In this document: piece after piece, positions 1 through 58,866 of the stretch
How the letters are laid out: each line of letters starts with the position of its first letter
Position numbering within the stretch: position 1 is the stretch's first letter
The notes under the pieces: generated by a model
Seen by the model: only the letters and a program-made list of their open reading frames with translations
What the model was told of the DNA's origin: nothing
Databases searched by the model: none
Virus record (IMG/VR): IMGVR_UViG_3300014656_000032
Span: 1-58,866 of that record
DNA from: a virus
Lineage: Duplodnaviria; Caudoviricetes
Length of the DNA stretch: 58,866 nt
Strand: one strand, 5' to 3'
Program-made: the position numbers and the translations under genes

Positions 1-214
1 CAATCGGATCTACGAGTTCGGGAGCATCTGCGAACTCGATGGCCGCTATGTACGTATCCAAACCGGCATGCCACTCGGGAAGCAGCACCGGATCGATAAC
101 GATTTTGGGCTGTGCATAGCCGATGACGACCCCACCTTCGTATCTGTAGTGGAGCACCGGCGAGCCGTCCACGAACTCATATTTATACTCCAGCGCATAT
201 ACTACGCCTGCCAT
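1..214 (-). CDS. Hypothetical protein, N-terminal part (continues in frame across the junction into 58866..58640; 146 aa total)
   Basis: ATG at 214 with AAGGGAG SD; 71 open codons plus 1 nt joins TT at 58866-58865 to give GTT, in frame with ORF 58640..58864. Confidence 0.8.
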   Translation of the reverse strand, partial: MAGVVYALEYKYEFVDGSPVLHYRYEGGVVIGYAQPKIVIDPVLLPEWHAGLDTYIAAIEFADAPELVDPI

Positions 215-219
215 AGCGC

Positions 220-417
220 TCAACTCCCTTCAGGCTGCGGCTCTAATTTTAGCCGTAATTCATACGGGTGTAACATTGTGGCCGGGTTTCTCACCACCTG
301 AACACCAGGTATTGCACCAGACACAGCCAGCAAAAACACCACCTGTATTATCATTGCAATAAAAGCACAAATCAGTGCGAGGCCTGACGTAAATAGAGCA
401 AGGGTTATCGGTTTCAT
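220..417 (-). CDS. Small membrane protein
   Basis: Hydrophobic N-terminal half; start overlaps the upstream stop (TGATG); GGAG upstream. Confidence 0.6.
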   Translation of the reverse strand: MKPITLALFTSGLALICAFIAMIIQVVFLLAVSGAIPGVQVVRNPATMLHPYELRLKLEPQPEGS

Positions 418-620
418 CAGTCCTCCTGTGCGCCGCGTCTGAGTTTGTCCCGCATATAAAGGTCGCGGTTATCCACGTTGTCCCCGTTAGGGTCGTACAT
501 GGCCGCGTCTCTAACCACCACGTCATCGCCCACCGGATTCTCCGGTGAGTACCAGCCAACGCGCCTGTACACCGCTCTGCTCGTGTAGACGCGCATGATG
601 TCGTCGATGTCGTATTTCAT
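417..620 (-). CDS. Hypothetical protein
   Basis: Coupled to the terS stop (TGATG). Confidence 0.65.
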   Translation of the reverse strand: MKYDIDDIMRVYTSRAVYRRVGWYSPENPVGDDVVVRDAAMYDPNGDNVDNRDLYMRDKLRRGAQED

Positions 621-1288
621 CAGTCCCCCTTGTGGACCGGCGGCGTCACGAACTCGATCATAACCCTGTCCGTCAGCTCGCCATCGGCCCCGATCGACCC
701 GATGCCGACCTTGTCGAGAAACATGTGCAAATGACGCCCGAGCAGCTCGAGCGCCCCTTTTTTGTCGCTCAGTTTGACTTTTGTCGTCGTCACATCGCCA
801 GATTGAGACACATCCAGGCCGGCAATCGCGGCGGCAACTTCTTTCGGCAGCTTTTGTATCGGGATCACCCGCCCGTCTGCGTCGAAGAGAGCGGACGGAT
901 CCAAAAAGGCTATCTTTGCGAGCTCTTGGACAACGGCGTCCTGGGAAATCCGTATTCGCGCGGCCCGTTTATCCATCGCTTTTTTTATTGCAAGGCCGAC
1001 ATTTGGCTTGTCCCCTCGCATGCCAACCCAGCCGTAACTTTTTTTAGCGGCGGTTGTTTTTGCGTATCCTGCCGAAATTGCTGCTCTTTCCGCGTTTAAG
1101 TCGAGAAGGTACTCTCGAACGAAATGCTTCTCTCTTTCTGTTAGTGGCTTTTTATCGCTTCGTTTAGTACGTCTTTGTCTTTTAGTGGGGGGGAAAGTGA
1201 TATTTTTGTGGGGGGAGTGTGATGAACTATCCACCAGATGGATCTCCTTGTCGTTGATCCCGCCGCGGCTCTCGGCCCGGGGAGCCAC
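620..1288 (-). CDS. terS: Terminase small subunit (true start uncertain, may be downstream)
   Basis: LTEREKHFVREYLLDLNAERAAISAGYA HTH; VVQELAKIAF; KVKLSDKKGALELLGRHLHMF signature. Confidence 0.92.
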   Translation of the reverse strand: MAPRAESRGGINDKEIHLVDSSSHSPHKNITFPPTKRQRRTKRSDKKPLTEREKHFVREYLLDLNAERAAISAGYAKTTAAKKSYGWVGMRGDKPNVGLAIKKAMDKRAARIRISQDAVVQELAKIAFLDPSALFDADGRVIPIQKLPKEVAAAIAGLDVSQSGDVTTTKVKLSDKKGALELLGRHLHMFLDKVGIGSIGADGELTDRVMIEFVTPPVHKGD

Positions 1289-1321
1289 GACGGGAATATA
1301 GGAGGAACAAGCGTATTAAGC

Positions 1322-1348
1322 ATGATACGAACCCACCCAGGTTGTCAA
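1322..1348 (-). promoter_or_regulatory. Candidate sigma-70 promoter for the terminase/late arm
   Basis: TTGACA at 1348-1343, then TATCAT (15-nt spacer) or CATGCT (18-nt spacer); spacing is suboptimal. Confidence 0.35.
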
Positions 1349-1414
1349 CACCAAAATGTTACACCCCATTGTGGCTTGCAGCTTATATGCGCATCGTGAT
1401 ACCACGGTATCATC

Positions 1415-1548
1415 GTTCAGAATCTTGAACCGCTTTGTTTACAAACGTGAATCTGCACGGCAATGGTATTGCGTGCGATTACAGCACGTTATACAAGCCC
1501 CTTCGTGACGGTTCAAAATCGCGAACCGAATTGTTCACGTCCGTGAAC
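1415..1548. promoter_or_regulatory. Four palindromic GTTCA-N6-TGAAC sites in two tandem pairs (candidate enhancer/UAS)
   Basis: 1415-1430 GTTCAGAATCTTGAAC, 1437-1452 GTTTACAAACGTGAAT, 1511-1526 GTTCAAAATCGCGAAC, 1533-1548 GTTCACGTCCGTGAAC; 22-bp offset within each pair. Confidence 0.7.
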
Positions 1549-1614
1549 TTCCGGCATGCGGGAGCAGCGATTGCGGACGTCGCGGGTTTTCTGTGTCAAC
1601 CGGATTGCGTGTGA

Positions 1615-1627
1615 TATCAAGCGCTTA
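1615..1627 (+). promoter_or_regulatory. IHF consensus site
   Basis: TATCAAGCGCTTA matches WATCAANNNNTTR exactly and lies between the UAS-like sites and the -24/-12 box; degenerate second copy at 1479-1491. Confidence 0.65.
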
Positions 1628-1663
1628 CGAGCGTTGATATTTTTTTCGTCTTTTTGGCGTTGT

Positions 1664-1678
1664 TGGCACGCAGCTTGC
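1664..1678 (+). promoter_or_regulatory. Sigma-54 (RpoN) -24/-12 promoter
   Basis: TGGCACGCAGCTTGC = TGGCACG-N4-TTGC with correct GG/GC spacing, about 70 nt upstream of the first rightward gene. Confidence 0.8.
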
Positions 1679-1749
1679 GACTACGTATAGGCATGGAAGC
1701 AACCAATCACGTCAACGCCCCCCCGCGGGGGCAAGGGAAGGAGAGGAAG

Positions 1750-2100
1750 ATGAAATACAGTATTGAGTCCCGAGACGGGACGGATTTTGGGGTGTGGGAA
1801 GGTGCCACGCCAGCGGCTGCCTGGGAAGCCATGGTAGCCGCTGCTGGCGGTGCTTCAACTGACGCCGACGGCAACCCGACAGAGGGGACGATTGATGACT
1901 GGATCGTCACCCCCACGCTCCCACTCGGGGGCAAGGAAAAGGAGAGAGACATGTACAGATTTGATGATGCATACGAGAGGATATACGAGTACAGCCACGA
2001 GAACGACGCGTACATCTTCATCGGAACATATGTCACGTACTCTATAACACGTGACATGAGCGACGCAGAGAAAGTCGCTCATGTGAATGCGGATAACTAA
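1750..2100 (+). CDS. Hypothetical protein(s): two small genes (starts 1750 and 1951) fused in frame
   Basis: Both ATGs have their own hairpin-SD element; no stop between them. Confidence 0.7.
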   Translation: MKYSIESRDGTDFGVWEGATPAAAWEAMVAAAGGASTDADGNPTEGTIDDWIVTPTLPLGGKEKERDMYRFDDAYERIYEYSHENDAYIFIGTYVTYSITRDMSDAEKVAHVNADN

Positions 2101-2144
2101 CTCATATCAAAGCCCCCTCGCAGGGGCAGGGAAAGGAGAGGAAA

Positions 2145-2867
2145 ATGAGAATAGTAAGAAGGGATTTTAACGCACTCCGGGCAAGCGCCCGGATTACTGG
2201 AGGGGAATTCGATTTCGGGACGGTTGTCAGATCGTCCCGAACCGGCCTCTCTGGCACCCGGCAGTGGGTAGCCAGGGAGGAAGAGATCATGCCGGGATTC
2301 CGGCATGACGCAATACCATTCAGCTACCCGGTAGGGAGCTTTGTGGTTTTTGAGGGGCACGGAAGTGACCCGTTCAACCCCCTCATCGTCCAGCCAATTC
2401 TGGACGAGAAGGCCGACGCCCCTGAGGCACCCCTGGAGGGGTTCGCCTCTCCGGGCTGCAGGCAGATCACCATGCCCGCCCCATGGTGGGCATGGGTCGG
2501 CACGGCGGAAGTACCGGCGTGCCAGTACGACGACGCTTTGGCCTGGACCATATGGAGGTACTGGTGTAGTACCAGCCAGGAGTTTCCTGGCGTTTTCAGT
2601 TGGTCAAAGGGGGAGGTATGTCCACGACGTCACGGCGTGGACATAGACGTCCCCGAGGTCCGCCGATGTCTGGCGTCCTCAAACGGGGTTAAGGCACCGT
2701 TTTTCACGGTGCCCGGAACGGACTTCATAGCCATGCCGCCCCGGTCTGACCGGGACGTCGGCATGTTAATTGATGTCAGTGGTAATGCCACTGACATAAT
2801 TGACAATTGGGACGAAGAGATTGCCTCCCTCGTCCGGCAGGGAGGCAAGTTGGAGGTGGCGGCATGA
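2145..2867 (+). CDS. Hypothetical protein
   Basis: 240-aa ORF with hairpin-SD element. Confidence 0.7.
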   Translation: MRIVRRDFNALRASARITGGEFDFGTVVRSSRTGLSGTRQWVAREEEIMPGFRHDAIPFSYPVGSFVVFEGHGSDPFNPLIVQPILDEKADAPEAPLEGFASPGCRQITMPAPWWAWVGTAEVPACQYDDALAWTIWRYWCSTSQEFPGVFSWSKGEVCPRRHGVDIDVPEVRRCLASSNGVKAPFFTVPGTDFIAMPPRSDRDVGMLIDVSGNATDIIDNWDEEIASLVRQGGKLEVAA

Positions 2868-3067
2868 ACGCCTTTTTATTTACCCCGCCCGGTGCGCACA
2901 TCTGCACCGGGCACGCCGGTGCAACCTGGACACCGGACTGTCCGGGTTGCAAGATTGAGGCCGACGAGTTGGCCCATCGGAGGCGTCAAATTGAGGACGC
3001 CCTGCGTAAGGACAAGGCGTTCCTCATAGAGGCCATGCGGTTGTATCAAGCTCGATACGACCGCTAG
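2864..3067 (+). CDS. Hypothetical protein with CxxH...CxxC motif
   Basis: GGAGG SD, ATGA overlap with the upstream stop. Confidence 0.6.
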   Translation: MNAFLFTPPGAHICTGHAGATWTPDCPGCKIEADELAHRRRQIEDALRKDKAFLIEAMRLYQARYDR

Positions 3068-3110
3068 TATAATATAACCACCGGACCGCCCCCCCAAGGG
3101 GGCAAACCGA

Positions 3111-3148
3111 AGGCGCATTCCTGAGAAATCAGGAGTGCGCCTTTTTTT
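3111..3148 (+). terminator. Rho-independent terminator
   Basis: AGGCGCATTCCTGA-GAAA-TCAGGAGTGCGCCT hairpin followed by a T run. Confidence 0.85.
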
Positions 3149-3187
3149 ATTCAACGCCCACAAGAGGGGGCAAGGAGAGGAGATCAC

Positions 3188-3802
3188 ATGGGGAGAGTTC
3201 TGATTGCTTGTGAATTTTCGGGAATAGTCAGGGAAGCATTCAAGGCCAAGGGCCATGATGCCTGGTCTTGTGATTTACTCCCGACTGAAATTCCGGGACA
3301 ACATATTCAAGGTGATGTTTTGGAAATACTCAATGACGGTTGGGATTTGATGATTGCCCATCCGCCATGCACTTATTTATGTGTTCCTGGGGCGCACTAC
3401 CTTCACTCAAGGCCAGAAAGATGGGAGTTGATGTTAGCGGCAAAAGATTTTTTTGACGTGTTTCTAAACTCACCTATCATGAAAAGTGCGGTAGAGAACC
3501 CACTGCCGCATCGATACGCAAAACTCCAACGCTACAACCAAATTATTCAGCCGTGGATGTTCGGTCATGAAGTATCAAAAAGAACGTGTCTGTGGTTAAA
3601 GAATTTACCGCTTCTACAACCCACCGATACTAAATCAAATCATGGAGAACGGTACACAAGGACGGAAAGACAGATGCAACGTGGATATGGGAAAACTTCA
3701 AATTCTAAGTGGTACGCCAAAACTAACCAGAAAGAGCGTAGCAGGACATTCCAGGGTGTCGCTGATGCAATGGCCGAACAGTGGGGAACGCTTATCAAAT
3801 GA
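3188..3802 (+). CDS. Short phage DNA cytosine-5 methyltransferase-like protein
   Basis: VLIACEFSG (motif I-like), WSCDL, IAHPPCTYL (catalytic PC), AVENP, RSRTFQGVADAMAEQWG. Confidence 0.8.
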   Translation: MGRVLIACEFSGIVREAFKAKGHDAWSCDLLPTEIPGQHIQGDVLEILNDGWDLMIAHPPCTYLCVPGAHYLHSRPERWELMLAAKDFFDVFLNSPIMKSAVENPLPHRYAKLQRYNQIIQPWMFGHEVSKRTCLWLKNLPLLQPTDTKSNHGERYTRTERQMQRGYGKTSNSKWYAKTNQKERSRTFQGVADAMAEQWGTLIK

Positions 3803-3869
3803 AAATCTATAAAATCACAGAAGCAAGCGATTATCAATCGCAAAGTCTTTCAAGACTACTGGAAGTCAT
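3799..3869 (+). pseudogene. Internally deleted remnant of a MerR/excisionase-type HTH resembling the IS607 TnpA N-terminus
   Basis: MKIYKITEASDY followed out of frame by KSFKTTGSH, the two ends of that HTH; recognised from memory only. Confidence 0.4.
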
Positions 3870-3901
3870 ACCCCTCGCGGGGGCAAGGAAAGGAGAAGGA
3901 A

Positions 3902-4327
3902 ATGGCTAAAGTGATCGAATGGAGCAAAGAACAAGAAAAGGCGTGGAACGAATGGGTATCATCACGTCCTCAAATAATTCAGGATTTATGCAAAAGGTTC
4001 CCTCCGTACAATCTATATCGGTTGAAAAAATCTGACAATAAGGTCACTCTTTACTCTTATGAGGAAGATGGCACCATGACAGTCAATGTCACCGGCGAAT
4101 ATAATGTAGTAATGTTTAATAGGCAAGTATTCGGAATAAGCCCGGATGATTTGGAAGAATGTGATCTTCCATCACCAGAAGAAGCAACCGGAACTGTTTT
4201 AACAGACAAAGAGGATGTTGAGAAACATATTATGATATTCAACTATCTCGATCAATTATGGGAAAGAGAATTGCGTATCATCACGTCCTCAAATAATTTA
4301 TGTGGGGAAAAGGAGAAAAGAGAATGA
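3902..4327 (+). CDS. Hypothetical protein (AT-rich)
   Basis: Hairpin-SD element; a 24-bp sequence from its 5' part (3957-3979 region) recurs near its 3' end. Confidence 0.75.
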   Translation: MAKVIEWSKEQEKAWNEWVSSRPQIIQDLCKRFPPYNLYRLKKSDNKVTLYSYEEDGTMTVNVTGEYNVVMFNRQVFGISPDDLEECDLPSPEEATGTVLTDKEDVEKHIMIFNYLDQLWERELRIITSSNNLCGEKEKRE

Positions 4328-4372
4328 GTCAACAGACGGGATGGTGTTTTGAGATTAACTCGGAGGTGTAGC

Positions 4373-4573
4373 ATGATAGTCACCTGCGCGAATTGCCTGC
4401 GGCTCCGTATGCATAACGGAACATGGACGGATCGCCGCCTGCCGACGCACTATTTGATCAAAAAGCGCCGCCGGGGCGGCGGATACCATCGTGTGAAGTG
4501 GGCTGTATGCCCTGAGTGCGAGCGTAAGACACAGGAGGAAAGCAATGCAAAAGCTGCTGTGGATATTGGTTGA
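4373..4573 (+). CDS. Small zinc-finger-like protein
   Basis: CANC...CPEC; GGAGG SD. Confidence 0.65.
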   Translation: MIVTCANCLRLRMHNGTWTDRRLPTHYLIKKRRRGGGYHRVKWAVCPECERKTQEESNAKAAVDIG

Positions 4574-4634
4574 CATCTGCTGTATGGCTGCCATCGTGGC
4601 AGCGGTGGCAATTACGTTTATTTCACACATGTAG
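4545..4634 (+). CDS. 29-aa hydrophobic peptide
   Basis: AGGAGG SD; MQKLLWILVDICCMAAIVAAVAITFISHM. Confidence 0.45.
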   Translation: MQKLLWILVDICCMAAIVAAVAITFISHM

Positions 4635-4644
4635 GAGGTGCAAT

Positions 4645-4866
4645 TTGAGTTTACCACAACATGAGATGTATGGAACCAACCACGAATTGCGGTTCATCTC
4701 GGGCCTCGGCTACCATCGGCCGAGAGAGTTTCGCGTTGATACGTCCCGGATCCACCTGCTGAAGCAGTACATCGCGAGCTGCGAGAATCGCGAGCGATGG
4801 GGCGATATCGACAAGGACGCCGTCGTTCAGTTCGCAGAGCTGTGTCTCGCGCAGGAGGGGCGATGA
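4645..4866 (+). CDS. Hypothetical phage protein (start approximate)
   Basis: AGGAGGT SD before TTG; within ORF 4570..4866. Confidence 0.6.
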   Translation: MSLPQHEMYGTNHELRFISGLGYHRPREFRVDTSRIHLLKQYIASCENRERWGDIDKDAVVQFAELCLAQEGR

Positions 4867-5012
4867 AAACCACCCAGGCTTTCACCTGCCGAATCCCGAT
4901 CGATCTGTACAGAGAACTGAAGCTTGCCATCATCGACGGTCCGTATAGATCGACTCAGGAGGCGATTATCGCGGGCATCCGCATGGTGATCGCGTCGATC
5001 CGACACGACTGA
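4863..5012 (+). CDS. Ribbon-helix-helix (Arc/CopG-like) DNA-binding protein
   Basis: AFTCRIPIDLYRELK...YRSTQEAIIAGIR strand-helix-helix pattern; GGAGG SD. Confidence 0.65.
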   Translation: MKTTQAFTCRIPIDLYRELKLAIIDGPYRSTQEAIIAGIRMVIASIRHD

Positions 5013-5214
5013 CAACCGGACCCGGGGATTCCCGGGTCCATCCCATCACGCTCACGTTGATATGCTGCACGTGATCTACCAGGGCGACGCGCTCAACGAC
5101 GTAGTTGCTGCCGTCCAACCCGAAAGACTCTTCAGGCGAGTAGATATGCCCCGAGTGCGGCTCCACCCACAGCAGATTGCCTATCATGTCCCTCACGTGA
5201 GTCTCAGTCACCAT
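4966..5214 (-). CDS. Hypothetical protein
   Basis: Overlaps the stop of the radical SAM gene; GGAGG upstream. Confidence 0.5.
   Translation of the reverse strand: MVTETHVRDMIGNLLWVEPHSGHIYSPEESFGLDGSNYVVERVALVDHVQHINVSVMGWTRESPGPVVSRVGSTRSPCGCPR
5018..5039. terminator. GC-rich hairpin at the convergence of two transcription units
   Basis: GGACCCGGG-GATT-CCCGGGTCC perfect 9-bp stem; no U tract. Confidence 0.5.
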
Positions 5215-5881
5215 TCCAGATCCTCCCGAGGTTCCGCTTCAATATAACCTGATGAGCCCGCCGTTTGAGTTCCGTCGCCAGGAATTTGACGGTTTCCGCA
5301 CTGGGCTCCGGTAGATTGTGCCCTTTGCTGTCTGCCCCTATCGTGATCCATGCCGGCCTGATATCGTCCATCATCTCCAACATCCGCGACAGATCCCATA
5401 TTTCCATGATCGGTTCGATAGTCACGCTCACCTCATACCCGGATCTGGTTGCACGGATAATGCCGTCCACCCGCTGATCGATTGCAGCACCGCCGCTCTC
5501 GATATGATCCCTGTCCGACTCGATCGTGGTTGCTAGCACCACAGACGGCGGCAGATACTCGGCGAATTCCAAAAACCGGTGCGGATTTTTGCTCTGGAAC
5601 AGATAGCGGTTCTGGTGAGTGCCGCATTTGAGCAACGTCCTTCGTATCCAGTCGGCCTCGATCTCATGAGCCCACATATCGCAGCTGGATCCGACGAATA
5701 CAAAATTGCCTGCGCCCAGGTCTGTTTTGACCTCAGAACGATCCAGACGGACCGGTTTGAGTTCGCCTGGTAGGCTCTTCATATAGCAATACGAGCATTT
5801 GTGCGGGCAGGCGCCCTTGATCACGTTAAACGTGTGCGTGATATACGGATACATGTTCCCGTTGGATTTGTTCAGTCCCAT
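5204..5881 (-). CDS. Radical SAM protein (phage Gp37/Gp68, DUF5131-like)
   Basis: CPHKCSYCY CxxxCxxC motif; FVGSSCDMW; FQSKNP; VTIEPI. Confidence 0.85.
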   Translation of the reverse strand: MGLNKSNGNMYPYITHTFNVIKGACPHKCSYCYMKSLPGELKPVRLDRSEVKTDLGAGNFVFVGSSCDMWAHEIEADWIRRTLLKCGTHQNRYLFQSKNPHRFLEFAEYLPPSVVLATTIESDRDHIESGGAAIDQRVDGIIRATRSGYEVSVTIEPIMEIWDLSRMLEMMDDIRPAWITIGADSKGHNLPEPSAETVKFLATELKRRAHQVILKRNLGRIWNGD

Positions 5882-5882
5882 T

Positions 5883-6224
5883 CTACACCTCCCTTATCCT
5901 CACCGGATATAGCGCCTCGACCTGTTTCTTTTTCATGATATAGATCGGCGTCCTCATGCCCTTGACATCAACGTACTCATAAGTGCCGTCGATATAAACG
6001 ACCAGGAAATCGGCACGATAGGTTATTCCGCCCGGTAGATCGAACACCGGCTGCCTATGGAAGTGGCTGACAATCCCCGCTTCCTGTTTCGTTTTCAGAT
6101 CGATGTAGAAATCAGCCTCCTTTCTCGAGTCAAAATTGATCCCGTCCACCCTTGTCCTCTGCGAGTTGTATTTGCTCCGCGGCTTCACTCCGTCCAATGA
6201 TCCGATCTCGTTCTTTGGCCTCAT
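5883..6224 (-). CDS. DUF1064-family PD-(D/E)xK nuclease
   Basis: SKYN..T.VDGI.FDSRKEA; YRADF; DVKGMRT..Y..KKK. Confidence 0.88.
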   Translation of the reverse strand: MRPKNEIGSLDGVKPRSKYNSQRTRVDGINFDSRKEADFYIDLKTKQEAGIVSHFHRQPVFDLPGGITYRADFLVVYIDGTYEYVDVKGMRTPIYIMKKKQVEALYPVRIREV

Positions 6225-6244
6225 CTACGCATCCCCTCTCAATA

Positions 6245-6673
6245 TCATCTCGGCGGATAGCTACACTTCTGCGCCCACAGTGCCCATCTCCGCATGTAAG
6301 ATTTGAGGTCGTTCAGGCTCGCGGCAACAGGCATAGACTCCTTTCCATTGTGGAAATAGGTGAAACTATCGACCTGCATTGTTTCCGCGTTACCGACACC
6401 ACAAACAACATTGAATCCGTCCCTCATCGTGATGGCCTCATACATACGGCGTTGACCCGTTGGAATCCCCGGCTTTCTCTTCCATTCCAACATCAGAATA
6501 TTTCCCGACACCTCCACTATACCATCAACATCCCCGAAGTTGATGCGGCCAGGGAAGCAGTCTGCAAACGCTTCTATTTTGGGACGGCACAGCTTGTTGA
6601 AACATCCGTTTTTGTCACAGTCCCACCGCATGGGGTTGATCCCGATAATAGTGCGCGATAAATCCGAATTCAT
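6245..6673 (-). CDS. PD-(D/E)xK-like hypothetical protein (start uncertain)
   Basis: GDVDGIVE....LMLEWK motif. Confidence 0.6.
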   Translation of the reverse strand: MNSDLSRTIIGINPMRWDCDKNGCFNKLCRPKIEAFADCFPGRINFGDVDGIVEVSGNILMLEWKRKPGIPTGQRRMYEAITMRDGFNVVCGVGNAETMQVDSFTYFHNGKESMPVAASLNDLKSYMRRWALWAQKCSYPPR

Positions 6674-7469
6674 TGAAAGCCTCCTCGAAACTGCCGCCGT
6701 TGTCGTTGCCGAAGTAGAAAAATGTAGATCCTTGAGTCGGTGCGGCGGCCACATTCCCTTCTGGGTCCACAAATTTGATACGTCCCCGAGTGAAACACAT
6801 GCGGGAGCTTATAGACGCTGCCAGGTGGAACCACGCCGTGTCGGTATAGTTGTGGGTTAGTATGATGCACTCTGATACATTGCCGTTCCTGAGTTCACAC
6901 GCGGCCTTCTCGATGAAATCTGCTATTGCCGGCTGTGAATACGGGGGGTTGAGCCACACTCTTCCGTGCCAGGGCTTGGCAAGGCCGTCATCCTCCTTGG
7001 TGTAATACGCGTTTGCCATGACAACCCTCTGTGCAAGCTCCGAGCTTGCCGGATCTAAGTCTATCCCTCCCATCACCCGCCTGGCGGCGTCTACATATTG
7101 CTTGGGAGTGTACCACTCGTTGTTGCCGGTGAAGGATGTCCGAAACCCGTGTGATTCGGGCTTGCGCCCGGCGCCTTCTCTTCTCCCACCCCTCTCTGTC
7201 GGTGGGCTCGTGATAGAATCCGAATCATAACTATCTGAATATGTTGCGTTGTTTGATTGTTTCCCGACATTTGTCGGGAACCCGTCTTGCCGACGCTCCG
7301 CTCGCTTCTCAATTGTCGTTGGCTTAATCTTCGCCTCGAACAGCTTCTCAACCCATGCCGAAAGCTCCCTGCCGATGGAGTATGGCGTTTTCCCCTGCTT
7401 GAGTCCGTCGTCAATTTCCTGTTCAATGAACACTTGGCACGCTTCCGTTTTTGCCATTTTCACGCTCAT
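6615..7469 (-). CDS. Phage DNA N6-adenine methyltransferase (Dam-like) with N-terminal extension
   Basis: NEWYTP, IDLDPAS, DGL..PW.GRVWLNPPYS, TDTAWFH, GRIKF. Confidence 0.9.
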   Translation of the reverse strand: MSVKMAKTEACQVFIEQEIDDGLKQGKTPYSIGRELSAWVEKLFEAKIKPTTIEKRAERRQDGFPTNVGKQSNNATYSDSYDSDSITSPPTERGGRREGAGRKPESHGFRTSFTGNNEWYTPKQYVDAARRVMGGIDLDPASSELAQRVVMANAYYTKEDDGLAKPWHGRVWLNPPYSQPAIADFIEKAACELRNGNVSECIILTHNYTDTAWFHLAASISSRMCFTRGRIKFVDPEGNVAAAPTQGSTFFYFGNDNGGSFEEAFNEFGFIAHYYRDQPHAVGL

Positions 7470-7489
7470 CCTTTGTTCGCCTCCCCTTG

Positions 7490-8419
7490 TTAAATTGTCC
7501 GCTTATTGAGCACGTCGCACCAGTCGTCGCCCTCGACATCGGGGATCTCGACTGCGGACACGATGCTACACTCTGTGGCCAACCTGTTTGCCAGCGTATA
7601 GGCCGCCCGTTGCCCCGCAAAATGCCGATCGTTGTCCCCAAATACGATCATGTGCGTCACCTCCGGGGGCGGCCGGAACGAACCCATGAGAGCTGTAGAC
7701 AGGACCGCCCATACCGGAACTCCCCACAGTATATGGGCAGCTATCGCCGTTTCGATCCCCTCGGCTATCCCCAACGGCATCCCGTCCACGAGTTGATATA
7801 GCCGTACCGCTCCTCCTGTCATGGGCTTGACTGTCGGCATAGTCTTTTTGGGAGCTTGGATTGCCAGTTTGTTTCCATCAACGTCCAGGTATGTGCGGTG
7901 TACCGTGACGCCAGTGGAGTCCGGGGCCTGGAAGATGGCCAGTATCGCTCTCTGTTCCTTCTTCGTCTCGGGCTCCCATACGTGGTTCGAGAAGCGCAAC
8001 CCGACCGGTATGGCCTCTGATAGACCTCTGCTGACCAGGTACTTGTATCCGGCTCCCGTCTTGTTGGTGTGGATCCGTTTGGCCTTTTCCAGCATCCCAC
8101 GGAGAATCTTAGGGGATATCGCCTTCTCAACCTGCATGGCCGATTCCGGCAGCGTCCCGACAACCGGGGCCAGCTTCTGGCACACAGCTGAAAAAGTCGT
8201 TTGCCACACCCGCTCCAACAGCCCTATCCCGTCGCCTGCTCCGCACTGGTTGCATATCCAGGTTCCGGTCCCGTCCTTGTTGTCGAACCTAAACCTGTCC
8301 TTCCCGCCGCACATCGGACATGCCTGGTGCCGCCCGTTACCGACATCAATGCCGAAATGAGTTAGTATAGACGGCCATTTGCCCACCGAGTCGGCTTTAA
8401 CTTCATCGTAGACTATCAT
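7490..8419 (-). CDS. DNA primase (P4 alpha-type zinc-binding domain plus Toprim)
   Basis: HQACPMCGGKDRFRFD...WICNQCGAGDG; IAEGIETA; FGDND; DWCDVL. Confidence 0.92.
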   Translation of the reverse strand: MIVYDEVKADSVGKWPSILTHFGIDVGNGRHQACPMCGGKDRFRFDNKDGTGTWICNQCGAGDGIGLLERVWQTTFSAVCQKLAPVVGTLPESAMQVEKAISPKILRGMLEKAKRIHTNKTGAGYKYLVSRGLSEAIPVGLRFSNHVWEPETKKEQRAILAIFQAPDSTGVTVHRTYLDVDGNKLAIQAPKKTMPTVKPMTGGAVRLYQLVDGMPLGIAEGIETAIAAHILWGVPVWAVLSTALMGSFRPPPEVTHMIVFGDNDRHFAGQRAAYTLANRLATECSIVSAVEIPDVEGDDWCDVLNKRTI

Positions 8420-8428
8420 GTCCCGGCC

Positions 8429-8929
8429 TCACATTATCGTTACATTTGTCGGTATGGCGGTACTCTTCTGTTCCACCAGTTTGTCTATGGCCGGTTTAAG
8501 CACGTCCCGGAGAATTTCCATCCGCAGATTCACATTTCCAACGATGTTGACTCTGTTCGTAACCACATCCACACCGGATACCACAACGAACATATAGCCG
8601 ACTCCCTCGCCCATGATGGTTTTCGTCATGGATTCCACCAGCTCCCTTAGTATCGTCGTTTTCTCGTCCGTAGTCACTGTGTCCTCCTCGGCTGATTTTA
8701 TTACGTGTGTTATTAACGCTTCGTCCGGCAGGATGGATAATATCTTGCTAATCTCGTCTTGGAGTATAGCGGGATCGAATGTCAGGCTGCCTTCAAGAGA
8801 CTTTTCACAATCCGCTATGTACATATACCCCACTTGCTCACCAAGTATGTACTTCGCCATACCGTTCACAAAAACCTTCAGCATCGTCGTCCGCTCTTCT
8901 GTATTCACGCTGTCCTCCTCTTCGCCCAT
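8429..8929 (-). CDS. Hypothetical protein with an internally duplicated domain
   Basis: EEDSVNTEERTTML...GEQVGYMY and EEDTVTTDEKTTIL...GEGVGYMF. Confidence 0.7.
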   Translation of the reverse strand: MGEEEDSVNTEERTTMLKVFVNGMAKYILGEQVGYMYIADCEKSLEGSLTFDPAILQDEISKILSILPDEALITHVIKSAEEDTVTTDEKTTILRELVESMTKTIMGEGVGYMFVVVSGVDVVTNRVNIVGNVNLRMEILRDVLKPAIDKLVEQKSTAIPTNVTIM

Positions 8930-10404
8930 TTGATGTTCACATGGCGCATCCAGTTGCTAAACTCCCTGTCAGGCTCGACTGGCAGAACTCCGCTCATATT
9001 CTTAGGCCATACCCCGATCCGCTCCTTGTACTTGTGCGCAATCCATCCCTCCTTCCAGCCCTTGGCCTTTCCTACCGTCTCGTAATGCCACTTGAACATA
9101 GCGTACCAACGCCTCTTGTCGGCGGCATCCCATTTCGGCTTGCTCTTGGCATTCAATTCTTTCATTTTCGCGTCCAGCGTCTCAACGTCCTTGCTGTATG
9201 TTTTCAGCTCCGTACCGCATGTTGGACACACTCTTGTTCCAGTAAAGACTTCCAAGCAGAAGGAACACTTTGCAGGCTGCCTCTCTTTCGGCACGGGTTT
9301 CTTCGCCCACGCCCGTTCCTTACCAGACAGCGACCACTCGATATCATCGGTGAGCAACCCGTTCTCGTGTATCACGTTGCCATGATCGAATACCATAACG
9401 TCTTTTTGTCCTTCGCTAACCCTGAGTCCCCGCCCGCCACATTGCCGCCAGAGTCCAATGCTCTTGGTAGGCCGCGCCATCACGATTGCACCGACACTCG
9501 GAACGTCCAAACCCTCCTGGTAGACAGCCACATTGCACAGAACCGTTATTTTCCCGCGCTCGATCTCGTCGAACACCCGATCCCTTTCATCATCGCTACT
9601 CCTGGCGTCCAGATGCGCGGCACTCACACCGGCCCTTTCAAATGCCTCTTTCACCGCTAAGCTATGCTTTACGTTCACGCAAAACACCAGCGTCTTCCTG
9701 TTCTCAGCATGCTCAAGCCAGTTGTCTACGATCTTCCCTATCAGCTTCGGCTTGTTCGTTCTCCGCGCCAGCTCCCCGACAACATAATCACCCATTGAAA
9801 CTTTCACGCCGTCCAGATCGATCTCTTCAGGGACAAAATACCTTGCTGGAGCGAGATACCCGGCTTCGGTCAGTCCTCTCGTGGTGGCCACCTCGATCAG
9901 GTTGTCATAGACCTCTCCTAGCCCCCTTTGATCGGCCCTTAACGGAGTGGCTGTGCAGCCGCTTATTATCTTATCCGGATACATCGCGAGTATCCCCTGG
10001 CTGGTTTTGCTGATGCTCCTGTGCGCCTCGTCGTGTAGGATAATGTCTGCATCCACGAAAAACCTGTTGTGCGTCGGATCGTCGAGCTGGAGCCTTTTGC
10101 TATACGTCTGTATGGTGCATAGCTGTACCGGGTTGTCGGTGTCGGTTGGCTTCCCGGCCATAATCATGGCCGGATGAACGTCAAAGTGTTTTTCAAGGAT
10201 GTCTTTCATCTGATACACGAGGTTCCTGCGATGAACCAGCCACAACACCCGCTTACCGTTTTCAACGACGTTCTTAATGATCTGAGCGTATATGTGCGAC
10301 TTCCCACCGCCTGTTGGTAGAACCATAAGCGGACGCCTTTTCCCATCCCTTATGGATTCGCGTAACAGCGTGACGGCCCTTTCTTGGTAATCTCTCAACT
10401 CCAT
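8905..10404 (-). CDS. Superfamily 2 DEAH-box helicase with C-terminal zinc finger
   Basis: LRDYQ, PTGGGKS, DEAH, TATP, EGLDVP, QCGGRGLR, CSFC...CPTCG. Confidence 0.95.
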   Translation of the reverse strand: MELRDYQERAVTLLRESIRDGKRRPLMVLPTGGGKSHIYAQIIKNVVENGKRVLWLVHRRNLVYQMKDILEKHFDVHPAMIMAGKPTDTDNPVQLCTIQTYSKRLQLDDPTHNRFFVDADIILHDEAHRSISKTSQGILAMYPDKIISGCTATPLRADQRGLGEVYDNLIEVATTRGLTEAGYLAPARYFVPEEIDLDGVKVSMGDYVVGELARRTNKPKLIGKIVDNWLEHAENRKTLVFCVNVKHSLAVKEAFERAGVSAAHLDARSSDDERDRVFDEIERGKITVLCNVAVYQEGLDVPSVGAIVMARPTKSIGLWRQCGGRGLRVSEGQKDVMVFDHGNVIHENGLLTDDIEWSLSGKERAWAKKPVPKERQPAKCSFCLEVFTGTRVCPTCGTELKTYSKDVETLDAKMKELNAKSKPKWDAADKRRWYAMFKWHYETVGKAKGWKEGWIAHKYKERIGVWPKNMSGVLPVEPDREFSNWMRHVNIKWAKRRTA

Positions 10405-10419
10405 CTCACATGCCTTCCC

Positions 10420-10524
10420 TTACTTCTGCACTTCGCGAATGATCTTCACCAACCACCGATACCATGATACCGATCTCGGCTCCTTGCGCCTGTCGATCCC
10501 ACGTTTTTCCTTGCGCCTGTCCAT
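10420..10524 (-). CDS. 34-aa basic peptide with tandem DRRKE motifs
   Basis: GAGGAGG SD; MDRRKEKRGIDRRKEPRSVSWYRWLVKIIREVQK fills the gap between the MTase and the helicase. Confidence 0.5.
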   Translation of the reverse strand: MDRRKEKRGIDRRKEPRSVSWYRWLVKIIREVQK

Positions 10525-10534
10525 GGCATCCTCC

Positions 10535-11506
10535 TCAGAACAGCTTCAACTGCCGGGTTTCGCGCTCTATGCGCCTCGCTGCGATTTCACAGTATTCCTC
10601 GCTTATTTCTATTCCGATCCAACGGCGGTTGAGGCGTTCGCAGGCGATGGCGGTGGTGCCTGAACCTATGAATGGGTCCAACACAGTATCGCCAAGAATA
10701 GAGGCTGTCTCAACTATCCTCATGATGAGAGTCACCGGCTTCGGTGTTTCGTGGGAATCGACTTTGGCATTATAGAAATTGATGTCGTTCCACACGTCCG
10801 TGTGTCCCATTGGGAGATTGAAAGTGTAGCGAAGATCCTCATATTCCTTGCGAAGATCCTCATATTCCTTGCGAAGATACTCATAATTCAAATGCGCTCG
10901 TATTGTGTTATATTGTTCTTCTGTCGGGAAATTAAGACCAAGAAGCCAGTTACGGACGCATCCAGTCATCCTACCTGTCCTTGATGGAAATAGCGCGGCT
11001 ATAGAATTGTTGCTCACGCCAGCGTGGTTAAATTCAGCACGTAGGTATTTCGCCATAGGATTTATTTTTTGGTATTTTTCGCTCAGTTGTTTAGCTCCGG
11101 TCCTGTCTTCAAACGTATAGAACTGTAAGTATTCTGTTGCTTTGGGGTAAGACCTCATCGCACCTATAGAACACCGGCCAGCAATCGAACCGAGTCCTTT
11201 GTCAATGATTATCATCTGCTTATGTCTGTAGCTTGTTTTCTCCTCGAGCATGGTGTGAATTTTCGCTAGTTCAGAGAAAACCATATGAAAAAACCACAGT
11301 GTTGCATTATCTTTCGATGCCTTCTCTGTAGCCTGAAATATGCTTACTATCCATTTGTGATACCCGGGTATTCTGTCCCAATCCGCGACCCCAATGTTAT
11401 ATAGTGGGTCCGCGATAACCAAGTCCACCGGCTCAAGCTGCGGCATGATCTCAAGGCAGTCGCAGTGGAAAAGCTTGCCCAGGGCTGTCTCATAGTATGG
11501 TTTCAT
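10535..11506 (-). CDS. Beta-class N6-adenine/N4-cytosine DNA methyltransferase with HTH-like insert
   Basis: IADPLY (DPPY-like), HETPKP, VLDPFIGSGTT, IGIEI; start at MKPYY with GGAGGG SD. Confidence 0.9.
   Translation of the reverse strand: MKPYYETALGKLFHCDCLEIMPQLEPVDLVIADPLYNIGVADWDRIPGYHKWIVSIFQATEKASKDNATLWFFHMVFSELAKIHTMLEEKTSYRHKQMIIIDKGLGSIAGRCSIGAMRSYPKATEYLQFYTFEDRTGAKQLSEKYQKINPMAKYLRAEFNHAGVSNNSIAALFPSRTGRMTGCVRNWLLGLNFPTEEQYNTIRAHLNYEYLRKEYEDLRKEYEDLRYTFNLPMGHTDVWNDINFYNAKVDSHETPKPVTLIMRIVETASILGDTVLDPFIGSGTTAIACERLNRRWIGIEISEEYCEIAARRIERETRQLKLF
10829..10885. repeat. 21-bp coding tandem repeat (LRKEYED heptads)
   Basis: GCGAAGATCCTCATATTCCTT x2 plus a partial third copy. Confidence 0.9.
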
Positions 11507-11562
11507 AGATTCACCCTCCCTGTTCTTGTTTGCCCCCATGCGACTTCCCAAATGTACATTTC

Positions 11563-11907
11563 CTAACGCTCATATCCGGGGCCGTCCCATGACGCCGGCA
11601 TGTGTCGGTTTGGATGAATGATCCGAGCCCACTTTTCCGGCTCGTCTTCGTCCATGACATGAAGATTGTCGCCAGCCAAACACCACCCGCTTTCATGGCC
11701 ATCAGGTGGTGATCCTGTCCCATCTGGTAACATCTCTCCTCCAACCTCCCATGAATCATACCTGACCACATACGGCAGTCCATGAAAGAGCCCGAGAATC
11801 CAAGAGCCGTCCTTCGGTGCGGGCCCGTCTTGCCATGCTCCCGCAGCCATCGAGTCGATTAGTTGGTCAACGGCAGCTTTGTAAACTCGTGCCTCTTCGC
11901 TTGTCAT
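11563..11907 (-). CDS. Hypothetical protein (DUF551-like pattern)
   Basis: WQDGPAPKDGSWIL...EPEKWA; AAGGAG SD. Confidence 0.7.
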   Translation of the reverse strand: MTSEEARVYKAAVDQLIDSMAAGAWQDGPAPKDGSWILGLFHGLPYVVRYDSWEVGGEMLPDGTGSPPDGHESGWCLAGDNLHVMDEDEPEKWARIIHPNRHMPASWDGPGYER

Positions 11908-11925
11908 CGTCGTATCTCCTTTATC

Positions 11926-13278
11926 CTAAAATAGTTTCAACTGCCGGGTTTCGCGCTCTATGCGCCTTGCTGCCATCCGGCAATACTCCTCCGACAACTC
12001 GATCCCAACGAATTTTCTGTCATGCCGGTACGCCACCAGGCCCGTAGTGCCGCTGCCAAAGAATGGATCTAAAACAACTCCGGTGGTTTTGGGACATCCG
12101 GCAAGGATACAAGGTTCTATCAACTTGGGTGGAAATGTGGCAAAATGGGATTCTCGGAATCCCATTGGGTTCACATCGATACCCACCATCTCATCACCGC
12201 AGAAGATCATTCCATGCGGTTCGGATATGGATTGAAAGAACATGTCTGTGTTTCGATAGTTTCTATATTCTACAAGATCACCGACAGCAGCATGGAAAGA
12301 TTCGTTTGCCTTAATTCCACTTCCAGCCGGCGCAGTTTTCGGTGTAATACCACGGCCTTTCATGTGAGTGAATCCCTTGCTTATTGTCTGGTTGCCAGGA
12401 CCACCGTCTGCCAATTTGTGCTCCTCGCTTCGTCCACGGGCATAGCGTCTATGAGAATCCGGTGACGCCTTGACCTGTATGGCTCCCATATCAAATCGAT
12501 AGTTCTGATTCTTTGCCAGAAGAAAGACATACTCAAGGGTAGATGTTGGGCGATCTTTCACGCTTTCGGGCATCGCAGATCGTTTCACCCATGGCATTGC
12601 AGAGCGGAGATACCACCCATCGGCTTGCAGGGCGAAGGCCACACGCCAGGGGATACCGATCAGGTCTTTTGGTTTAAGCCCACTCTTGGCAAGGTCGGAC
12701 TTGTTGCCCCGATTCAGTTTATATGCGCCCGCGTCTTTTAGTTTGGCGTGACCATCTAAGGAGTCGTCACCACCGCCAGGATTAAAACAAGAGCCTTTGC
12801 CAGACGCATACGAGTCCCCAATGACCACCCAGATGCAGCCATCATCCCTCAGCACCCTTTTGACCTCCCTGAATATCTCCACCATGTGCTCGACGTACAA
12901 TTCAGGGGTCGGCTCCAGTCCAAGAGAACCACGCCAGGCACCGCAAAGCCGGCAGAATTGGCCTTGGGACGGTGACGGAACCATTGAATCAAGCGTTTCT
13001 CGATATTTCTCTGTAACTTGAACCTTCCTTCCGTCGTTGTGAAGCCCTGTTTTATCTGATATCGGTATGACGCGCCTCAGCTTTTCTTCTCCCCACTCGT
13101 GATTGCATGCCGAATCGCCATCCCATACCTGCGACTCGGTGCTGTAATCTCGGAGTCCCCAATAGGGCGGGGATGTGACACAGGTGTTGATGCTACCGTC
13201 CGGTAGCGATTGCAATACGGTGTGGACATTCCCGTGGAATATTTGCCCGGCATCAGTATCAAAGTACGGCGTTATCAT
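11926..13278 (-). CDS. Beta-class N4-cytosine/N6-adenine DNA methyltransferase
   Basis: VTSPPYWGLRDY, LKPKDLIGIPWRVAFALQADGWYLR, HFATFP, VLDPFFGSGTTG. Confidence 0.95.
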   Translation of the reverse strand: MITPYFDTDAGQIFHGNVHTVLQSLPDGSINTCVTSPPYWGLRDYSTESQVWDGDSACNHEWGEEKLRRVIPISDKTGLHNDGRKVQVTEKYRETLDSMVPSPSQGQFCRLCGAWRGSLGLEPTPELYVEHMVEIFREVKRVLRDDGCIWVVIGDSYASGKGSCFNPGGGDDSLDGHAKLKDAGAYKLNRGNKSDLAKSGLKPKDLIGIPWRVAFALQADGWYLRSAMPWVKRSAMPESVKDRPTSTLEYVFLLAKNQNYRFDMGAIQVKASPDSHRRYARGRSEEHKLADGGPGNQTISKGFTHMKGRGITPKTAPAGSGIKANESFHAAVGDLVEYRNYRNTDMFFQSISEPHGMIFCGDEMVGIDVNPMGFRESHFATFPPKLIEPCILAGCPKTTGVVLDPFFGSGTTGLVAYRHDRKFVGIELSEEYCRMAARRIERETRQLKLF

Positions 13279-13499
13279 TAAACCACCCCCACCCGTTCAA
13301 CAGCCCTACAAACACATTCCAAGCCCGCGACCGCTCTACGGGATGCGGCCCAGAGTCAAATTCGTCCCACAAGGCCCCTGAGACGTCGCTACGGACACGC
13401 AAGCATCCCGCCTATGTTCCCCTACCATGCCACGGCCAATCATGGCTAAAAGTGGCATACAGCGTGCTGTACGGGCCAAGATTTCGATATGCCTGCCAT

Positions 13500-13745
13500 T
13501 CATACCGCCCACCACAGCAACATCCACACGAGAACATTGGCAGCAATCAGCGACTTTAGGACCGGCACCTCCCAAATGAAGATGTCAAACCCCCACAGGG
13601 CAAATCCAAGCTTGAACTTCAACGGGGTGTCCCTGACGCAGGGATGAATCGACATCAACCTGTACCGAAACCCGTCTCTAAATGTTTTACGTGGCAACAA
13701 CGAGCCACCGGGTTCACGCGGTACGACAATCTTATCTTCCTTCAT
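13500..13745 (-). CDS. Small membrane protein
   Basis: Purine-rich SD before MKEDK; hydrophobic C-terminus. Confidence 0.5.
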   Translation of the reverse strand: MKEDKIVVPREPGGSLLPRKTFRDGFRYRLMSIHPCVRDTPLKFKLGFALWGFDIFIWEVPVLKSLIAANVLVWMLLWWAV

Positions 13746-13867
13746 CTCTCCCCCTTCCAGCACGCCGGGGTGCGCCGCCGCCGGCATCTCCCTAGTGCTA
13801 GTTACCTCTATCCTAGTCAGTGCCATTAAGTTGTTATGTGGATGTTAGTAATTATGTGCAGGTGAAG

Positions 13868-14202
13868 AGCCATCGCCCAGCCATTGCCCCAGCCATTGCC
13901 CCAGGCATTGCCCCAGCCATTGCCCCAGCCATTGCCCCAGCCATTGCCCCAGCCATTGCCCCAGGCATACGTTTCCGCGCCAGGCTTGGGATTGCGAGAC
14001 GCCCGTCTGACGGCCCATTTTCGTCACGTTCGCGGATGTACCACAAATGGGCGATAGCTGTGGCATCGATTTGCCGATGCCTAAGCCATCGCCCAGCCAT
14101 TGCCCCAGCCATTGCCCCAGCCATTGCCCCAGCCATTGCCCCAGCCATTGCCCCAGGCATTGCCCCAGGCATTGCCCCAAGCATCGGCCCAGGCATCGGC
14201 CT
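13868..14202. repeat. Two arrays of a 12-bp tandem repeat AG(C/G)CATTGCCCC; candidate iteron origin of replication
   Basis: Array 1 13868-13968 and array 2 14084-14202, 7 full units each plus degenerate ends; directly 3' of the DUF1376 gene and next to an AT-rich patch at about 13825-13860. Confidence 0.9.
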
Positions 14203-14210
14203 CGGTGTTC

Positions 14211-14582
14211 TCATGGCCGTGCCATGGCTCTGCCACGGCTCCCTTTTTCCCGATATCCCCACCTGACTACGGCACCTTTTTTCCCCTTTTTAGACGCCGA
14301 CAAGCACCGTTCGCGTGCCTTTCGCAACTCGATCTCAACGCGCTTGTGTGTCCAGACGCCCTTGTTGATCGAGAAGAACCCGCTGAGCACTTCCATGTTG
14401 AAGTCCTTGTCGGGTCCGTTCATCTTGCATATGTCCGGGATTTGTCGTTCGGGTAGGGGGCCGCCGTGCATCCAGTACGCCATGAGTAGCAACAGATATG
14501 CACCGTGCTGCTCCGTCGTCAGGTGCATGGTATCAGCCATGTAATCACCTATGTAGACGGGCATCCATATGTCCGTTTTCAT
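14211..14582 (-). CDS. DUF1376/YdaU-family replication initiator-like protein (possibly frameshifted at its 3' end)
   Basis: WMPVYIGDYMADTMHLTTEQHGAYLLLLMAYW...GPLP; W.HKRVE.EL. Confidence 0.88.
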   Translation of the reverse strand: MKTDIWMPVYIGDYMADTMHLTTEQHGAYLLLLMAYWMHGGPLPERQIPDICKMNGPDKDFNMEVLSGFFSINKGVWTHKRVEIELRKARERCLSASKKGKKGAVVRWGYREKGSRGRAMARP

Positions 14583-14596
14583 GCGTCCCCCCGGGC

Positions 14597-14794
14597 TTAC
14601 TCTATTAGAAGATCCTTGGCGTCTTCCACGCCCAGGGCCTTGGCAATACCAACGATGGTAGAGAGTTTCGTTGACTGTGCAGCCAGAAATCTCCCCACCC
14701 CGTAGGAACTGATGCCGATCCTCCTGGCAAGTTCCTCGGAATCGATGCCCTGCTCCTCCATCATTTGCATGATTTTTATTGTGTTCAGTTTCAT
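14597..14794 (-). CDS. Cro/XRE-family HTH regulator
   Basis: MEEQGIDSEELARRIGIS...TKLSTIVGIAKALGV; AGGGAG SD. Confidence 0.9.
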   Translation of the reverse strand: MKLNTIKIMQMMEEQGIDSEELARRIGISSYGVGRFLAAQSTKLSTIVGIAKALGVEDAKDLLIE

Positions 14795-14840
14795 ACGCTC
14801 CCCTTTTTATGTATCGAGCATGAAATTCACCCTGTACAGA

Positions 14841-14930
14841 TCCCTACACCGAGACGATCCGATGTGTCAAGTAGAAAATGTATGAAATATAAAAAAAGAT
14901 GTTGACAGGGAAATCCGGATGTGTTTTAAG
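14841..14930. promoter_or_regulatory. Divergent back-to-back sigma-70-like promoters with a repeated operator-like motif
   Basis: TTGACA at 14902-14907 (+) and 14870-14865 (-) flank an A-rich core; ATCC(G)GATGTGT at 14857 and 14913; -10 boxes are weak. Confidence 0.55.
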
Positions 14931-14970
14931 AAAGAAAACGAACGCTAACCCAAACAGAAAAGGGGGAACA

Positions 14971-15366
14971 ATGCCGGGAGTAAACAGAGTGACGCTACTG
15001 GGTCGATTGGGGCAGGATCCGGTAGCGAGGTATACGACAGATGGAACCGCCGTTGCGAACTTCTCTATCGCCACGTCGGACAATTGGGCGGACAAGACAA
15101 CCGGAGAGAAAAAGGAACGCACCGAGTGGCATAAGTGCGTTGCATGGCGGAAGCTCGCTGAGATTATCAACGAGCATTTCCACAAGGGGGATATGATATA
15201 CGTAGAGGGGAAACTCCAGACAAGAAAATGGGATAAGGACGGAGTCACCCGGTACGCCACCGAGATTGTCGTTTCGGAGTTTCAGTTTTGTGGAGAGAAA
15301 ACCCAACGATCGGATCCACCAAGCACGGATCCAACGACCATGCCCGATGATGACATCCCATTTTGA
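14971..15366 (+). CDS. ssb: Single-stranded DNA-binding protein
   Basis: VNRVTLLGRLGQDP, FSIATS, ERTEWH, VEGKLQTRKW, C-terminal DDDIPF. Confidence 0.97.
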   Translation: MPGVNRVTLLGRLGQDPVARYTTDGTAVANFSIATSDNWADKTTGEKKERTEWHKCVAWRKLAEIINEHFHKGDMIYVEGKLQTRKWDKDGVTRYATEIVVSEFQFCGEKTQRSDPPSTDPTTMPDDDIPF

Positions 15367-15390
15367 TTACAGAACCTTATAGGAGGAACA

Positions 15391-16140
15391 ATGAACGATC
15401 ACGTGGAGGAAAAGAACGGAAATCTCCCCACCCCATCCAGCATCATGGATGTTGTGGGGATCATGGTACAGAAGGGTGCCGATCTGAGCCAGATCGAGCA
15501 CATGATGGGCCTGCAAGAGCGGTGGGAAGCCAACGAGGCCCGCAAGGCATATGTCACCGCGATGGCCCAGTTTAAGAAGAACCCACCAGAGATAATCAAA
15601 GACGCAGAAGTGTCTTACCCAACTAGCTCCGGCGGCCCGACGCGATACCGCCATGCGTCCCTGGCAAACGTCACGGAAACTATCGGATCCGCATTGGCGA
15701 AGCAGGGCCTGATGGCATCTTGGAAGACGGAACAAAGAGACGGCGGAGTGGCCGTTACCTGCACCATCACCCACAAGCAGGGACACAGTGAAAGCACCAC
15801 CCTGCACGCATCCCCCGACAACTCCGGCAACAAGAACCCGATTCAGGCTATAGGCTCAACGGTCTCATACCTCGAACGCTACACCATCCTTGCACTCACC
15901 GGCCTTGCAACAAAGGAAATGGACGATGACGGTGGGAACCCCCTAGAAACCATTACCGCAGAGCAGGCCAAATATATATCAACCCGCTTGACGGAGTTGG
16001 GCGGGACCGAACAGCGGTTCATGACAAATTTCGGTGTTGATACGATCGCCGAGATGCCTGCGAGTAAATACGAGACAGCCATGAACCTGTTAGCACGAAT
16101 TTCCTACAACCAGACTACAACGAAGGGGGCCGGCAAATGA
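15391..16140 (+). CDS. erf: ERF-family single-strand annealing protein
   Basis: YRHASL, VTCTITHKQGHSE, QAIGSTVSYLERYT...GL...DDDG. Confidence 0.92.
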   Translation: MNDHVEEKNGNLPTPSSIMDVVGIMVQKGADLSQIEHMMGLQERWEANEARKAYVTAMAQFKKNPPEIIKDAEVSYPTSSGGPTRYRHASLANVTETIGSALAKQGLMASWKTEQRDGGVAVTCTITHKQGHSESTTLHASPDNSGNKNPIQAIGSTVSYLERYTILALTGLATKEMDDDGGNPLETITAEQAKYISTRLTELGGTEQRFMTNFGVDTIAEMPASKYETAMNLLARISYNQTTTKGAGK

Positions 16141-16769
16141 TTATGGTGACAGATTGGGAGCAGAACAGCCCTGAATGGGACGCCGCCAGAGTCGGGAATC
16201 CCGGCGCGTCCGAGTTCTCGCGGATAATAACCACAACCGGCCAGAGATCCAAGCAACGCGAGAAGTTTCTGTGGACGATGGCCGGAGAAATCATGACTGG
16301 GCGCAAGGCGTCATCGTACAGCAACTATGCCATGCAGCGTGGCCACGAGAACGAATCCGCCGCCCGGAACGATTACGCCACGATTTACGGGGTTGATATT
16401 GTCCAGGTTGGCATGTGCTACCGGGACGAACGCAAGATGTATCACTGCAGCCCGGACGGACTCGTACCCGATCTGAATATCGGTTTTGAGACGAAAGACG
16501 CTCAACCCGATATACAGGTAGAACGCATTCTAAACGGCCCACAAGCCTTCGAAAAGGAGCACTACACCCAGGTACAGGGAAACCTGTTCGTGACCGGATA
16601 TGACGCTTGGGATCTCCAGAGCTACTGTGTAGGGTGGAGACCCAACCCGGCCTTCGTGGTCCGCGTGTACCCCGACATGAAATTCCACGAAATCTTGGAA
16701 GCGGAACTGGAACGGTTCTGCCTGGACCTGGCCGTTCTAGTCAAGAAACTGAAGGAGTCAAACCGATGA
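16137..16769 (+). CDS. YqaJ/lambda exonuclease-family recombination nuclease
   Basis: EQNSPEWDAARVG..GAS, AMQRGHENE..AR, CSPDGL, FETK, QVQG. Confidence 0.92.
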   Translation: MIMVTDWEQNSPEWDAARVGNPGASEFSRIITTTGQRSKQREKFLWTMAGEIMTGRKASSYSNYAMQRGHENESAARNDYATIYGVDIVQVGMCYRDERKMYHCSPDGLVPDLNIGFETKDAQPDIQVERILNGPQAFEKEHYTQVQGNLFVTGYDAWDLQSYCVGWRPNPAFVVRVYPDMKFHEILEAELERFCLDLAVLVKKLKESNR

Positions 16770-16954
16770 AATGGCCCAAGATCGGAATGATAGCTCTCAA
16801 CGGACGGCAGGTGTCCGGCACTGTCGTCCGCGAAGGAGCGAAGCGGGTGTGGCTCAGGCTCGACGACACCCCTAATACACCGACGATACAGCGTCGGAAA
16901 CAGCAGGTTCGTCTCCTGTTCGGGGACACCTGGAAGGGGGAACAATGCAAGTAG
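16766..16954 (+). CDS. Small hypothetical protein
   Basis: AAGGAG SD, ATGA overlap. Confidence 0.55.
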   Translation: MKWPKIGMIALNGRQVSGTVVREGAKRVWLRLDDTPNTPTIQRRKQQVRLLFGDTWKGEQCK

Positions 16955-17913
16955 CGGTTACAGCGGTTACAAATGAATACGGTATTAGAGACGTGGACCT
17001 GGCAGGACTCCGTGACGCATACGGGGTGTCGGATGAGAGAATCCGGGCGGTGTGTGAACAGTACCGGGATCTCATCGTAACCGATCCGTCAGATAAGGAT
17101 CAGGCGGCCATTGTCCACGAGGCGAGGCTAGAACTCAAAAGAGCCCGCATCAAGATCGTGAAGGTCCACAAACAAATCAAGGAGGATGCCCTGGCCTATT
17201 GCCGGGCGTGCGACGGAGAGAAGAACCGCCTTGTCGGCCCGTTGGCCGAAGAGGAAAAGCGGCTGGAGGCAGAGGAACAGAAACACATAGATTACATCAA
17301 AGAGCAGGCAAGACTCGCGGAAGAAGCTGCCCGTGCGATTATCGATGGCAGAATCGCAGAGTTGGTGAAGTACGGCGTCAGCATGCCGTACATGGACCTC
17401 GCAGTGATGAGCAATGAAGAATACTGCGATACCCTTGCTCGTGCCGAATCCGAACATACGAAGCGGCTTGCCGAAGAGGTTGAAAGAGAAGCGGTTCGGC
17501 AGGCTGAAGATGCTCGTCTCCAGAAAGAACGAGCGGAACAAGCAGAACGGCAACGCCAGCTGGACGCAGAGTTGGCGGCTTTCCTGGCCGAGCGGAAGGC
17601 GTTTGAACAGGAAAAGGCGGAGGCCGAAGCCAAGATCAAGGCAGAAGAGGATGCCAAGGCCGCAGCCGAAGCCGCGGCGCGTGCTCAGATTGAACGTGAC
17701 GAGCAGAAGGCCAAGGACAAGGCACGGCAGAAAGCATTGAAGCCGGACAGGAAAGCACTGACACAATACGTTGACGATCTGGCAACCGCATTTGCAAACA
17801 TACCCGAGCCAACACTTGAGCATGCGGAATCCAGAATGATATGCAAGAGCGTGGTAGCATTCATCCTGTCTGCACTGGCCCAAGCGAAATCAACAGTGGA
17901 GTCCTATACCTGA
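16945..17913 (+). CDS. Coiled-coil protein (DUF1351-like)
   Basis: EARLELKRARIKI...K.IKEDAL; long E/A/K/R-rich helix; typical neighbour of recombination genes. Confidence 0.7.
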   Translation: MQVAVTAVTNEYGIRDVDLAGLRDAYGVSDERIRAVCEQYRDLIVTDPSDKDQAAIVHEARLELKRARIKIVKVHKQIKEDALAYCRACDGEKNRLVGPLAEEEKRLEAEEQKHIDYIKEQARLAEEAARAIIDGRIAELVKYGVSMPYMDLAVMSNEEYCDTLARAESEHTKRLAEEVEREAVRQAEDARLQKERAEQAERQRQLDAELAAFLAERKAFEQEKAEAEAKIKAEEDAKAAAEAAARAQIERDEQKAKDKARQKALKPDRKALTQYVDDLATAFANIPEPTLEHAESRMICKSVVAFILSALAQAKSTVESYT

Positions 17914-18341
17914 TGCACACCTTCTACTGCAACCCGAAAGACGGCAACCTGAACTTGGAACACCCTGTGGCGTTCCGCGAAGCCGTTAAACTCCTTAGGC
18001 GCCGTAGGCACGTGATCGAAATCAGGGAATACACCGATCGCAGATCTCTCGGCGCCAACGCCTACTATTGGGCGGTGGTGATAGCACATTTCATGGAAGA
18101 GACGGGCCTGGTGGACAGCCAGAGCAACCGAGAATATATGCACTACGATGTACTTGGGCAGGAACTTAGAATGGTTGATGACGAACTCAGGCCCGGCAAA
18201 CAGCGTATGGCACAGACGCACACCATGACTGCAAGCGAATTCTGGAAGTACATTCGTCGGTGTGAACTACTGTTTCACGACTTTTTCAACGGCTCGTTCC
18301 CGCCGCCCAGGAGTCTCGGGTATGATACGGCCAAACCCTAA
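17913..18341 (+). CDS. NinB/YbcN-like recombination accessory protein
   Basis: RRSLGANAYYWAVV...HY...THTMTASEFWKYI. Confidence 0.75.
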   Translation: MHTFYCNPKDGNLNLEHPVAFREAVKLLRRRRHVIEIREYTDRRSLGANAYYWAVVIAHFMEETGLVDSQSNREYMHYDVLGQELRMVDDELRPGKQRMAQTHTMTASEFWKYIRRCELLFHDFFNGSFPPPRSLGYDTAKP

Positions 18342-18633
18342 ACTAACCACGATCCGAGCCACCCCCTACCGGATGTGGCTCCGAACTCAGAAGTGTGTGT
18401 GCTGTGGCAGGTTCGCGGTTCCTGGAGAACTCGACGTAGTTCCGATGCACCACGGAGGCGGCATGGCAACCAAGGGCGATGACGATGACGCGCTGCCTGG
18501 CTGTGTCTGGTGTCATGCCCGTGAACATGCTGCTCCGCAAGGGTTTTGGAGTGGTGTTCTCTCTGATACGGGACTCACCCGGGACGATCTGGTTCAACAA
18601 CATAGGAAGTGGTACAAGGAGGAAACCGAATGA
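18322..18633 (+). CDS. HNH-like zinc-binding nuclease (DUF968/DUF1364-like)
   Basis: Y..WLR...CVCCG...HH.GGM..K.DD..ALPGC..CH...H. Confidence 0.8.
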   Translation: MIRPNPKLTTIRATPYRMWLRTQKCVCCGRFAVPGELDVVPMHHGGGMATKGDDDDALPGCVWCHAREHAAPQGFWSGVLSDTGLTRDDLVQQHRKWYKEETE

Positions 18634-18842
18634 CAAAGAAGACCGAACTGATAGGGGATCTGGTTGTTCTGATAGCTGTGCTATTCGCAGTGCTTATGGT
18701 CGATGATCGATACGACACGATTTCCAATGAACTCAAATCCATCACTTACGACATAAGCCGGATTGATACCGAACTTGATAAGATCCGATTCCAGATCGAT
18801 CCGACATACAGCATAACAGTTCACGAAAGGAGCATGAAATGA
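18630..18842 (+). CDS. Small membrane-anchored protein
   Basis: AAGGAGG SD; N-terminal hydrophobic segment followed by a short coiled coil. Confidence 0.6.
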   Translation: MTKKTELIGDLVVLIAVLFAVLMVDDRYDTISNELKSITYDISRIDTELDKIRFQIDPTYSITVHERSMK

Positions 18843-19561
18843 GTAAAACATTCAGACTGACGCTGTGCGAAAGGTGCTATGACAGGGTTCCGGCGAACCG
18901 ACTCACGGGGATACTACGTGATCCGGGGCATCCAGAGTATGATGAGGATTGGGCCTGTCATATGTGCGGGAATGAAGATGGCAATCGCTCGTACATTGAG
19001 ATCCTCACTGACATGGAGTTTGTTATTGGGCTGATGTTTACTTCTTTGGCGGACATCCTACAGATGCAGACTACACAATATACCACTTTCACTGATTTCG
19101 ATAACGGCATTCCCGAAAGGGTGCGCAAACTGTGCGCGAACTGGCGGCGGAGAATTGAGACGACTTCTCGGAGCAGTTTCGCAAGTATTGCGAGGCTGGT
19201 TCCGGTGATGGAAGCGACGATATGGCCCGCGCTTGAGGATAAGGAGGACAAAATGAAGGCACTTGCATATCGCAACTACGTACCAGAACAAGGCGGTTAT
19301 CTCTGCTCTGCTTGTGTTGAGCGAGATCAAAAGCAGTTTGATTATCCGCACCTGTTTTTTCGCACGACAATGCCAGAAAAAGTTGACGAAAAGGTACGGT
19401 GCGCGTGGTGTGGATACTGGGTTGGTGGGCATGACGCAAAGTGTGCGGCGGAACGAATTGCTGCCATGCTTGATAGAAGGTTTGGGCGGAGAGAGAAAAA
19501 CAAACGGATTCACCGCCCACGGAAGCGCGGCCCGAATCGAACGGGAAACAATGGAGGGTAG
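18839..19561 (+). CDS. Cys-rich hypothetical protein; probably two zinc-finger genes fused (second start at 19253)
   Basis: Four CxxC motifs; internal AAGGAGG-N5-ATG in frame. Confidence 0.65.
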   Translation: MSKTFRLTLCERCYDRVPANRLTGILRDPGHPEYDEDWACHMCGNEDGNRSYIEILTDMEFVIGLMFTSLADILQMQTTQYTTFTDFDNGIPERVRKLCANWRRRIETTSRSSFASIARLVPVMEATIWPALEDKEDKMKALAYRNYVPEQGGYLCSACVERDQKQFDYPHLFFRTTMPEKVDEKVRCAWCGYWVGGHDAKCAAERIAAMLDRRFGRREKNKRIHRPRKRGPNRTGNNGG

Positions 19562-19641
19562 GCCCCTCCGCTCAGAAAGCCCGGTTATGGGCTGTGCTTC
19601 CGATATTCTGCAAATCCTAATCGATCAAAAGGAGACGTATA

Positions 19642-19938
19642 ATGGACATACACAGGAGCAAAGAGGAAGTAGCTATTAATGACACACAGTCAGTTATCGC
19701 GGCACTGGAGACATTGCACGACAAGAGTGACAAGATGAGCAAATTGATCTTAGAAATCGAGGGCCGGCTGAAGATGGTAGTTGGGGATCAAATCCAAAAC
19801 CCCCCACATGGTACAAGAGGGGTAGGGAAAATAGAAGAAGCTGTCTGCCCATTGGCTCATTCCATGCGATCGGTAGCCTACAAAATGGAAAACCAAATTT
19901 TACAACTGGAATCTTTACTGTCGAGGCTTCAACTGTAA
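19642..19938 (+). CDS. Hypothetical helical protein
   Basis: AAGGAG SD; 98 aa. Confidence 0.7.
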   Translation: MDIHRSKEEVAINDTQSVIAALETLHDKSDKMSKLILEIEGRLKMVVGDQIQNPPHGTRGVGKIEEAVCPLAHSMRSVAYKMENQILQLESLLSRLQL

Positions 19939-20095
19939 CCACGCCCGCCCACTGACGGACAAGGGCTGAGGCGTCCAGGATGTCTCGGGCGTGTATAACC
20001 ATAGTACCGGGGGCGGATTAAACCGGCTGAGGGGCCAATGGAGTGTTCTGGAGAAACCCCCGGCGCTTATCACAGATGGGCAAGGAGAATGAGCT

Positions 20096-20347
20096 ATGAC
20101 AAAAGGGATGAGCGATGTAAGCGTAAGTGTAGCGCTGGAGGGCGTGCAGAATATCAGAGAAGTACTTGTCACAGTCAGCACATATACGCGAGAAGACAAC
20201 GGAAAGGTCGCAGCTTTGTTGATGATAGATTATAACGATGGGAGTACCTGCGCATGGATACATATGGACGAGACGGCGTTTGTGAGCCTGAAAAATTCTA
20301 TTGTATCGGCATGTGACAAGTACTTCGGTGATAAGTACCCGAGATAA
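20096..20347 (+). CDS. Hypothetical protein
   Basis: AAGGAG upstream; 83 aa. Confidence 0.6.
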   Translation: MTKGMSDVSVSVALEGVQNIREVLVTVSTYTREDNGKVAALLMIDYNDGSTCAWIHMDETAFVSLKNSIVSACDKYFGDKYPR

Positions 20348-20359
20348 AAGGAGGCCCAA

Positions 20360-20542
20360 ATGAGCAAATCCAGAGTTTCATGGTCACAAAAAGATGGCAA
20401 GAAGGTATTTGCCCAAGATTGCGACGAAATCCATGTAACAGACGAAACATTAACCGTATTCCATAATGATGAAAAGAAAGTAATTAATCTTATGGGGATC
20501 AAAGATGTCACCTTCTACCCTAAATCTTCTCGTAAGTTGTAA
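20360..20542 (+). CDS. Hypothetical protein
   Basis: AAGGAGG SD; lies between 26-bp direct repeats. Confidence 0.7.
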   Translation: MSKSRVSWSQKDGKKVFAQDCDEIHVTDETLTVFHNDEKKVINLMGIKDVTFYPKSSRKL

Positions 20543-20717
20543 GGTTCTTTTGGACGAGACGGCGTTTGTGAGCCTGGACAAGAAGATCAGAATCTCCGTT
20601 GCCAAGAAGTTCAAGCTCCACGAAGATGCAATCACCCAGGGATTCTCATGGCAACATATGGAAAATAACAATTATTTTTCCACCTATTACACTGTTATCT
20701 GTACGGGAGTATGGGCA

Positions 20718-20888
20718 ATGAAGCGATTTAACATTGAGTGGGATAAGGAATACGGGCAAGACAAAAGAACCGGGTGGTCCGTCTGTATAGATGGTTCATT
20801 TGTAGCAAAACTCGAAAGGTATTTCTTGGTCGCATTGATAAAATCACTTTGGGTTTATTTTTATATTTGGGAGAAAGAATACAGATAA
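20718..20888 (+). CDS. Small AT-rich hypothetical protein with gene-cassette-like boundaries
   Basis: GGGAG SD; GTTATCT at 20694 upstream, complementary AGATAAC overlapping the stop. Confidence 0.65.
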   Translation: MKRFNIEWDKEYGQDKRTGWSVCIDGSFVAKLERYFLVALIKSLWVYFYIWEKEYR

Positions 20889-20913
20889 CAAGCGGGTAGA
20901 GTCGGACGCTAAT

Positions 20914-21036
20914 ATGACAGGTAGAGAACACGGCATCAAGAACGGGTGGTTTATGTATCCATTGTTATTTGATCCAACATGGAAAACGAAACTATGCCAA
21001 AATTTTGAACCAAAGTCGGGAGGGCGAAATGAATAA
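20914..21036 (+). pseudogene. Probable C-terminal fragment of a phage hypothetical protein
   Basis: HGIKNGWFMYPLLFDPTWKTKLCQNFEPK; no SD, abuts a truncated attC-like arm. Confidence 0.4.
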
Positions 21037-21370
21037 CAGAGGAGGCATATTAACTATCTTGGCTCGTGCAATACTCATTTTTGCAATAAGCTTCTGCTTG
21101 GTTGATATGTATCAAGACAGTGGCAGACAGTATGACAGGGTTAATCTTGATACGGTTCGTTATGTGAACGTTCCGGTGGACAACGAGACTCTTAGTGCCG
21201 CCCTCCTTGCCGAGGCCTTTAACATTGTTCCAACTATGGCAGGTATGTTTAACGGTATCACAGCCTTTAATCAAGATATAAGTGATTGGGATACATCGAG
21301 TGTTACAACTGTGTCAAATATGTTTCTCAATGCCGACGCAAGCAGAATGGTATTGAATAAGGCCCATTAA
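21029..21370 (+). CDS. Membrane-anchored protein with a single DUF285/BspA-type repeat
   Basis: GGAGGG SD; N-terminal TM segment; MAGMFNGITAFNQDISDWDTSSVTTVSNMF. Confidence 0.7.
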   Translation: MNNRGGILTILARAILIFAISFCLVDMYQDSGRQYDRVNLDTVRYVNVPVDNETLSAALLAEAFNIVPTMAGMFNGITAFNQDISDWDTSSVTTVSNMFLNADASRMVLNKAH

Positions 21371-21390
21371 CGTTCAGGAGATAAGAAAAA

Positions 21391-21630
21391 ATGAATAAAA
21401 CGAGAATACAGGACATTGTGGCCAGTTTAACGTTGGCTATCCATGCCGTCATAAAAGACGACAATCAGATTGGATTCGCTTTGTTTGTCTTTGACTTGAA
21501 AACCATGATGGCTCAATGTGTCACGAACGGAGATAGAAAACAAATCTTTGCTGCGGTTCGTGAGCAGATGGACAAGACAGAAAACGAGGCGAAGAATCCC
21601 CGCAACAATCCGTTTCATAATTTGCAGTAG
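21391..21630 (+). CDS. Hypothetical protein
   Basis: AGGAG SD; IGFALFVFD...VTNGDR. Confidence 0.7.
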   Translation: MNKTRIQDIVASLTLAIHAVIKDDNQIGFALFVFDLKTMMAQCVTNGDRKQIFAAVREQMDKTENEAKNPRNNPFHNLQ

Positions 21631-21722
21631 ATTCGACCAACTGACAAAGGAGGTAGAAGTAGCGGAGACATCTCCCGAGGACTGCTTGAGATAGGAAAGG
21701 CATACAAGGAGCGAATTGGCGT

Positions 21723-22778
21723 ATGGCAATCATAAATATGTTTAATCCGCTGACTCCGAACGAAATTTACCACGGAGACTCCAGAAATCTATTAAATAGA
21801 ATTGAGAAAGATTCAATTGCACTAAGTGTATGGTCTCCGCCTTATTTCGTTGGAAAAGAATATGAAAAAGATTTGGCATTTGACGATTGGAAAAACCTAT
21901 TAAGAGATGTTATTGCTTTGCACTTTCCAATTATCAAGCCTGGTGGATTTTTGGTGATCAATATTGCCGATATTTTATGCTTTAGAGATGAAGGTATGCC
22001 AAAAATTATGGCCGAAAACATCTCCCGAAGAAAAATCTCGCTTTCCAAAGAAGATATATTGGCAGTCAAGAAAAAACATCCTGACTGGAACAGATACAAA
22101 CTCGCAGAACACTTCGGATGTAGTGAACAAACTATAGATAGAAGGCTTAATGGAAATAATATAAGGGGTGGGAAATACCAATCACAAACCAGAGTTTTCT
22201 TAGTTGGAGGAATAATAGAAGAGGCAGCTTTATCCGCTGGATTCTACTTGTATGATCGTAGGATATGGGTAAAAGATGCAGCATGGGAAAATTCACGGTG
22301 GCACACTATATCCTATCGTTCTGTAGACGAATCTGAATATCTTTACATTTTTTGGAAACCGGGAATTACTAAGGTTGATCGTTCAAGGTTATCAAAGGAA
22401 GAATGGGTAAATTGGGGTTCAAGAGGTGTATGGGAAATACCATCTGTTCGTAGCAACGCAGATCACGACTCTAAGTTTCCTGTTGAACTTCCAAGAAGGG
22501 CGATAAAGCTTTTTACTGAACCGGGTGAAATTGTTCTTGATTGTTTTATGGGGAGTGGAACAACTGCGGTGGCAGCCATTAGTGAAGGAAGACAATATAT
22601 TGGAATTGAGAAAGAGGAAAAATCAGTAGCTATCGCAAAAAAGGCTACAGATTCAGTCAATACATATACAAAGGAACCTGTGCAAATGGATTTAATAATC
22701 AAGGAGTTAGAGGCATCACGGAGAATCATCCTACTCCACCGGCACCACCTTATTACAAGAAAGGGAGGCGAGGAATGA
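21723..22778 (+). CDS. AT-rich beta-class N4-cytosine/N6-adenine DNA methyltransferase with internal HTH
   Basis: VWSPPYF, WNRYKLAEHFGCSEQTIDRRL, H.SKFPVELP, VLDCFMGSGTT. Confidence 0.93.
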   Translation: MAIINMFNPLTPNEIYHGDSRNLLNRIEKDSIALSVWSPPYFVGKEYEKDLAFDDWKNLLRDVIALHFPIIKPGGFLVINIADILCFRDEGMPKIMAENISRRKISLSKEDILAVKKKHPDWNRYKLAEHFGCSEQTIDRRLNGNNIRGGKYQSQTRVFLVGGIIEEAALSAGFYLYDRRIWVKDAAWENSRWHTISYRSVDESEYLYIFWKPGITKVDRSRLSKEEWVNWGSRGVWEIPSVRSNADHDSKFPVELPRRAIKLFTEPGEIVLDCFMGSGTTAVAAISEGRQYIGIEKEEKSVAIAKKATDSVNTYTKEPVQMDLIIKELEASRRIILLHRHHLITRKGGEE

Positions 22779-22957
22779 GTGACTACCGGGAGCACGAACT
22801 GAAAACATGGCCTAGCTATGACGAGTGCCAAGGGGATGCGGGGAGTGAGCAGCCCAAAGTAACGCTGATGAATATGCCAGATGAGGTGACGGATCTCATC
22901 CTCAAAGGGGAACAGGCAGAATTGGGGGAGCAGCCCACCTGCCAGGAGGTGGACTGA
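22775..22957 (+). CDS. Short hypothetical protein or gene remnant
   Basis: GGAGG SD, ATGA overlap; N-terminal HELKTWP resembles the start of ASCH/DUF3850 proteins. Confidence 0.4.
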   Translation: MSDYREHELKTWPSYDECQGDAGSEQPKVTLMNMPDEVTDLILKGEQAELGEQPTCQEVD

Positions 22958-22993
22958 CGCCACTCGGCTAATCGTTATACAAGGAGAATTGAT

Positions 22994-23194
22994 ATGAAAA
23001 GATATGCGGCAGTAATAAGAATATCCGAACAGTGCTCACCAGACGATTTCGAATGGAACACATATATCAAAGAGATTCAGCCCGGTACTCAAATAGCCGA
23101 TCTGCTTGATTGGCAAAAAACAATCTTTAAGCACATACAAAGTATTAGGGATGGCGAGTTTTTCTATCCAATGATGATACAACCAATGGAATAA
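22994..23194 (+). CDS. Small AT-rich hypothetical protein with gene-cassette-like boundaries
   Basis: GTTATAC then AAGGAG SD; attC-like left arm just after the stop. Confidence 0.7.
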   Translation: MKRYAAVIRISEQCSPDDFEWNTYIKEIQPGTQIADLLDWQKTIFKHIQSIRDGEFFYPMMIQPME

Positions 23195-23242
23195 ATGTCT
23201 ACCCAGCGGATCGACCTGGCGCCGAAAGTTGGAGTTGAAAAC

Positions 23243-23521
23243 ATGAAGGCTAAAGCGCAGATTGATTTTGAAAATATTGTTAATGATTTAGAGTCGTTGC
23301 TGTCTGATGAAATGGGAGTTGAAGAAGAAAAAGGGGTAGGCCGTTTCATATCGCGAACTGAAGCACTGCGGATTGCCAGAGAAATTCTTGAGATGGCTGA
23401 GCGAGAACGTCTTGTATTCGCTGAATATGAGGCCGCACGAGGTATTCAGTTGGAGAATCATCCTACTCCACCGGCACCTGCACATCCGTCCTGTTTGCCA
23501 CAAACCCCACCAAGTCGCTGA
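23243..23521 (+). CDS. Hypothetical protein (3' end runs into the converging late gene)
   Basis: GGAG SD before MKAKAQ; within ORF 23195..23521. Confidence 0.55.
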   Translation: MKAKAQIDFENIVNDLESLLSDEMGVEEEKGVGRFISRTEALRIAREILEMAERERLVFAEYEAARGIQLENHPTPPAPAHPSCLPQTPPSR

Positions 23522-23720
23522 AGACACGGCCGATGGGCGATAGGGGGTTTCCGCTGCCTTCATTACGAACCCGGATTTCCGTATCGCCCTGTCGCAGATA
23601 CACTTCGCCGTGGGGGACGTTTGTGATCTTATATTGCTGGCCGTCCGGCATAATGATTGTCGGATTGGCAGAACATCCAAGCGCAAACAGGATAAGGATT
23701 GTCCGGGTTATCTTCATCAT
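23463..23720 (-). CDS. Small lipoprotein, candidate spanin component
   Basis: MMKITRTILILFALG-C lipobox-like signal; last gene of the lysis cassette. Confidence 0.6.
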   Translation of the reverse strand: MMKITRTILILFALGCSANPTIIMPDGQQYKITNVPHGEVYLRQGDTEIRVRNEGSGNPLSPIGRVFSDLVGFVANRTDVQVPVE

Positions 23721-24151
23721 CCACCCCCCGGCAAGGCTGACGAAAGCCCCCCTTCGTGCACGGCCTTGTACCAGTACATCGCCCGAAACCCGCACATCCC
23801 ATCTTCCAGCAGTATGCGATACAGCAGCGCGTCCGCGTAGTCCCTTACCCACCACGGAACCGCTTCAACCCTCAGCAGGCGGTACAGGGTGTCATGAACC
23901 AAACTCCCGCGTATGGACGACTTCGTGTCGATTGTAAAGTTGCTCGGGCCGTTCCACCAAAAACCCATAAAGATAATCAGGGTGCCAGTCGGACATAGAT
24001 GAACACGGCCCCTGCTCTCGGGGTTAAGATCCAGCACGAGCCCCTTGATGTTCGTCTGGATGTTGTAGTCTTTCAGTAGGACGTACTCGTTGTTTATCAG
24101 ACGCCACCGCTTCAATATCCGGTAGCATATCCCGTGATGTTCGCGTGTCAT
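23717..24151 (-). CDS. DUF1353-like protein
   Basis: GF.WNGPS...SLVHDTLY...R..AD.L....L.EDGM...RA..WY.AV...G. Confidence 0.75.
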   Translation of the reverse strand: MTREHHGICYRILKRWRLINNEYVLLKDYNIQTNIKGLVLDLNPESRGRVHLCPTGTLIIFMGFWWNGPSNFTIDTKSSIRGSLVHDTLYRLLRVEAVPWWVRDYADALLYRILLEDGMCGFRAMYWYKAVHEGGLSSALPGGG

Positions 24152-24564
24152 CCCCATAGTCCCGTCCTCATCGCGTTTGCCAGTTCCGTTGCCCGATGTA
24201 TTTTTACGTCTGCGGCCCACTTGCTATCGAGCAGTTCGTCAGCAGCCAATGGGTAATTCTCTTCTCTCAGGGCAGCAAGAAACTTGGTAAAACGCCGTAG
24301 TTTCGTCAGGCCCAGGTTGAACAGCAGCATGATCACCACGTCACGGCGTGCCGGGTTGAGATGATCCAGGTGCAGCTTCTCGAAATCGTCCCTTGCGCTC
24401 TTGGTGTCGTGCCAGAACAGTATGTCGGCCACCTCGCGGGGGATAGGGCTGCCGGCCAGGAAAGCGTGGCCGTACCCGCCTGTAGGGACGCCCTTGGTGT
24501 CGAGATATACCGTGTCGCTATATCCCTCATGGCGCTTGAGTATTTCCGAGAACGATTCTGTCAT
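24148..24564 (-). CDS. Endolysin, T4-lysozyme-like (GH24)
   Basis: HEGYSDTVYLDTKGVPTGGYGH with E-x8-D-x5-T triad; FNLG; AADELLDSKWA. Confidence 0.93.
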   Translation of the reverse strand: MTESFSEILKRHEGYSDTVYLDTKGVPTGGYGHAFLAGSPIPREVADILFWHDTKSARDDFEKLHLDHLNPARRDVVIMLLFNLGLTKLRRFTKFLAALREENYPLAADELLDSKWAADVKIHRATELANAMRTGLWG

Positions 24565-25100
24565 TTACCGCCGCGCTCCAGCCGCAACACCCTCTCGCTG
24601 ATATCAGCATGGCGTTCATCTGTCGTTTTCACCAGGCTGTTTATGATCTGGTTCATGCTTGCCTGCTGACTGCCGAACTCTTCAAAACGTCTCGACAACC
24701 GTTTCAGTTCGTCCATCACGGCTGTACGTCCCTGCTGTGCCATTACGTCCATCTGCGCTATGACAGCCGCCTGAATCCCGATGCTACGCGTGTTCTCGCC
24801 AATTTTTGTGCTGTTGGAGCTGATGCTGTCTTTCCCCGTCAATACCACGATCAAGGTTACAGTCCCAACGGCAGTAGCGGCGGCCGCCAGAATAGCGAAG
24901 AACTTCTCACGCCACCAGTCGCCATCCTCGGTTCGGATTCTCCGCCATAGATCCTTCTTCTTCCGTGGCTTCTGTTCTCTCCTGTCTGTGCCGTCCCAAG
25001 CATTGGGCTTGACATTCTTGTCGGCAAACATTCTCTGCAATTCTCTGATTGCCGCCGTGAGATTCTCTAGATTCACCTGCTCAGGAGTAATGTCTGTCAC
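24561..25100 (-). CDS. Single-TM coiled-coil protein, candidate holin/antiholin
   Basis: One hydrophobic segment; immediately upstream of the endolysin. Confidence 0.5.
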   Translation of the reverse strand: MTDITPEQVNLENLTAAIRELQRMFADKNVKPNAWDGTDRREQKPRKKKDLWRRIRTEDGDWWREKFFAILAAAATAVGTVTLIVVLTGKDSISSNSTKIGENTRSIGIQAAVIAQMDVMAQQGRTAVMDELKRLSRRFEEFGSQQASMNQIINSLVKTTDERHADISERVLRLERGGK

Positions 25101-25112
25101 CGGCTGTCTCCG

Positions 25113-25490
25113 CTATTTGACGATTATGTACCACTCTTCATCCGGCCTGCCGATTTTACGCCATTCGTAATCTAACGAATTCCGAGACGCTACGAACGTT
25201 TGCAGGTTGCACACGATCCAGCCCTGACACTCGCATACCAAGTGCCCGCCGCCGTCCACAGTGCATAGGGCAAGGTTGGCATCCAGCCCCATGGCCATGC
25301 AGTCCACCCAACAGGCCACGGCGAACCAGTCGCAATCGTCGCGCACCTTAACGTTGGCGTCCGCCGGCGGTATGTCAGCTGGGTTCGGCCAGTCTTCAAC
25401 CGTTCCGTGTGCTTCCAGATCGTCAGTCGGGACGAGCTGGCGCTTGCGCTGGCGGTGGATCTTGGTTAGGGTTTTGTAGAGACTTTGCAT
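25113..25490 (-). CDS. Transglutaminase-like cysteine peptidase (BTLCP-like)
   Basis: EDW...DDCDWFA..C...GHLVC...WIVCN. Confidence 0.7.
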   Translation of the reverse strand: MQSLYKTLTKIHRQRKRQLVPTDDLEAHGTVEDWPNPADIPPADANVKVRDDCDWFAVACWVDCMAMGLDANLALCTVDGGGHLVCECQGWIVCNLQTFVASRNSLDYEWRKIGRPDEEWYIIVK

Positions 25491-25598
25491 TTCGCGCTCG
25501 TCGTTTCAGTTCTCCAAACGGCGGGATTGTCTTCTCGCCGCGGACGAACGGCGTTGGGTCCCGGCGTCGGAACAGGTTGGCTATGGCTGACAGCAGGT

Positions 25599-25901
25599 TC
25601 ATTTCGTATTCACCGTGAACGAGTTGAACACATCCACTATATCGGTCACCCGGTACTCAAGCCCGAGTTTATCAATCCGCAACATGACTTCCGACTGAGT
25701 TTTGAACTCTTCGATCTTATGAGCAGCGGACGTGACGTTGCTGTCCGTTCCGTCTATCAGTGCGAGTACTTTTTCGCCGTCATGTACTAGACGTATCGCC
25801 TGACCGGTTGCGTTGTTGTACCCGTAAGTCTCGTCCCGCGTGACTTCTGCAAATGCAGGAATTGCTATTGCCAATACCAGAATACATGTAAAAGTTCTCA
25901 T
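25599..25901 (-). CDS. Hypothetical protein with signal peptide
   Basis: [19 protein letters not shown]; ATGA overlap. Confidence 0.65.
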
Positions 25902-27319
25902 GGACATTGATTCCCGTCTGTTATGATCCATCCGTTCGTTACAAGTGCCGCCCTTGCTGTTGCTGCTGCCCCTGCTGAGTAACAGGCACTCCCGCCATGG
26001 AATGTGATGTTAGGCGGCTCGGTCTGTGCTTCCCAGCCGATGTAGAGTGCATCTAAGTTTGCTGTTGACAGTCCAGAACTTAGAAACATGCTCGCTGCTG
26101 TTGTAATATCTGCAATGTCCCACCCGGCGATATCTTGGTTAAAAGCTGCGGCATTCCTGAATGTCTGGCTTACGTCAGTTAGGGCAGATGTAGTCCAAGC
26201 ACCTATATTTTGGTTAAAGGCTATGGCATTGTAAAACATATTTGCCATAGTTATAACACTCGATGTAATCCAAGTACTTATATCTTGGTTAAAGGCTATG
26301 GCAGATTGGAACATAGCTGACATATCTGTAACCTTGGACGTGTCCCAACCACCAATATCTTGGTTAAAGGCTGTGGCAGATTGGAACATAGCTGACATAT
26401 CTGTAACCTTGGACGTGTCCCAACCACCAATATCTTGGTTAAAGGCTGTGGCACTGTTAAACACACCTGCCATATTTGTAACACTTGATGTGACCCAAGC
26501 ACCTATATCTTGGTTAAAGACTGTGGCAACGTTAAACATACTTGACATATTTGTAACACTTGATGTGACCCAAGCACCTATATTTTGGTTAAAGGCCGCG
26601 GCAGATCGGAACATTGTTGACATATCTGTAACCTTGGACGTGTCCCACCCGCCGATATCTTGGTTAAAGGCTGTGGCACTGTTAAACATACTTGCCATAT
26701 TTGTAACACTTGATGTGATCCAAGCACCTATATTTTGGTTAAAGGCTATGGCAGCTCGGAACATTGTTGACATATCTGTAACACTCGATGTGTCCCAACT
26801 GTTCATGCTCGGAACGGTAGTTAGCGATGAGCAGGATCGGAACGCTGCGGACATATTCGTTATTCCAGATGTATCTAGAATATCAGTAGCGGAGACGGTT
26901 AAGTTTGTGCATCCGTAAAAATAACCGTTCAGGTTTCCAAGTATTAGCGTCCCCCAATTGCTGATATCTTTTATCAGTGTCTTGTCGCCAACATTGTTGA
27001 ACCGCCACCCCTCAATAGTGCCTGTGATTGTGATTTCGTAGGTTCCAGCCCCGGCATATGAGCATACCTTATCCGCATCGTCCCAGGTAGTAACAGCCCC
27101 GCCTCCTGTTCCGCCAACACCGCAATCGATGTTGAAATCATACGTCCCGCCGTTGTAGATGGGAGGTGTGAACGTATCGGCTCCGGCTACGGTTACGGTG
27201 AAGACGAATGCGGGCGGTCCTTGATTCGTTAGCTGCATCAACAGCCCTCGCCGAGTGGCCGCGATTGACGTGGCGCACACTAACGACAGTATAAGCACAA
27301 CCCATAGTGTCTTTCTCAT
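25898..27319 (-). CDS. DUF285/BspA-family surface repeat protein with signal peptide
   Basis: [20 protein letters not shown]; about 9 repeats of [20 protein letters not shown]; C-terminal AR..LV..GWIITDG. Confidence 0.92.
26110..26800. repeat. 75-bp coding tandem repeats (25-aa DUF285 units)
   Basis: TTGGTTAAAGGC-type core recurs every 75 bp. Confidence 0.9.
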
Positions 27320-28239
27320 TAGTTTGTATCCGTGCATCCGGCAGTTGCTCTCATGCTCCAAGTGTCTGCCGCGTAGTAGGTAACAACCACAAAGTCAGTT
27401 GCCAGGGTGCAAGTCACCCCGTCGCCCTGCGCCAGCGCGGTGCCGTTGAGTATAATCGTGTCCTCGGTGCCGGAGTTGTCAGGGTTGAACACCGTGTTCC
27501 CCGCGGCCATTACTTCGAGTGTAAAGTTAGCACCGGCCACCGCAGGACACATCGTCCAAGTCTGAGCGGCGGTGCTGTAGAAATTATAGCCGAGACATTG
27601 AGTGGCCGTCATCGTGTGGCCGTCAGCGTCAGAATAAGTTCCTATCGCACCCGACACGACGCCCGAGAACGTGCCCGTGGTGCCCGTTACCGCTGCTGGT
27701 GTGTTTCCGCCAAGAGTGCCGTCGAGGTTTGTGGCCGCCACCGCTGTCAAATTAAGCGATGTCGCCCAACTTGGCGCTGCGGCCCCATTGGCCTGCAACA
27801 CATAGTTGGCGGTGCCGGCACCCAGCCACGCGTAAGCATTATCAGCAGTCCCGTATGGAAGGCCGCCGTTCGTTTCAACCTGGCTGCCAAGAGACGTGAG
27901 CCCGGCAGATATGGACTGCACGCCCGTAGTCGTGGTGTTCCATACCGCACCGGTGCCGAGCGCACCCATGGCCTGCTCTGCACTCAACGTTCCGTTGGCT
28001 GTTTGTGTGATGTATGTCGCATCCGTGGGGGCATAGCTGAGAGCCTCGAACTTATCCCTGATGGCGTTCTTGGTAGCCGATCTGAGAGATCCGTTCCATG
28101 TAGTAGCGTTATATGCCGTATCGTCCGGAGGCGGTTGCCCGATTGAACCACCAGGTAACGAGCCGCCAGTAACAGACTGCCCGCGGGCGGTTGTGGCGAA
28201 CGCCAGAAGCAAAGTCATGAGCAATGTCAGTGTTTTCAC
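27319..28239 (-). CDS. G/T/A-rich fibre-like protein with signal peptide
   Basis: [20 protein letters not shown]; [20 protein letters not shown]; [17 protein letters not shown]. Confidence 0.7.
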
Positions 28240-28243
28240 AGTT

Positions 28244-28777
28244 CTACCTCCCCTCCGATACCGCCACGTTCTCGTTAGACGCTATGTTGCCTAAAGCCGA
28301 GATGGCGTTCCGCAGATTATTCATCTGGAACGATCCGCCTGGAAGAACGCGGAACATTCCCTTTGAATACGCATCCGCGGTTATTGTGGCAAGGTTCAGA
28401 TTCGCCCCGACCTTCAGGGTTTCAGACTGGAACGTCCCGGATATGGTATCGATGGAAAGCACGCCCGCCGCGTCACCGCCCGCCCACGATCCGGAATCAA
28501 GATCGATAGCCACAACCACGGCCGTAGCGCCGCCGGTTTCGCCGGTGATCGTGTTCCCAACGACTATGGCAGTGGTCCCGCCGCTGGTAAATCGAAGGCT
28601 CATCATGGCATCGCCTGTCAGGCTCAGATAGATCGTGCCTGTCGCGTCGTTGTTCTGGATCAGAACGTCCCTGGGGATCTTCTTTTCAGCAACCAGATCC
28701 GCGGCAGCAGTCGTTACTATGACGTGAAGCGTTCTCACCAGTTGATAGTGTTTCGTTCCTGTTAGGCTTCCGCTCAT
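28244..28777 (-). CDS. Putative virion protein
   Basis: GNTITGETGGATAVV...SGSWAGGDAAG.L module, also present in 44742..46796. Confidence 0.65.
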   Translation of the reverse strand: MSGSLTGTKHYQLVRTLHVIVTTAAADLVAEKKIPRDVLIQNNDATGTIYLSLTGDAMMSLRFTSGGTTAIVVGNTITGETGGATAVVVAIDLDSGSWAGGDAAGVLSIDTISGTFQSETLKVGANLNLATITADAYSKGMFRVLPGGSFQMNNLRNAISALGNIASNENVAVSEGR

Positions 28778-28781
28778 GACT

Positions 28782-31700
28782 CTACCTCCTTGACAGATAG
28801 TCTTTTATGAGTTTGGTTCGTTTTGTTTCCAACTGCTTTATACGCTTCACGCGGGTAGGCGTTTCGGGCTGGCTCTTCAGAACATTCGACATATGCCGAT
28901 ATTTGTTGAGAGTTCCCTGGAACCGGTTCACCCTGTTATATTCTGCAAGCTCTTCTTTGTGATCTCGCATAAACTCCATCTTGTTCTGTGCGGTATCGAA
29001 CTTCTCCTTCACCTTACGTACTTTGGCTTTGTGTTTCGTAAGGCGCCTGTTCCACAGATCTTCGCGCTTGCTTGTTCCTCTGCCGATATGCCAGTATGCC
29101 AGCTTGCCGACAAGCGGTATCGATCCGACAATTTCAAGGCCCTTGTCATCTCCGGCATTGTAGATGTCTTTCGATAGACCGGTCAGGAACTTGAACGGAG
29201 GAAGTACCTGCTGCGCTATAGCCAGCGGGAGCCCTTCCGTCCTCGCCTTCCACACCACGAATTTGCTAGCCCCTGCAAGCCGCAATACGTTATCTACCAC
29301 CCTGTCATTGAAATCGGTATCCCTGTTCAGTATGAAATCCTTCAGCTCGTCGGCACCCGCATTGGCCAGAACGAAGAACATTCCGAGCCGCAGCAGGTTC
29401 TTGACTCCCTGGATCTTTTCCTCTTTGTTTCCGGTTCTGATCTTGTGGAAGCATTCCCTCCGGAATGCGTCGAACTGTTTGATCGTGAAGGTTTTCAGCA
29501 TGTAGAAGATTCTGCCGTTTTCGAGTCTCAGATACATCTCCGGCATTTCGGATAGTCCTATCGGCTGGAAGTCCGCCAGTCTACTGTATGTCAGGAACTT
29601 GATATCCGCCGTTATTTCTCCCGACTGAAGATCGAGAATAACACCGTCCGTATCCTTGCCGAACATATGGTAGATTTCTTTACGAAGTCCGTCCGGATCC
29701 GACTTGGCCCTACGCTGATACTTCTCAAGAGCCGCGTTCAGAAGAGATTCTTTGCCTATGGCGTCGATTTTCTCCAGGCCCGCCGCACGTAACACCCACG
29801 AAACAGCCTTTCCGAGTCCCTCTGCGTCTGCAAACTCTTCCGCTAATCTGGACACCCCGACATCTTTTCTGGTTATCTTGCTTTCCTTCAGTATCGAATT
29901 CCCTGCGTGCCTCAAGGCAGGTATGACACCGGCTTCATATGCCACCCAGGCCATGTCGCCTATCTGCGTCAATGCCGATATTAGGGATCCCATCGTGTCG
30001 ATGTATGAGATGTTCTTGTAGGCTCTAACCGCCCCATGTGGCCCCCTCTGGTGGAATCTTGCCGTCAGGATCTCATTTACCTCTTGCTGCTGATCGTGGC
30101 TTATTTCGCCCGATACTATCAGTTCGTCTATGTAAGCGCCTATGTTGGCTCGGAAGTCTCTCTGAGAAGCGTATTTTTCCAGACCTGCCCGTAGCATCTT
30201 CTCGTCATGTATTAATTCGTTTTTCTTCTTCTTCAGTTTTTCATTTCCCACGTCTGCCTTGATCTGTTCATTTAGATCCCGTACTCGCGCCTGAATTCGG
30301 TACATCTGGGATTTCATCTCCCGCACCTTCTCCGGTATCTTCCCGAAGAACTTGCGTGCCTCGATGGCGGTTCTCATTTCGTGAATATGCCGTATGAGCG
30401 CCGCATCCGAGTGCATGTAGAACTTGTCCAATGCCGGCGGTATCTTGGCGAACTTGCGCTCCTTGGTAGCGCCAGGCTGTCCAAGTCCGGTCGGGCCTCT
30501 AAGGATAATATTCGTAATGATATCGCTTCTGATATAATCATCAAGTTCTGTTACAGACACTCCCAGTTGCGCCGCCTTGTCGAGAAGCGCCTGATCGTAC
30601 AGGCCCCTTTCTTCAGCTCCCATGGAGGCATACAGGCCCTTTAAGTCCTTCACTACTCGGGGCCAGTACTCGCCCTCTATCTCCCCGATATGAAGCCCAA
30701 CGTCGATGGCGTCCATTCTGAGTTTGTCCATCATGGCCCGGGAGGCATCGTATTCTTTTCTCAGGTTGTACTTTAATACCAACTCGTCTATCTTGGCTGT
30801 AGCCGCGTTCTCTCTCGCGTAATGCCAATCTGAAAAATCGTCACGGCTCATTATAGCCCTGGCTTTTTTCAGCAGCGGGAGTGCTGCACCCTCATCGGCC
30901 TCAATAGCCGTGCCGGTGTCAAAGTCCAGTCGGCGCACCTTCGACGCCAGCGACTTGTTGATCATTTCCAGCTTGGTATAGATAGGAACGAGCAGCTTGC
31001 TGAACTCCTTCGTGATGTCCTTGCCAGACTTGCTTAACGCAGCGGCGGCCTTCATCTTCACGTTCTTGTCAATCGATCTCATGGCGATGAAGTCTTCCTC
31101 TGTCAACGGCTCGGTTGTTTCCTGGTATGTCGTTTCCGGTGTTTTTAACTCGAACAAAGGCATCGCTGCTTTCTGGTACATGGTTTGCCGATCTGTCTCT
31201 TCTCCTGTAACACTTTGATCCGCGGCCTTCCTTCCGAATATCTTGCCCGATTCGATGTCCCTGACAACACCGCCGGCAGTTCTGGTAAACAGGTTCACGA
31301 GTTTGTCAATGAAGTCTCGTATCTTCTGGATAATCCGCTCGATCGGTCGTGTTAGCTGCGCCCGCTCTCTCAGTTGGCTGGCAATGAACTGAGCCCTGTC
31401 CTCAACTCCTCCGATGTCATCGGGGTTCTGAGACGTGAACTCGTTTCGCTTCACACGCCCCCTTATATGGGCCTTCATGGCCTCTATTTCCAGGGGTGAT
31501 ATGATGCCTATGTCCTCCATCCAATGGCCGAACATTTCGTGGGCTACTGTCCACTTGTCGCCCATAGGAGATATCTTTACGACGTTCTCCTGATACGAGC
31601 CGGAGACGACTTCTCCATTCTTCTGCTGGCGATTGTATCCGATCTTGAACGCAGCTTGGTTTGGTTCTATCGTTTCGACGGGTTCTACAGTAAGGGTATG

Positions 31701-34700
31701 CCCGGACTTCGTTTTAATCCAAACTTCTCCGTTGTCTTGCAGTGTCACATCAGTGACATTCTTTTTCGCTATTGATGTGTCCAGCAGACTACGAACATCT
31801 TCATAAACCTGTTGACTTCTTTGAACCCCCACTCTGTCGCCAATGTTCGCAACGGAATACAGCGGTTTAACTCCGGTTCCGTATTTCTTTTCATACCCGA
31901 GCATGGCGGTTTCCGTGAGACCTTCAAACGTTCCTATTCCGTTTGTTAGCTTAACAGGCATTACTACGCCAACGAGCGTATTCCCCTTCTTAAAAACAGC
32001 CATTCCGGACTCGTCAATGAACACGTCGGCTTTCGGGTGTTCTGTGAATATGCTGTCTATGTATTTTGCATCGTACAGAAAGTGTTTCCCGGAGTCCGAC
32101 ATGATATGCACCATAGGAATTGCTCGACGCCCCGGAGTGGGTATAGCTCCCGGAATTGTTTCTGTATCTCTTGTTCTGAAGCCAGTTACACCCTCGTATG
32201 TTTGCGCCATTATAGTTGCCGGCTCTATCTTTAATTCAGAAATCAACCTACTAATGTCAGGAGCATTTTCAGTTTCTATCTTACCCTTGATCGCCGGCTT
32301 TGTTGCTGTCTTTACAGCATACGCCCGGTTAGAAAAAAAATACCCGTCTTTGTAATGATTCGGCTCGCTATCAATCGGAGATTCTTTCTGCGGTATGTAA
32401 TCGTTATAATAGCTTCCTGCAAAGTCCGTTATGCGTTTCTTCGTGGGCTTTACAGATGGAGTTTTAGACAGGCTGGGTTTTGCTGGAGCACCAGGGAAAT
32501 ACTTTACCCTCTTTTTGAATTCGGTAAGCGAATGGGTGTCGTTAAAGATGCTGAAATCTCCATCACCCGGGACATGGATTGTAACCCGCGCCGTGTCTTC
32601 TGAATATGTTTCCGGTACTGATGCAATAGCCTTGTCAATCTCATCTATCAGGTACGCCTTCTGTTCTTTAGGCGAAAGTGCGTTGGCTTTCTTTTCTGTG
32701 ATGTCAACCTTGACCTCCGTTCCTTCTGGGGTCTTCACCACTTCGATAGGCGGCTTCTCCGGTATCGCTTCGGCGGGTTTGGCTACGTCGGGCTTGGGGG
32801 GGATGGATTTCTTTGTTAGTTCCACAGCGTCATTACGAGTATAGAATTTTCCATCTTTAATAAATCCAGACTCTATTTCTGGACTAACCGCAATGACATC
32901 CCCGTCGGCATGGCGTTCTGTTACATATTTTTCAGGGATACCTTCTAATAAATGTATATTAGACTCTTTGCCTTCCTCATTCAGAGACTTGAATATCTCT
33001 CCCGTTTTTTCATGTCTGAACGCAGGCTTTAATCCTAACCCTTTTACTTCAGTAGCAACACCGCCTTTTCCTCTAAATTTAATTACTTCAGAGGCGAGAG
33101 TACCGAGAGTTTTTTCTCCGCGTTCGCGTGCGGCTTTAGATATTTGGAGTGCAGACATAGTTGCATCGGGCTTGGGCGGCACAGCTTCAGCAATAGGAGA
33201 CTTAGGCGGTATTTCTTTATCTGGCACTTTTACTAAGTCCGGGAACCTATCCACTTCTCTTGCTTTTTGTGCCCTTCGGAGTGCCGTAATCTGTTGTTGC
33301 TCCTTTGTACTAATGTCATCCTTTGTTATCGGTGCCTTAACTATGTCGGGTTTGGGCGGTGGTTGTAGCACACCCACCGTTTCTAACAGTTTTGGCGTTA
33401 CAGAATCATAGATCTTAAAAAAATCCCCGGCATCCATTTCAGGCTTCAGGTCTCTATCCTTTACAAATTGCGAATATGACGACTGCCTTTCAATCCCTTG
33501 CGCCTTGTAGTCAGCAGCCAGATCTGCGGCATTCAACTCATAGCGAGTTTTTACCCGTTGCGGTTCCGGTTTTGCTTTTGTCTCTGTAATAGGTTCAGGC
33601 TGTTCATATGATTTGAGCAGTTCTACATTTCCGCTTTTATCCCATACTCTGACAACACGTCCAGGATCGGTTTTTGTAGGCGATAAAATGTGGTATCCCC
33701 TATCACCAGACTGGTTTTTTATTACATCTTGTACCATTCCTTCCGTTGTGTCGGCGTATTTTTCATTTGGAATAAACCGTATCGTATCTCCTATCTTAAC
33801 GGTTGGTTCCGCTATTCGCTGTTCCGCCCCACCGGGTTCTTCTTGTGTTTTGCGTTGAAGATCTTGGCCGCTTTCTCCTGTGCGTTGTCGTACAATCTCT
33901 TCCTTACGTCTTTCGGCACTTCCGACTTCCTGTAGAGTCTCTTCCAGGCCGCCAACTTCTCCTGGTAGAACTTGTTCCGCATGCTCTCGTATTGTTCTGG
34001 CACCTTGATCCTCCTTGAAGTCTGCTATCTTCTTTGACAGCGCATTCCTAACAACATCCAGGCTGGCCGTTTCGGTAGAGAACGTCGCGCCCTTGGCAGG
34101 CCCGGCCTTTGCCGTCCACTGATGCAGATCCGGCTTGCCGTCGATATTCTTCTGCGGGCCATCGTAGGCCAGAGCGTTTCCTGGCATGGTCTCGTTGATC
34201 GTGTCGGCTATTCTGTCCGCTTGCGCTGGTTGCAGTTCTGCAAACGAGTCTTTCTTCCTGGTTCCGTCGCCGATCCAATCCTTGAATTCTGCCAGAGGTA
34301 CTTCGGTTATCGCGCCCAGGCCCTGCCAGTCTTCTTCATAGTTTGACAGGTATCCTTCTCTGGCGGCAGTCTCGTTTCGGAACCCCACCAATGTTTTATG
34401 CTCATCGAACTTGCCTGTCTCGGGATCTACTTGATCCACGATATAGGCGAACTTGCTGCCAACGTCCGGGCCTATAATTACATCGATCTGATCCCCGTTC
34501 TTACCCTTTGTCCTGTTGAAGTATCCGTAGTGGTTCTTCACCTCCACGGACCACTCGCGCCCTTCCTTATCCGTTCCAGATCGCACCGATCCACGCGGGT
34601 TTTCAATGGCAACTTCCATGCCTGCAAACCGGAGGTGGCCTTTTTCATACGTTCCGGCCTTTAGTTGCTTCTCCGTGACTGTTTTATCGTTGAGCGGTGA

Positions 34701-36578
34701 CGTGGCCGCCCTGTTGGCAGCGGCATCTATCTGCGCCTTGACATTTGCACGAGCCCTTTCCTGCTCTCCGCGAAGAGGGGCCAGCGAGCGTTCTATGTCC
34801 GCGCCCTTCGCTATCTTTGCAGCGAGTTCCGATCTCACTCTTTCCTGTTCGCCACGGAGCGGGATTCGTTCTGCCGGCCTTGCCGGTTCGATCATTCTTC
34901 CCTGTAAGTCAACCCGCAGTCCTTCCTGCTCTCTTCTGAGCGGCGCTGTCAGCGGGGGCTTTCCCCTGTCTTCCATCTGCCCGGCAACGTCTGCTCTCAG
35001 ATCACGCTGAACACCTCTGAACGGGATATTTCTGTGTGCGATCTTGTCTTCTTCGAGAGATATTCGCTCCGTGTCGATATCCTGTCTGAACGCTGTCGGC
35101 ACTGCCCTGAAATCTGCTGCAACCTGCTTGCCCTGGGCTTCCATGTGACGGCGAGCTTCTTCTATCGGGGCTCTACTCAGATCTTCCAGTGAGAAGCCAA
35201 CATCGGCCATAGCCTTCATCGATCTGGAAGTCAGGCTTTCTTCAAATTCTCTTATCGCGGTATCTGCGTCCGGAGCCGACAGTATAGGATCTGCAGGCTC
35301 CGGAGGGGTGTAGTCTTCCGCTGTCTTTATCTGAGCGAAATCTACTATCTTCTCATCGAAATCAAACCGCCTTCCGTCAGCCACAGCGGACATTGCGGCC
35401 TCGCCCCATTTTATTCCGAGTTCCTTATCCCTGGTGTTGACGGATATTCTCTGAGCCATCTTCTGAATTGCTTTAACCCTGGTAAAAGGATCTTCGCTGT
35501 TCAGTTCGTTCATTGTTCGTTTCGACTGGTACTGGTTTAGCCCTGCGGCACCGGCGCCAAAGAAGAGGCTCATCGTCATGGCCGGAATGATCGATTCCAG
35601 CACGCCTTCGCCTATCCCGGGGCCGCTCAACCCTTCTCTTTGCCTTACCCACGCCTGTCCGCCGCCTGCCACCATCTCGCCGGTAGTCTCAAAAAGCATC
35701 TGCTTTCCGGTACCCTTTATGAGTTCCTTCAGCGGCTTCTTGGCGAGTTCCTTCAGCGTTTCCGCTATGGGGCCTGTCAATGCCCTGCTTCCAAACAGGA
35801 GGAACATGGCCGCTACGTTCTCAGGCAGTTCGGTTCCTACCTCGAACGCTGCGGAACCAAGCGCTATCCTGTGAGCAACCTCGCGCCTCTCCTCTTCAGT
35901 CGCATTCGGCCTTGTTCTCGCCACCTCGTCATAGGCGCTTGTATACTCTTTCCCGTATGTCCCGGCGCCGAACAGAGCCACCAACCCGACAAGCCCGCCG
36001 GTTATTCCGAGGGCTACCGCTCCGGGTACTCCTCCCACTAAACCACCAAGAACCGCCCCCCCCTTTGCGGCGCCCCAAATGCCCATCGTTTGCGGTGCGC
36101 TTTCAAATGCACCAAGTATGCCGCGCTGGACAAATCCAGGTTCCCCCGCAAGTTCCCCCTTGTCCTGCTTCAGCCAGTCGTATTCTTTCTGAACCCGTTG
36201 CGCCCAGTCGGCCATGCCTCGCCCGGCCAGGTCAAACACTCCGGTATCGACATCCGCTTCACGAGGTGTAAAGTCCCCCACAAGTTCAAAGGCTTGTCCT
36301 GCCGATTCAACCGCCCCGAGCATTCCCCTGCCAGTAGCCGCCAACGCCCTTCCAAGGAATCCACGCGATTCCGGAGCCGCCTCCATTTTGACTTCCTGCT
36401 GTACGGCATTGGCATCCTCGGAATAGATGGCCCGTAGTTGCCGTTGTGTGTCTGAGTCAATGGTAGGCCACTTCGGATCTGACTCAACATCCAGCTCGAA
36501 AGACAGGGATATCAGCCGGCGCTGAGTTTCGTCGTCCAGGGTGAGCCACTTCGGTTCTCTCATGAACTCAAAAGGCAT
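28782..36578 (-). CDS. Large polyvalent/ejection protein (2598 aa) with an inorganic-pyrophosphatase-like domain and a zincin-like motif
   Basis: YEKGH......VAIENPRGSVRSG.D..G..W......HYGY...T.G..GDQIDV..G...DEHK...GF; HEMFGHW; position at the end of the ejection module. Confidence 0.85.
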   Translation of the reverse strand: MPFEFMREPKWLTLDDETQRRLISLSFELDVESDPKWPTIDSDTQRQLRAIYSEDANAVQQEVKMEAAPESRGFLGRALAATGRGMLGAVESAGQAFELVGDFTPREADVDTGVFDLAGRGMADWAQRVQKEYDWLKQDKGELAGEPGFVQRGILGAFESAPQTMGIWGAAKGGAVLGGLVGGVPGAVALGITGGLVGLVALFGAGTYGKEYTSAYDEVARTRPNATEEERREVAHRIALGSAAFEVGTELPENVAAMFLLFGSRALTGPIAETLKELAKKPLKELIKGTGKQMLFETTGEMVAGGGQAWVRQREGLSGPGIGEGVLESIIPAMTMSLFFGAGAAGLNQYQSKRTMNELNSEDPFTRVKAIQKMAQRISVNTRDKELGIKWGEAAMSAVADGRRFDFDEKIVDFAQIKTAEDYTPPEPADPILSAPDADTAIREFEESLTSRSMKAMADVGFSLEDLSRAPIEEARRHMEAQGKQVAADFRAVPTAFRQDIDTERISLEEDKIAHRNIPFRGVQRDLRADVAGQMEDRGKPPLTAPLRREQEGLRVDLQGRMIEPARPAERIPLRGEQERVRSELAAKIAKGADIERSLAPLRGEQERARANVKAQIDAAANRAATSPLNDKTVTEKQLKAGTYEKGHLRFAGMEVAIENPRGSVRSGTDKEGREWSVEVKNHYGYFNRTKGKNGDQIDVIIGPDVGSKFAYIVDQVDPETGKFDEHKTLVGFRNETAAREGYLSNYEEDWQGLGAITEVPLAEFKDWIGDGTRKKDSFAELQPAQADRIADTINETMPGNALAYDGPQKNIDGKPDLHQWTAKAGPAKGATFSTETASLDVVRNALSKKIADFKEDQGARTIREHAEQVLPGEVGGLEETLQEVGSAERRKEEIVRQRTGESGQDLQRKTQEEPGGAEQRIAEPTVKIGDTIRFIPNEKYADTTEGMVQDVIKNQSGDRGYHILSPTKTDPGRVVRVWDKSGNVELLKSYEQPEPITETKAKPEPQRVKTRYELNAADLAADYKAQGIERQSSYSQFVKDRDLKPEMDAGDFFKIYDSVTPKLLETVGVLQPPPKPDIVKAPITKDDISTKEQQQITALRRAQKAREVDRFPDLVKVPDKEIPPKSPIAEAVPPKPDATMSALQISKAARERGEKTLGTLASEVIKFRGKGGVATEVKGLGLKPAFRHEKTGEIFKSLNEEGKESNIHLLEGIPEKYVTERHADGDVIAVSPEIESGFIKDGKFYTRNDAVELTKKSIPPKPDVAKPAEAIPEKPPIEVVKTPEGTEVKVDITEKKANALSPKEQKAYLIDEIDKAIASVPETYSEDTARVTIHVPGDGDFSIFNDTHSLTEFKKRVKYFPGAPAKPSLSKTPSVKPTKKRITDFAGSYYNDYIPQKESPIDSEPNHYKDGYFFSNRAYAVKTATKPAIKGKIETENAPDISRLISELKIEPATIMAQTYEGVTGFRTRDTETIPGAIPTPGRRAIPMVHIMSDSGKHFLYDAKYIDSIFTEHPKADVFIDESGMAVFKKGNTLVGVVMPVKLTNGIGTFEGLTETAMLGYEKKYGTGVKPLYSVANIGDRVGVQRSQQVYEDVRSLLDTSIAKKNVTDVTLQDNGEVWIKTKSGHTLTVEPVETIEPNQAAFKIGYNRQQKNGEVVSGSYQENVVKISPMGDKWTVAHEMFGHWMEDIGIISPLEIEAMKAHIRGRVKRNEFTSQNPDDIGGVEDRAQFIASQLRERAQLTRPIERIIQKIRDFIDKLVNLFTRTAGGVVRDIESGKIFGRKAADQSVTGEETDRQTMYQKAAMPLFELKTPETTYQETTEPLTEEDFIAMRSIDKNVKMKAAAALSKSGKDITKEFSKLLVPIYTKLEMINKSLASKVRRLDFDTGTAIEADEGAALPLLKKARAIMSRDDFSDWHYARENAATAKIDELVLKYNLRKEYDASRAMMDKLRMDAIDVGLHIGEIEGEYWPRVVKDLKGLYASMGAEERGLYDQALLDKAAQLGVSVTELDDYIRSDIITNIILRGPTGLGQPGATKERKFAKIPPALDKFYMHSDAALIRHIHEMRTAIEARKFFGKIPEKVREMKSQMYRIQARVRDLNEQIKADVGNEKLKKKKNELIHDEKMLRAGLEKYASQRDFRANIGAYIDELIVSGEISHDQQQEVNEILTARFHQRGPHGAVRAYKNISYIDTMGSLISALTQIGDMAWVAYEAGVIPALRHAGNSILKESKITRKDVGVSRLAEEFADAEGLGKAVSWVLRAAGLEKIDAIGKESLLNAALEKYQRRAKSDPDGLRKEIYHMFGKDTDGVILDLQSGEITADIKFLTYSRLADFQPIGLSEMPEMYLRLENGRIFYMLKTFTIKQFDAFRRECFHKIRTGNKEEKIQGVKNLLRLGMFFVLANAGADELKDFILNRDTDFNDRVVDNVLRLAGASKFVVWKARTEGLPLAIAQQVLPPFKFLTGLSKDIYNAGDDKGLEIVGSIPLVGKLAYWHIGRGTSKREDLWNRRLTKHKAKVRKVKEKFDTAQNKMEFMRDHKEELAEYNRVNRFQGTLNKYRHMSNVLKSQPETPTRVKRIKQLETKRTKLIKDYLSRR

Positions 36579-36637
36579 CTATCAGATCCTCATAGTGCTC
36601 TCGATAAACGATCTGTTTCTTCACGTCTCTTTAAGTA

Positions 36638-37480
36638 TTACCCGACCGGCGGTATCGTTAAAATTCCCCTTCCAGACTTAGGAACCGGCGGCAAGGAAGA
36701 TTTTTTACCCAGGCCCTTTTCCAACTCTATTGCTTTTTTCCTGATATACTCCTCTTCCCACTCTATTCCTTTTTTCCTCAAATACTCATCCATTCTAGGT
36801 ATCCTTACGTCTCTCTCTTTTTCTATAATGTTCCGACGCCGCTCTTCCGAACCAGGTGTTGGCTTCGCCGCTTTTTCTTCCTCCCGTTTCTTCTTGGCTT
36901 CTTCCAGCAGTCTGTCCAATGGAGATCCAGGCCCTGTACCAGGTCGAGCCGGGAAGAACTCGCCAACCAAGTCCTTTGCCGTATTGGACAATTTTACATG
37001 CCCGGGATCCACTGGATCGTATGGCATACCGCCTAACAGCATCTTCATGAACGCAGAATATGCATCTGCCTTTTTGGTTTCCAAGTCGCCTGGCCTTTGG
37101 TTTAGCTCGATCATTCTCAACAGTTCGTTGGCGAGAGTTTCGTCACCGCCGGATAACTCACTGGCTATTTTCTTCTTGTTTTCCCAGTCTGCCGACAGCA
37201 AGTCTCTTGCCAACCGTTTCTTCTCTTCGATGTCGCGATCAAACTCGTCTTTCCTGAACGTGCGTTCTTTCTCTGTCTCGCCGGACCTGAATTCGCGCTC
37301 CGCTGCCGTCTCGGCGGATCTGAACTCCCTATCTCTTTTATCCCTTTCTTCTGTCATCCTGGCGAGGTTCTCGTCCCTTTCTTTGATGGCGTCCTGCTTG
37401 AGTTTCTCCATCCAGCCGAGGCCGGCACCGCTCATGGCTCCGCCCATAACATTTCCTATGTCGCTCAGGATACCCATCAC
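36638..37480 (-). CDS. Putative ejection/internal virion protein
   Basis: Gly-rich N-terminus followed by a charged helix; in operon. Confidence 0.65.
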   Translation of the reverse strand: MMGILSDIGNVMGGAMSGAGLGWMEKLKQDAIKERDENLARMTEERDKRDREFRSAETAAEREFRSGETEKERTFRKDEFDRDIEEKKRLARDLLSADWENKKKIASELSGGDETLANELLRMIELNQRPGDLETKKADAYSAFMKMLLGGMPYDPVDPGHVKLSNTAKDLVGEFFPARPGTGPGSPLDRLLEEAKKKREEEKAAKPTPGSEERRRNIIEKERDVRIPRMDEYLRKKGIEWEEEYIRKKAIELEKGLGKKSSLPPVPKSGRGILTIPPVG

Positions 37481-37977
37481 ATACCTCCCGATATCATTCC
37501 GGATATCTGCTGTCCTATCTGAGTCCTGCCTGCCTCGGCGCTTCTCGCTTGCAGATCTTCCGGAGTGATCTTCCCGGTATTAACCTGCTTGGCTATGTAG
37601 TCTCCAACAGCTGTGGAGAACGCCCGATACCGATCTTCTTCAGACAGCGGCTCGACACCTGCCGCTTCAGCAACGGATATGATTTCACCCATGAGAATGT
37701 TCGCCACCTGTGCCAGAAGTTCTGCCGGCATTTGGGCCGTCTTACCGGCACCGCCGGATTCAAGTCTCTCCACGATTGATACCGTGATGTCGGCAATAGC
37801 CACCACGGGATCGGTTGACTTTGACACCATCTTGCCTATGCGTTCAGACATCGTCTTGCTGTGAATCGTTTTCAGCCCGTTTGCGAGATAGATGTCAGAC
37901 GCTTCTGTCTGCTCCGGCGTTACGTTCCGGCCAGCTTCAGGAGGTGCTTGTGCGGGATCGTTCAACAGTCCAGGCAT
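37477..37977 (-). CDS. Hypothetical virion-associated protein
   Basis: AAGGAG SD; in operon. Confidence 0.7.
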   Translation of the reverse strand: MPGLLNDPAQAPPEAGRNVTPEQTEASDIYLANGLKTIHSKTMSERIGKMVSKSTDPVVAIADITVSIVERLESGGAGKTAQMPAELLAQVANILMGEIISVAEAAGVEPLSEEDRYRAFSTAVGDYIAKQVNTGKITPEDLQARSAEAGRTQIGQQISGMISGGM

Positions 37978-37987
37978 TACTTTCTCC

Positions 37988-38791
37988 TTATGGTTGTTCC
38001 AACAGGCCGCGTTTAGGTGCGAACCTTCTTTGTGAATTGGCTATTTCTCTTCCCTCGAACGGTGCGTATGCAAAATCCCTGCGCCTGTCCTTATACATCT
38101 GTTCCTGGGCTTGCAGTTCGTTCATGCGCCCTTCTGCCAGCGCCTTGCCCTGGAGGCCCCCGCTGATGGCACTCCCGGCCCCTGTTAGCATCCCTGCCTT
38201 TATCATGGGATCCACACCCGCCAGGATTCCCCTTGGCGGATTCAGCGGAGCGTTTGCAGGCGGCAGTTGCGTCGGTTGTATCGGAGAAGTTCCGCTACCG
38301 GTATATTGAAGCTGAGACGGCACTTGCCCGCCTGCCTCTCCGTACATCTGCACGGACGATCCTGGAACCTGCCCTGAAACCAGAGCATTAGGCTTGGGTG
38401 TCGCCGCGCCGGCTTTGAACGCCGCGGACTGCGTTTCAAACGATCCCTTCATTCCTCCCAGGAAAGAGCCGCTTTTCGCAGTCATCCCGGCGAAAACAGC
38501 GCTTCCCAAACTCAGCACGCCTCCGGTAATGCCCCCGTAGGCCGCACCGTTCAGTGCGCCATCGAAAATGTCGTCGCCGTTAATTGCCGAAGCAGCCGCT
38601 CCGATCAAGGCCCCGTACAGTGCGTGGGAAGTTGCTGTAGCTGCCACCGCTCCGGCACCGGCTATCGCAGTGGTTCCGAGCCCTGCCGCCGTTGCGGCAC
38701 TCGTCGCTAATCCGCCTACCGCTCCTGCCGCGCCTCCTATCCATGCTCCTACTGCTGTAATGATCGGCCCGATTATAGGCGCTGCTGGCAT
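37988..38791 (-). CDS. Gly/Ala-rich DNA injection (pilot-type) protein
   Basis: Hydrophobic G/A-rich N-terminal half; follows the GNAT gene as in podovirus ejection modules. Confidence 0.7.
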   Translation of the reverse strand: MPAAPIIGPIITAVGAWIGGAAGAVGGLATSAATAAGLGTTAIAGAGAVAATATSHALYGALIGAAASAINGDDIFDGALNGAAYGGITGGVLSLGSAVFAGMTAKSGSFLGGMKGSFETQSAAFKAGAATPKPNALVSGQVPGSSVQMYGEAGGQVPSQLQYTGSGTSPIQPTQLPPANAPLNPPRGILAGVDPMIKAGMLTGAGSAISGGLQGKALAEGRMNELQAQEQMYKDRRRDFAYAPFEGREIANSQRRFAPKRGLLEQP

Positions 38792-39261
38792 GATTCACCC
38801 CCGAATTCTCGTTTTGTAAGGCCGAGAACAACCTGGTTATAAAGAACGAAGTTCTTCAAGAACGACTTATGAATTAAACCCTCTTTGGAAAACCCGCATC
38901 TATTCGCCAAGGATATTGCCAACCGATTATACTCCGGGATGAATGCCACCATCTTACTGTAAATCGTATTGGAAAACACCCACCCGATAGCCTCTCGCGC
39001 AAAGCTCTCTGCCTTGCCCCACAGTTCCGGCGTAGCCGCTATGTGAACGCTGCAGCAGGTTCCGGTGAATGGATCCGCCCTTCCGGTCCCTGTTTTCTCG
39101 TCGTTTATCACATAGAGCGCCTCTACCGGATCGTACCGCTCTGGTGACAGGTCATCGGATATCATCCTGTAAACCTTCGGGTGATTCAATATCGTCGATA
39201 CGTCTTCCAGATTCATCGTCCTGTGAACCATATCACGCTCCTGGTTGCGGGGGAACGGCAT
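38773..39261 (-). CDS. GNAT-fold protein (DUF2824-like; start may be 39231)
   Basis: VHIA...LWG...IPEYNRLAISLANRCGFSKEG. Confidence 0.8.
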   Translation of the reverse strand: MPFPRNQERDMVHRTMNLEDVSTILNHPKVYRMISDDLSPERYDPVEALYVINDEKTGTGRADPFTGTCCSVHIAATPELWGKAESFAREAIGWVFSNTIYSKMVAFIPEYNRLAISLANRCGFSKEGLIHKSFLKNFVLYNQVVLGLTKREFGGESCQQRL

Positions 39262-42200
39262 AGAATACCGGCGGGAATGAACTCACCACGTATATCGGAG
39301 TTCCCTCTTCATTCCTTATAATCGGGTACACCTTGTCTCCTATCCGATACTTCATTGCATCCCAATCAGCGCTTCCGCCCTGGTTGTCCAGAGAACCAAG
39401 ATAGTCCGCTCCTCCCCCGGGCGTGGTGCCGGTTGTCCCTCCGGTAGCCCCGCCGGCAGGATCTGAGAACACCATATCTAACCCGTACAGATCGATCACC
39501 ATCTGCGTATTCTCGGCATACATGGCCTCTGCATCCGCCATGGCGGCCTTCTTGGCGTCCACAGACATCGATGGATCCGCCTGGATCGCTACGAGCCGAG
39601 CCGCGTGGCTGTTTCCTAGATCTGCCAGTTTACCGGTTGCCGCGTCCAGATCTTGAGAACTCAGATTCAAGGCGGCAATAGCCTCCCTGGAATCGATCTC
39701 TTTTTGCGTCATGGCCTGTTGGGCCAGAAGCAGATCCTTGTTCGCGTCCGCATCGATCTGTGCGATCTCCTTTCTGTTCGCCAGTTCGTTCTTTATGTCC
39801 TGGGTGCGGGCTTCCATCTCCAATTTCTGCTGGCCTGTAACCATGCCCTGCACCCTCTCCACGGATGCAAGCTCGATCTCAAGATCGTTTGTGGATCTAT
39901 CGGCCAGATCTATCCGGTTCGCAAGCTCGTTCAGGATGTCTTTGGATCTGGCTTCTATCTCCTTTGTTTGAACTCCCACCTGCTCTTTAACTATGCGCTC
40001 CTGGGTAGCCAATTCCAGTATGAGATCACCGGTGCCAACGTTTGCAAGTTCCCTGCGGTTGGCGAGTTCGTTCAGTATATCTTGGGAACGAGCCCGGATC
40101 TCATCGCTCATCACGCCTATCTGATCTTTGGCCATTCTCTCTTGAGCTGCGAGTTCCGCCCTTAGATCCCCGCTCTGGATATTGGCTATCTCACCTCGAC
40201 TTGCGAGTTCGTTCAGGATATCCTGGGAGCGGGCGTCTATCTCTTTCGACATAACGCCAAACTGCTTGTCTGACATTCTCTCTTGAGCCGACAACTCGGC
40301 AATCAGGTCCAGACTGGATATGTTCGCCAACTCCTTTCTGTTGGCAAGCTCATACAGTATATCCTTCGACCTGCTGTCTATCTCGTAGGTTAGGACTCCT
40401 GCCTGTTCTTTTGCCATTCGTTCCTGCGCTGCCAGTTCAGATGACAGATCCTTGCTTGAGACTTCCGCGAGTTCCTTTCTGTTGGCGAGTTCGTTCAGGA
40501 TATCGGCGGATCGAGCCGTAATCTCCTGCGACAGAACCCCTGCCTGCCGCACCGACATTGTCTCTTGTGCCGCCAGTTCCTTTGCAAGATCGCTGCTCTG
40601 AATGCCGGCAAGTTCCTTTCTGTTTGCAAGCTCGTTCAGGATGTCGTTGGAACGGGCCACGATCTCGGTTGACAGAACTCCTGCCTGTTCGGCAGCCATG
40701 CGTTCTTGAGCGGCCAGTTCTTTCGCAAGATCGCCGCTCTGAATGCCGGCCAACTCCTTCCGATTCGCAAGTTCAAGCGCAATGTCTGCGGATCTTGACG
40801 CTATTTCAGACGACAGAACCCCGGCCTGCTCTGTTGCCATTCGCTCCTGCGCTGCGAGTTCGGCCCTTAGATCGGTGCTTTGAATGTTCGCTATCTCTTT
40901 TCTCGATGCCAACTCACCGAGTATGTCGGCAGACCGCGCCTTTATCTCGTCTGTCATCACGCCGGCTTGTTCAGACGCCATTCTCTCTTGAGCCGCCAAT
41001 TCCTTTGCAAGATCACCACTCTGTACGTCCGCGAGTTCCCTTCTCGTCGCCAACTCGTTCAGGATGTCTTGGGAACGGGCCTGGATTTCAGCCGTCATTA
41101 CCCCTGCCTGCTCTGACGCCATGCGCTCTTGAGCGGATAATTCAGCCCTGAGATCGCCACTCTGTATGTTCGTGATCTCCTTTCTGCTTGCCAGCTCGTT
41201 CAGGATGTCCTGAGATCTGGATTGAATCTCCGATGTCAACACCCCTGCCTGTTCGGCAGCCATCCTTTCCTGGGCCGCCAATTCCTTCCCGAGATCGCTG
41301 CTGCTTATATCTGCCAGTTCCTTTCTGCTTGCCAGTTCCATAACGATATCGGCGGATCGGGACGATATCTCGTATGACATCACTCCCGCCTGCTCTGACG
41401 CCATGCGCTCCTGGGCTGCAAGCTCAGTAGCAAGATCGCTGCTGCTTATATTGGCAATCTCTTTCCTGTTGGCGAGTTCCAGAACGATATCTGCAGACCG
41501 TGCTCGGATCTCATCGCTCATCACACCCACTTGAGCCGCGGCCATCCTTTCTTGGGCTGCCAGTTCAGATCTCAAGTCCCCGCTCTGAATACCGGCAATC
41601 TCCTTGCGGGATGCCAGTTCCTGCAGAATGTCGGCGGAACGCGCCACGATCTCGGTTGACATCACCCCGGCCTGCTCGGATGCAATGCGTTCCTGGGCTG
41701 CCAGCTCAAGACGAAGATCCGCGCTCTGAACGTCGGCTATTTCCTTCCTGTTGGCCAGTTCGTTCAGGATGTCTTGGGACCGCGCTTGCATCTCTGCCGT
41801 TGCCACCCCGGCCTTCTCGGTGGCTATCTTCTCCAACGATGCCAACTCTTTCGTCAGATCCGAGCTTGCAGCCATCGCCACCATGCCGGTGATTTCCTTC
41901 TGAGCGGTCCACTCTGTCAACGCGACTTGCTCGCGGGTGGCCAGTTCGGCCCTGATATCTAACGATCGAGCCATCATCTCAGCGTTCTGCTGAACAATAC
42001 CCTCGGTTGCCATCTTCTCCAAAGACGCCAGCTCTGTTTTCAGATCGGATGTTTTTGCAGCCGTGACGACGCCCGTGATCTCTTTCTGCGCGTTCCACTC
42101 TGTCATGGCGGCACCCATAACCGCCTCTTTCTGAGTAGTGGCTACGGTCGTCTGAGCGGCCGCCTGGGTTTGAGCAACGGACGCCGCTGCTCCGGCTTCT

Positions 42201-43015
42201 GTCTTGGCGATCTCCTTTCTGGCTTCCCATTCAACACCCAAGGCCAGCATAAGTCGTTCTGCGTCCCGTATCGACAACCCTTCCTGCAACGCCGCGTTCT
42301 GTATCATCTCCTTAACGCGATTCTCGGATTCCGCGTCCAGCAGTCCGGCCTTCAGCGAAGCGTCAAGAGTTTGCAACCCGCTCTGAAGCAAGGCGCTCTG
42401 TTCGTTCAGTCCGCCCTGCAATTCGGCCTCGAAACCCGCCATCAGAGTTTGCTGAACTGAATCCTGGAACGACAGACCGGACTGAATCCTGCCTTGCAGG
42501 TTCGTCAGTGCGGCTGTTATCTGGCCCTGGTATCCCGCCATTCCTGCCTGTTGCAGGGCCGCCGCGTCCTGGGCTGCTATGGGAAGCGCCGCCTCGATTG
42601 CCGCCCGTTCCCCCGCGCCCGCGGCAATGCTTGAGTTCAGCAACCCCCTTCGGTTTGCAGCAGCCGCCGCATTCGATCTCGCCAAATTCATGTACTGGCT
42701 TCCAGAACCCAGCAGCCCCTGCATCCTGCCCTGCACCGTGTCCGTTTCAGGTAGCCTGTACTGAGGCGGGGCTTCATACGGGACGTTCGGAACAGCGCCG
42801 CTTTGGAGCCCTTCGGGTGCCATCGCCTGTGGCGCAGCTGTCATTTGCGGCGCTGCCATGGCTGGTTGCGTCATCGCGGGCGAACTAAGAAGTCCCGGCT
42901 GATTTCCAACCGCCGCTTCTGGCTGCACCAGGTCTGAACCCGGAGCGGCGCCAAGCGGTGTGAACGTTTCTACATCCTTCAATGTCGGTTTGTTCTCAGG
43001 ATCTAATAGTCCCAT
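39233..43015 (-). CDS. Ejection/DNA-transfer protein with about 16 tandem 47-aa helical repeats
   Basis: TVQGRMQGLL...ANRRGLLNSSIAAGA...ALPIAAQDA N-terminal domain; repeats of S.DL..ELAAQERMA.EQAGV...EI.ARS.DIL.ELA.RKE. Confidence 0.8.
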   Translation of the reverse strand: MGLLDPENKPTLKDVETFTPLGAAPGSDLVQPEAAVGNQPGLLSSPAMTQPAMAAPQMTAAPQAMAPEGLQSGAVPNVPYEAPPQYRLPETDTVQGRMQGLLGSGSQYMNLARSNAAAAANRRGLLNSSIAAGAGERAAIEAALPIAAQDAAALQQAGMAGYQGQITAALTNLQGRIQSGLSFQDSVQQTLMAGFEAELQGGLNEQSALLQSGLQTLDASLKAGLLDAESENRVKEMIQNAALQEGLSIRDAERLMLALGVEWEARKEIAKTEAGAAASVAQTQAAAQTTVATTQKEAVMGAAMTEWNAQKEITGVVTAAKTSDLKTELASLEKMATEGIVQQNAEMMARSLDIRAELATREQVALTEWTAQKEITGMVAMAASSDLTKELASLEKIATEKAGVATAEMQARSQDILNELANRKEIADVQSADLRLELAAQERIASEQAGVMSTEIVARSADILQELASRKEIAGIQSGDLRSELAAQERMAAAQVGVMSDEIRARSADIVLELANRKEIANISSSDLATELAAQERMASEQAGVMSYEISSRSADIVMELASRKELADISSSDLGKELAAQERMAAEQAGVLTSEIQSRSQDILNELASRKEITNIQSGDLRAELSAQERMASEQAGVMTAEIQARSQDILNELATRRELADVQSGDLAKELAAQERMASEQAGVMTDEIKARSADILGELASRKEIANIQSTDLRAELAAQERMATEQAGVLSSEIASRSADIALELANRKELAGIQSGDLAKELAAQERMAAEQAGVLSTEIVARSNDILNELANRKELAGIQSSDLAKELAAQETMSVRQAGVLSQEITARSADILNELANRKELAEVSSKDLSSELAAQERMAKEQAGVLTYEIDSRSKDILYELANRKELANISSLDLIAELSAQERMSDKQFGVMSKEIDARSQDILNELASRGEIANIQSGDLRAELAAQERMAKDQIGVMSDEIRARSQDILNELANRRELANVGTGDLILELATQERIVKEQVGVQTKEIEARSKDILNELANRIDLADRSTNDLEIELASVERVQGMVTGQQKLEMEARTQDIKNELANRKEIAQIDADANKDLLLAQQAMTQKEIDSREAIAALNLSSQDLDAATGKLADLGNSHAARLVAIQADPSMSVDAKKAAMADAEAMYAENTQMVIDLYGLDMVFSDPAGGATGGTTGTTPGGGADYLGSLDNQGGSADWDAMKYRIGDKVYPIIRNEEGTPIYVVSSFPPVFYAVPPQPGA
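39750..42052. repeat. 141-bp coding tandem repeats
   Basis: 47-aa unit counted directly in the translation. Confidence 0.9.
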
Positions 43016-44745
43016 GTTTCACCCCTACCTTCCAACTGCTTCACCCGCAAATTCAGCCTTTGGATTTCAGACAGCATTGCTGTTACGAGTTGCTTCCCGT
43101 AATGAACCCCGGCCACTCTCTTAGTCCCGTCTTCCAGGTCATCGTAGAACACAAGATCCGGACTTACCTTCTCTGCTTCTTCGGCTATCAGTCCGTACTG
43201 TGTGAACCCAACGCCCTTGTTGATGTATCCGCCCTTGTCGTCCTGCCTTTTCGGCTCGTACTGTACCGGCCTTAACGAGTATATCCAGGACGTGTCCGGA
43301 ATGTCGATCACGTTCATCTTGCCAACGATAGAAGACGAATCGTATCCGAGCACTCCAGTATTCGCAATAAGCAGATCGCGATAGGTAGCCCCGTTCAGAT
43401 CCTTACTGTAACTGCCCAGAAACCCGACATCCCCGCTTGATACATACACCGCCCAGTTCTTGGTTGCCTCTGTTGGAGCCGCCTGAATCCACAGAGTCGC
43501 TGCTGCAGCAATCGTATCGGTTGCGCCCTTCGTTATATCCGGCTCGTCGAGAAACAACTGCGCCACTTTCTGTATCGTTTCGCTGTTGTTCTGCGTGTTT
43601 ATGTTGTCGGTAAGATATGTTCCCGCCTGAGTCCCTGTCGATCCGTTGCCGGCAGTCAGGGTTCGCGTTGTCAGAGTTCCCGCCAGGGTTCCGCTGCCTG
43701 CGGAAGTGAAGGATCCTGAAAAATAATGAACATAATTGGAATCGGCCGATCCTCCGAATCCGATATGCCCCTTCTCGCCATCCACGATAAACGCCGATGT
43801 CTTCGTGTCGGATTCCACTCTGAAATCGACATCCGCCCCGACTTCATTGACGACAACCCCGCCGTTCAGCGTGACAGGCCCTGTAAATGTCGGGCTGGTA
43901 TCGAGAACAACAGAACCCGTTCCCGTCTTGGTTGTCACTCCGGTGCCGCCGTCTGCAACTGCAAGAGTCCCGGTTATGCTCGACGCCCCGAGATCTATTG
44001 CCAACTCCGTGCTTTCGATCACAAGGCCCCCGTTGGCCTTTAGATCCATTGACAGTGTCGCTATGCCGGACGCCAACGACACGTCCAGCCCGTTGCCGGC
44101 AACGATGCTTGCGACTGTAAACGTTACCCATGCGGCTCCGTTGTAGGCTTTCATCACGGATGATGCAGTGTTCCAGTAGATCGCCCCGGAAGTGAGAGCG
44201 TCCCCGTCATTGTCCAGTGTGGGATCTGACGACTTCGCTCCTAGATACCGATCGTCGAAACTGTCCAGGGACGCAGCAGCACTCACGGCAGATGCCGCCG
44301 CCGCTGCCGCAGACGCCGCGGCAGCGTTCGCGCTCGCTACGGAATTGGCTATCATGTGAAAATAACCGGTGGTTGAACTGTACCTGAGATCGATCGGGAC
44401 ACCTTCATTGATGTCTCCGGCAGTCGGGTTTTCGGACGCCGCGGTCTTGATCGCCTTCACACCGAGACTGTTGACATTTATGGTGCTCGCCCCGGTATTG
44501 CTGTTCCCCGGCTTCATCACGACTTGAAGCCCGTCTACATAACTTGACGGGGCCTGGGTGAGAGTAACGATATAGGCGTTTGCAGCGCCGGAATCGGCGG
44601 CGAAATTGATAACCCCGTGCTTTATATCGCTTTCGTCCGGAAGCAGGGCAAAGGCGGTGGCGGTGGCGGCATCAAGGTTGTTCAGATCGGAGGCTTTTGC
44701 CAGAGATCCAGCTGTGACATCTGTCGGAGAGTTGAACGTACTCAT
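43003..44745 (-). CDS. Tail fibre with C-terminal intramolecular chaperone (peptidase S74-like)
   Basis: DSGAANAY, NTGASTINVN.LG, FDDRYLGAKSSDPTLDNDG, VADGGTG; C-terminal SS...K.NV...LRPV.Y...GLIAEE...P.LV plus coiled coil. Confidence 0.88.
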   Translation of the reverse strand: MSTFNSPTDVTAGSLAKASDLNNLDAATATAFALLPDESDIKHGVINFAADSGAANAYIVTLTQAPSSYVDGLQVVMKPGNSNTGASTINVNSLGVKAIKTAASENPTAGDINEGVPIDLRYSSTTGYFHMIANSVASANAAAASAAAAAASAVSAAASLDSFDDRYLGAKSSDPTLDNDGDALTSGAIYWNTASSVMKAYNGAAWVTFTVASIVAGNGLDVSLASGIATLSMDLKANGGLVIESTELAIDLGASSITGTLAVADGGTGVTTKTGTGSVVLDTSPTFTGPVTLNGGVVVNEVGADVDFRVESDTKTSAFIVDGEKGHIGFGGSADSNYVHYFSGSFTSAGSGTLAGTLTTRTLTAGNGSTGTQAGTYLTDNINTQNNSETIQKVAQLFLDEPDITKGATDTIAAAATLWIQAAPTEATKNWAVYVSSGDVGFLGSYSKDLNGATYRDLLIANTGVLGYDSSSIVGKMNVIDIPDTSWIYSLRPVQYEPKRQDDKGGYINKGVGFTQYGLIAEEAEKVSPDLVFYDDLEDGTKRVAGVHYGKQLVTAMLSEIQRLNLRVKQLEGRGETWDY

Positions 44746-46796
44746 CTAACAAGTCTCCTTTTTGTATGGTGTATGATAACACCATCGAATCTATGCCCTA
44801 GATCCTCGTCCGACTTACTGTAGAGGATAATACTGATGTTTCTGCCGCTGCCGGATATCGACAGTGACGGACTGGCAACAACGTCGCTGTCGTAATAGAA
44901 TTCATCCCATCCAACGAGATTCCAAAACCCGCCCAACCCCTGGATCGGTACAGTCTCATTGATGTGCGTCTGTATGTCCGAGTCTCCATAGCTGAACATG
45001 GCGCTCAACCTGACTTCCGTGTAGCCGGAAGAGTCCATTTCAATAATCGCTCTGCGGTATGTTTTCCTGATGGTGGGCGATCTGGAGTTGTTGAACGCTG
45101 TAAACATGAACGCCTCGATATCTTCTCCGTCGAAGCTCGATCCTTTATCGGCCTGGTAAACCATTCCCTGGTCAGACCCGAAAAAGATCACGTCCTTACC
45201 CGTAGAATCCTCGCCTGTCACAACGCACGCCACTTTGTCAGGATATAGAAACGGGCAGAAATGGTATTCGATACCATCTCTGCCAACCACGAGCGTCATG
45301 CAGATGCCGGTTCCGTCGCTTCCATAAAGCCTGTACTGGTTCTTGTGCTTATACACCGAAGACGCTACGACTACTGTTCTCATATTGTCTATGAGAGATT
45401 GGATCTTACGGCTGATAGCCCCGCTGTTGAAATTGCCGTATTGATCCGTTCGTACAGTGTCAACAATGCCCTGGTCGTCAAGCGCATAGGCGTTTCCAAG
45501 CGCCTGCATGGTGTACGGAATGGCTCCCATCGTGTTATCTATCGGATCCAGAAAGAAGGTGTCAACTCCGTCTCCCTGAAGTTGGAAGCACGAATTCCTG
45601 GCGTTTATCAGGAGTGTTTCTGCAACAACCAGGTATCCTGTTATGTTGTCTCCGAGCCCTATCTCCGAAGCCCCGACCACAGGCTCCCACTGGTAGGGAG
45701 TTCCAACCCCGGAGTTCTGAGACGATCCTCTGAACGAGAAGAAAAGCTGTTGCTTGTAGCACTTGACATGAAGCGGCTTGTCTACGGTCATCCCGGTGTT
45801 TATCGGAACGTAAACGGTCCCGTCGAACTCGAACCCCCTGTTTACTCCGTCGCACCCGTATATCCTGCGGGTATCCGTGCTGCCTGTGAAGTTGAACACG
45901 TCGAATTCATACCGCCCGCCTGCGGCGATCGTGATGGCAGTAGCCAGGCTCGTCGATGTTGCCTTTGTAACGCCGCCCACCTGGATGTCGTTTGTCGCAT
46001 CGAACGTGCCTGTGATTGTAGACAGTATCAACCTGCCCGCCGCGTCACCGCCCGCCCACGTGCCGGATTCCAACACGACCCGGCTGGCAACCGCGGTTGC
46101 CCCGCTCACAAGTTGCGTGATGGCGTTTCCGTCCGATATCTCTCCGGTTCCAGCACCGAAACTGATCTCATGCAGAAGCGCAACCGCCGTCCATCCGCTT
46201 GTGGACTGTTTGTATATCGCCCCGAATGTCCCGGCGGCATTGTCGATAAAGCAGTACAAAACCCCGTTCAGGATAGCCAGCCCGCGAACAGCACCGCTTC
46301 CTGTCGGCGCTGCTATATCGGCCCTGTATACATCGGCTGTAAGATTAAGGGCTGCCGCGTGAAGTTGCGAAGTCGTCTGTCCGTTTTCTACCTGGGCGGC
46401 TGTAAACGTGCCCTTGGCAACCCCTCCTACCTTGAACACCTCGTTTGCCGTCAATGATCCCGACAGTTTCGTCACGCAGATATAATCATCTCCGACGACA
46501 ATCACCACGGCCGTCTCGCCGCTGTCTGCACCGGTTATGGTGTTGCCGACTGCCGGACCCCCGGCTGTGAACGTGCACGGACAATAGTAGTAAGAAGCTG
46601 ACGACGGCGACGTTCTTCCGTCGAACCGCTCGTAGCCGTCTATGCGTTCATACCCGCCCTCCACGCCGGGAACGTAATTATTGGCGGCCAGCAGCTTGCC
46701 GGGATCCATTATGATGGCCGGAGATTCCAAGTCAATACCGCCCCTGAACCGAGTGTATTCCGTATTGACTTTCACATTATGAAGCATCGTCGTCAT
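44742..46796 (-). CDS. Tail tube/nozzle (head-stabilisation-type) protein
   Basis: GGIDL..P, GGYERIDGYERFDG; beta-rich; follows the adaptor. Confidence 0.75.
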   Translation of the reverse strand: MTTMLHNVKVNTEYTRFRGGIDLESPAIIMDPGKLLAANNYVPGVEGGYERIDGYERFDGRTSPSSASYYYCPCTFTAGGPAVGNTITGADSGETAVVIVVGDDYICVTKLSGSLTANEVFKVGGVAKGTFTAAQVENGQTTSQLHAAALNLTADVYRADIAAPTGSGAVRGLAILNGVLYCFIDNAAGTFGAIYKQSTSGWTAVALLHEISFGAGTGEISDGNAITQLVSGATAVASRVVLESGTWAGGDAAGRLILSTITGTFDATNDIQVGGVTKATSTSLATAITIAAGGRYEFDVFNFTGSTDTRRIYGCDGVNRGFEFDGTVYVPINTGMTVDKPLHVKCYKQQLFFSFRGSSQNSGVGTPYQWEPVVGASEIGLGDNITGYLVVAETLLINARNSCFQLQGDGVDTFFLDPIDNTMGAIPYTMQALGNAYALDDQGIVDTVRTDQYGNFNSGAISRKIQSLIDNMRTVVVASSVYKHKNQYRLYGSDGTGICMTLVVGRDGIEYHFCPFLYPDKVACVVTGEDSTGKDVIFFGSDQGMVYQADKGSSFDGEDIEAFMFTAFNNSRSPTIRKTYRRAIIEMDSSGYTEVRLSAMFSYGDSDIQTHINETVPIQGLGGFWNLVGWDEFYYDSDVVASPSLSISGSGRNISIILYSKSDEDLGHRFDGVIIHHTKRRLVR

Positions 46797-47461
46797 GCAA
46801 GTGGATCTCCGTACCCGAGATCGTCCAGTTCGCTCGCGTCCATCTGGCGCTTCAACCGTCTAAATTCGTTCTGCCCGTGAGAATACCGCTCATCAGCAGC
46901 TTCATACCCGCCATAGTACATTAAGGCCCTCCATACAATGGCGAGATGAAACCGTTCGTGGAAGATCGGCACATCGCTGTTCGCCTCCATCACGTCTGCG
47001 GACTTGTAATACTCTCCGTCGATCGTATACACATCGTCCGGAATCTGCCACAATGCAAGGCTGTTATCCGGCTTGACGGTGACGACGCTCGGCCTGCCCT
47101 CTGAACTCCTGTTATTGCCGAACTTGTAATTGACTCTGAAATCGCTCCAGGGAAGATAATGCAGGAACTGCTCGTCGGATTCGGAATCATACACCCGCAT
47201 ATCCTGCCTGCGCCACACAGCAAGATCTGTAATGCTCACCGCTGCCGGGGTATACTCCTGGGTGCTGGCTATGGTGGAGAAACTAAACTCGGCGCGTAGA
47301 AACCGCCACGTCTTATGGGCGTTCTGGATGTCTTCGTAGGCGGCCGTAATCCAGTCTACAAGCCTGAGATATTCCCCCGTCTGTCCGGTAACCGCGGAAG
47401 GCCCGGTACCAGACACGCCGGCCTCCTTCCGCAACCTCTGGCACAATTGAAGGAACGTCAT
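46793..47461 (-). CDS. Head-tail adaptor protein
   Basis: MTFLQLCQRL..E.G...W.FLR...G.P...W..PD..YT...Y...P...RFH.AIV. Confidence 0.8.
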   Translation of the reverse strand: MTFLQLCQRLRKEAGVSGTGPSAVTGQTGEYLRLVDWITAAYEDIQNAHKTWRFLRAEFSFSTIASTQEYTPAAVSITDLAVWRRQDMRVYDSESDEQFLHYLPWSDFRVNYKFGNNRSSEGRPSVVTVKPDNSLALWQIPDDVYTIDGEYYKSADVMEANSDVPIFHERFHLAIVWRALMYYGGYEAADERYSHGQNEFRRLKRQMDASELDDLGYGDPLA

Positions 47462-47470
47462 ATTGCCACC

Positions 47471-48055
47471 TCACGGCTGCGCTTGGATGTTTCTCACCCA
47501 TGCGAAACCCCTGGGATCCGGATCGTGATTTATCTGGAACGGATATGCAACCGACGTCATGGGAACCAACTCGATATCCGTAAGATCGTTCTGATTGGTC
47601 CTCTGCGTATAGGTTGTGGTACGAGATCTTGCCAGGACTTCCAGGTACTTGCGTTTTATCTTGCTCGATACGCCCCGTACAACGGCCTGGTTAATACCGT
47701 TCACTGTAAAAACAACCACGGGCAGATCTTCTTCCGAACGGCCTGGAGAAATCGTAATGTCAACCAGCTGGTTCATGAACTCGGCCAGCTCGATGTCCTT
47801 TGCTGGGTTTTCAGATACCCTTTCTACCGGCTTTCCCCTGCCTATCTCCGATATCTGCATCGGGCTTTCCTGGCCGGATTCGTACATCTCCATCATCTTG
47901 GACACGCGCTCCCTCTCTGCCCGAAGGGCCTTCATGTCCTCCTCGATGTCCTTTCTCATGGCGGCCAACTGCTCGGCGGTCTTCTCCTGAGCGGCTTTCT
48001 GCCTGTCAAGATCCTTCTGCAAGGATTCGATCCTCTTTTCCTCTTCTGATTTCAT
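47471..48055 (-). CDS. Conserved head-module hypothetical protein
   Basis: V..TVNG......RG....IKRKYLEVLARS...YPF. Confidence 0.7.
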   Translation of the reverse strand: MKSEEEKRIESLQKDLDRQKAAQEKTAEQLAAMRKDIEEDMKALRAERERVSKMMEMYESGQESPMQISEIGRGKPVERVSENPAKDIELAEFMNQLVDITISPGRSEEDLPVVVFTVNGINQAVVRGVSSKIKRKYLEVLARSRTTTYTQRTNQNDLTDIELVPMTSVAYPFQINHDPDPRGFAWVRNIQAQP

Positions 48056-48069
48056 ATTATCCCCTATTC

Positions 48070-48096
48070 AAGCAGGGGTCTTGCCGACCCCTGCTT
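48070..48096. terminator. Intergenic hairpin after the head genes
   Basis: AAGCAGGGGTC-TTGCC-GACCCCTGCTT 11-bp stem; no U tract on the coding strand. Confidence 0.5.
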
Positions 48097-48102
48097 CTTG
48101 GT

Positions 48103-48579
48103 TTACGAAACTATCGGCGCTGCGGGAACGGCAAGAATGTCCGTGTAGGTGGACGTTATGCCCGTTGCGTCGAAATCCGTGGTTGCGGCGGTGAACGTGT
48201 ACCCGGACGCTGTGACAACCTTCACGTACCCTATCGGGCACGTGTTCGCGGTGGGCTGCGGAAACGTCAGCGGCGTCTTACCGCTCGTAATGTCGGCGGT
48301 GGTCACTGCGGTGCCCTTAACCGTTGACAGGGTTCCGCTCGAATCCAGACACACAAGATAGATGCACGTTGTCAGCGCGGCCTGTGCTGCTGCGGCAGTC
48401 ACCGCGACAGTCGCGTCGTCGGCCAGATGATACATCACCCCGTTGATCGCGTAGTCAACACCGGCTCCGTTCGGCGCTGCTATCGACAGTTCTGCAGGAG
48501 TGCTGCCGATACCCAACCCGGCCTTCGACAGGCACATAGTCCCGCCCCTAATCATCTCACTGTTGGCATTAATGGTCAT
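48103..48579 (-). CDS. Putative capsid decoration protein
   Basis: CLSKAGLGIG...YAING..Y...CPIGYVKV; downstream of the MCP. Confidence 0.65.
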   Translation of the reverse strand: MTINANSEMIRGGTMCLSKAGLGIGSTPAELSIAAPNGAGVDYAINGVMYHLADDATVAVTAAAAQAALTTCIYLVCLDSSGTLSTVKGTAVTTADITSGKTPLTFPQPTANTCPIGYVKVVTASGYTFTAATTDFDATGITSTYTDILAVPAAPIVS

Positions 48580-48588
48580 TGTGTCACC

Positions 48589-49032
48589 TCATTCGCCTTT
48601 CTCTTCGGGAATGAACTTCTCGTAGAGTTCAAAATGGTTTTCAGTCAGTTTCCCGCTCTTGTCCAGAGACTCCAGAGCGGACACGATCAGGCCGGTAACA
48701 GTCTTGCCGATGTCGAACTCCTTGGAAGGAACGGCCTCTTCCATCTCAAACGCCTCCGGATTCTTCGCCACCATCTTCTCGACGAAGTCAGGCGTGGTAA
48801 CCAGCAAGTCCGGCGATACCTCAACGATATCCCCCGTCGCCTTGTTGACATAGACATGCTGATTCCATCTCACCTGGGTGTCGGTGTTTCGGAAACAAAG
48901 CCTTCTGTTCTCCTCCTCGTCGAAGGATAAAGCCTCTTTCGTCTTCCGAAGCAGCTTGAGATTCTGATACGAACCTTCCTTTGGTAGAACACCGTTCAAT
49001 AAAATTATCCGATCCAATACGCTCAGTAACAT
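48589..49032 (-). CDS. Hypothetical protein, possible fibre chaperone
   Basis: LSVLDRIILL..LPKEG...L...LSF.EEE; follows the long fibre-like gene. Confidence 0.55.
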   Translation of the reverse strand: MLLSVLDRIILLNGVLPKEGSYQNLKLLRKTKEALSFDEEENRRLCFRNTDTQVRWNQHVYVNKATGDIVEVSPDLLVTTPDFVEKMVAKNPEAFEMEEAVPSKEFDIGKTVTGLIVSALESLDKSGKLTENHFELYEKFIPEEKGE

Positions 49033-49134
49033 GATAATACCTCCTGTAGTATTCCTGGTTGTTAATCGCGGGAAAGCCTGCCAGGAACAAGCCTTGTCGA
49101 GCCATGGACCCTATCCCGCGATCTGTGAACCTGT

Positions 49135-52100
49135 TTAGTTTGATTCTCCGGCAGCCAACATCAGGTAATACGGAGTTGTGCCAACCAGAATTCTCAGAGT
49201 TGCAGCGGCAATAACATCCGCACCGGCAGAGTAAATATTGCCGGTACCCTCATTGAGTCCCTTGATAATCATCAGGTACCCTGTATCTTCCCAGTCTGCC
49301 GTTGCCGTACTGTTACCCGACACCTGCATCCACTGGAAGGCCACAGGCGCCCCGCCTGTCAGCCCGTTTGCCTGGGTGACCAGTTCAATCTCCAGCACAC
49401 CGTAACTGCCGACGCCCGCAAGCGACGCCCCGGGCAACAGCATTTCGGCAACGATCGCAGACCCGAGACCGCTCACGCTGCAGGAGTTACCCATGTTGAA
49501 GTAACCCTTGAGAGCGTTCGCCCAACCGCCAAGAGCCACGTTGGATGTCATCTCGAATTCAGCCCGCCCGCCTACAGCGCCCGGACCCGTCAGCGTGCTT
49601 ACCATGTGAATCGGCCTGACCGAGTTTCCGGTCGCCGCCGTGGTGGTGATGACTTCGAGCGCATGATCGTCGTTTGCCGCCAGGGTTTGGGTAATCCCGA
49701 TTCCTGCAGTCGCCGACGCGCCCGTGATGTAAATGCCGTGCGTGCTCGCCCCTGCAATCGCAATCCCGGTGGTGACGGTTCCTGACACGTTGATGCCTGT
49801 CGTGCAGGCCCCTATGTCAATTCCCGTCGTGGTGTTGTTGATGTCAATGCCGACTTTCCAGTCTGTAATGGTTCCGGCAGTGTCGATCCAGATGGCGGCA
49901 CAATCACCGGTCTGAGTCACTATACCGGTACCCCCGTCGCCAGCCGTCAGCTCGCAGTGCAGGCCGCACAACCTTCCGCTGGCGTCAACCACCAGGGTAG
50001 CACCGTCTGCCACCTCGATCGACGAATCAATCCCCGCCACCTTGCCGCCGGCCTGAACGTCATTGCCTGCCACGAATTCCAGATACCCCTGAACGCCGGC
50101 ATATACACCCGTAGCAAGATCAACGTCCGTGAGCATTTTCAGTTGGCCCATCAGGCTGCGAATACTTCCGCCTGACTGATCGACTGTCAACAGGGTTCTA
50201 CCCAGTACGTTCCGAACGCTGGCCCCGATGTTGTCACCGGAATCGTCGCACAGAAAAGCCGCGTTGTAATCGTTGGTGGAGGTTAGGATCACACCTCCAT
50301 CCGCCGTACTCTGATACGTCCCAGTTACTATCGAACTTCCTGCATATGCGGCGATGAACTGAAGACCTGTAGCCGCGTTCGTCTGGACATGCCCGATGTA
50401 GATGTTGTTCACAGCCGTTGCGCCTGCCAGATGGATGCCATTGGCAGAACACGCGGAACTGATGTGAATGCCGTCAGCCGGAGTGGTTCCTGAAATCAGA
50501 ATTCCGTCCGTCATCGCACCTGCCGACAACAGAATGCCTGTCGTGATGGCCGAGGCGGACAGCGTGATGCCAGTCGTAAAGGTTCCGGTGCCCTGCATCG
50601 TCAACCCGGACGTAACCACTCCGGTAGACGTACAGTTGATGTCCAGCCCGGCCCCAAGCGTGATTCCGGTAGGAACGGTTACCCGATGAGCAGCATCTGC
50701 AGCGGCGGTGGTTTCAAACAGGAATCCTATCACCTGATCGCCAGACACGTGAATCGCGTTCGCCGTGGTTGCACCTGAGATGTGAATACCGTCTGCGCTG
50801 GCTCCGGAAATTAAAAGCCCGTCCCCAGAACAGGCGGATGAAATCGTAATGCCCGTTGTCACCGTGGTTGCGGAGATCAAAATACCGGTGGTGATCGCAG
50901 TCGCCGACAGCGTAATGCCGGTGGTAAACGTCCCTGTGCCCTGCATGGTTAATCCGGATGTAACCACTCCGGTACTGGTACAGTTCATGTCTACGCCTGC
51001 ACCCAACGTAATGCCGGTAGGAACGGTAATCCTGTGCGCTGCGTCTGCGGCCGCCGTCGTCTCGAATAGAAATCCGACAACCTGATCCCCAGATACATGA
51101 ATTGCATTGGCTGTCGTCGCCCCGGACACATGAATGCCATCTGCGCTAGCCCCGGAAATCAAAATACCGTCTCCAGAACAGGCGGATGAGATCGTAATAC
51201 CGGTGGTAACCGTTGTGGCCGAGATCAATATTCCAGTGGTGATGGCCGTTGCCGACAGTGTAATACCGGTGGTGAAAGTGCCCGTACCCTGCATCGTCAA
51301 TCCCGAGGTGACTACTCCGGTACTCGTGGCGTTGATGTCAACGCCCGCTCCGAGCGTGATGCCCGTCGGGATCGTCACGCGGTGCGCTGCGTCTGCGGCG
51401 GCGGTGGTTGCAAACAACGTCCCGACAACCTGATCGCCTGAGATGTGCAGCCCGGTTGCCGTGTTGGCTCCCGAAATGTGAATGGCATCGGTGCAAATTC
51501 CGGTGATCGAAATACCGTCGGTTGCAGTCCCGGCCAGTAAAATACCGGTCGTGGTAGCCCCGGACACGTTGATGCCCGTGGTGGCCGCCCCGATGTCGAT
51601 ACCAATGGTACAGTTGTTGATGTCAACACCTACAGGCCAGTCTGTTACCGTTCCGGAATCTTCAATGTAGATCGCCGCGGTTTCACCGGCCCCTGCAATC
51701 GTGCCGGTGCCGGTTGTCTCGATACGAAGACCGGCCAGAACGCCGCCGCTGGCTACCGTGACAGTTCCGCCGAACTCGATGGAAACGTCCATGCCCGACA
51801 GGGTGGCCCCGCTCGATACCGCATGAGTACCGGCCAGTTCCAGATACCCTTGAACCGCTGTGTAAACACCGGTCGCCACGTCAATGCCGGTAAGCATCTT
51901 CAATTGCCCCATCACCGATCTGATGGAACCGGCAGACTGATCGAAGGTTAAAAGGGTTCTCCCGAGCAGGTTCCGAACACTCGCTCCGATATTGGCGCCC
52001 GAATCGTCTGCCAGGAACGCCGCGTTGTAATCGTTCCCGGACGTTAGCGTCACGCCTCCGTCCGCTGTGCTTTGGTAAGTTCCCGTCCTGATGGTGTGTC

Positions 52101-52275
52101 CCAGGTACCCATCGGCAAACACAATACCGTCTGCACCCTCCGCAACATTTCCAAACGTGATCGTCTTGAAAGTCGTCGGATCGTCATCGTTCAGAAACTT
52201 CGTGAACACTCCTCGCATGGCACGCCTCGCTCTCTGCGAAGGCGCCATGTCGATGTAACTCTGTATTTTTGCCAT
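49135..52275 (-). CDS. 1046-aa G/T/A/I-rich repeat protein, putative head fibre
   Basis: Immediately downstream of the MCP; many TTGIxI motifs; 348-bp internal repeats and a duplicated larger domain. Confidence 0.7.
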   Translation of the reverse strand: MAKIQSYIDMAPSQRARRAMRGVFTKFLNDDDPTTFKTITFGNVAEGADGIVFADGYLGHTIRTGTYQSTADGGVTLTSGNDYNAAFLADDSGANIGASVRNLLGRTLLTFDQSAGSIRSVMGQLKMLTGIDVATGVYTAVQGYLELAGTHAVSSGATLSGMDVSIEFGGTVTVASGGVLAGLRIETTGTGTIAGAGETAAIYIEDSGTVTDWPVGVDINNCTIGIDIGAATTGINVSGATTTGILLAGTATDGISITGICTDAIHISGANTATGLHISGDQVVGTLFATTAAADAAHRVTIPTGITLGAGVDINATSTGVVTSGLTMQGTGTFTTGITLSATAITTGILISATTVTTGITISSACSGDGILISGASADGIHVSGATTANAIHVSGDQVVGFLFETTAAADAAHRITVPTGITLGAGVDMNCTSTGVVTSGLTMQGTGTFTTGITLSATAITTGILISATTVTTGITISSACSGDGLLISGASADGIHISGATTANAIHVSGDQVIGFLFETTAAADAAHRVTVPTGITLGAGLDINCTSTGVVTSGLTMQGTGTFTTGITLSASAITTGILLSAGAMTDGILISGTTPADGIHISSACSANGIHLAGATAVNNIYIGHVQTNAATGLQFIAAYAGSSIVTGTYQSTADGGVILTSTNDYNAAFLCDDSGDNIGASVRNVLGRTLLTVDQSGGSIRSLMGQLKMLTDVDLATGVYAGVQGYLEFVAGNDVQAGGKVAGIDSSIEVADGATLVVDASGRLCGLHCELTAGDGGTGIVTQTGDCAAIWIDTAGTITDWKVGIDINNTTTGIDIGACTTGINVSGTVTTGIAIAGASTHGIYITGASATAGIGITQTLAANDDHALEVITTTAATGNSVRPIHMVSTLTGPGAVGGRAEFEMTSNVALGGWANALKGYFNMGNSCSVSGLGSAIVAEMLLPGASLAGVGSYGVLEIELVTQANGLTGGAPVAFQWMQVSGNSTATADWEDTGYLMIIKGLNEGTGNIYSAGADVIAAATLRILVGTTPYYLMLAAGESN

Positions 52276-52374
52276 TGCTCTTCTCCTTCAATGCCGCGGA
52301 TGATTCACGCGGTCTTTTCTTTCAGCCGGACGAGCATACCCGGCATCTGCTTAATCTGTAGTTATTCCAGGTTG

Positions 52375-53415
52375 TTAACCGGCGATATTGGTAACCCCTG
52401 CCTCGATTCTTGTCATCCAGTTGTCGTTCAGCCTAACGCTCTGAGTCCAGAAGTCGGCGCCGACGTACCCGAACATGCCGCTCGGGTTCGCGTGGGAAAT
52501 CGTCCGTGAAGATAAGATCGTCGGTCTTATGGACGAATAACCGCGCCCCTTGAGCGATACCTGGCCCCATGCGTCTGCAGCTGTTACGATTGCCGGATAA
52601 ACGTCAACATTGGCGCTCCCTGCGGAAACCATCCCGTTGAGAGTTGCGGATCCACTCGCCAACCAGGGTGCAAGCAGTGGCGACGTTATGATCCGGAAAT
52701 CCTCAATCGCTGCCTCTTCTCTCGGGTGGACAGGCTTGATTGCAGTCCCGTAGTCAACACGCTTGGTAATTCCCGGGACGTCCCGAATATCCGCCATCAT
52801 GTCCGTATGGACAAACACAATGTAGGATCTCTCAACAGACGAGGTCCCGAAATTGGGTCCGGGCTTTACCGCTTCGGTAATCTTCCGTCCCCGGTTGCTC
52901 TCCATAGTCCTTGCTGCCAGCCTGAAATCGTTCAGGCTGATGGCGGTGTTCACGGCGTCCCTGCTCTCTCCGTTGGAGTAGATCACCGACGGGCCGGTCT
53001 TAAGCTGCCCGTAACAGACCAGTTCCGCCACCTCGGCCAGCGTCTCGCCGGATTGTTTATACATGTCTTTAGGAATATCGTCCTCGTACATCTCCTCGGC
53101 CTTGCTGGAGAACTTGAACAGAACTGCATAGTGGTTCAGGGTAACCGACACGTCAGTATAACTGATCGTGTGGGCCGTAGGCGTCACGCCCTCTGCCGTC
53201 AGGAAATCGGTTGCCGTGATATTCGGCACCTCGGTTGCGGTCGCATTGAACGGCTTCAAACGCCGGAATACGATGGTATCGGTCTTTCTCTTGGGATGCT
53301 CTTTCTGGGTGCCAAACATTGTTAGAACCTGAATGGGCTCCGCATACTTCAGCATCTTCGCCTCGGCAACGATCAGGTTTCTGCTTGCTACAGTTCCATA
53401 TTGCTGAATAGCCAT
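52375..53415 (-). CDS. Major capsid protein (N4-gp56 family)
   Basis: FG..K.HPK..TDTIVFRR, LTAEGVTP, DVYP.IV.A.DAWG.V.LKG, P.G..GYVG..FW. Confidence 0.92.
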   Translation of the reverse strand: MAIQQYGTVASRNLIVAEAKMLKYAEPIQVLTMFGTQKEHPKRKTDTIVFRRLKPFNATATEVPNITATDFLTAEGVTPTAHTISYTDVSVTLNHYAVLFKFSSKAEEMYEDDIPKDMYKQSGETLAEVAELVCYGQLKTGPSVIYSNGESRDAVNTAISLNDFRLAARTMESNRGRKITEAVKPGPNFGTSSVERSYIVFVHTDMMADIRDVPGITKRVDYGTAIKPVHPREEAAIEDFRIITSPLLAPWLASGSATLNGMVSAGSANVDVYPAIVTAADAWGQVSLKGRGYSSIRPTILSSRTISHANPSGMFGYVGADFWTQSVRLNDNWMTRIEAGVTNIAG

Positions 53416-53428
53416 GATATACCTCTCT

Positions 53429-54316
53429 TCAATCTGCATTCCAGGCGGCCAGTCTGATTTCCTCGTCAGTCATCTCGCCTGCTGGTTTCGGTTTCGGGCC
53501 AGGCTGCGTGCGTTGAACAGTGCTCCTCTGAAGCCTGTCCTTACGATCCGCCGCTATCTGCTCTGGCGTCTTCTTGGCACTCCTGTTGGCGTACATACTC
53601 AACACTTGAGCCGCTTCCGCCGCCGTCTCTCCATTTTCCGCCATTTTCCTGACATCCTCGGGTTGTTCGGACAGCCACGTCTTATACTCCGCCGATTTCA
53701 CCGTGTCCCGCCATTTCGGATGTGCAAACGTCAGCATCTTGAGTTCCATCCGTTTCTCGAACTCTGTTTCCAGCCCGGCTCTTACACGCCGTTCAACTGC
53801 TGAAACATCCACCGCAACCGGCTGTTGCGGACGGTTTGCCTTCTGGAATTCGGCCAGTTCATGGGCTACAAGTGCCTGCACGCCTTCGCCCCATTCGGGG
53901 AAGTCATTCTTCAGTTCTTCCCATTTTGCCCTCGATTCTGCGGCCTGCTGCATCTGAGATTCGGTCGGGGCCACCGTAGCGTCTCTTGCCGCCTTACGTG
54001 CCTTTGCGAGTTCGTTGGTAATACCACCGATACGGCTCTCGGCCTGCTTCAGCCGATACTCGGATTGACGCAACGCTTCGCTGCTCTGCTCGAACTTACC
54101 GGACAGATCTTGGTACATAGCCTTGATTCCAGGATCGACATTAGCCCAAGGATCTTGCGGTCCTTCCGGCGCCGGCTCCAGTTCCGGTTCGGCATCGACA
54201 ACCCGGGCGGTCTCCCCGGATTCCTCGGCCTCTATCTCAGCAACGACTTCATCGCGCATCTTAGCATATTCTTCTTCCGACATTTCTTCGGTGATGTTTT
54301 CGGCTTCTTCCGGCAT
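53429..54316 (-). CDS. Scaffolding protein
   Basis: Acidic helical protein between portal and MCP; ELKNDFPEW, HPKWRDTV.S.EY..WL..QP. Confidence 0.8.
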   Translation of the reverse strand: MPEEAENITEEMSEEEYAKMRDEVVAEIEAEESGETARVVDAEPELEPAPEGPQDPWANVDPGIKAMYQDLSGKFEQSSEALRQSEYRLKQAESRIGGITNELAKARKAARDATVAPTESQMQQAAESRAKWEELKNDFPEWGEGVQALVAHELAEFQKANRPQQPVAVDVSAVERRVRAGLETEFEKRMELKMLTFAHPKWRDTVKSAEYKTWLSEQPEDVRKMAENGETAAEAAQVLSMYANRSAKKTPEQIAADRKDRLQRSTVQRTQPGPKPKPAGEMTDEEIRLAAWNAD

Positions 54317-54391
54317 CGTAAGTTTCTCCTTCCCGGCTTTCGGGCGGGATAGTCTTGGGGCGGTCTCACCCGGCCCTGTTAAAAACGTATA

Positions 54392-54652
54392 TCAATAGCC
54401 CGCAAACCTCAGATCATCATCATCGCTCAGAATGCCTTTTCGCTTGGCGGTGCGTATCTCTACGTCCGGCATCGAAATGACTTCCTTCCACGCTTTTATC
54501 TGGCCGCGAATCAGTACCGTCTCGCGGTCCCCCTTGGCTGCGGAGTCATTGCTCTCCCTCAGGTCTTCAATCCTTTTTTTGGCAAACCAAACCACATGGG
54601 CCCACGTGTCCGAATTGAGATCCAGTCGCCCCTGCCTGCCGTCCTGGGCCAT
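54392..54652 (-). CDS. Small conserved head-module protein (start approximate)
   Basis: S.TW..V......RI..LRE.ND......ET..IRGQI. Confidence 0.7.
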   Translation of the reverse strand: MAQDGRQGRLDLNSDTWAHVVWFAKKRIEDLRESNDSAAKGDRETVLIRGQIKAWKEVISMPDVEIRTAKRKGILSDDDDLRFAGY

Positions 54653-54680
54653 GTCGCCTACAACAAGCGGCTCTGGCGTT

Positions 54681-55043
54681 CTACTTAATAATCTCTTCCA
54701 CTTTCTCAGCACGCACACCATCGGCAATCACCGTCCTGTAACACCTTGAATGATACACCCCTTCATCTGACATCACGTACCGCTGTCCCTTTACGATATA
54801 CGCGTCACAACCGTCACATGACACGTGATCGAACCCGCTGAGAAACTCGTGCATCCCGATCTCTACCCAACCCGTGCCCATGTCTGGCATCGTGTCCTGC
54901 TGCACCACGCTGACAGAATGCCCGGTTCTGTCCGTCTCCTCAACTACCAGACACTTGCCCCACCTGTGCGTATGGACCTCGCCCGATACCGATATCTTGC
55001 GCCCCTTCTCGTGACAATAAAATTTTCCTGGTTCCATCATCAT
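54681..55043 (-). CDS. Hypothetical protein with C-terminal zinc-binding motif
   Basis: CDGC...YH.RC; coupled to the portal stop. Confidence 0.6.
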   Translation of the reverse strand: MMMEPGKFYCHEKGRKISVSGEVHTHRWGKCLVVEETDRTGHSVSVVQQDTMPDMGTGWVEIGMHEFLSGFDHVSCDGCDAYIVKGQRYVMSDEGVYHSRCYRTVIADGVRAEKVEEIIK

Positions 55044-57346
55044 TGCTGAAACGCCTTTCCCTCCTGCGCTCGTCCTGGCGGCTCGGTCGGAGGTGTCGCC
55101 ACCTGCTCGGCGGCATTGGTTTCCTGGGTGGCCAGCGCCACCTGGGTCCTGAGTCTCTGCGAATTAGTTGATAGATCCGCCTTGATCTTGTCCAGTGCGA
55201 TCCCCTGCTTAGACGCCAACTCCATTAGTTTTATATCCCTATCCAACATCTTCATCTCACGCTCGTGTGCCCTGTCGTCCTGCGCCATCTGAGCCCGCAA
55301 CTGAAGCTCGGCCATGTCCGCCTGCTGAACCAACTGCGCTTTCTGGAGATCTCCCTGCGCTCTCATCTGAGCCACTTGGAGAGCGCCCTGCGTTTTGGGA
55401 TCCGGCTGTTGCGGCTGTCCTTCCTTGGCCCGCTTGTTCTCGATGACCTTTTCCTTCGGCAATAAAACGTCCAGCTTGCGGGCCTTGAAATACTGCCGCA
55501 TGAGCAGCTCCCAGTCCACCATCGCGCTGATGTCCGGATCGGCCTTGGCAGCGATGATCTCCTTCATGTCGTTCGCTTCCTGATCCCGGGCCAGCAGCAC
55601 GCTCACACCTCGAGCGTCAACTTTGTAGTCGCCCTTGATATCGTCGTCCTCCCCGAACTGCATCTCCCAATCGTAGTACCGCGTTAAATGCGGATCGGTA
55701 ACCCGCCTGTCCCACTGCCTGACTCGGCTTCGCAGTGCAACGTTGTTACTATCCACGAGAATGTTCGTGGCTCCCAGGGTGTCGGGCAACTTGCCCTTCT
55801 CGCCCTGGAATATCATCGGGATAGACGTCTCCATGTCCATAAACCGCAATACCATGTCGATGATGGCCTGCAACTCCGGCTGATTGTTCGCTATCTGGAA
55901 CTGGGCAAACGCTTTATTGACGTCATCCACATCGCCTGTCGCACGCCACAATTTCTTCCCGCCTACAGTCCACTCGTCATCGGCAGGCTCAACGCCGTCC
56001 CCTACCACAAAATTAGCCCCGGCCGAATCGCCCGCGTTGTCCATCATCGCACGCCACGCGGCTATCATGATCCGCCCCTGCCACATCAACTGTCGCGGGA
56101 TGCCCTTTCCCCACGGAACCCCGGATCGACGGGACCAGACAAACCAGTCATACGGCAGCTCGCCCGTCTCAAGCGGGTTTAGCTCAACCTTGATCGGGAT
56201 GTCATTGACCAGTAAGACAACCGCAGATACGCTGCTTGTCAGGGCTTCGTCGCACGCACATCCCAACTCTAGCAGGTCGTCCTTGTCCAGATCGCCCCGG
56301 AACTCCCACGTTTCATACGTGCTACCCCTGGATATGTGATTGTATCTCAGCCGGTACGGATTGTTGTCGTCCTTGTCGGGCGCTGCCGTCAGCCGCTGCG
56401 GCTCCTGATCGAGTACATCCCTGATCGCTTTCTCCCGGTATCCTGGCTGCGTGAGCCAGTCCCGCAGATCTCTCGGGCTGGCAGTCCCTCGCTCCCACAC
56501 GTACCCCGCCTTGCGGAAATCGTCCCCGCAATCGGGATCGGGGAATATGTTCCACGGATCCACGCTGTATGATATCGGCGTGAGGCTCTTCTCCATCGTC
56601 AGCACCCGCACCACCACGGGCTCCCCGTTCTCTGCCGTCTCGGACTGAGAATCCCAACGCCGATTCACCTTCCCCGACGGAACCGGGCCTTTTAGGATTC
56701 CAGTCCCGAGCCGCACGGCCTTCTCAACCGCGTCCATGCATTCCGAGTTATAGTCGCACTCAGTTAAATAGTCGTTGATCTTATTCTCCATCCCCGCCAT
56801 TTTCTGATCTGCGATCCGCTTGTCGCTGATAGCGATATCAGCCACCACCATCTGCTTCCCGCTCCTGTCGAGGATGGGATCCTTGGTTTCGACGTCCCGG
56901 ACGGGAGCCTCGTTTTCCAGCAGTGCCGGCAGGTCTGGTATCGGAGTTGATTTCAGGCCCCAATTCCTGTCGTCAGTCGGCAGAAGGATCTCGACGAACC
57001 GCCCAGAAGCCGTTTCGCATTTGCCCCTTATGACATTAACCACCACCCGCGACCGCCGAGGGCTTTGATGAGACTGCGGCATCGGAGCGGTCTGCGCAGC
57101 GTAGTCTATCATCCGCGTCAACTTGCCGTACTCATCTTCGCCGTCATACGCGAGTTCGTCCTCCTGCCAATCCCGTTCGATCCCGCACGCCGCTCGCGCC
57201 AAAATGGCGATCTCCCGCTTTTTCAGCACCGACGCCGTAAGTCGCTCAATCGCCCCGTCCTCCTCGGACTCTTCCTTGGGCGTCTTCTCGTCGTACTCGT
57301 CGGCATCGTATGCTTTCTGCCTCTGGATCTGGATGGCGTTTGTCAT
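55040..57346 (-). CDS. Portal protein
   Basis: 768 aa directly after terL; L.PTDDRNW...TP.P, GTGILKGP, VDPWNIFPDP, IKGDYKVDARG; Q-rich C-terminal barrel-like region. Confidence 0.9.
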   Translation of the reverse strand: MTNAIQIQRQKAYDADEYDEKTPKEESEEDGAIERLTASVLKKREIAILARAACGIERDWQEDELAYDGEDEYGKLTRMIDYAAQTAPMPQSHQSPRRSRVVVNVIRGKCETASGRFVEILLPTDDRNWGLKSTPIPDLPALLENEAPVRDVETKDPILDRSGKQMVVADIAISDKRIADQKMAGMENKINDYLTECDYNSECMDAVEKAVRLGTGILKGPVPSGKVNRRWDSQSETAENGEPVVVRVLTMEKSLTPISYSVDPWNIFPDPDCGDDFRKAGYVWERGTASPRDLRDWLTQPGYREKAIRDVLDQEPQRLTAAPDKDDNNPYRLRYNHISRGSTYETWEFRGDLDKDDLLELGCACDEALTSSVSAVVLLVNDIPIKVELNPLETGELPYDWFVWSRRSGVPWGKGIPRQLMWQGRIMIAAWRAMMDNAGDSAGANFVVGDGVEPADDEWTVGGKKLWRATGDVDDVNKAFAQFQIANNQPELQAIIDMVLRFMDMETSIPMIFQGEKGKLPDTLGATNILVDSNNVALRSRVRQWDRRVTDPHLTRYYDWEMQFGEDDDIKGDYKVDARGVSVLLARDQEANDMKEIIAAKADPDISAMVDWELLMRQYFKARKLDVLLPKEKVIENKRAKEGQPQQPDPKTQGALQVAQMRAQGDLQKAQLVQQADMAELQLRAQMAQDDRAHEREMKMLDRDIKLMELASKQGIALDKIKADLSTNSQRLRTQVALATQETNAAEQVATPPTEPPGRAQEGKAFQQ

Positions 57347-58638
57347 CAGTATCCTACTGCCTCGTCCAGCACGCCGAACGACATCACAGGCTTTCTCGGC
57401 CGGCGCTCCGTCTCGTTGTGCATGTTGTCAATGTTTGCAGCCATATACCGTATACAGTCAGCCGCGTGACGACTGTGATCGGACTGTGGCGTTCCGGCTG
57501 TCAAAGTCTGCCGATTGATTTTCCGGTTGTAGCGTTTGAGCCGTTCCAGAAGTGTAACCGTGTTATCTTTATCGAAATACATCCTGGGCCACGTCATGCG
57601 GACGTTCCGGATTCCTTCTTCTACTCCAAGATCAGCGACCTCTTCTTTTTTTGCAACTGTCCAACCGAGGGCAGTCATAATCTGATCGGCGCCCTTTCCC
57701 GTTTTGAAATCTTTAGAAAAACCGTCCGCCGGCGGGAGCCAGACTTTGCCCCAGTTGTACCCCATCTCCCGCAACTGATTGCTGTAGCTAGCCAAGGTGC
57801 GGTGGTGGTCCTCAATGTAGTGACACACTCTGATCTCAGCACCGAGACGCTGCACGATTATTATAGCCATCTCGTCATTCCAGCCTAAGTCGATCACCAC
57901 GTGCGCTTTGAGCATTAGATCCACAGGCACGGAGCGTATACGTCCGCCTAGTTCGGCGCTCGTGATCTCCCCGTAGTAGATCGCACCCTCAACGGCTGGC
58001 TTGCACCTTCCTTCCCAAATGTGGTTATATTCGCTGTCCGGGAGCGTCGCCTTGTCATGAAGTCGCTCTGCCTGCAAAACCCGCGGGAACCACGGATTGT
58101 CGCGCCAGTTAACCTCCACCAACTGCGTGTCCGGCGGTGTGTTTTTTATAAACCGAACATATGTGGGATCCAGGTCTAACTCGGGGTTGAGCGACACCCA
58201 GATTTCTGATTTCTCCTTGCGGATCGTGGGGATCAGGATCTGCCAGCTGCGGCTTGATATGACCTGCGCCTCCTCTACCCATACGATATCAACGCCTTCA
58301 TATGATTTTATCGACTCTACAGTCTGCGTCGCCAGCCCGACATAAATAATCTCGGTGCCTATAATGCCCCGAATCTCCTGCTCCAAGACGATATATTTGC
58401 TCCCAAGCCCCAGCGCCTGGATTTGATCCTCCAACAGTTTGTGGACGCTGTCTTTGATCGATCTCTGCACCTCGCGAGCACACAGAATCCTGAGCTTTTC
58501 GTTCACACCCTTCAACAGAAGCGCCCGGGCGAAATTCCAGCTCTTGCCACTGCCGCGGCCGCCGTATGCAACTTTATAGCGGCTCGGCGTGAATAAGAAC
58601 CGTAATTTCTCAGGAAATTTTGCTACCTGCTTTGCCAC
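57346..58638 (-). CDS. terL: Terminase large subunit (PBSX-like)
   Basis: YGGRGSGKS Walker A, CAREVQRSI.DSV, WVEEAQ Walker B, NWRDNPWFP, IDLG..D, H.AD..RY. Confidence 0.96.
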   Translation of the reverse strand: MAKQVAKFPEKLRFLFTPSRYKVAYGGRGSGKSWNFARALLLKGVNEKLRILCAREVQRSIKDSVHKLLEDQIQALGLGSKYIVLEQEIRGIIGTEIIYVGLATQTVESIKSYEGVDIVWVEEAQVISSRSWQILIPTIRKEKSEIWVSLNPELDLDPTYVRFIKNTPPDTQLVEVNWRDNPWFPRVLQAERLHDKATLPDSEYNHIWEGRCKPAVEGAIYYGEITSAELGGRIRSVPVDLMLKAHVVIDLGWNDEMAIIIVQRLGAEIRVCHYIEDHHRTLASYSNQLREMGYNWGKVWLPPADGFSKDFKTGKGADQIMTALGWTVAKKEEVADLGVEEGIRNVRMTWPRMYFDKDNTVTLLERLKRYNRKINRQTLTAGTPQSDHSRHAADCIRYMAANIDNMHNETERRPRKPVMSFGVLDEAVGY

Positions 58639-58639
58639 G

Positions 58640-58866
58640 TTACCACGGCTCCGTGTACTTCCCCTGCAAAATCGAATAGAAAACTTTCTGCACTTTCACG
58701 AAATACAAAAACGAATGCCAGCTTATTCCGAACTCGCGCTGGGATTTGATTTCAACCTTCACAGCCGATTTTTTGAACGTCCAGTCGGCATCCAACCGCC
58801 CGGGATCTTGCCCGATACTCAAGCCGAGCCGCACGGTGCCGTTACTCTCATTGAGATCCAGCACAA
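58640..58866 (-). CDS. Hypothetical protein, C-terminal part (continuation of 214..1)
   Basis: In frame across the circular junction; stops 1 nt before the terL start. Confidence 0.8.
   Translation of the reverse strand, partial: VLDLNESNGTVRLGLSIGQDPGRLDADWTFKKSAVKVEIKSQREFGISWHSFLYFVKVQKVFYSILQGKYTEPW

Follow-up and report, generated by a model that had tools for sequence, protein, structure and literature searches.

Probable remains of integron-type gene cassettes in the accessory block of an integrase-less phage

The accessory block at the end of the + strand early operon of an integrase-less phage probably holds the remains of at least two decayed integron-type cassettes, whose sites are of one attC family. 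At the level of sequence comparison, their identity as cassettes is shown by the homology of a gene and both of its borders to an intact cassette, the complementarity of R' and R'' boxes, the missing arms, and the lack of an integrase. Cassette 1 would consist of G/TTATCT (the slash marking the crossover point), a 56-aa gene, and R'' AGATAAC followed by AAGCG and an L'' arm; cassette 2 would consist of G/TTATAC, a 66-aa gene, and R'' GTCTACC followed by CAGCG, an L'' arm, and an R' remnant.

The window, i.e., the whole stretch of 58,866 nt that was analyzed, is a complete phage record. It was judged integrase-less, as searches for the integron integrase (TIGR02249) and for tyrosine recombinases (PF00589) gave no match anywhere in the complete 58,866-b record, which bears out an earlier sequence-only reading of this DNA. 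With both searches empty, no complete integron (intI, attI, and Pc beside an array) was found in the record. The region of interest, 20663-23240, sits within an accessory block of ∼3.1 kb (20348-23451) with a GC content of 0.42, the genome having 0.53 and the two cassette genes 0.37-0.38. Promoter-like sites between 19500 and 24000 numbered 5 over both strands vs. 7.8 expected, with a single weak one on the + strand. The 56-aa and 66-aa genes are thus short promoterless ORFs co-oriented with their sites, in agreement with the sequence-only reading, which had described AT-rich, co-oriented genes with no obvious promoters. Every sequence string quoted in that reading was located in the window at the position given for it. 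The features of the block and its borders are as follows.

20265..20295, + strand: D1 copy 1, a direct repeat of 31 nt within gene 20096-20347 (83 aa), 94% identical to 20551-20581
20360..20542, + strand: gene B, 60 aa, GC 0.37, bracketed by the two D1 copies
20548..20662, + strand: what is left of a homolog of gene 20096-20347 (its 3' end), with D1 copy 2 at 20551-20581, outside the 56-aa gene
20663..20700, + strand: site a, a possible collapsed attC, AAATAAC (20663-20669) ... GTTATCT (20694-20700), the last 7 nt being the R' box and the start of cassette 1 (G/TTATCT)
20718..20888, + strand: gene of cassette 1 (56 aa, GC 0.37), of unknown function
20883..20913, + strand: site b, an attC 5' half, with R'' AGATAAC (20883-20889, containing the stop TAA 20886-20888 of the 56-aa gene), then spacer AAGCG and L'' arm GGTAGAGTCGGACGC (together 20890-20909), second arm absent
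20914..21036, + strand: N-terminally truncated gene, 40 aa, marking a deletion/rearrangement breakpoint beside site b
21029..21370, + strand: 113-aa protein, a single DUF285 repeat unit (Pfam PF03382, E 2.3e-11)
21391..21630, + strand: 79-aa gene, function unknown, with CATTAAC-GTTCAGG (21366-21378) ahead of it
21723..22778, + strand: orphan N6/N4 DNA methyltransferase, GC 0.39 (PF01555, E 5e-40; phrog_67, E 9e-43)
22720..22746, + strand: D3 copy 1, a perfect 27-nt direct repeat, 100% identical to 23452-23478
22775..22957, + strand: 60-aa gene with backbone-like GC of 0.56
22945..22980, + strand: site c, an attC 3' half (L' arm, spacer), with GACGCCACTCGGCTAATC at 22956-22973, ending in R' GTTATAC (22974-22980), the start of cassette 2
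22994..23194, + strand: gene of cassette 2 (66 aa, GC 0.38), of unknown function
23197..23240, + strand: site d, a decayed attC, with R'' GTCTACC (23197-23203), spacer CAGCG (23204-23208), GATCGACCTGGCGCC (23209-23223), and, in order after the spacer, L'' arm, loop, a 17-nt gap (L' arm), and R' remnant GTTGAAA
23228-23234, + strand: GTTGGAG
23243..23521, + strand: final gene of the + strand operon (92 aa), starting at ATG 23243, which has a GGAG ribosome-binding site
23452..23478, + strand: D3 copy 2, covering the stop codon of the minus-strand lipoprotein gene together with the 5 codons before it and 11 nt downstream

Folded attC sites were searched for with covariance models. Model R1 was built from 25 distinct bacterial attC sites lying upstream of intI1-type genes; its consensus comprises the R''/R' and L''/L' helices, with 12 of 18 pairs covarying. 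As a control, R1 was run on 80 intI loci totaling 760,343 nt; it detected 129 sites at E ≤ 0.1, and 125 of these lay on the cassette strand. Applied to the window, it found no intact site (best 8.9 bits, E 3.8, outside the region), and a second model of the attC family, R2, gave at best 9.7 bits (E 9.1, at 9940); neither model matched a folded attC (R''-L''...L'-R', ∼55-140 nt) within 20400-23500. The statement of the sequence-only reading that no single attC is intact here is in agreement with this result.

Intact sites were detected in two other contigs, L006 (metagenome contig, 1.7 kb) and L112 (phage-like contig, 15.2 kb, 36% complete, with a portal lacking an adjoining terminase). L006 carries three co-oriented R1 sites (22.5, 17.2, and 10.3 bits) and L112 four (37, 16.5, 14.7, and 14.4 bits); for comparison, the best background scores were 8.9 bits for the window and, at the other six loci of 66-aa homologs, 11.0 bits. 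Under the covariance models of this analysis, both arrays are CALINs (at least two detectable attC with no intI nearby), and the window has 0 detectable sites. Since the folded attC is present in L006 and L112 and absent in the window, the latter holds remnants and not functional cassettes. No integrase was found in any of the four viral records searched. L006 and L112 could be prophage-host junctions, with arrays that are chromosomal rather than phage-borne.

The seven intact sites show how this attC family is built. The R' box of one site is the exact reverse complement of the R'' box of the next in 5/5 cases, the two boxes of the same site agreeing at 4-7 of 7 positions; on sequence grounds, such cassette-wise complementarity is the mark of integron crossover at G/TT, which takes place between circular cassettes and arrays. 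When folded, all seven sites have bulges of a single base, located for the most part in the L'' arm; in 4/7 the two bulged bases are C and A, which we take to correspond on the top strand to the canonical G and T of the recombining bottom strand. The R boxes (GTTATAT, GTTAGCT, GTTATGT, and GTTATAC) deviate from GTTRRRY, the family retaining only GTTA...TAAC. The sites are co-oriented with the genes, with stop codons in or beside R''. The cargo is of phage type and includes a C5 methyltransferase (phrog_363), a PAPS reductase (phrog_424), and small proteins that lie closest to viral clusters of the Atlas. By the sequence comparisons given below, the window sites belong to this same family.

Cassette 2 provides the most direct comparison. 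Nine homologs of its 66-aa gene were found at 57-72% identity, the self match excluded, and an intact flanking attC was present at one of the seven homolog loci fetched, that of L006. The sequence-only reading had made its proposal depend beforehand on homologs with full attC sites, and one was found: the 65-aa homolog of L006 (61% identity) has the 10.3-bit site just upstream and the 22.5-bit site just downstream, the 17.2-bit site lying 250 nt past the latter. GTTATAC and AAGGAG precede the gene in L006 as in the window. The alignment of the window with L006 crosses both borders of cassette 2 and is interrupted after the gene 22994-23194 by a 17-nt gap corresponding to the L' arm. GTCTACC of site d agrees at 5/7 positions with the expected GTATAAC. 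GTTGGAG, previously quoted as lying after the 66-aa gene, is a less probable R' remnant than GTTGAAA (23234-23240), which is favored by homology to L006. The ATG equivalent to window position 23195 opens merely a 15-codon frame within the attC of L006.

The 56-aa gene of cassette 1 has 89 homolog clusters at E ≤ 1e-3, mostly of 50-90 aa, which align from residue 1 (ATG 20718) and share the conserved motif ..DYG..KRTGWS..DGS. An ORF of 112/127 aa spanning the remnant 20548..20662 and the 56-aa gene matched only itself, and it was rejected as the real gene start, the family beginning at ATG 20718; the earlier gene calls are hence retained. GTTATCT is the exact reverse complement (7/7) of AGATAAC at 20883. 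Each cassette is thus bounded at G/TT, with first bases complementary to its own R'' at 7/7 positions in cassette 1 and 5/7 in cassette 2. As for the "collapsed" site proposed at 20663-20700, its GTTATCT end stands by virtue of this 7/7 match, but the remainder does not, as it ranked 24,414 of 117,674 with the 5'-half profile; its small hairpin has a z of -1.9. Site b is ∼76% identical to site D of L112 over ∼34 nt (counted from the alignment), the alignment holding to ∼20913 and diverging beyond. It retains the CGG-A-CGC motif, and the partner arm is absent from the window. The breakpoint lies directly after the L'' arm (∼20910-20913) and joins it to the 40-aa gene, which is 61% identical to residues 33-68 of an 88-aa protein (L002:1559-1825) and has lost the first 32 codons. 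Deletion of one attC arm, as the sequence-only reading had it, is therefore seen as the missing 17-nt L' arm relative to L006 and as the breakpoint after L'' in site b.

A position weight matrix (PWM) of the 5' half was trained on the L006 and L112 sites only, with the window left out, and all 117,674 window positions were ranked. Site d (23197) came first with 22.4 bits and site b (20883) second with 14.3 bits. The maximum over 200 shuffled windows averaged 11.7 ± 2.5 bits; the second-best never reached 22.4, and the score of site b was reached somewhere in 15.5% of the shuffled windows. With nhmmer, site b ranked first for the 5' half, site d second, and site c third in the window with the 3'-half profile (22958-22979), the matches being individually weak (E 0.7, 4.2, and 5.9). 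The case for site b rests on its rank at a pre-specified place and on the 7/7 complement. It was observed that the arms score better than shuffled sequence, the very comparison on which the earlier reading had staked itself, when the family profile is used.

The picture differs when the window is taken alone. Textbook core sites (GTTRRRY/RYYYAAC) fit 0/5 of the window heptamers. Exact 7-mer inverted pairs 100-400 nt apart numbered 1150 vs. 1121 ± 33 in 30 shuffles, and GTT-type inverted pairs in the region numbered 2 vs. 1.05, a count reached in 28% of 200 shuffles. None of eight single-strand folds reached z ≤ -2. The pairing between the first and second arm that had been proposed can indeed be drawn with two bulged bases, but it is devoid of meaning, as its energy (-7.0 kcal/mol) lies at chance (mean -7.02 for 5000 random segment pairs, 45% of which do as well). 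Taken by themselves, without other sequences, the quoted strings look like chance; the comparison with intact sites elsewhere reverses this reading.

In the preferred reading, a host IntI-type integrase would have made and originally moved the cassettes, and the arms would have been lost later by small deletions and illegitimate recombination. Hairpin capacity is lost at every window site, one lacking the L' arm, one being cut after L'', and one being a 3' half only; as the folded hairpin is lost at each, the cassettes would no longer be excisable by an integron integrase. Their genes are by now ordinary genes of the phage that lack promoters of their own and are presumably transcribed, together with the orphan N6/N4 methyltransferase gene, by read-through from the early promoter; the methyltransferase could shield the phage DNA from restriction. 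We infer that a host IntI acted directly on the DNA of this phage and that the cassettes did not come in from another element through ordinary recombination; likewise, arm loss may have been selected ("fixed") rather than representing neutral decay.

It is quite possible that the cassettes instead arrived already (partly decayed) in larger low-GC pieces by homologous or illegitimate recombination, from another phage, a prophage, or a host attC cluster, and that the sites then decayed neutrally. Low GC extends over the whole of 20348-23451 (0.42), including the non-cassette gene B (0.37) and the methyltransferase (0.39). Three junctions in the block bear scars of ordinary recombination, namely, D1 (31 nt, 94%), D3 (27 nt, 100%), and the truncated 40-aa gene. 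Beyond D1, the protein similarity DETAFVSL..I..S...K.F carries on; the last ∼20 codons of the methyltransferase traverse D3 copy 1 out of frame, and at copy 2 the tail of the 92-aa gene overlaps the end of the lipoprotein gene (23463 to ∼23716). The 113-aa protein is a fragment-like relative of the phage's 487-aa DUF285 protein (25898-27361, minus strand), showing 50-63% identity to its single repeats. The window has neither an attI-like nor an intact site, and the same attC family occurs in contigs sharing no other tested protein with it. Against such an arrival, the exact GTTATCT/AGATAAC match leaves cassette 1 still bounded at the integrase crossover points; however, a 7/7 complement is expected whichever the route, and it therefore does not discriminate. 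Backbone-like pieces, i.e., the remnant resembling gene 20096-20347 (GC 0.49) and the 60-aa gene (0.56), are interspersed among the low-GC ones, and at least three separate insertions would therefore be needed. No Pfam or PHROG match was obtained for gene B or for the 60-aa gene 22775..22957.

It is unlikely that the halves 20883-20913 and 22945-22980 are a single attC split by a ∼2-kb insertion carrying the truncated gene, the DUF285 fragment, the 79-aa gene, the methyltransferase, and the 60-aa gene. GAGT-C-GG-A-CG does pair with CG-CC-ACTC with bulged C and A, as in 4/7 intact family sites, but the duplex is at the level of random pairs, as given above. Because the arms are alike throughout the family (..GGACGSC / GSCGCC..), every 5' half can pair with every 3' half. 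Judged by eye in the register of the family, the expected partner of site b would have an additional G. The neighboring gene is cut at the site b junction, which looks like a deletion rather than an insertion, and the 60-aa gene beside site c has backbone GC. CATTAAC-GTTCAGG, ahead of the 79-aa gene, may or may not be a further collapsed site; it resembles the end of site C of L112 (by eye) and was not reported by the half-site profiles.

That the hairpins are terminators or regulatory or packaging palindromes of the phage's own, only resembling attC and unrelated to integron integrases, is very improbable. The cargo is phage-typical (phrog_363, phrog_424, and small proteins nearest viral Atlas clusters), the R boxes are not canonical GTTRRRY, and the four viral records lack an integrase; against this, R1, trained on bacterial attC beside intI, gives up to 37 bits, complementarity tracks the cassette (5/5 at 7/7) and not the site (4-7 of 7), and the sites are co-oriented with genes whose stops lie in or beside R''. 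Chance resemblance, with short GTTA/TAAC words and GC-rich stretches falling near short gene ends, would accord with the heptamers, the shuffle-level pairs, folds, and duplex, and the empty covariance searches, but is scarcely credible and already largely refuted by pre-specified sites ranking 1 and 2 of 117,674 under the profile built from L006 and L112, the homology of a gene and both borders to the intact L006 cassette, the likeness of site b to site D of L112, and the 7/7 complement of cassette 1.

A mobile cassette becomes a fixed gene when its attC is lost or truncated, as happens in degenerate chromosomal integrons, in CALINs, and at the qacEdelta1 end of class 1 integrons; the qacEdelta1/sul1 arrangement is seen in R100. 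In bacteria and plasmids, such loss usually comes after the element carrying the cassette has lost its integrase gene. Fixation by attC loss is common to these and the window, whereas the window element is viral and never shows an integrase. Classical phage morons have their own promoter and terminator and no site-specific recombination footprint. The block resembles moron and early-operon hot spots in its low-GC mosaic of small genes and an orphan methyltransferase between early and late modules, and shares with them the junction scars of illegitimate or short-homology recombination (D1, D3); unlike morons, two of its genes bear attC remains with G/TT boundary logic.

Integrase-less attC arrays in phages have already been published, and the window is a further instance of that kind (Qi et al. 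2023, PMC9892861). That study reports 17 integrase-less attC clusters in phages, recombination by IntI1 for 5/6 phage attC sites, and cassettes encoding methyltransferases, N6_N4_Mtase among them; its authors propose that the clusters arose when phages encountered host integrons, together with phage mosaicism. Such cassettes, first documented in 2023, are apparently rare, 21/10,705 genomes being positive by standard detectors (PMC9892861). Those phage CALINs and the window alike have co-oriented promoterless cassettes, no IntI, and orphan methyltransferase cargo, but the former have at least two intact detectable sites, several of which recombine with IntI1, and the window has none intact. Also unlike them, the window phage is uncultivated, and its sites are recognizable only via the family intact in L006 and L112. 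IntI-catalyzed insertion of cassettes outside att sites, at attG, yielding isolated cassettes termed "SALIN" (Loot et al., bioRxiv 10.1101/2022.09.11.507474), is a route by which single cassettes can enter genomes without attI. As with the window cassettes, SALIN cassettes are expressed only if a resident promoter reads in; they lie in bacterial chromosomes with the full attC kept, whereas the arms of the window cassettes are gone.

The findings suggest that integron cassettes are acquired by phages, which subsequently lose the sites on which cassette mobility depended. The window represents a state invisible to standard detectors, in which each recombination site is short of an arm and the origin is traceable via an intact sister cassette; this suggests that cassette uptake by phages is more frequent than intact-site counts imply, and gives a concrete example of a mobile cassette becoming a fixed phage gene. 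Three phage or phage-like genomes that are otherwise unrelated have this attC family in common. Across the three, the cargo comprises C5 and N6/N4 methyltransferases, PAPS reductase, and small early proteins with homologs in ordinary phage contexts. Homologs of the cassette genes are mostly found outside cassettes, with no adjoining attC at 6/7 loci for the 66-aa gene and at 6/6 viral loci for the 56-aa gene; both families are mainly ordinary phage genes, and capture may have run in either direction. A cassette family with phage-derived-looking cargo bears on the question of cassette origins, and the orphan methyltransferase and the two small proteins are candidates for phage counter-defence. 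It is conceivable, albeit rather doubtful, that a pool of cassettes circulates among phages, assembled and moved by host integron integrases during infection. If so, phage genes would be recruited into cassettes and later locked in by loss of hairpin arms; arm loss might be selected, as it stops excision or removes a hairpin hindering read-through or replication, and surveys of intact attC would greatly underestimate the traffic between integrons and phages.

The 58,866-base record, rated 100% complete by CheckV, carries the finding at the terminal end of its + strand early operon, which is faced convergently by minus-strand late genes (a lipoprotein, a DUF1353-like protein and the endolysin at 24148-24564). 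The features concerned are as follows.

17841-18341, + strand: NinB-like gene, early operon
18262-18633, + strand: DUF968/HNH-like gene, early operon
within the + strand early operon: several small genes
20360-20542: gene B, 60 aa
20718-20888: 56-aa gene, cassette 1
20883-20913: site b, 5' attC half
21723-22778, + strand: N6/N4 DNA methyltransferase, early operon
22945-22980: site c, putative 3' attC half
22994-23194: 66-aa gene, cassette 2
23197-23240: site d, decayed attC
24148-24564, minus strand: endolysin, late genes

The sequence-only reading had proposed decayed integron cassettes at 20663-23240, and every string that it quoted was found in place. Both of its gene calls were borne out: the 56-aa gene had 89 homolog clusters at E <= 1e-3, mostly of 50-90 residues and aligning from residue 1, and the 66-aa gene had nine homologs (57-72% identity) apart from the self hit. 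An alternative longer ORF sharing the 20718-20888 stop returned the self hit only. Neither protein matched a Pfam or PHROG family; for the 66-aa protein an Atlas search returned viral hypothetical clusters only (under 0.9), and for the 56-aa protein it had no result.

Tests on the motifs gave values at the level of chance. None of the five window heptamers matched the consensus GTTRRRY or RYYYAAC, exact 7-mer inverted pairs 100-400 nt apart numbered 1150 vs 1121 +/- 33 in shuffles, and single-strand folding reached z = -2 in 0 of 8 cases. Pairing between the arms at 20883-20912 and 22950-22980, as proposed, did not stand out: its energy was -7.0 kcal/mol, and 5000 random segment pairs averaged -7.02. 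Pairing of arms 2 kb apart (20895 and 22956) is uninformative owing to this chance-level energy and to the likeness of arms within the family, any 5' half pairing with any 3' half. On these motif tests alone the finding was read as refuted; this reading was dropped after the comparative results, since the R boxes of the family are non-canonical and half-sites are unable to fold. A strict structural scan for folded RYYYAAC...GTTRRRY sites with complementarity of 6/7 or better had a single, poor candidate in the window, at 45003-45096, and none in the region. Two further remnants were noticed by eye, and no claim is made for either: CATTAAC-GTTCAGG at 21366-21378, absent from the half-site profile matches, and GGCATACAAGGAG upstream of the methyltransferase, resembling GTTATACAAGGAG before the gene at 22994, on which the profiles were silent.

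The attC covariance models used for comparison were home-built stand-ins for IntegronFinder. For the bacterial model, R1, the annotated IntI1 of plasmid R100 served as seed and led to 80 genome loci with intI1-type genes; the strict structural scan gave 57 candidates in these loci, and 25 distinct sites were aligned for training. The consensus fold showed R''/R' and L''/L' helices with a bulge, with covariation in 12 of the 18 pairs. As a control, R1 was run on the 80 loci (760,343 nt) and recovered 129 sites at E <= 0.1, of which 125 lay on the cassette strand (19.6-73 bits). In the window R1 found no site (best 8.9 bits, outside the region).

Seven loci with homologs of the 66-aa gene were fetched, and in one of them, L006, the homolog was flanked by full attC sites, with three co-oriented R1 matches placed as follows.

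10.3 bits: ends 18 nt before the homolog start codon
22.5 bits: begins 3 nt past the homolog stop
17.2 bits: 250 nt further on

The L006 fragment, 1.7 kb long, starts with a phage-type exonuclease VIII gene (phrog_412, E 3e-46). Scanning viral contigs for the L006 stem pattern gave 60 loci, about a roughly estimated chance number, among which R1 singled out two contigs at E <= 0.006, namely L112 and the contig bearing both L111 and L135; R1 also gave one match in L141 (15.5 bits, E 0.73). A second pattern scan of viral contigs returned 30 loci and a folding site in L112 only. Under the exact stem and border patterns of these scans the attC family is rare. The 15.2-kb contig L112 encodes portal, protease-capsid, tail and tape-measure proteins and carries four co-oriented sites of the same family (37, 16.5, 14.7 and 14.4 bits with R1). 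The cassettes that these sites delimit encode a C5 DNA methyltransferase (phrog_363), a PAPS reductase (phrog_424) and a protein of 227 aa. This textbook four-site array lies on the minus strand at 10433-12773, at the contig end (whole-contig coordinates G001:C1:12903-15239), immediately upstream of the head-tail adaptor and portal genes with no terminase between. L006 and L112 are fragments, L112 at 36% completeness and lacking a terminase beside its portal gene, and the arrays of both could lie in host DNA flanking a prophage. Each of the seven intact L006/L112 sites has single-base bulges in its fold, mainly in the L'' arm, and in four of these sites the two bulged bases are C and A. R2, the model built from these seven sites, found no intact site in the window (best 9.7 bits, at 9940), and nothing above 12.7 bits in the window and 12 homolog loci together.

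Crossover in integron arrays takes place between the G and the TT of R', and the first six bases of a cassette derive from its own attC. The cassette start must therefore complement its own R'' and not that of the preceding site. This is what the intact arrays showed: the R' of site k was the exact reverse complement of the R'' of site k+1 in 5/5 cases in L006/L112, and R'' and R' of the same site agreed at just 4-7 of 7 positions. The window obeys the same cassette-wise rule. For cassette 1, the word preceding the 56-aa gene, GTTATCT, and the one at the stop of that gene, AGATAAC, are complementary at 7/7 positions; for cassette 2, GTTATAC ahead of the 66-aa gene and GTCTACC behind it are complementary at 5/7, and the expected GTATAAC is present in L006.

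Six intact sites, all from outside the window, supplied their first 30 nt for a 5' position weight matrix, with which both window strands were scored. Among 117,674 positions, site d at 23197 ranked first (22.4 bits) and site b at 20883 second (14.3 bits). In 200 shuffled windows the maximum averaged 11.7 +/- 2.5 bits, 15.5% attained 14.3 somewhere, and the second-best score was never as high as 22.4; the arms thus scored better than shuffled sequence under a profile trained on L006 and L112. A gapped 5'-half profile (nhmmer) placed the same two sites at the top, b at rank 1 and d at rank 2, and a 3'-half profile placed 22958-22979 third, with E-values that were individually weak (0.7, 4.2 and 5.9). 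At a supposed collapsed site, 20663-20700, the GTTATCT end alone was supported, and the 5' profile lent the site no support.

When window 22940-23250 was aligned directly with L006 1040-1385, the match spanned both cassette borders and had a 17-nt gap in the window precisely at the L' arm of L006; by this alignment GTTGAAA at 23234-23240 is the R' remnant. Site b matched L112 site D from R'' through the spacer and L'' arm into the beginning of the loop, and diverged at ~20913. It is followed by a 40-codon gene corresponding to residues 33-68 of an 88-aa protein of the viral contig L002 (61% identity), and this truncation indicated a join at which the second arm was lost together with the first 32 codons of the neighbour. 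By these likenesses the window sites are decayed members of the L006/L112 attC family. The comparisons demonstrated that the two window genes are bounded by remains of attC sites whose family is intact elsewhere, that the second arms are gone and that the phage carries no integron integrase, the whole record lacking a match to TIGR02249; it likewise lacked a match to the tyrosine recombinase family PF00589. The observation was hence confirmed, and the core of the interpretation was supported by the comparative results.

Most of the fetched homologs lay in ordinary phage contexts without attC (6/7 loci for the 66-aa gene, 6/6 for the 56-aa gene). L002, a temperate-looking phage contig with RecT-like, YqaJ-like and integrase genes, holds the 88-aa and 66-aa families (1559-1825 and 5998-6204), both shared with the window block, with no attC flanks. 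Upstream of another 66-aa homolog (L003 ~575-600, L004 ~2733-2758), GGCTAAC-AAGCT-GTTAAC may be a fully collapsed attC-like site or chance. In L186, which holds the closest viral homolog of the 56-aa gene, repeated inverted words GCGTAACG / CGTTACGC at 1-160 are iteron- or operator-like, lie 2.4 kb upstream of that homolog and gave weak false attC-model matches (13.8 bits). The 47.8-kb IMG/VR contig (G004:C1:32524-37823) bearing L111 (24-912) and L135 (7982-8507) has at least five GC-rich attC sites of up to 48 bits (R1), an endolysin (phrog_181, E 1.5e-69) and a replication initiator, with bacterial-looking genes (epimerase, dehydrogenase, acetyltransferase) beyond the array. No integron integrase was found on this contig, which may be a prophage beside a chromosomal attC cluster.

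The accessory block of the window is a mosaic with scars of ordinary recombination. Its GC content is 0.42 across ~20350-23450 vs 0.53 for the genome, and pieces of low GC (gene B; the stretch from cassette 1 up to and including the methyltransferase; cassette 2) are interleaved with backbone-like pieces (an A-like remnant and the 60-aa gene at 22775-22957), an alternation which points to several separate acquisitions. A 31-nt direct repeat (94%; 20265-20295 and 20551-20581), with protein-level similarity extending past it, shows that gene B is followed by the remaining 3' end of another gene homologous to 20096-20347, a module-junction scar. A perfect 27-nt direct repeat (22720-22746 and 23452-23478) brackets 732 bp including cassette 2. 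One copy comprises the last five codons of the minus-strand lipoprotein gene, its stop and 11 nt; the other lies in the 3' end of the methyltransferase ORF, and the final ~20 codons of that ORF cross it out of frame. The pair has the look of a recent rearrangement at the boundary between early and late genes. No phage relative was found by blastn against 50,697 phage records or in three single-protein scans of viral contigs, which left the backbone with no close relative in these collections.

Other features of the neighbourhood were also recorded. The 83-aa gene at 20096-20347 contains a 22-nt inverted repeat (20152-20173 / 20312-20333, 91% complementary, 138 nt apart), the longest within the 5-kb region. 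A 113-aa protein of the block (21029-21370, plus strand) has a hydrophobic N-terminus and a single DUF285 repeat, 50-63% identical to those of a late-gene 487-aa protein (25898-27361, minus strand; PF03382, E 4e-102). The small lipoprotein gene (23463-23716, minus strand; N-terminus MKITRTILILFALGCS...), at the end of the lysis-side genes, possibly encodes a spanin component, and its 3' end is overlapped convergently by ~59 nt by the last + strand gene.

In the proposed history, a host integron integrase would have created and moved the cassettes. They might have entered the phage through this integrase acting on phage DNA; arrival inside recombined pieces from another element, in a block with the scars described, is a serious alternative given somewhat less than an even chance. 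Whichever the route, small deletions and illegitimate joins would then have taken one arm off each site. The genes would now be fixed, because an unfoldable site cannot be excised, and presumably read through from the early operon; within 4.5 kb around the block a single, weak + strand promoter-like site was found. The adjoining orphan methyltransferase would most likely protect the phage DNA from restriction, a role argued for phage cassette methyltransferases by Qi et al. 2023 (PMC9892861).

The kind of event described here is already known, since phage attC clusters and cassette insertion outside att sites are on record and attC decay following integrase loss is familiar from bacteria. Integron parts were reported in 21 of 10,705 phage genomes, with 17 attC clusters without integrase among the integron-bearing genomes, five phage sites that recombined with IntI1, and methyltransferase cassettes (Qi et al., 2023; PMC9892861); insertion outside att sites was described by Loot et al. 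(bioRxiv 10.1101/2022.09.11.507474). A limited literature search returned no report of decayed attC remnants in phages. What is new is a fossil state of the cassette that is invisible to standard detectors, its origin being proven through an intact sister cassette, and a single attC family common to three otherwise unrelated phage-like sequences with phage-type cargo.
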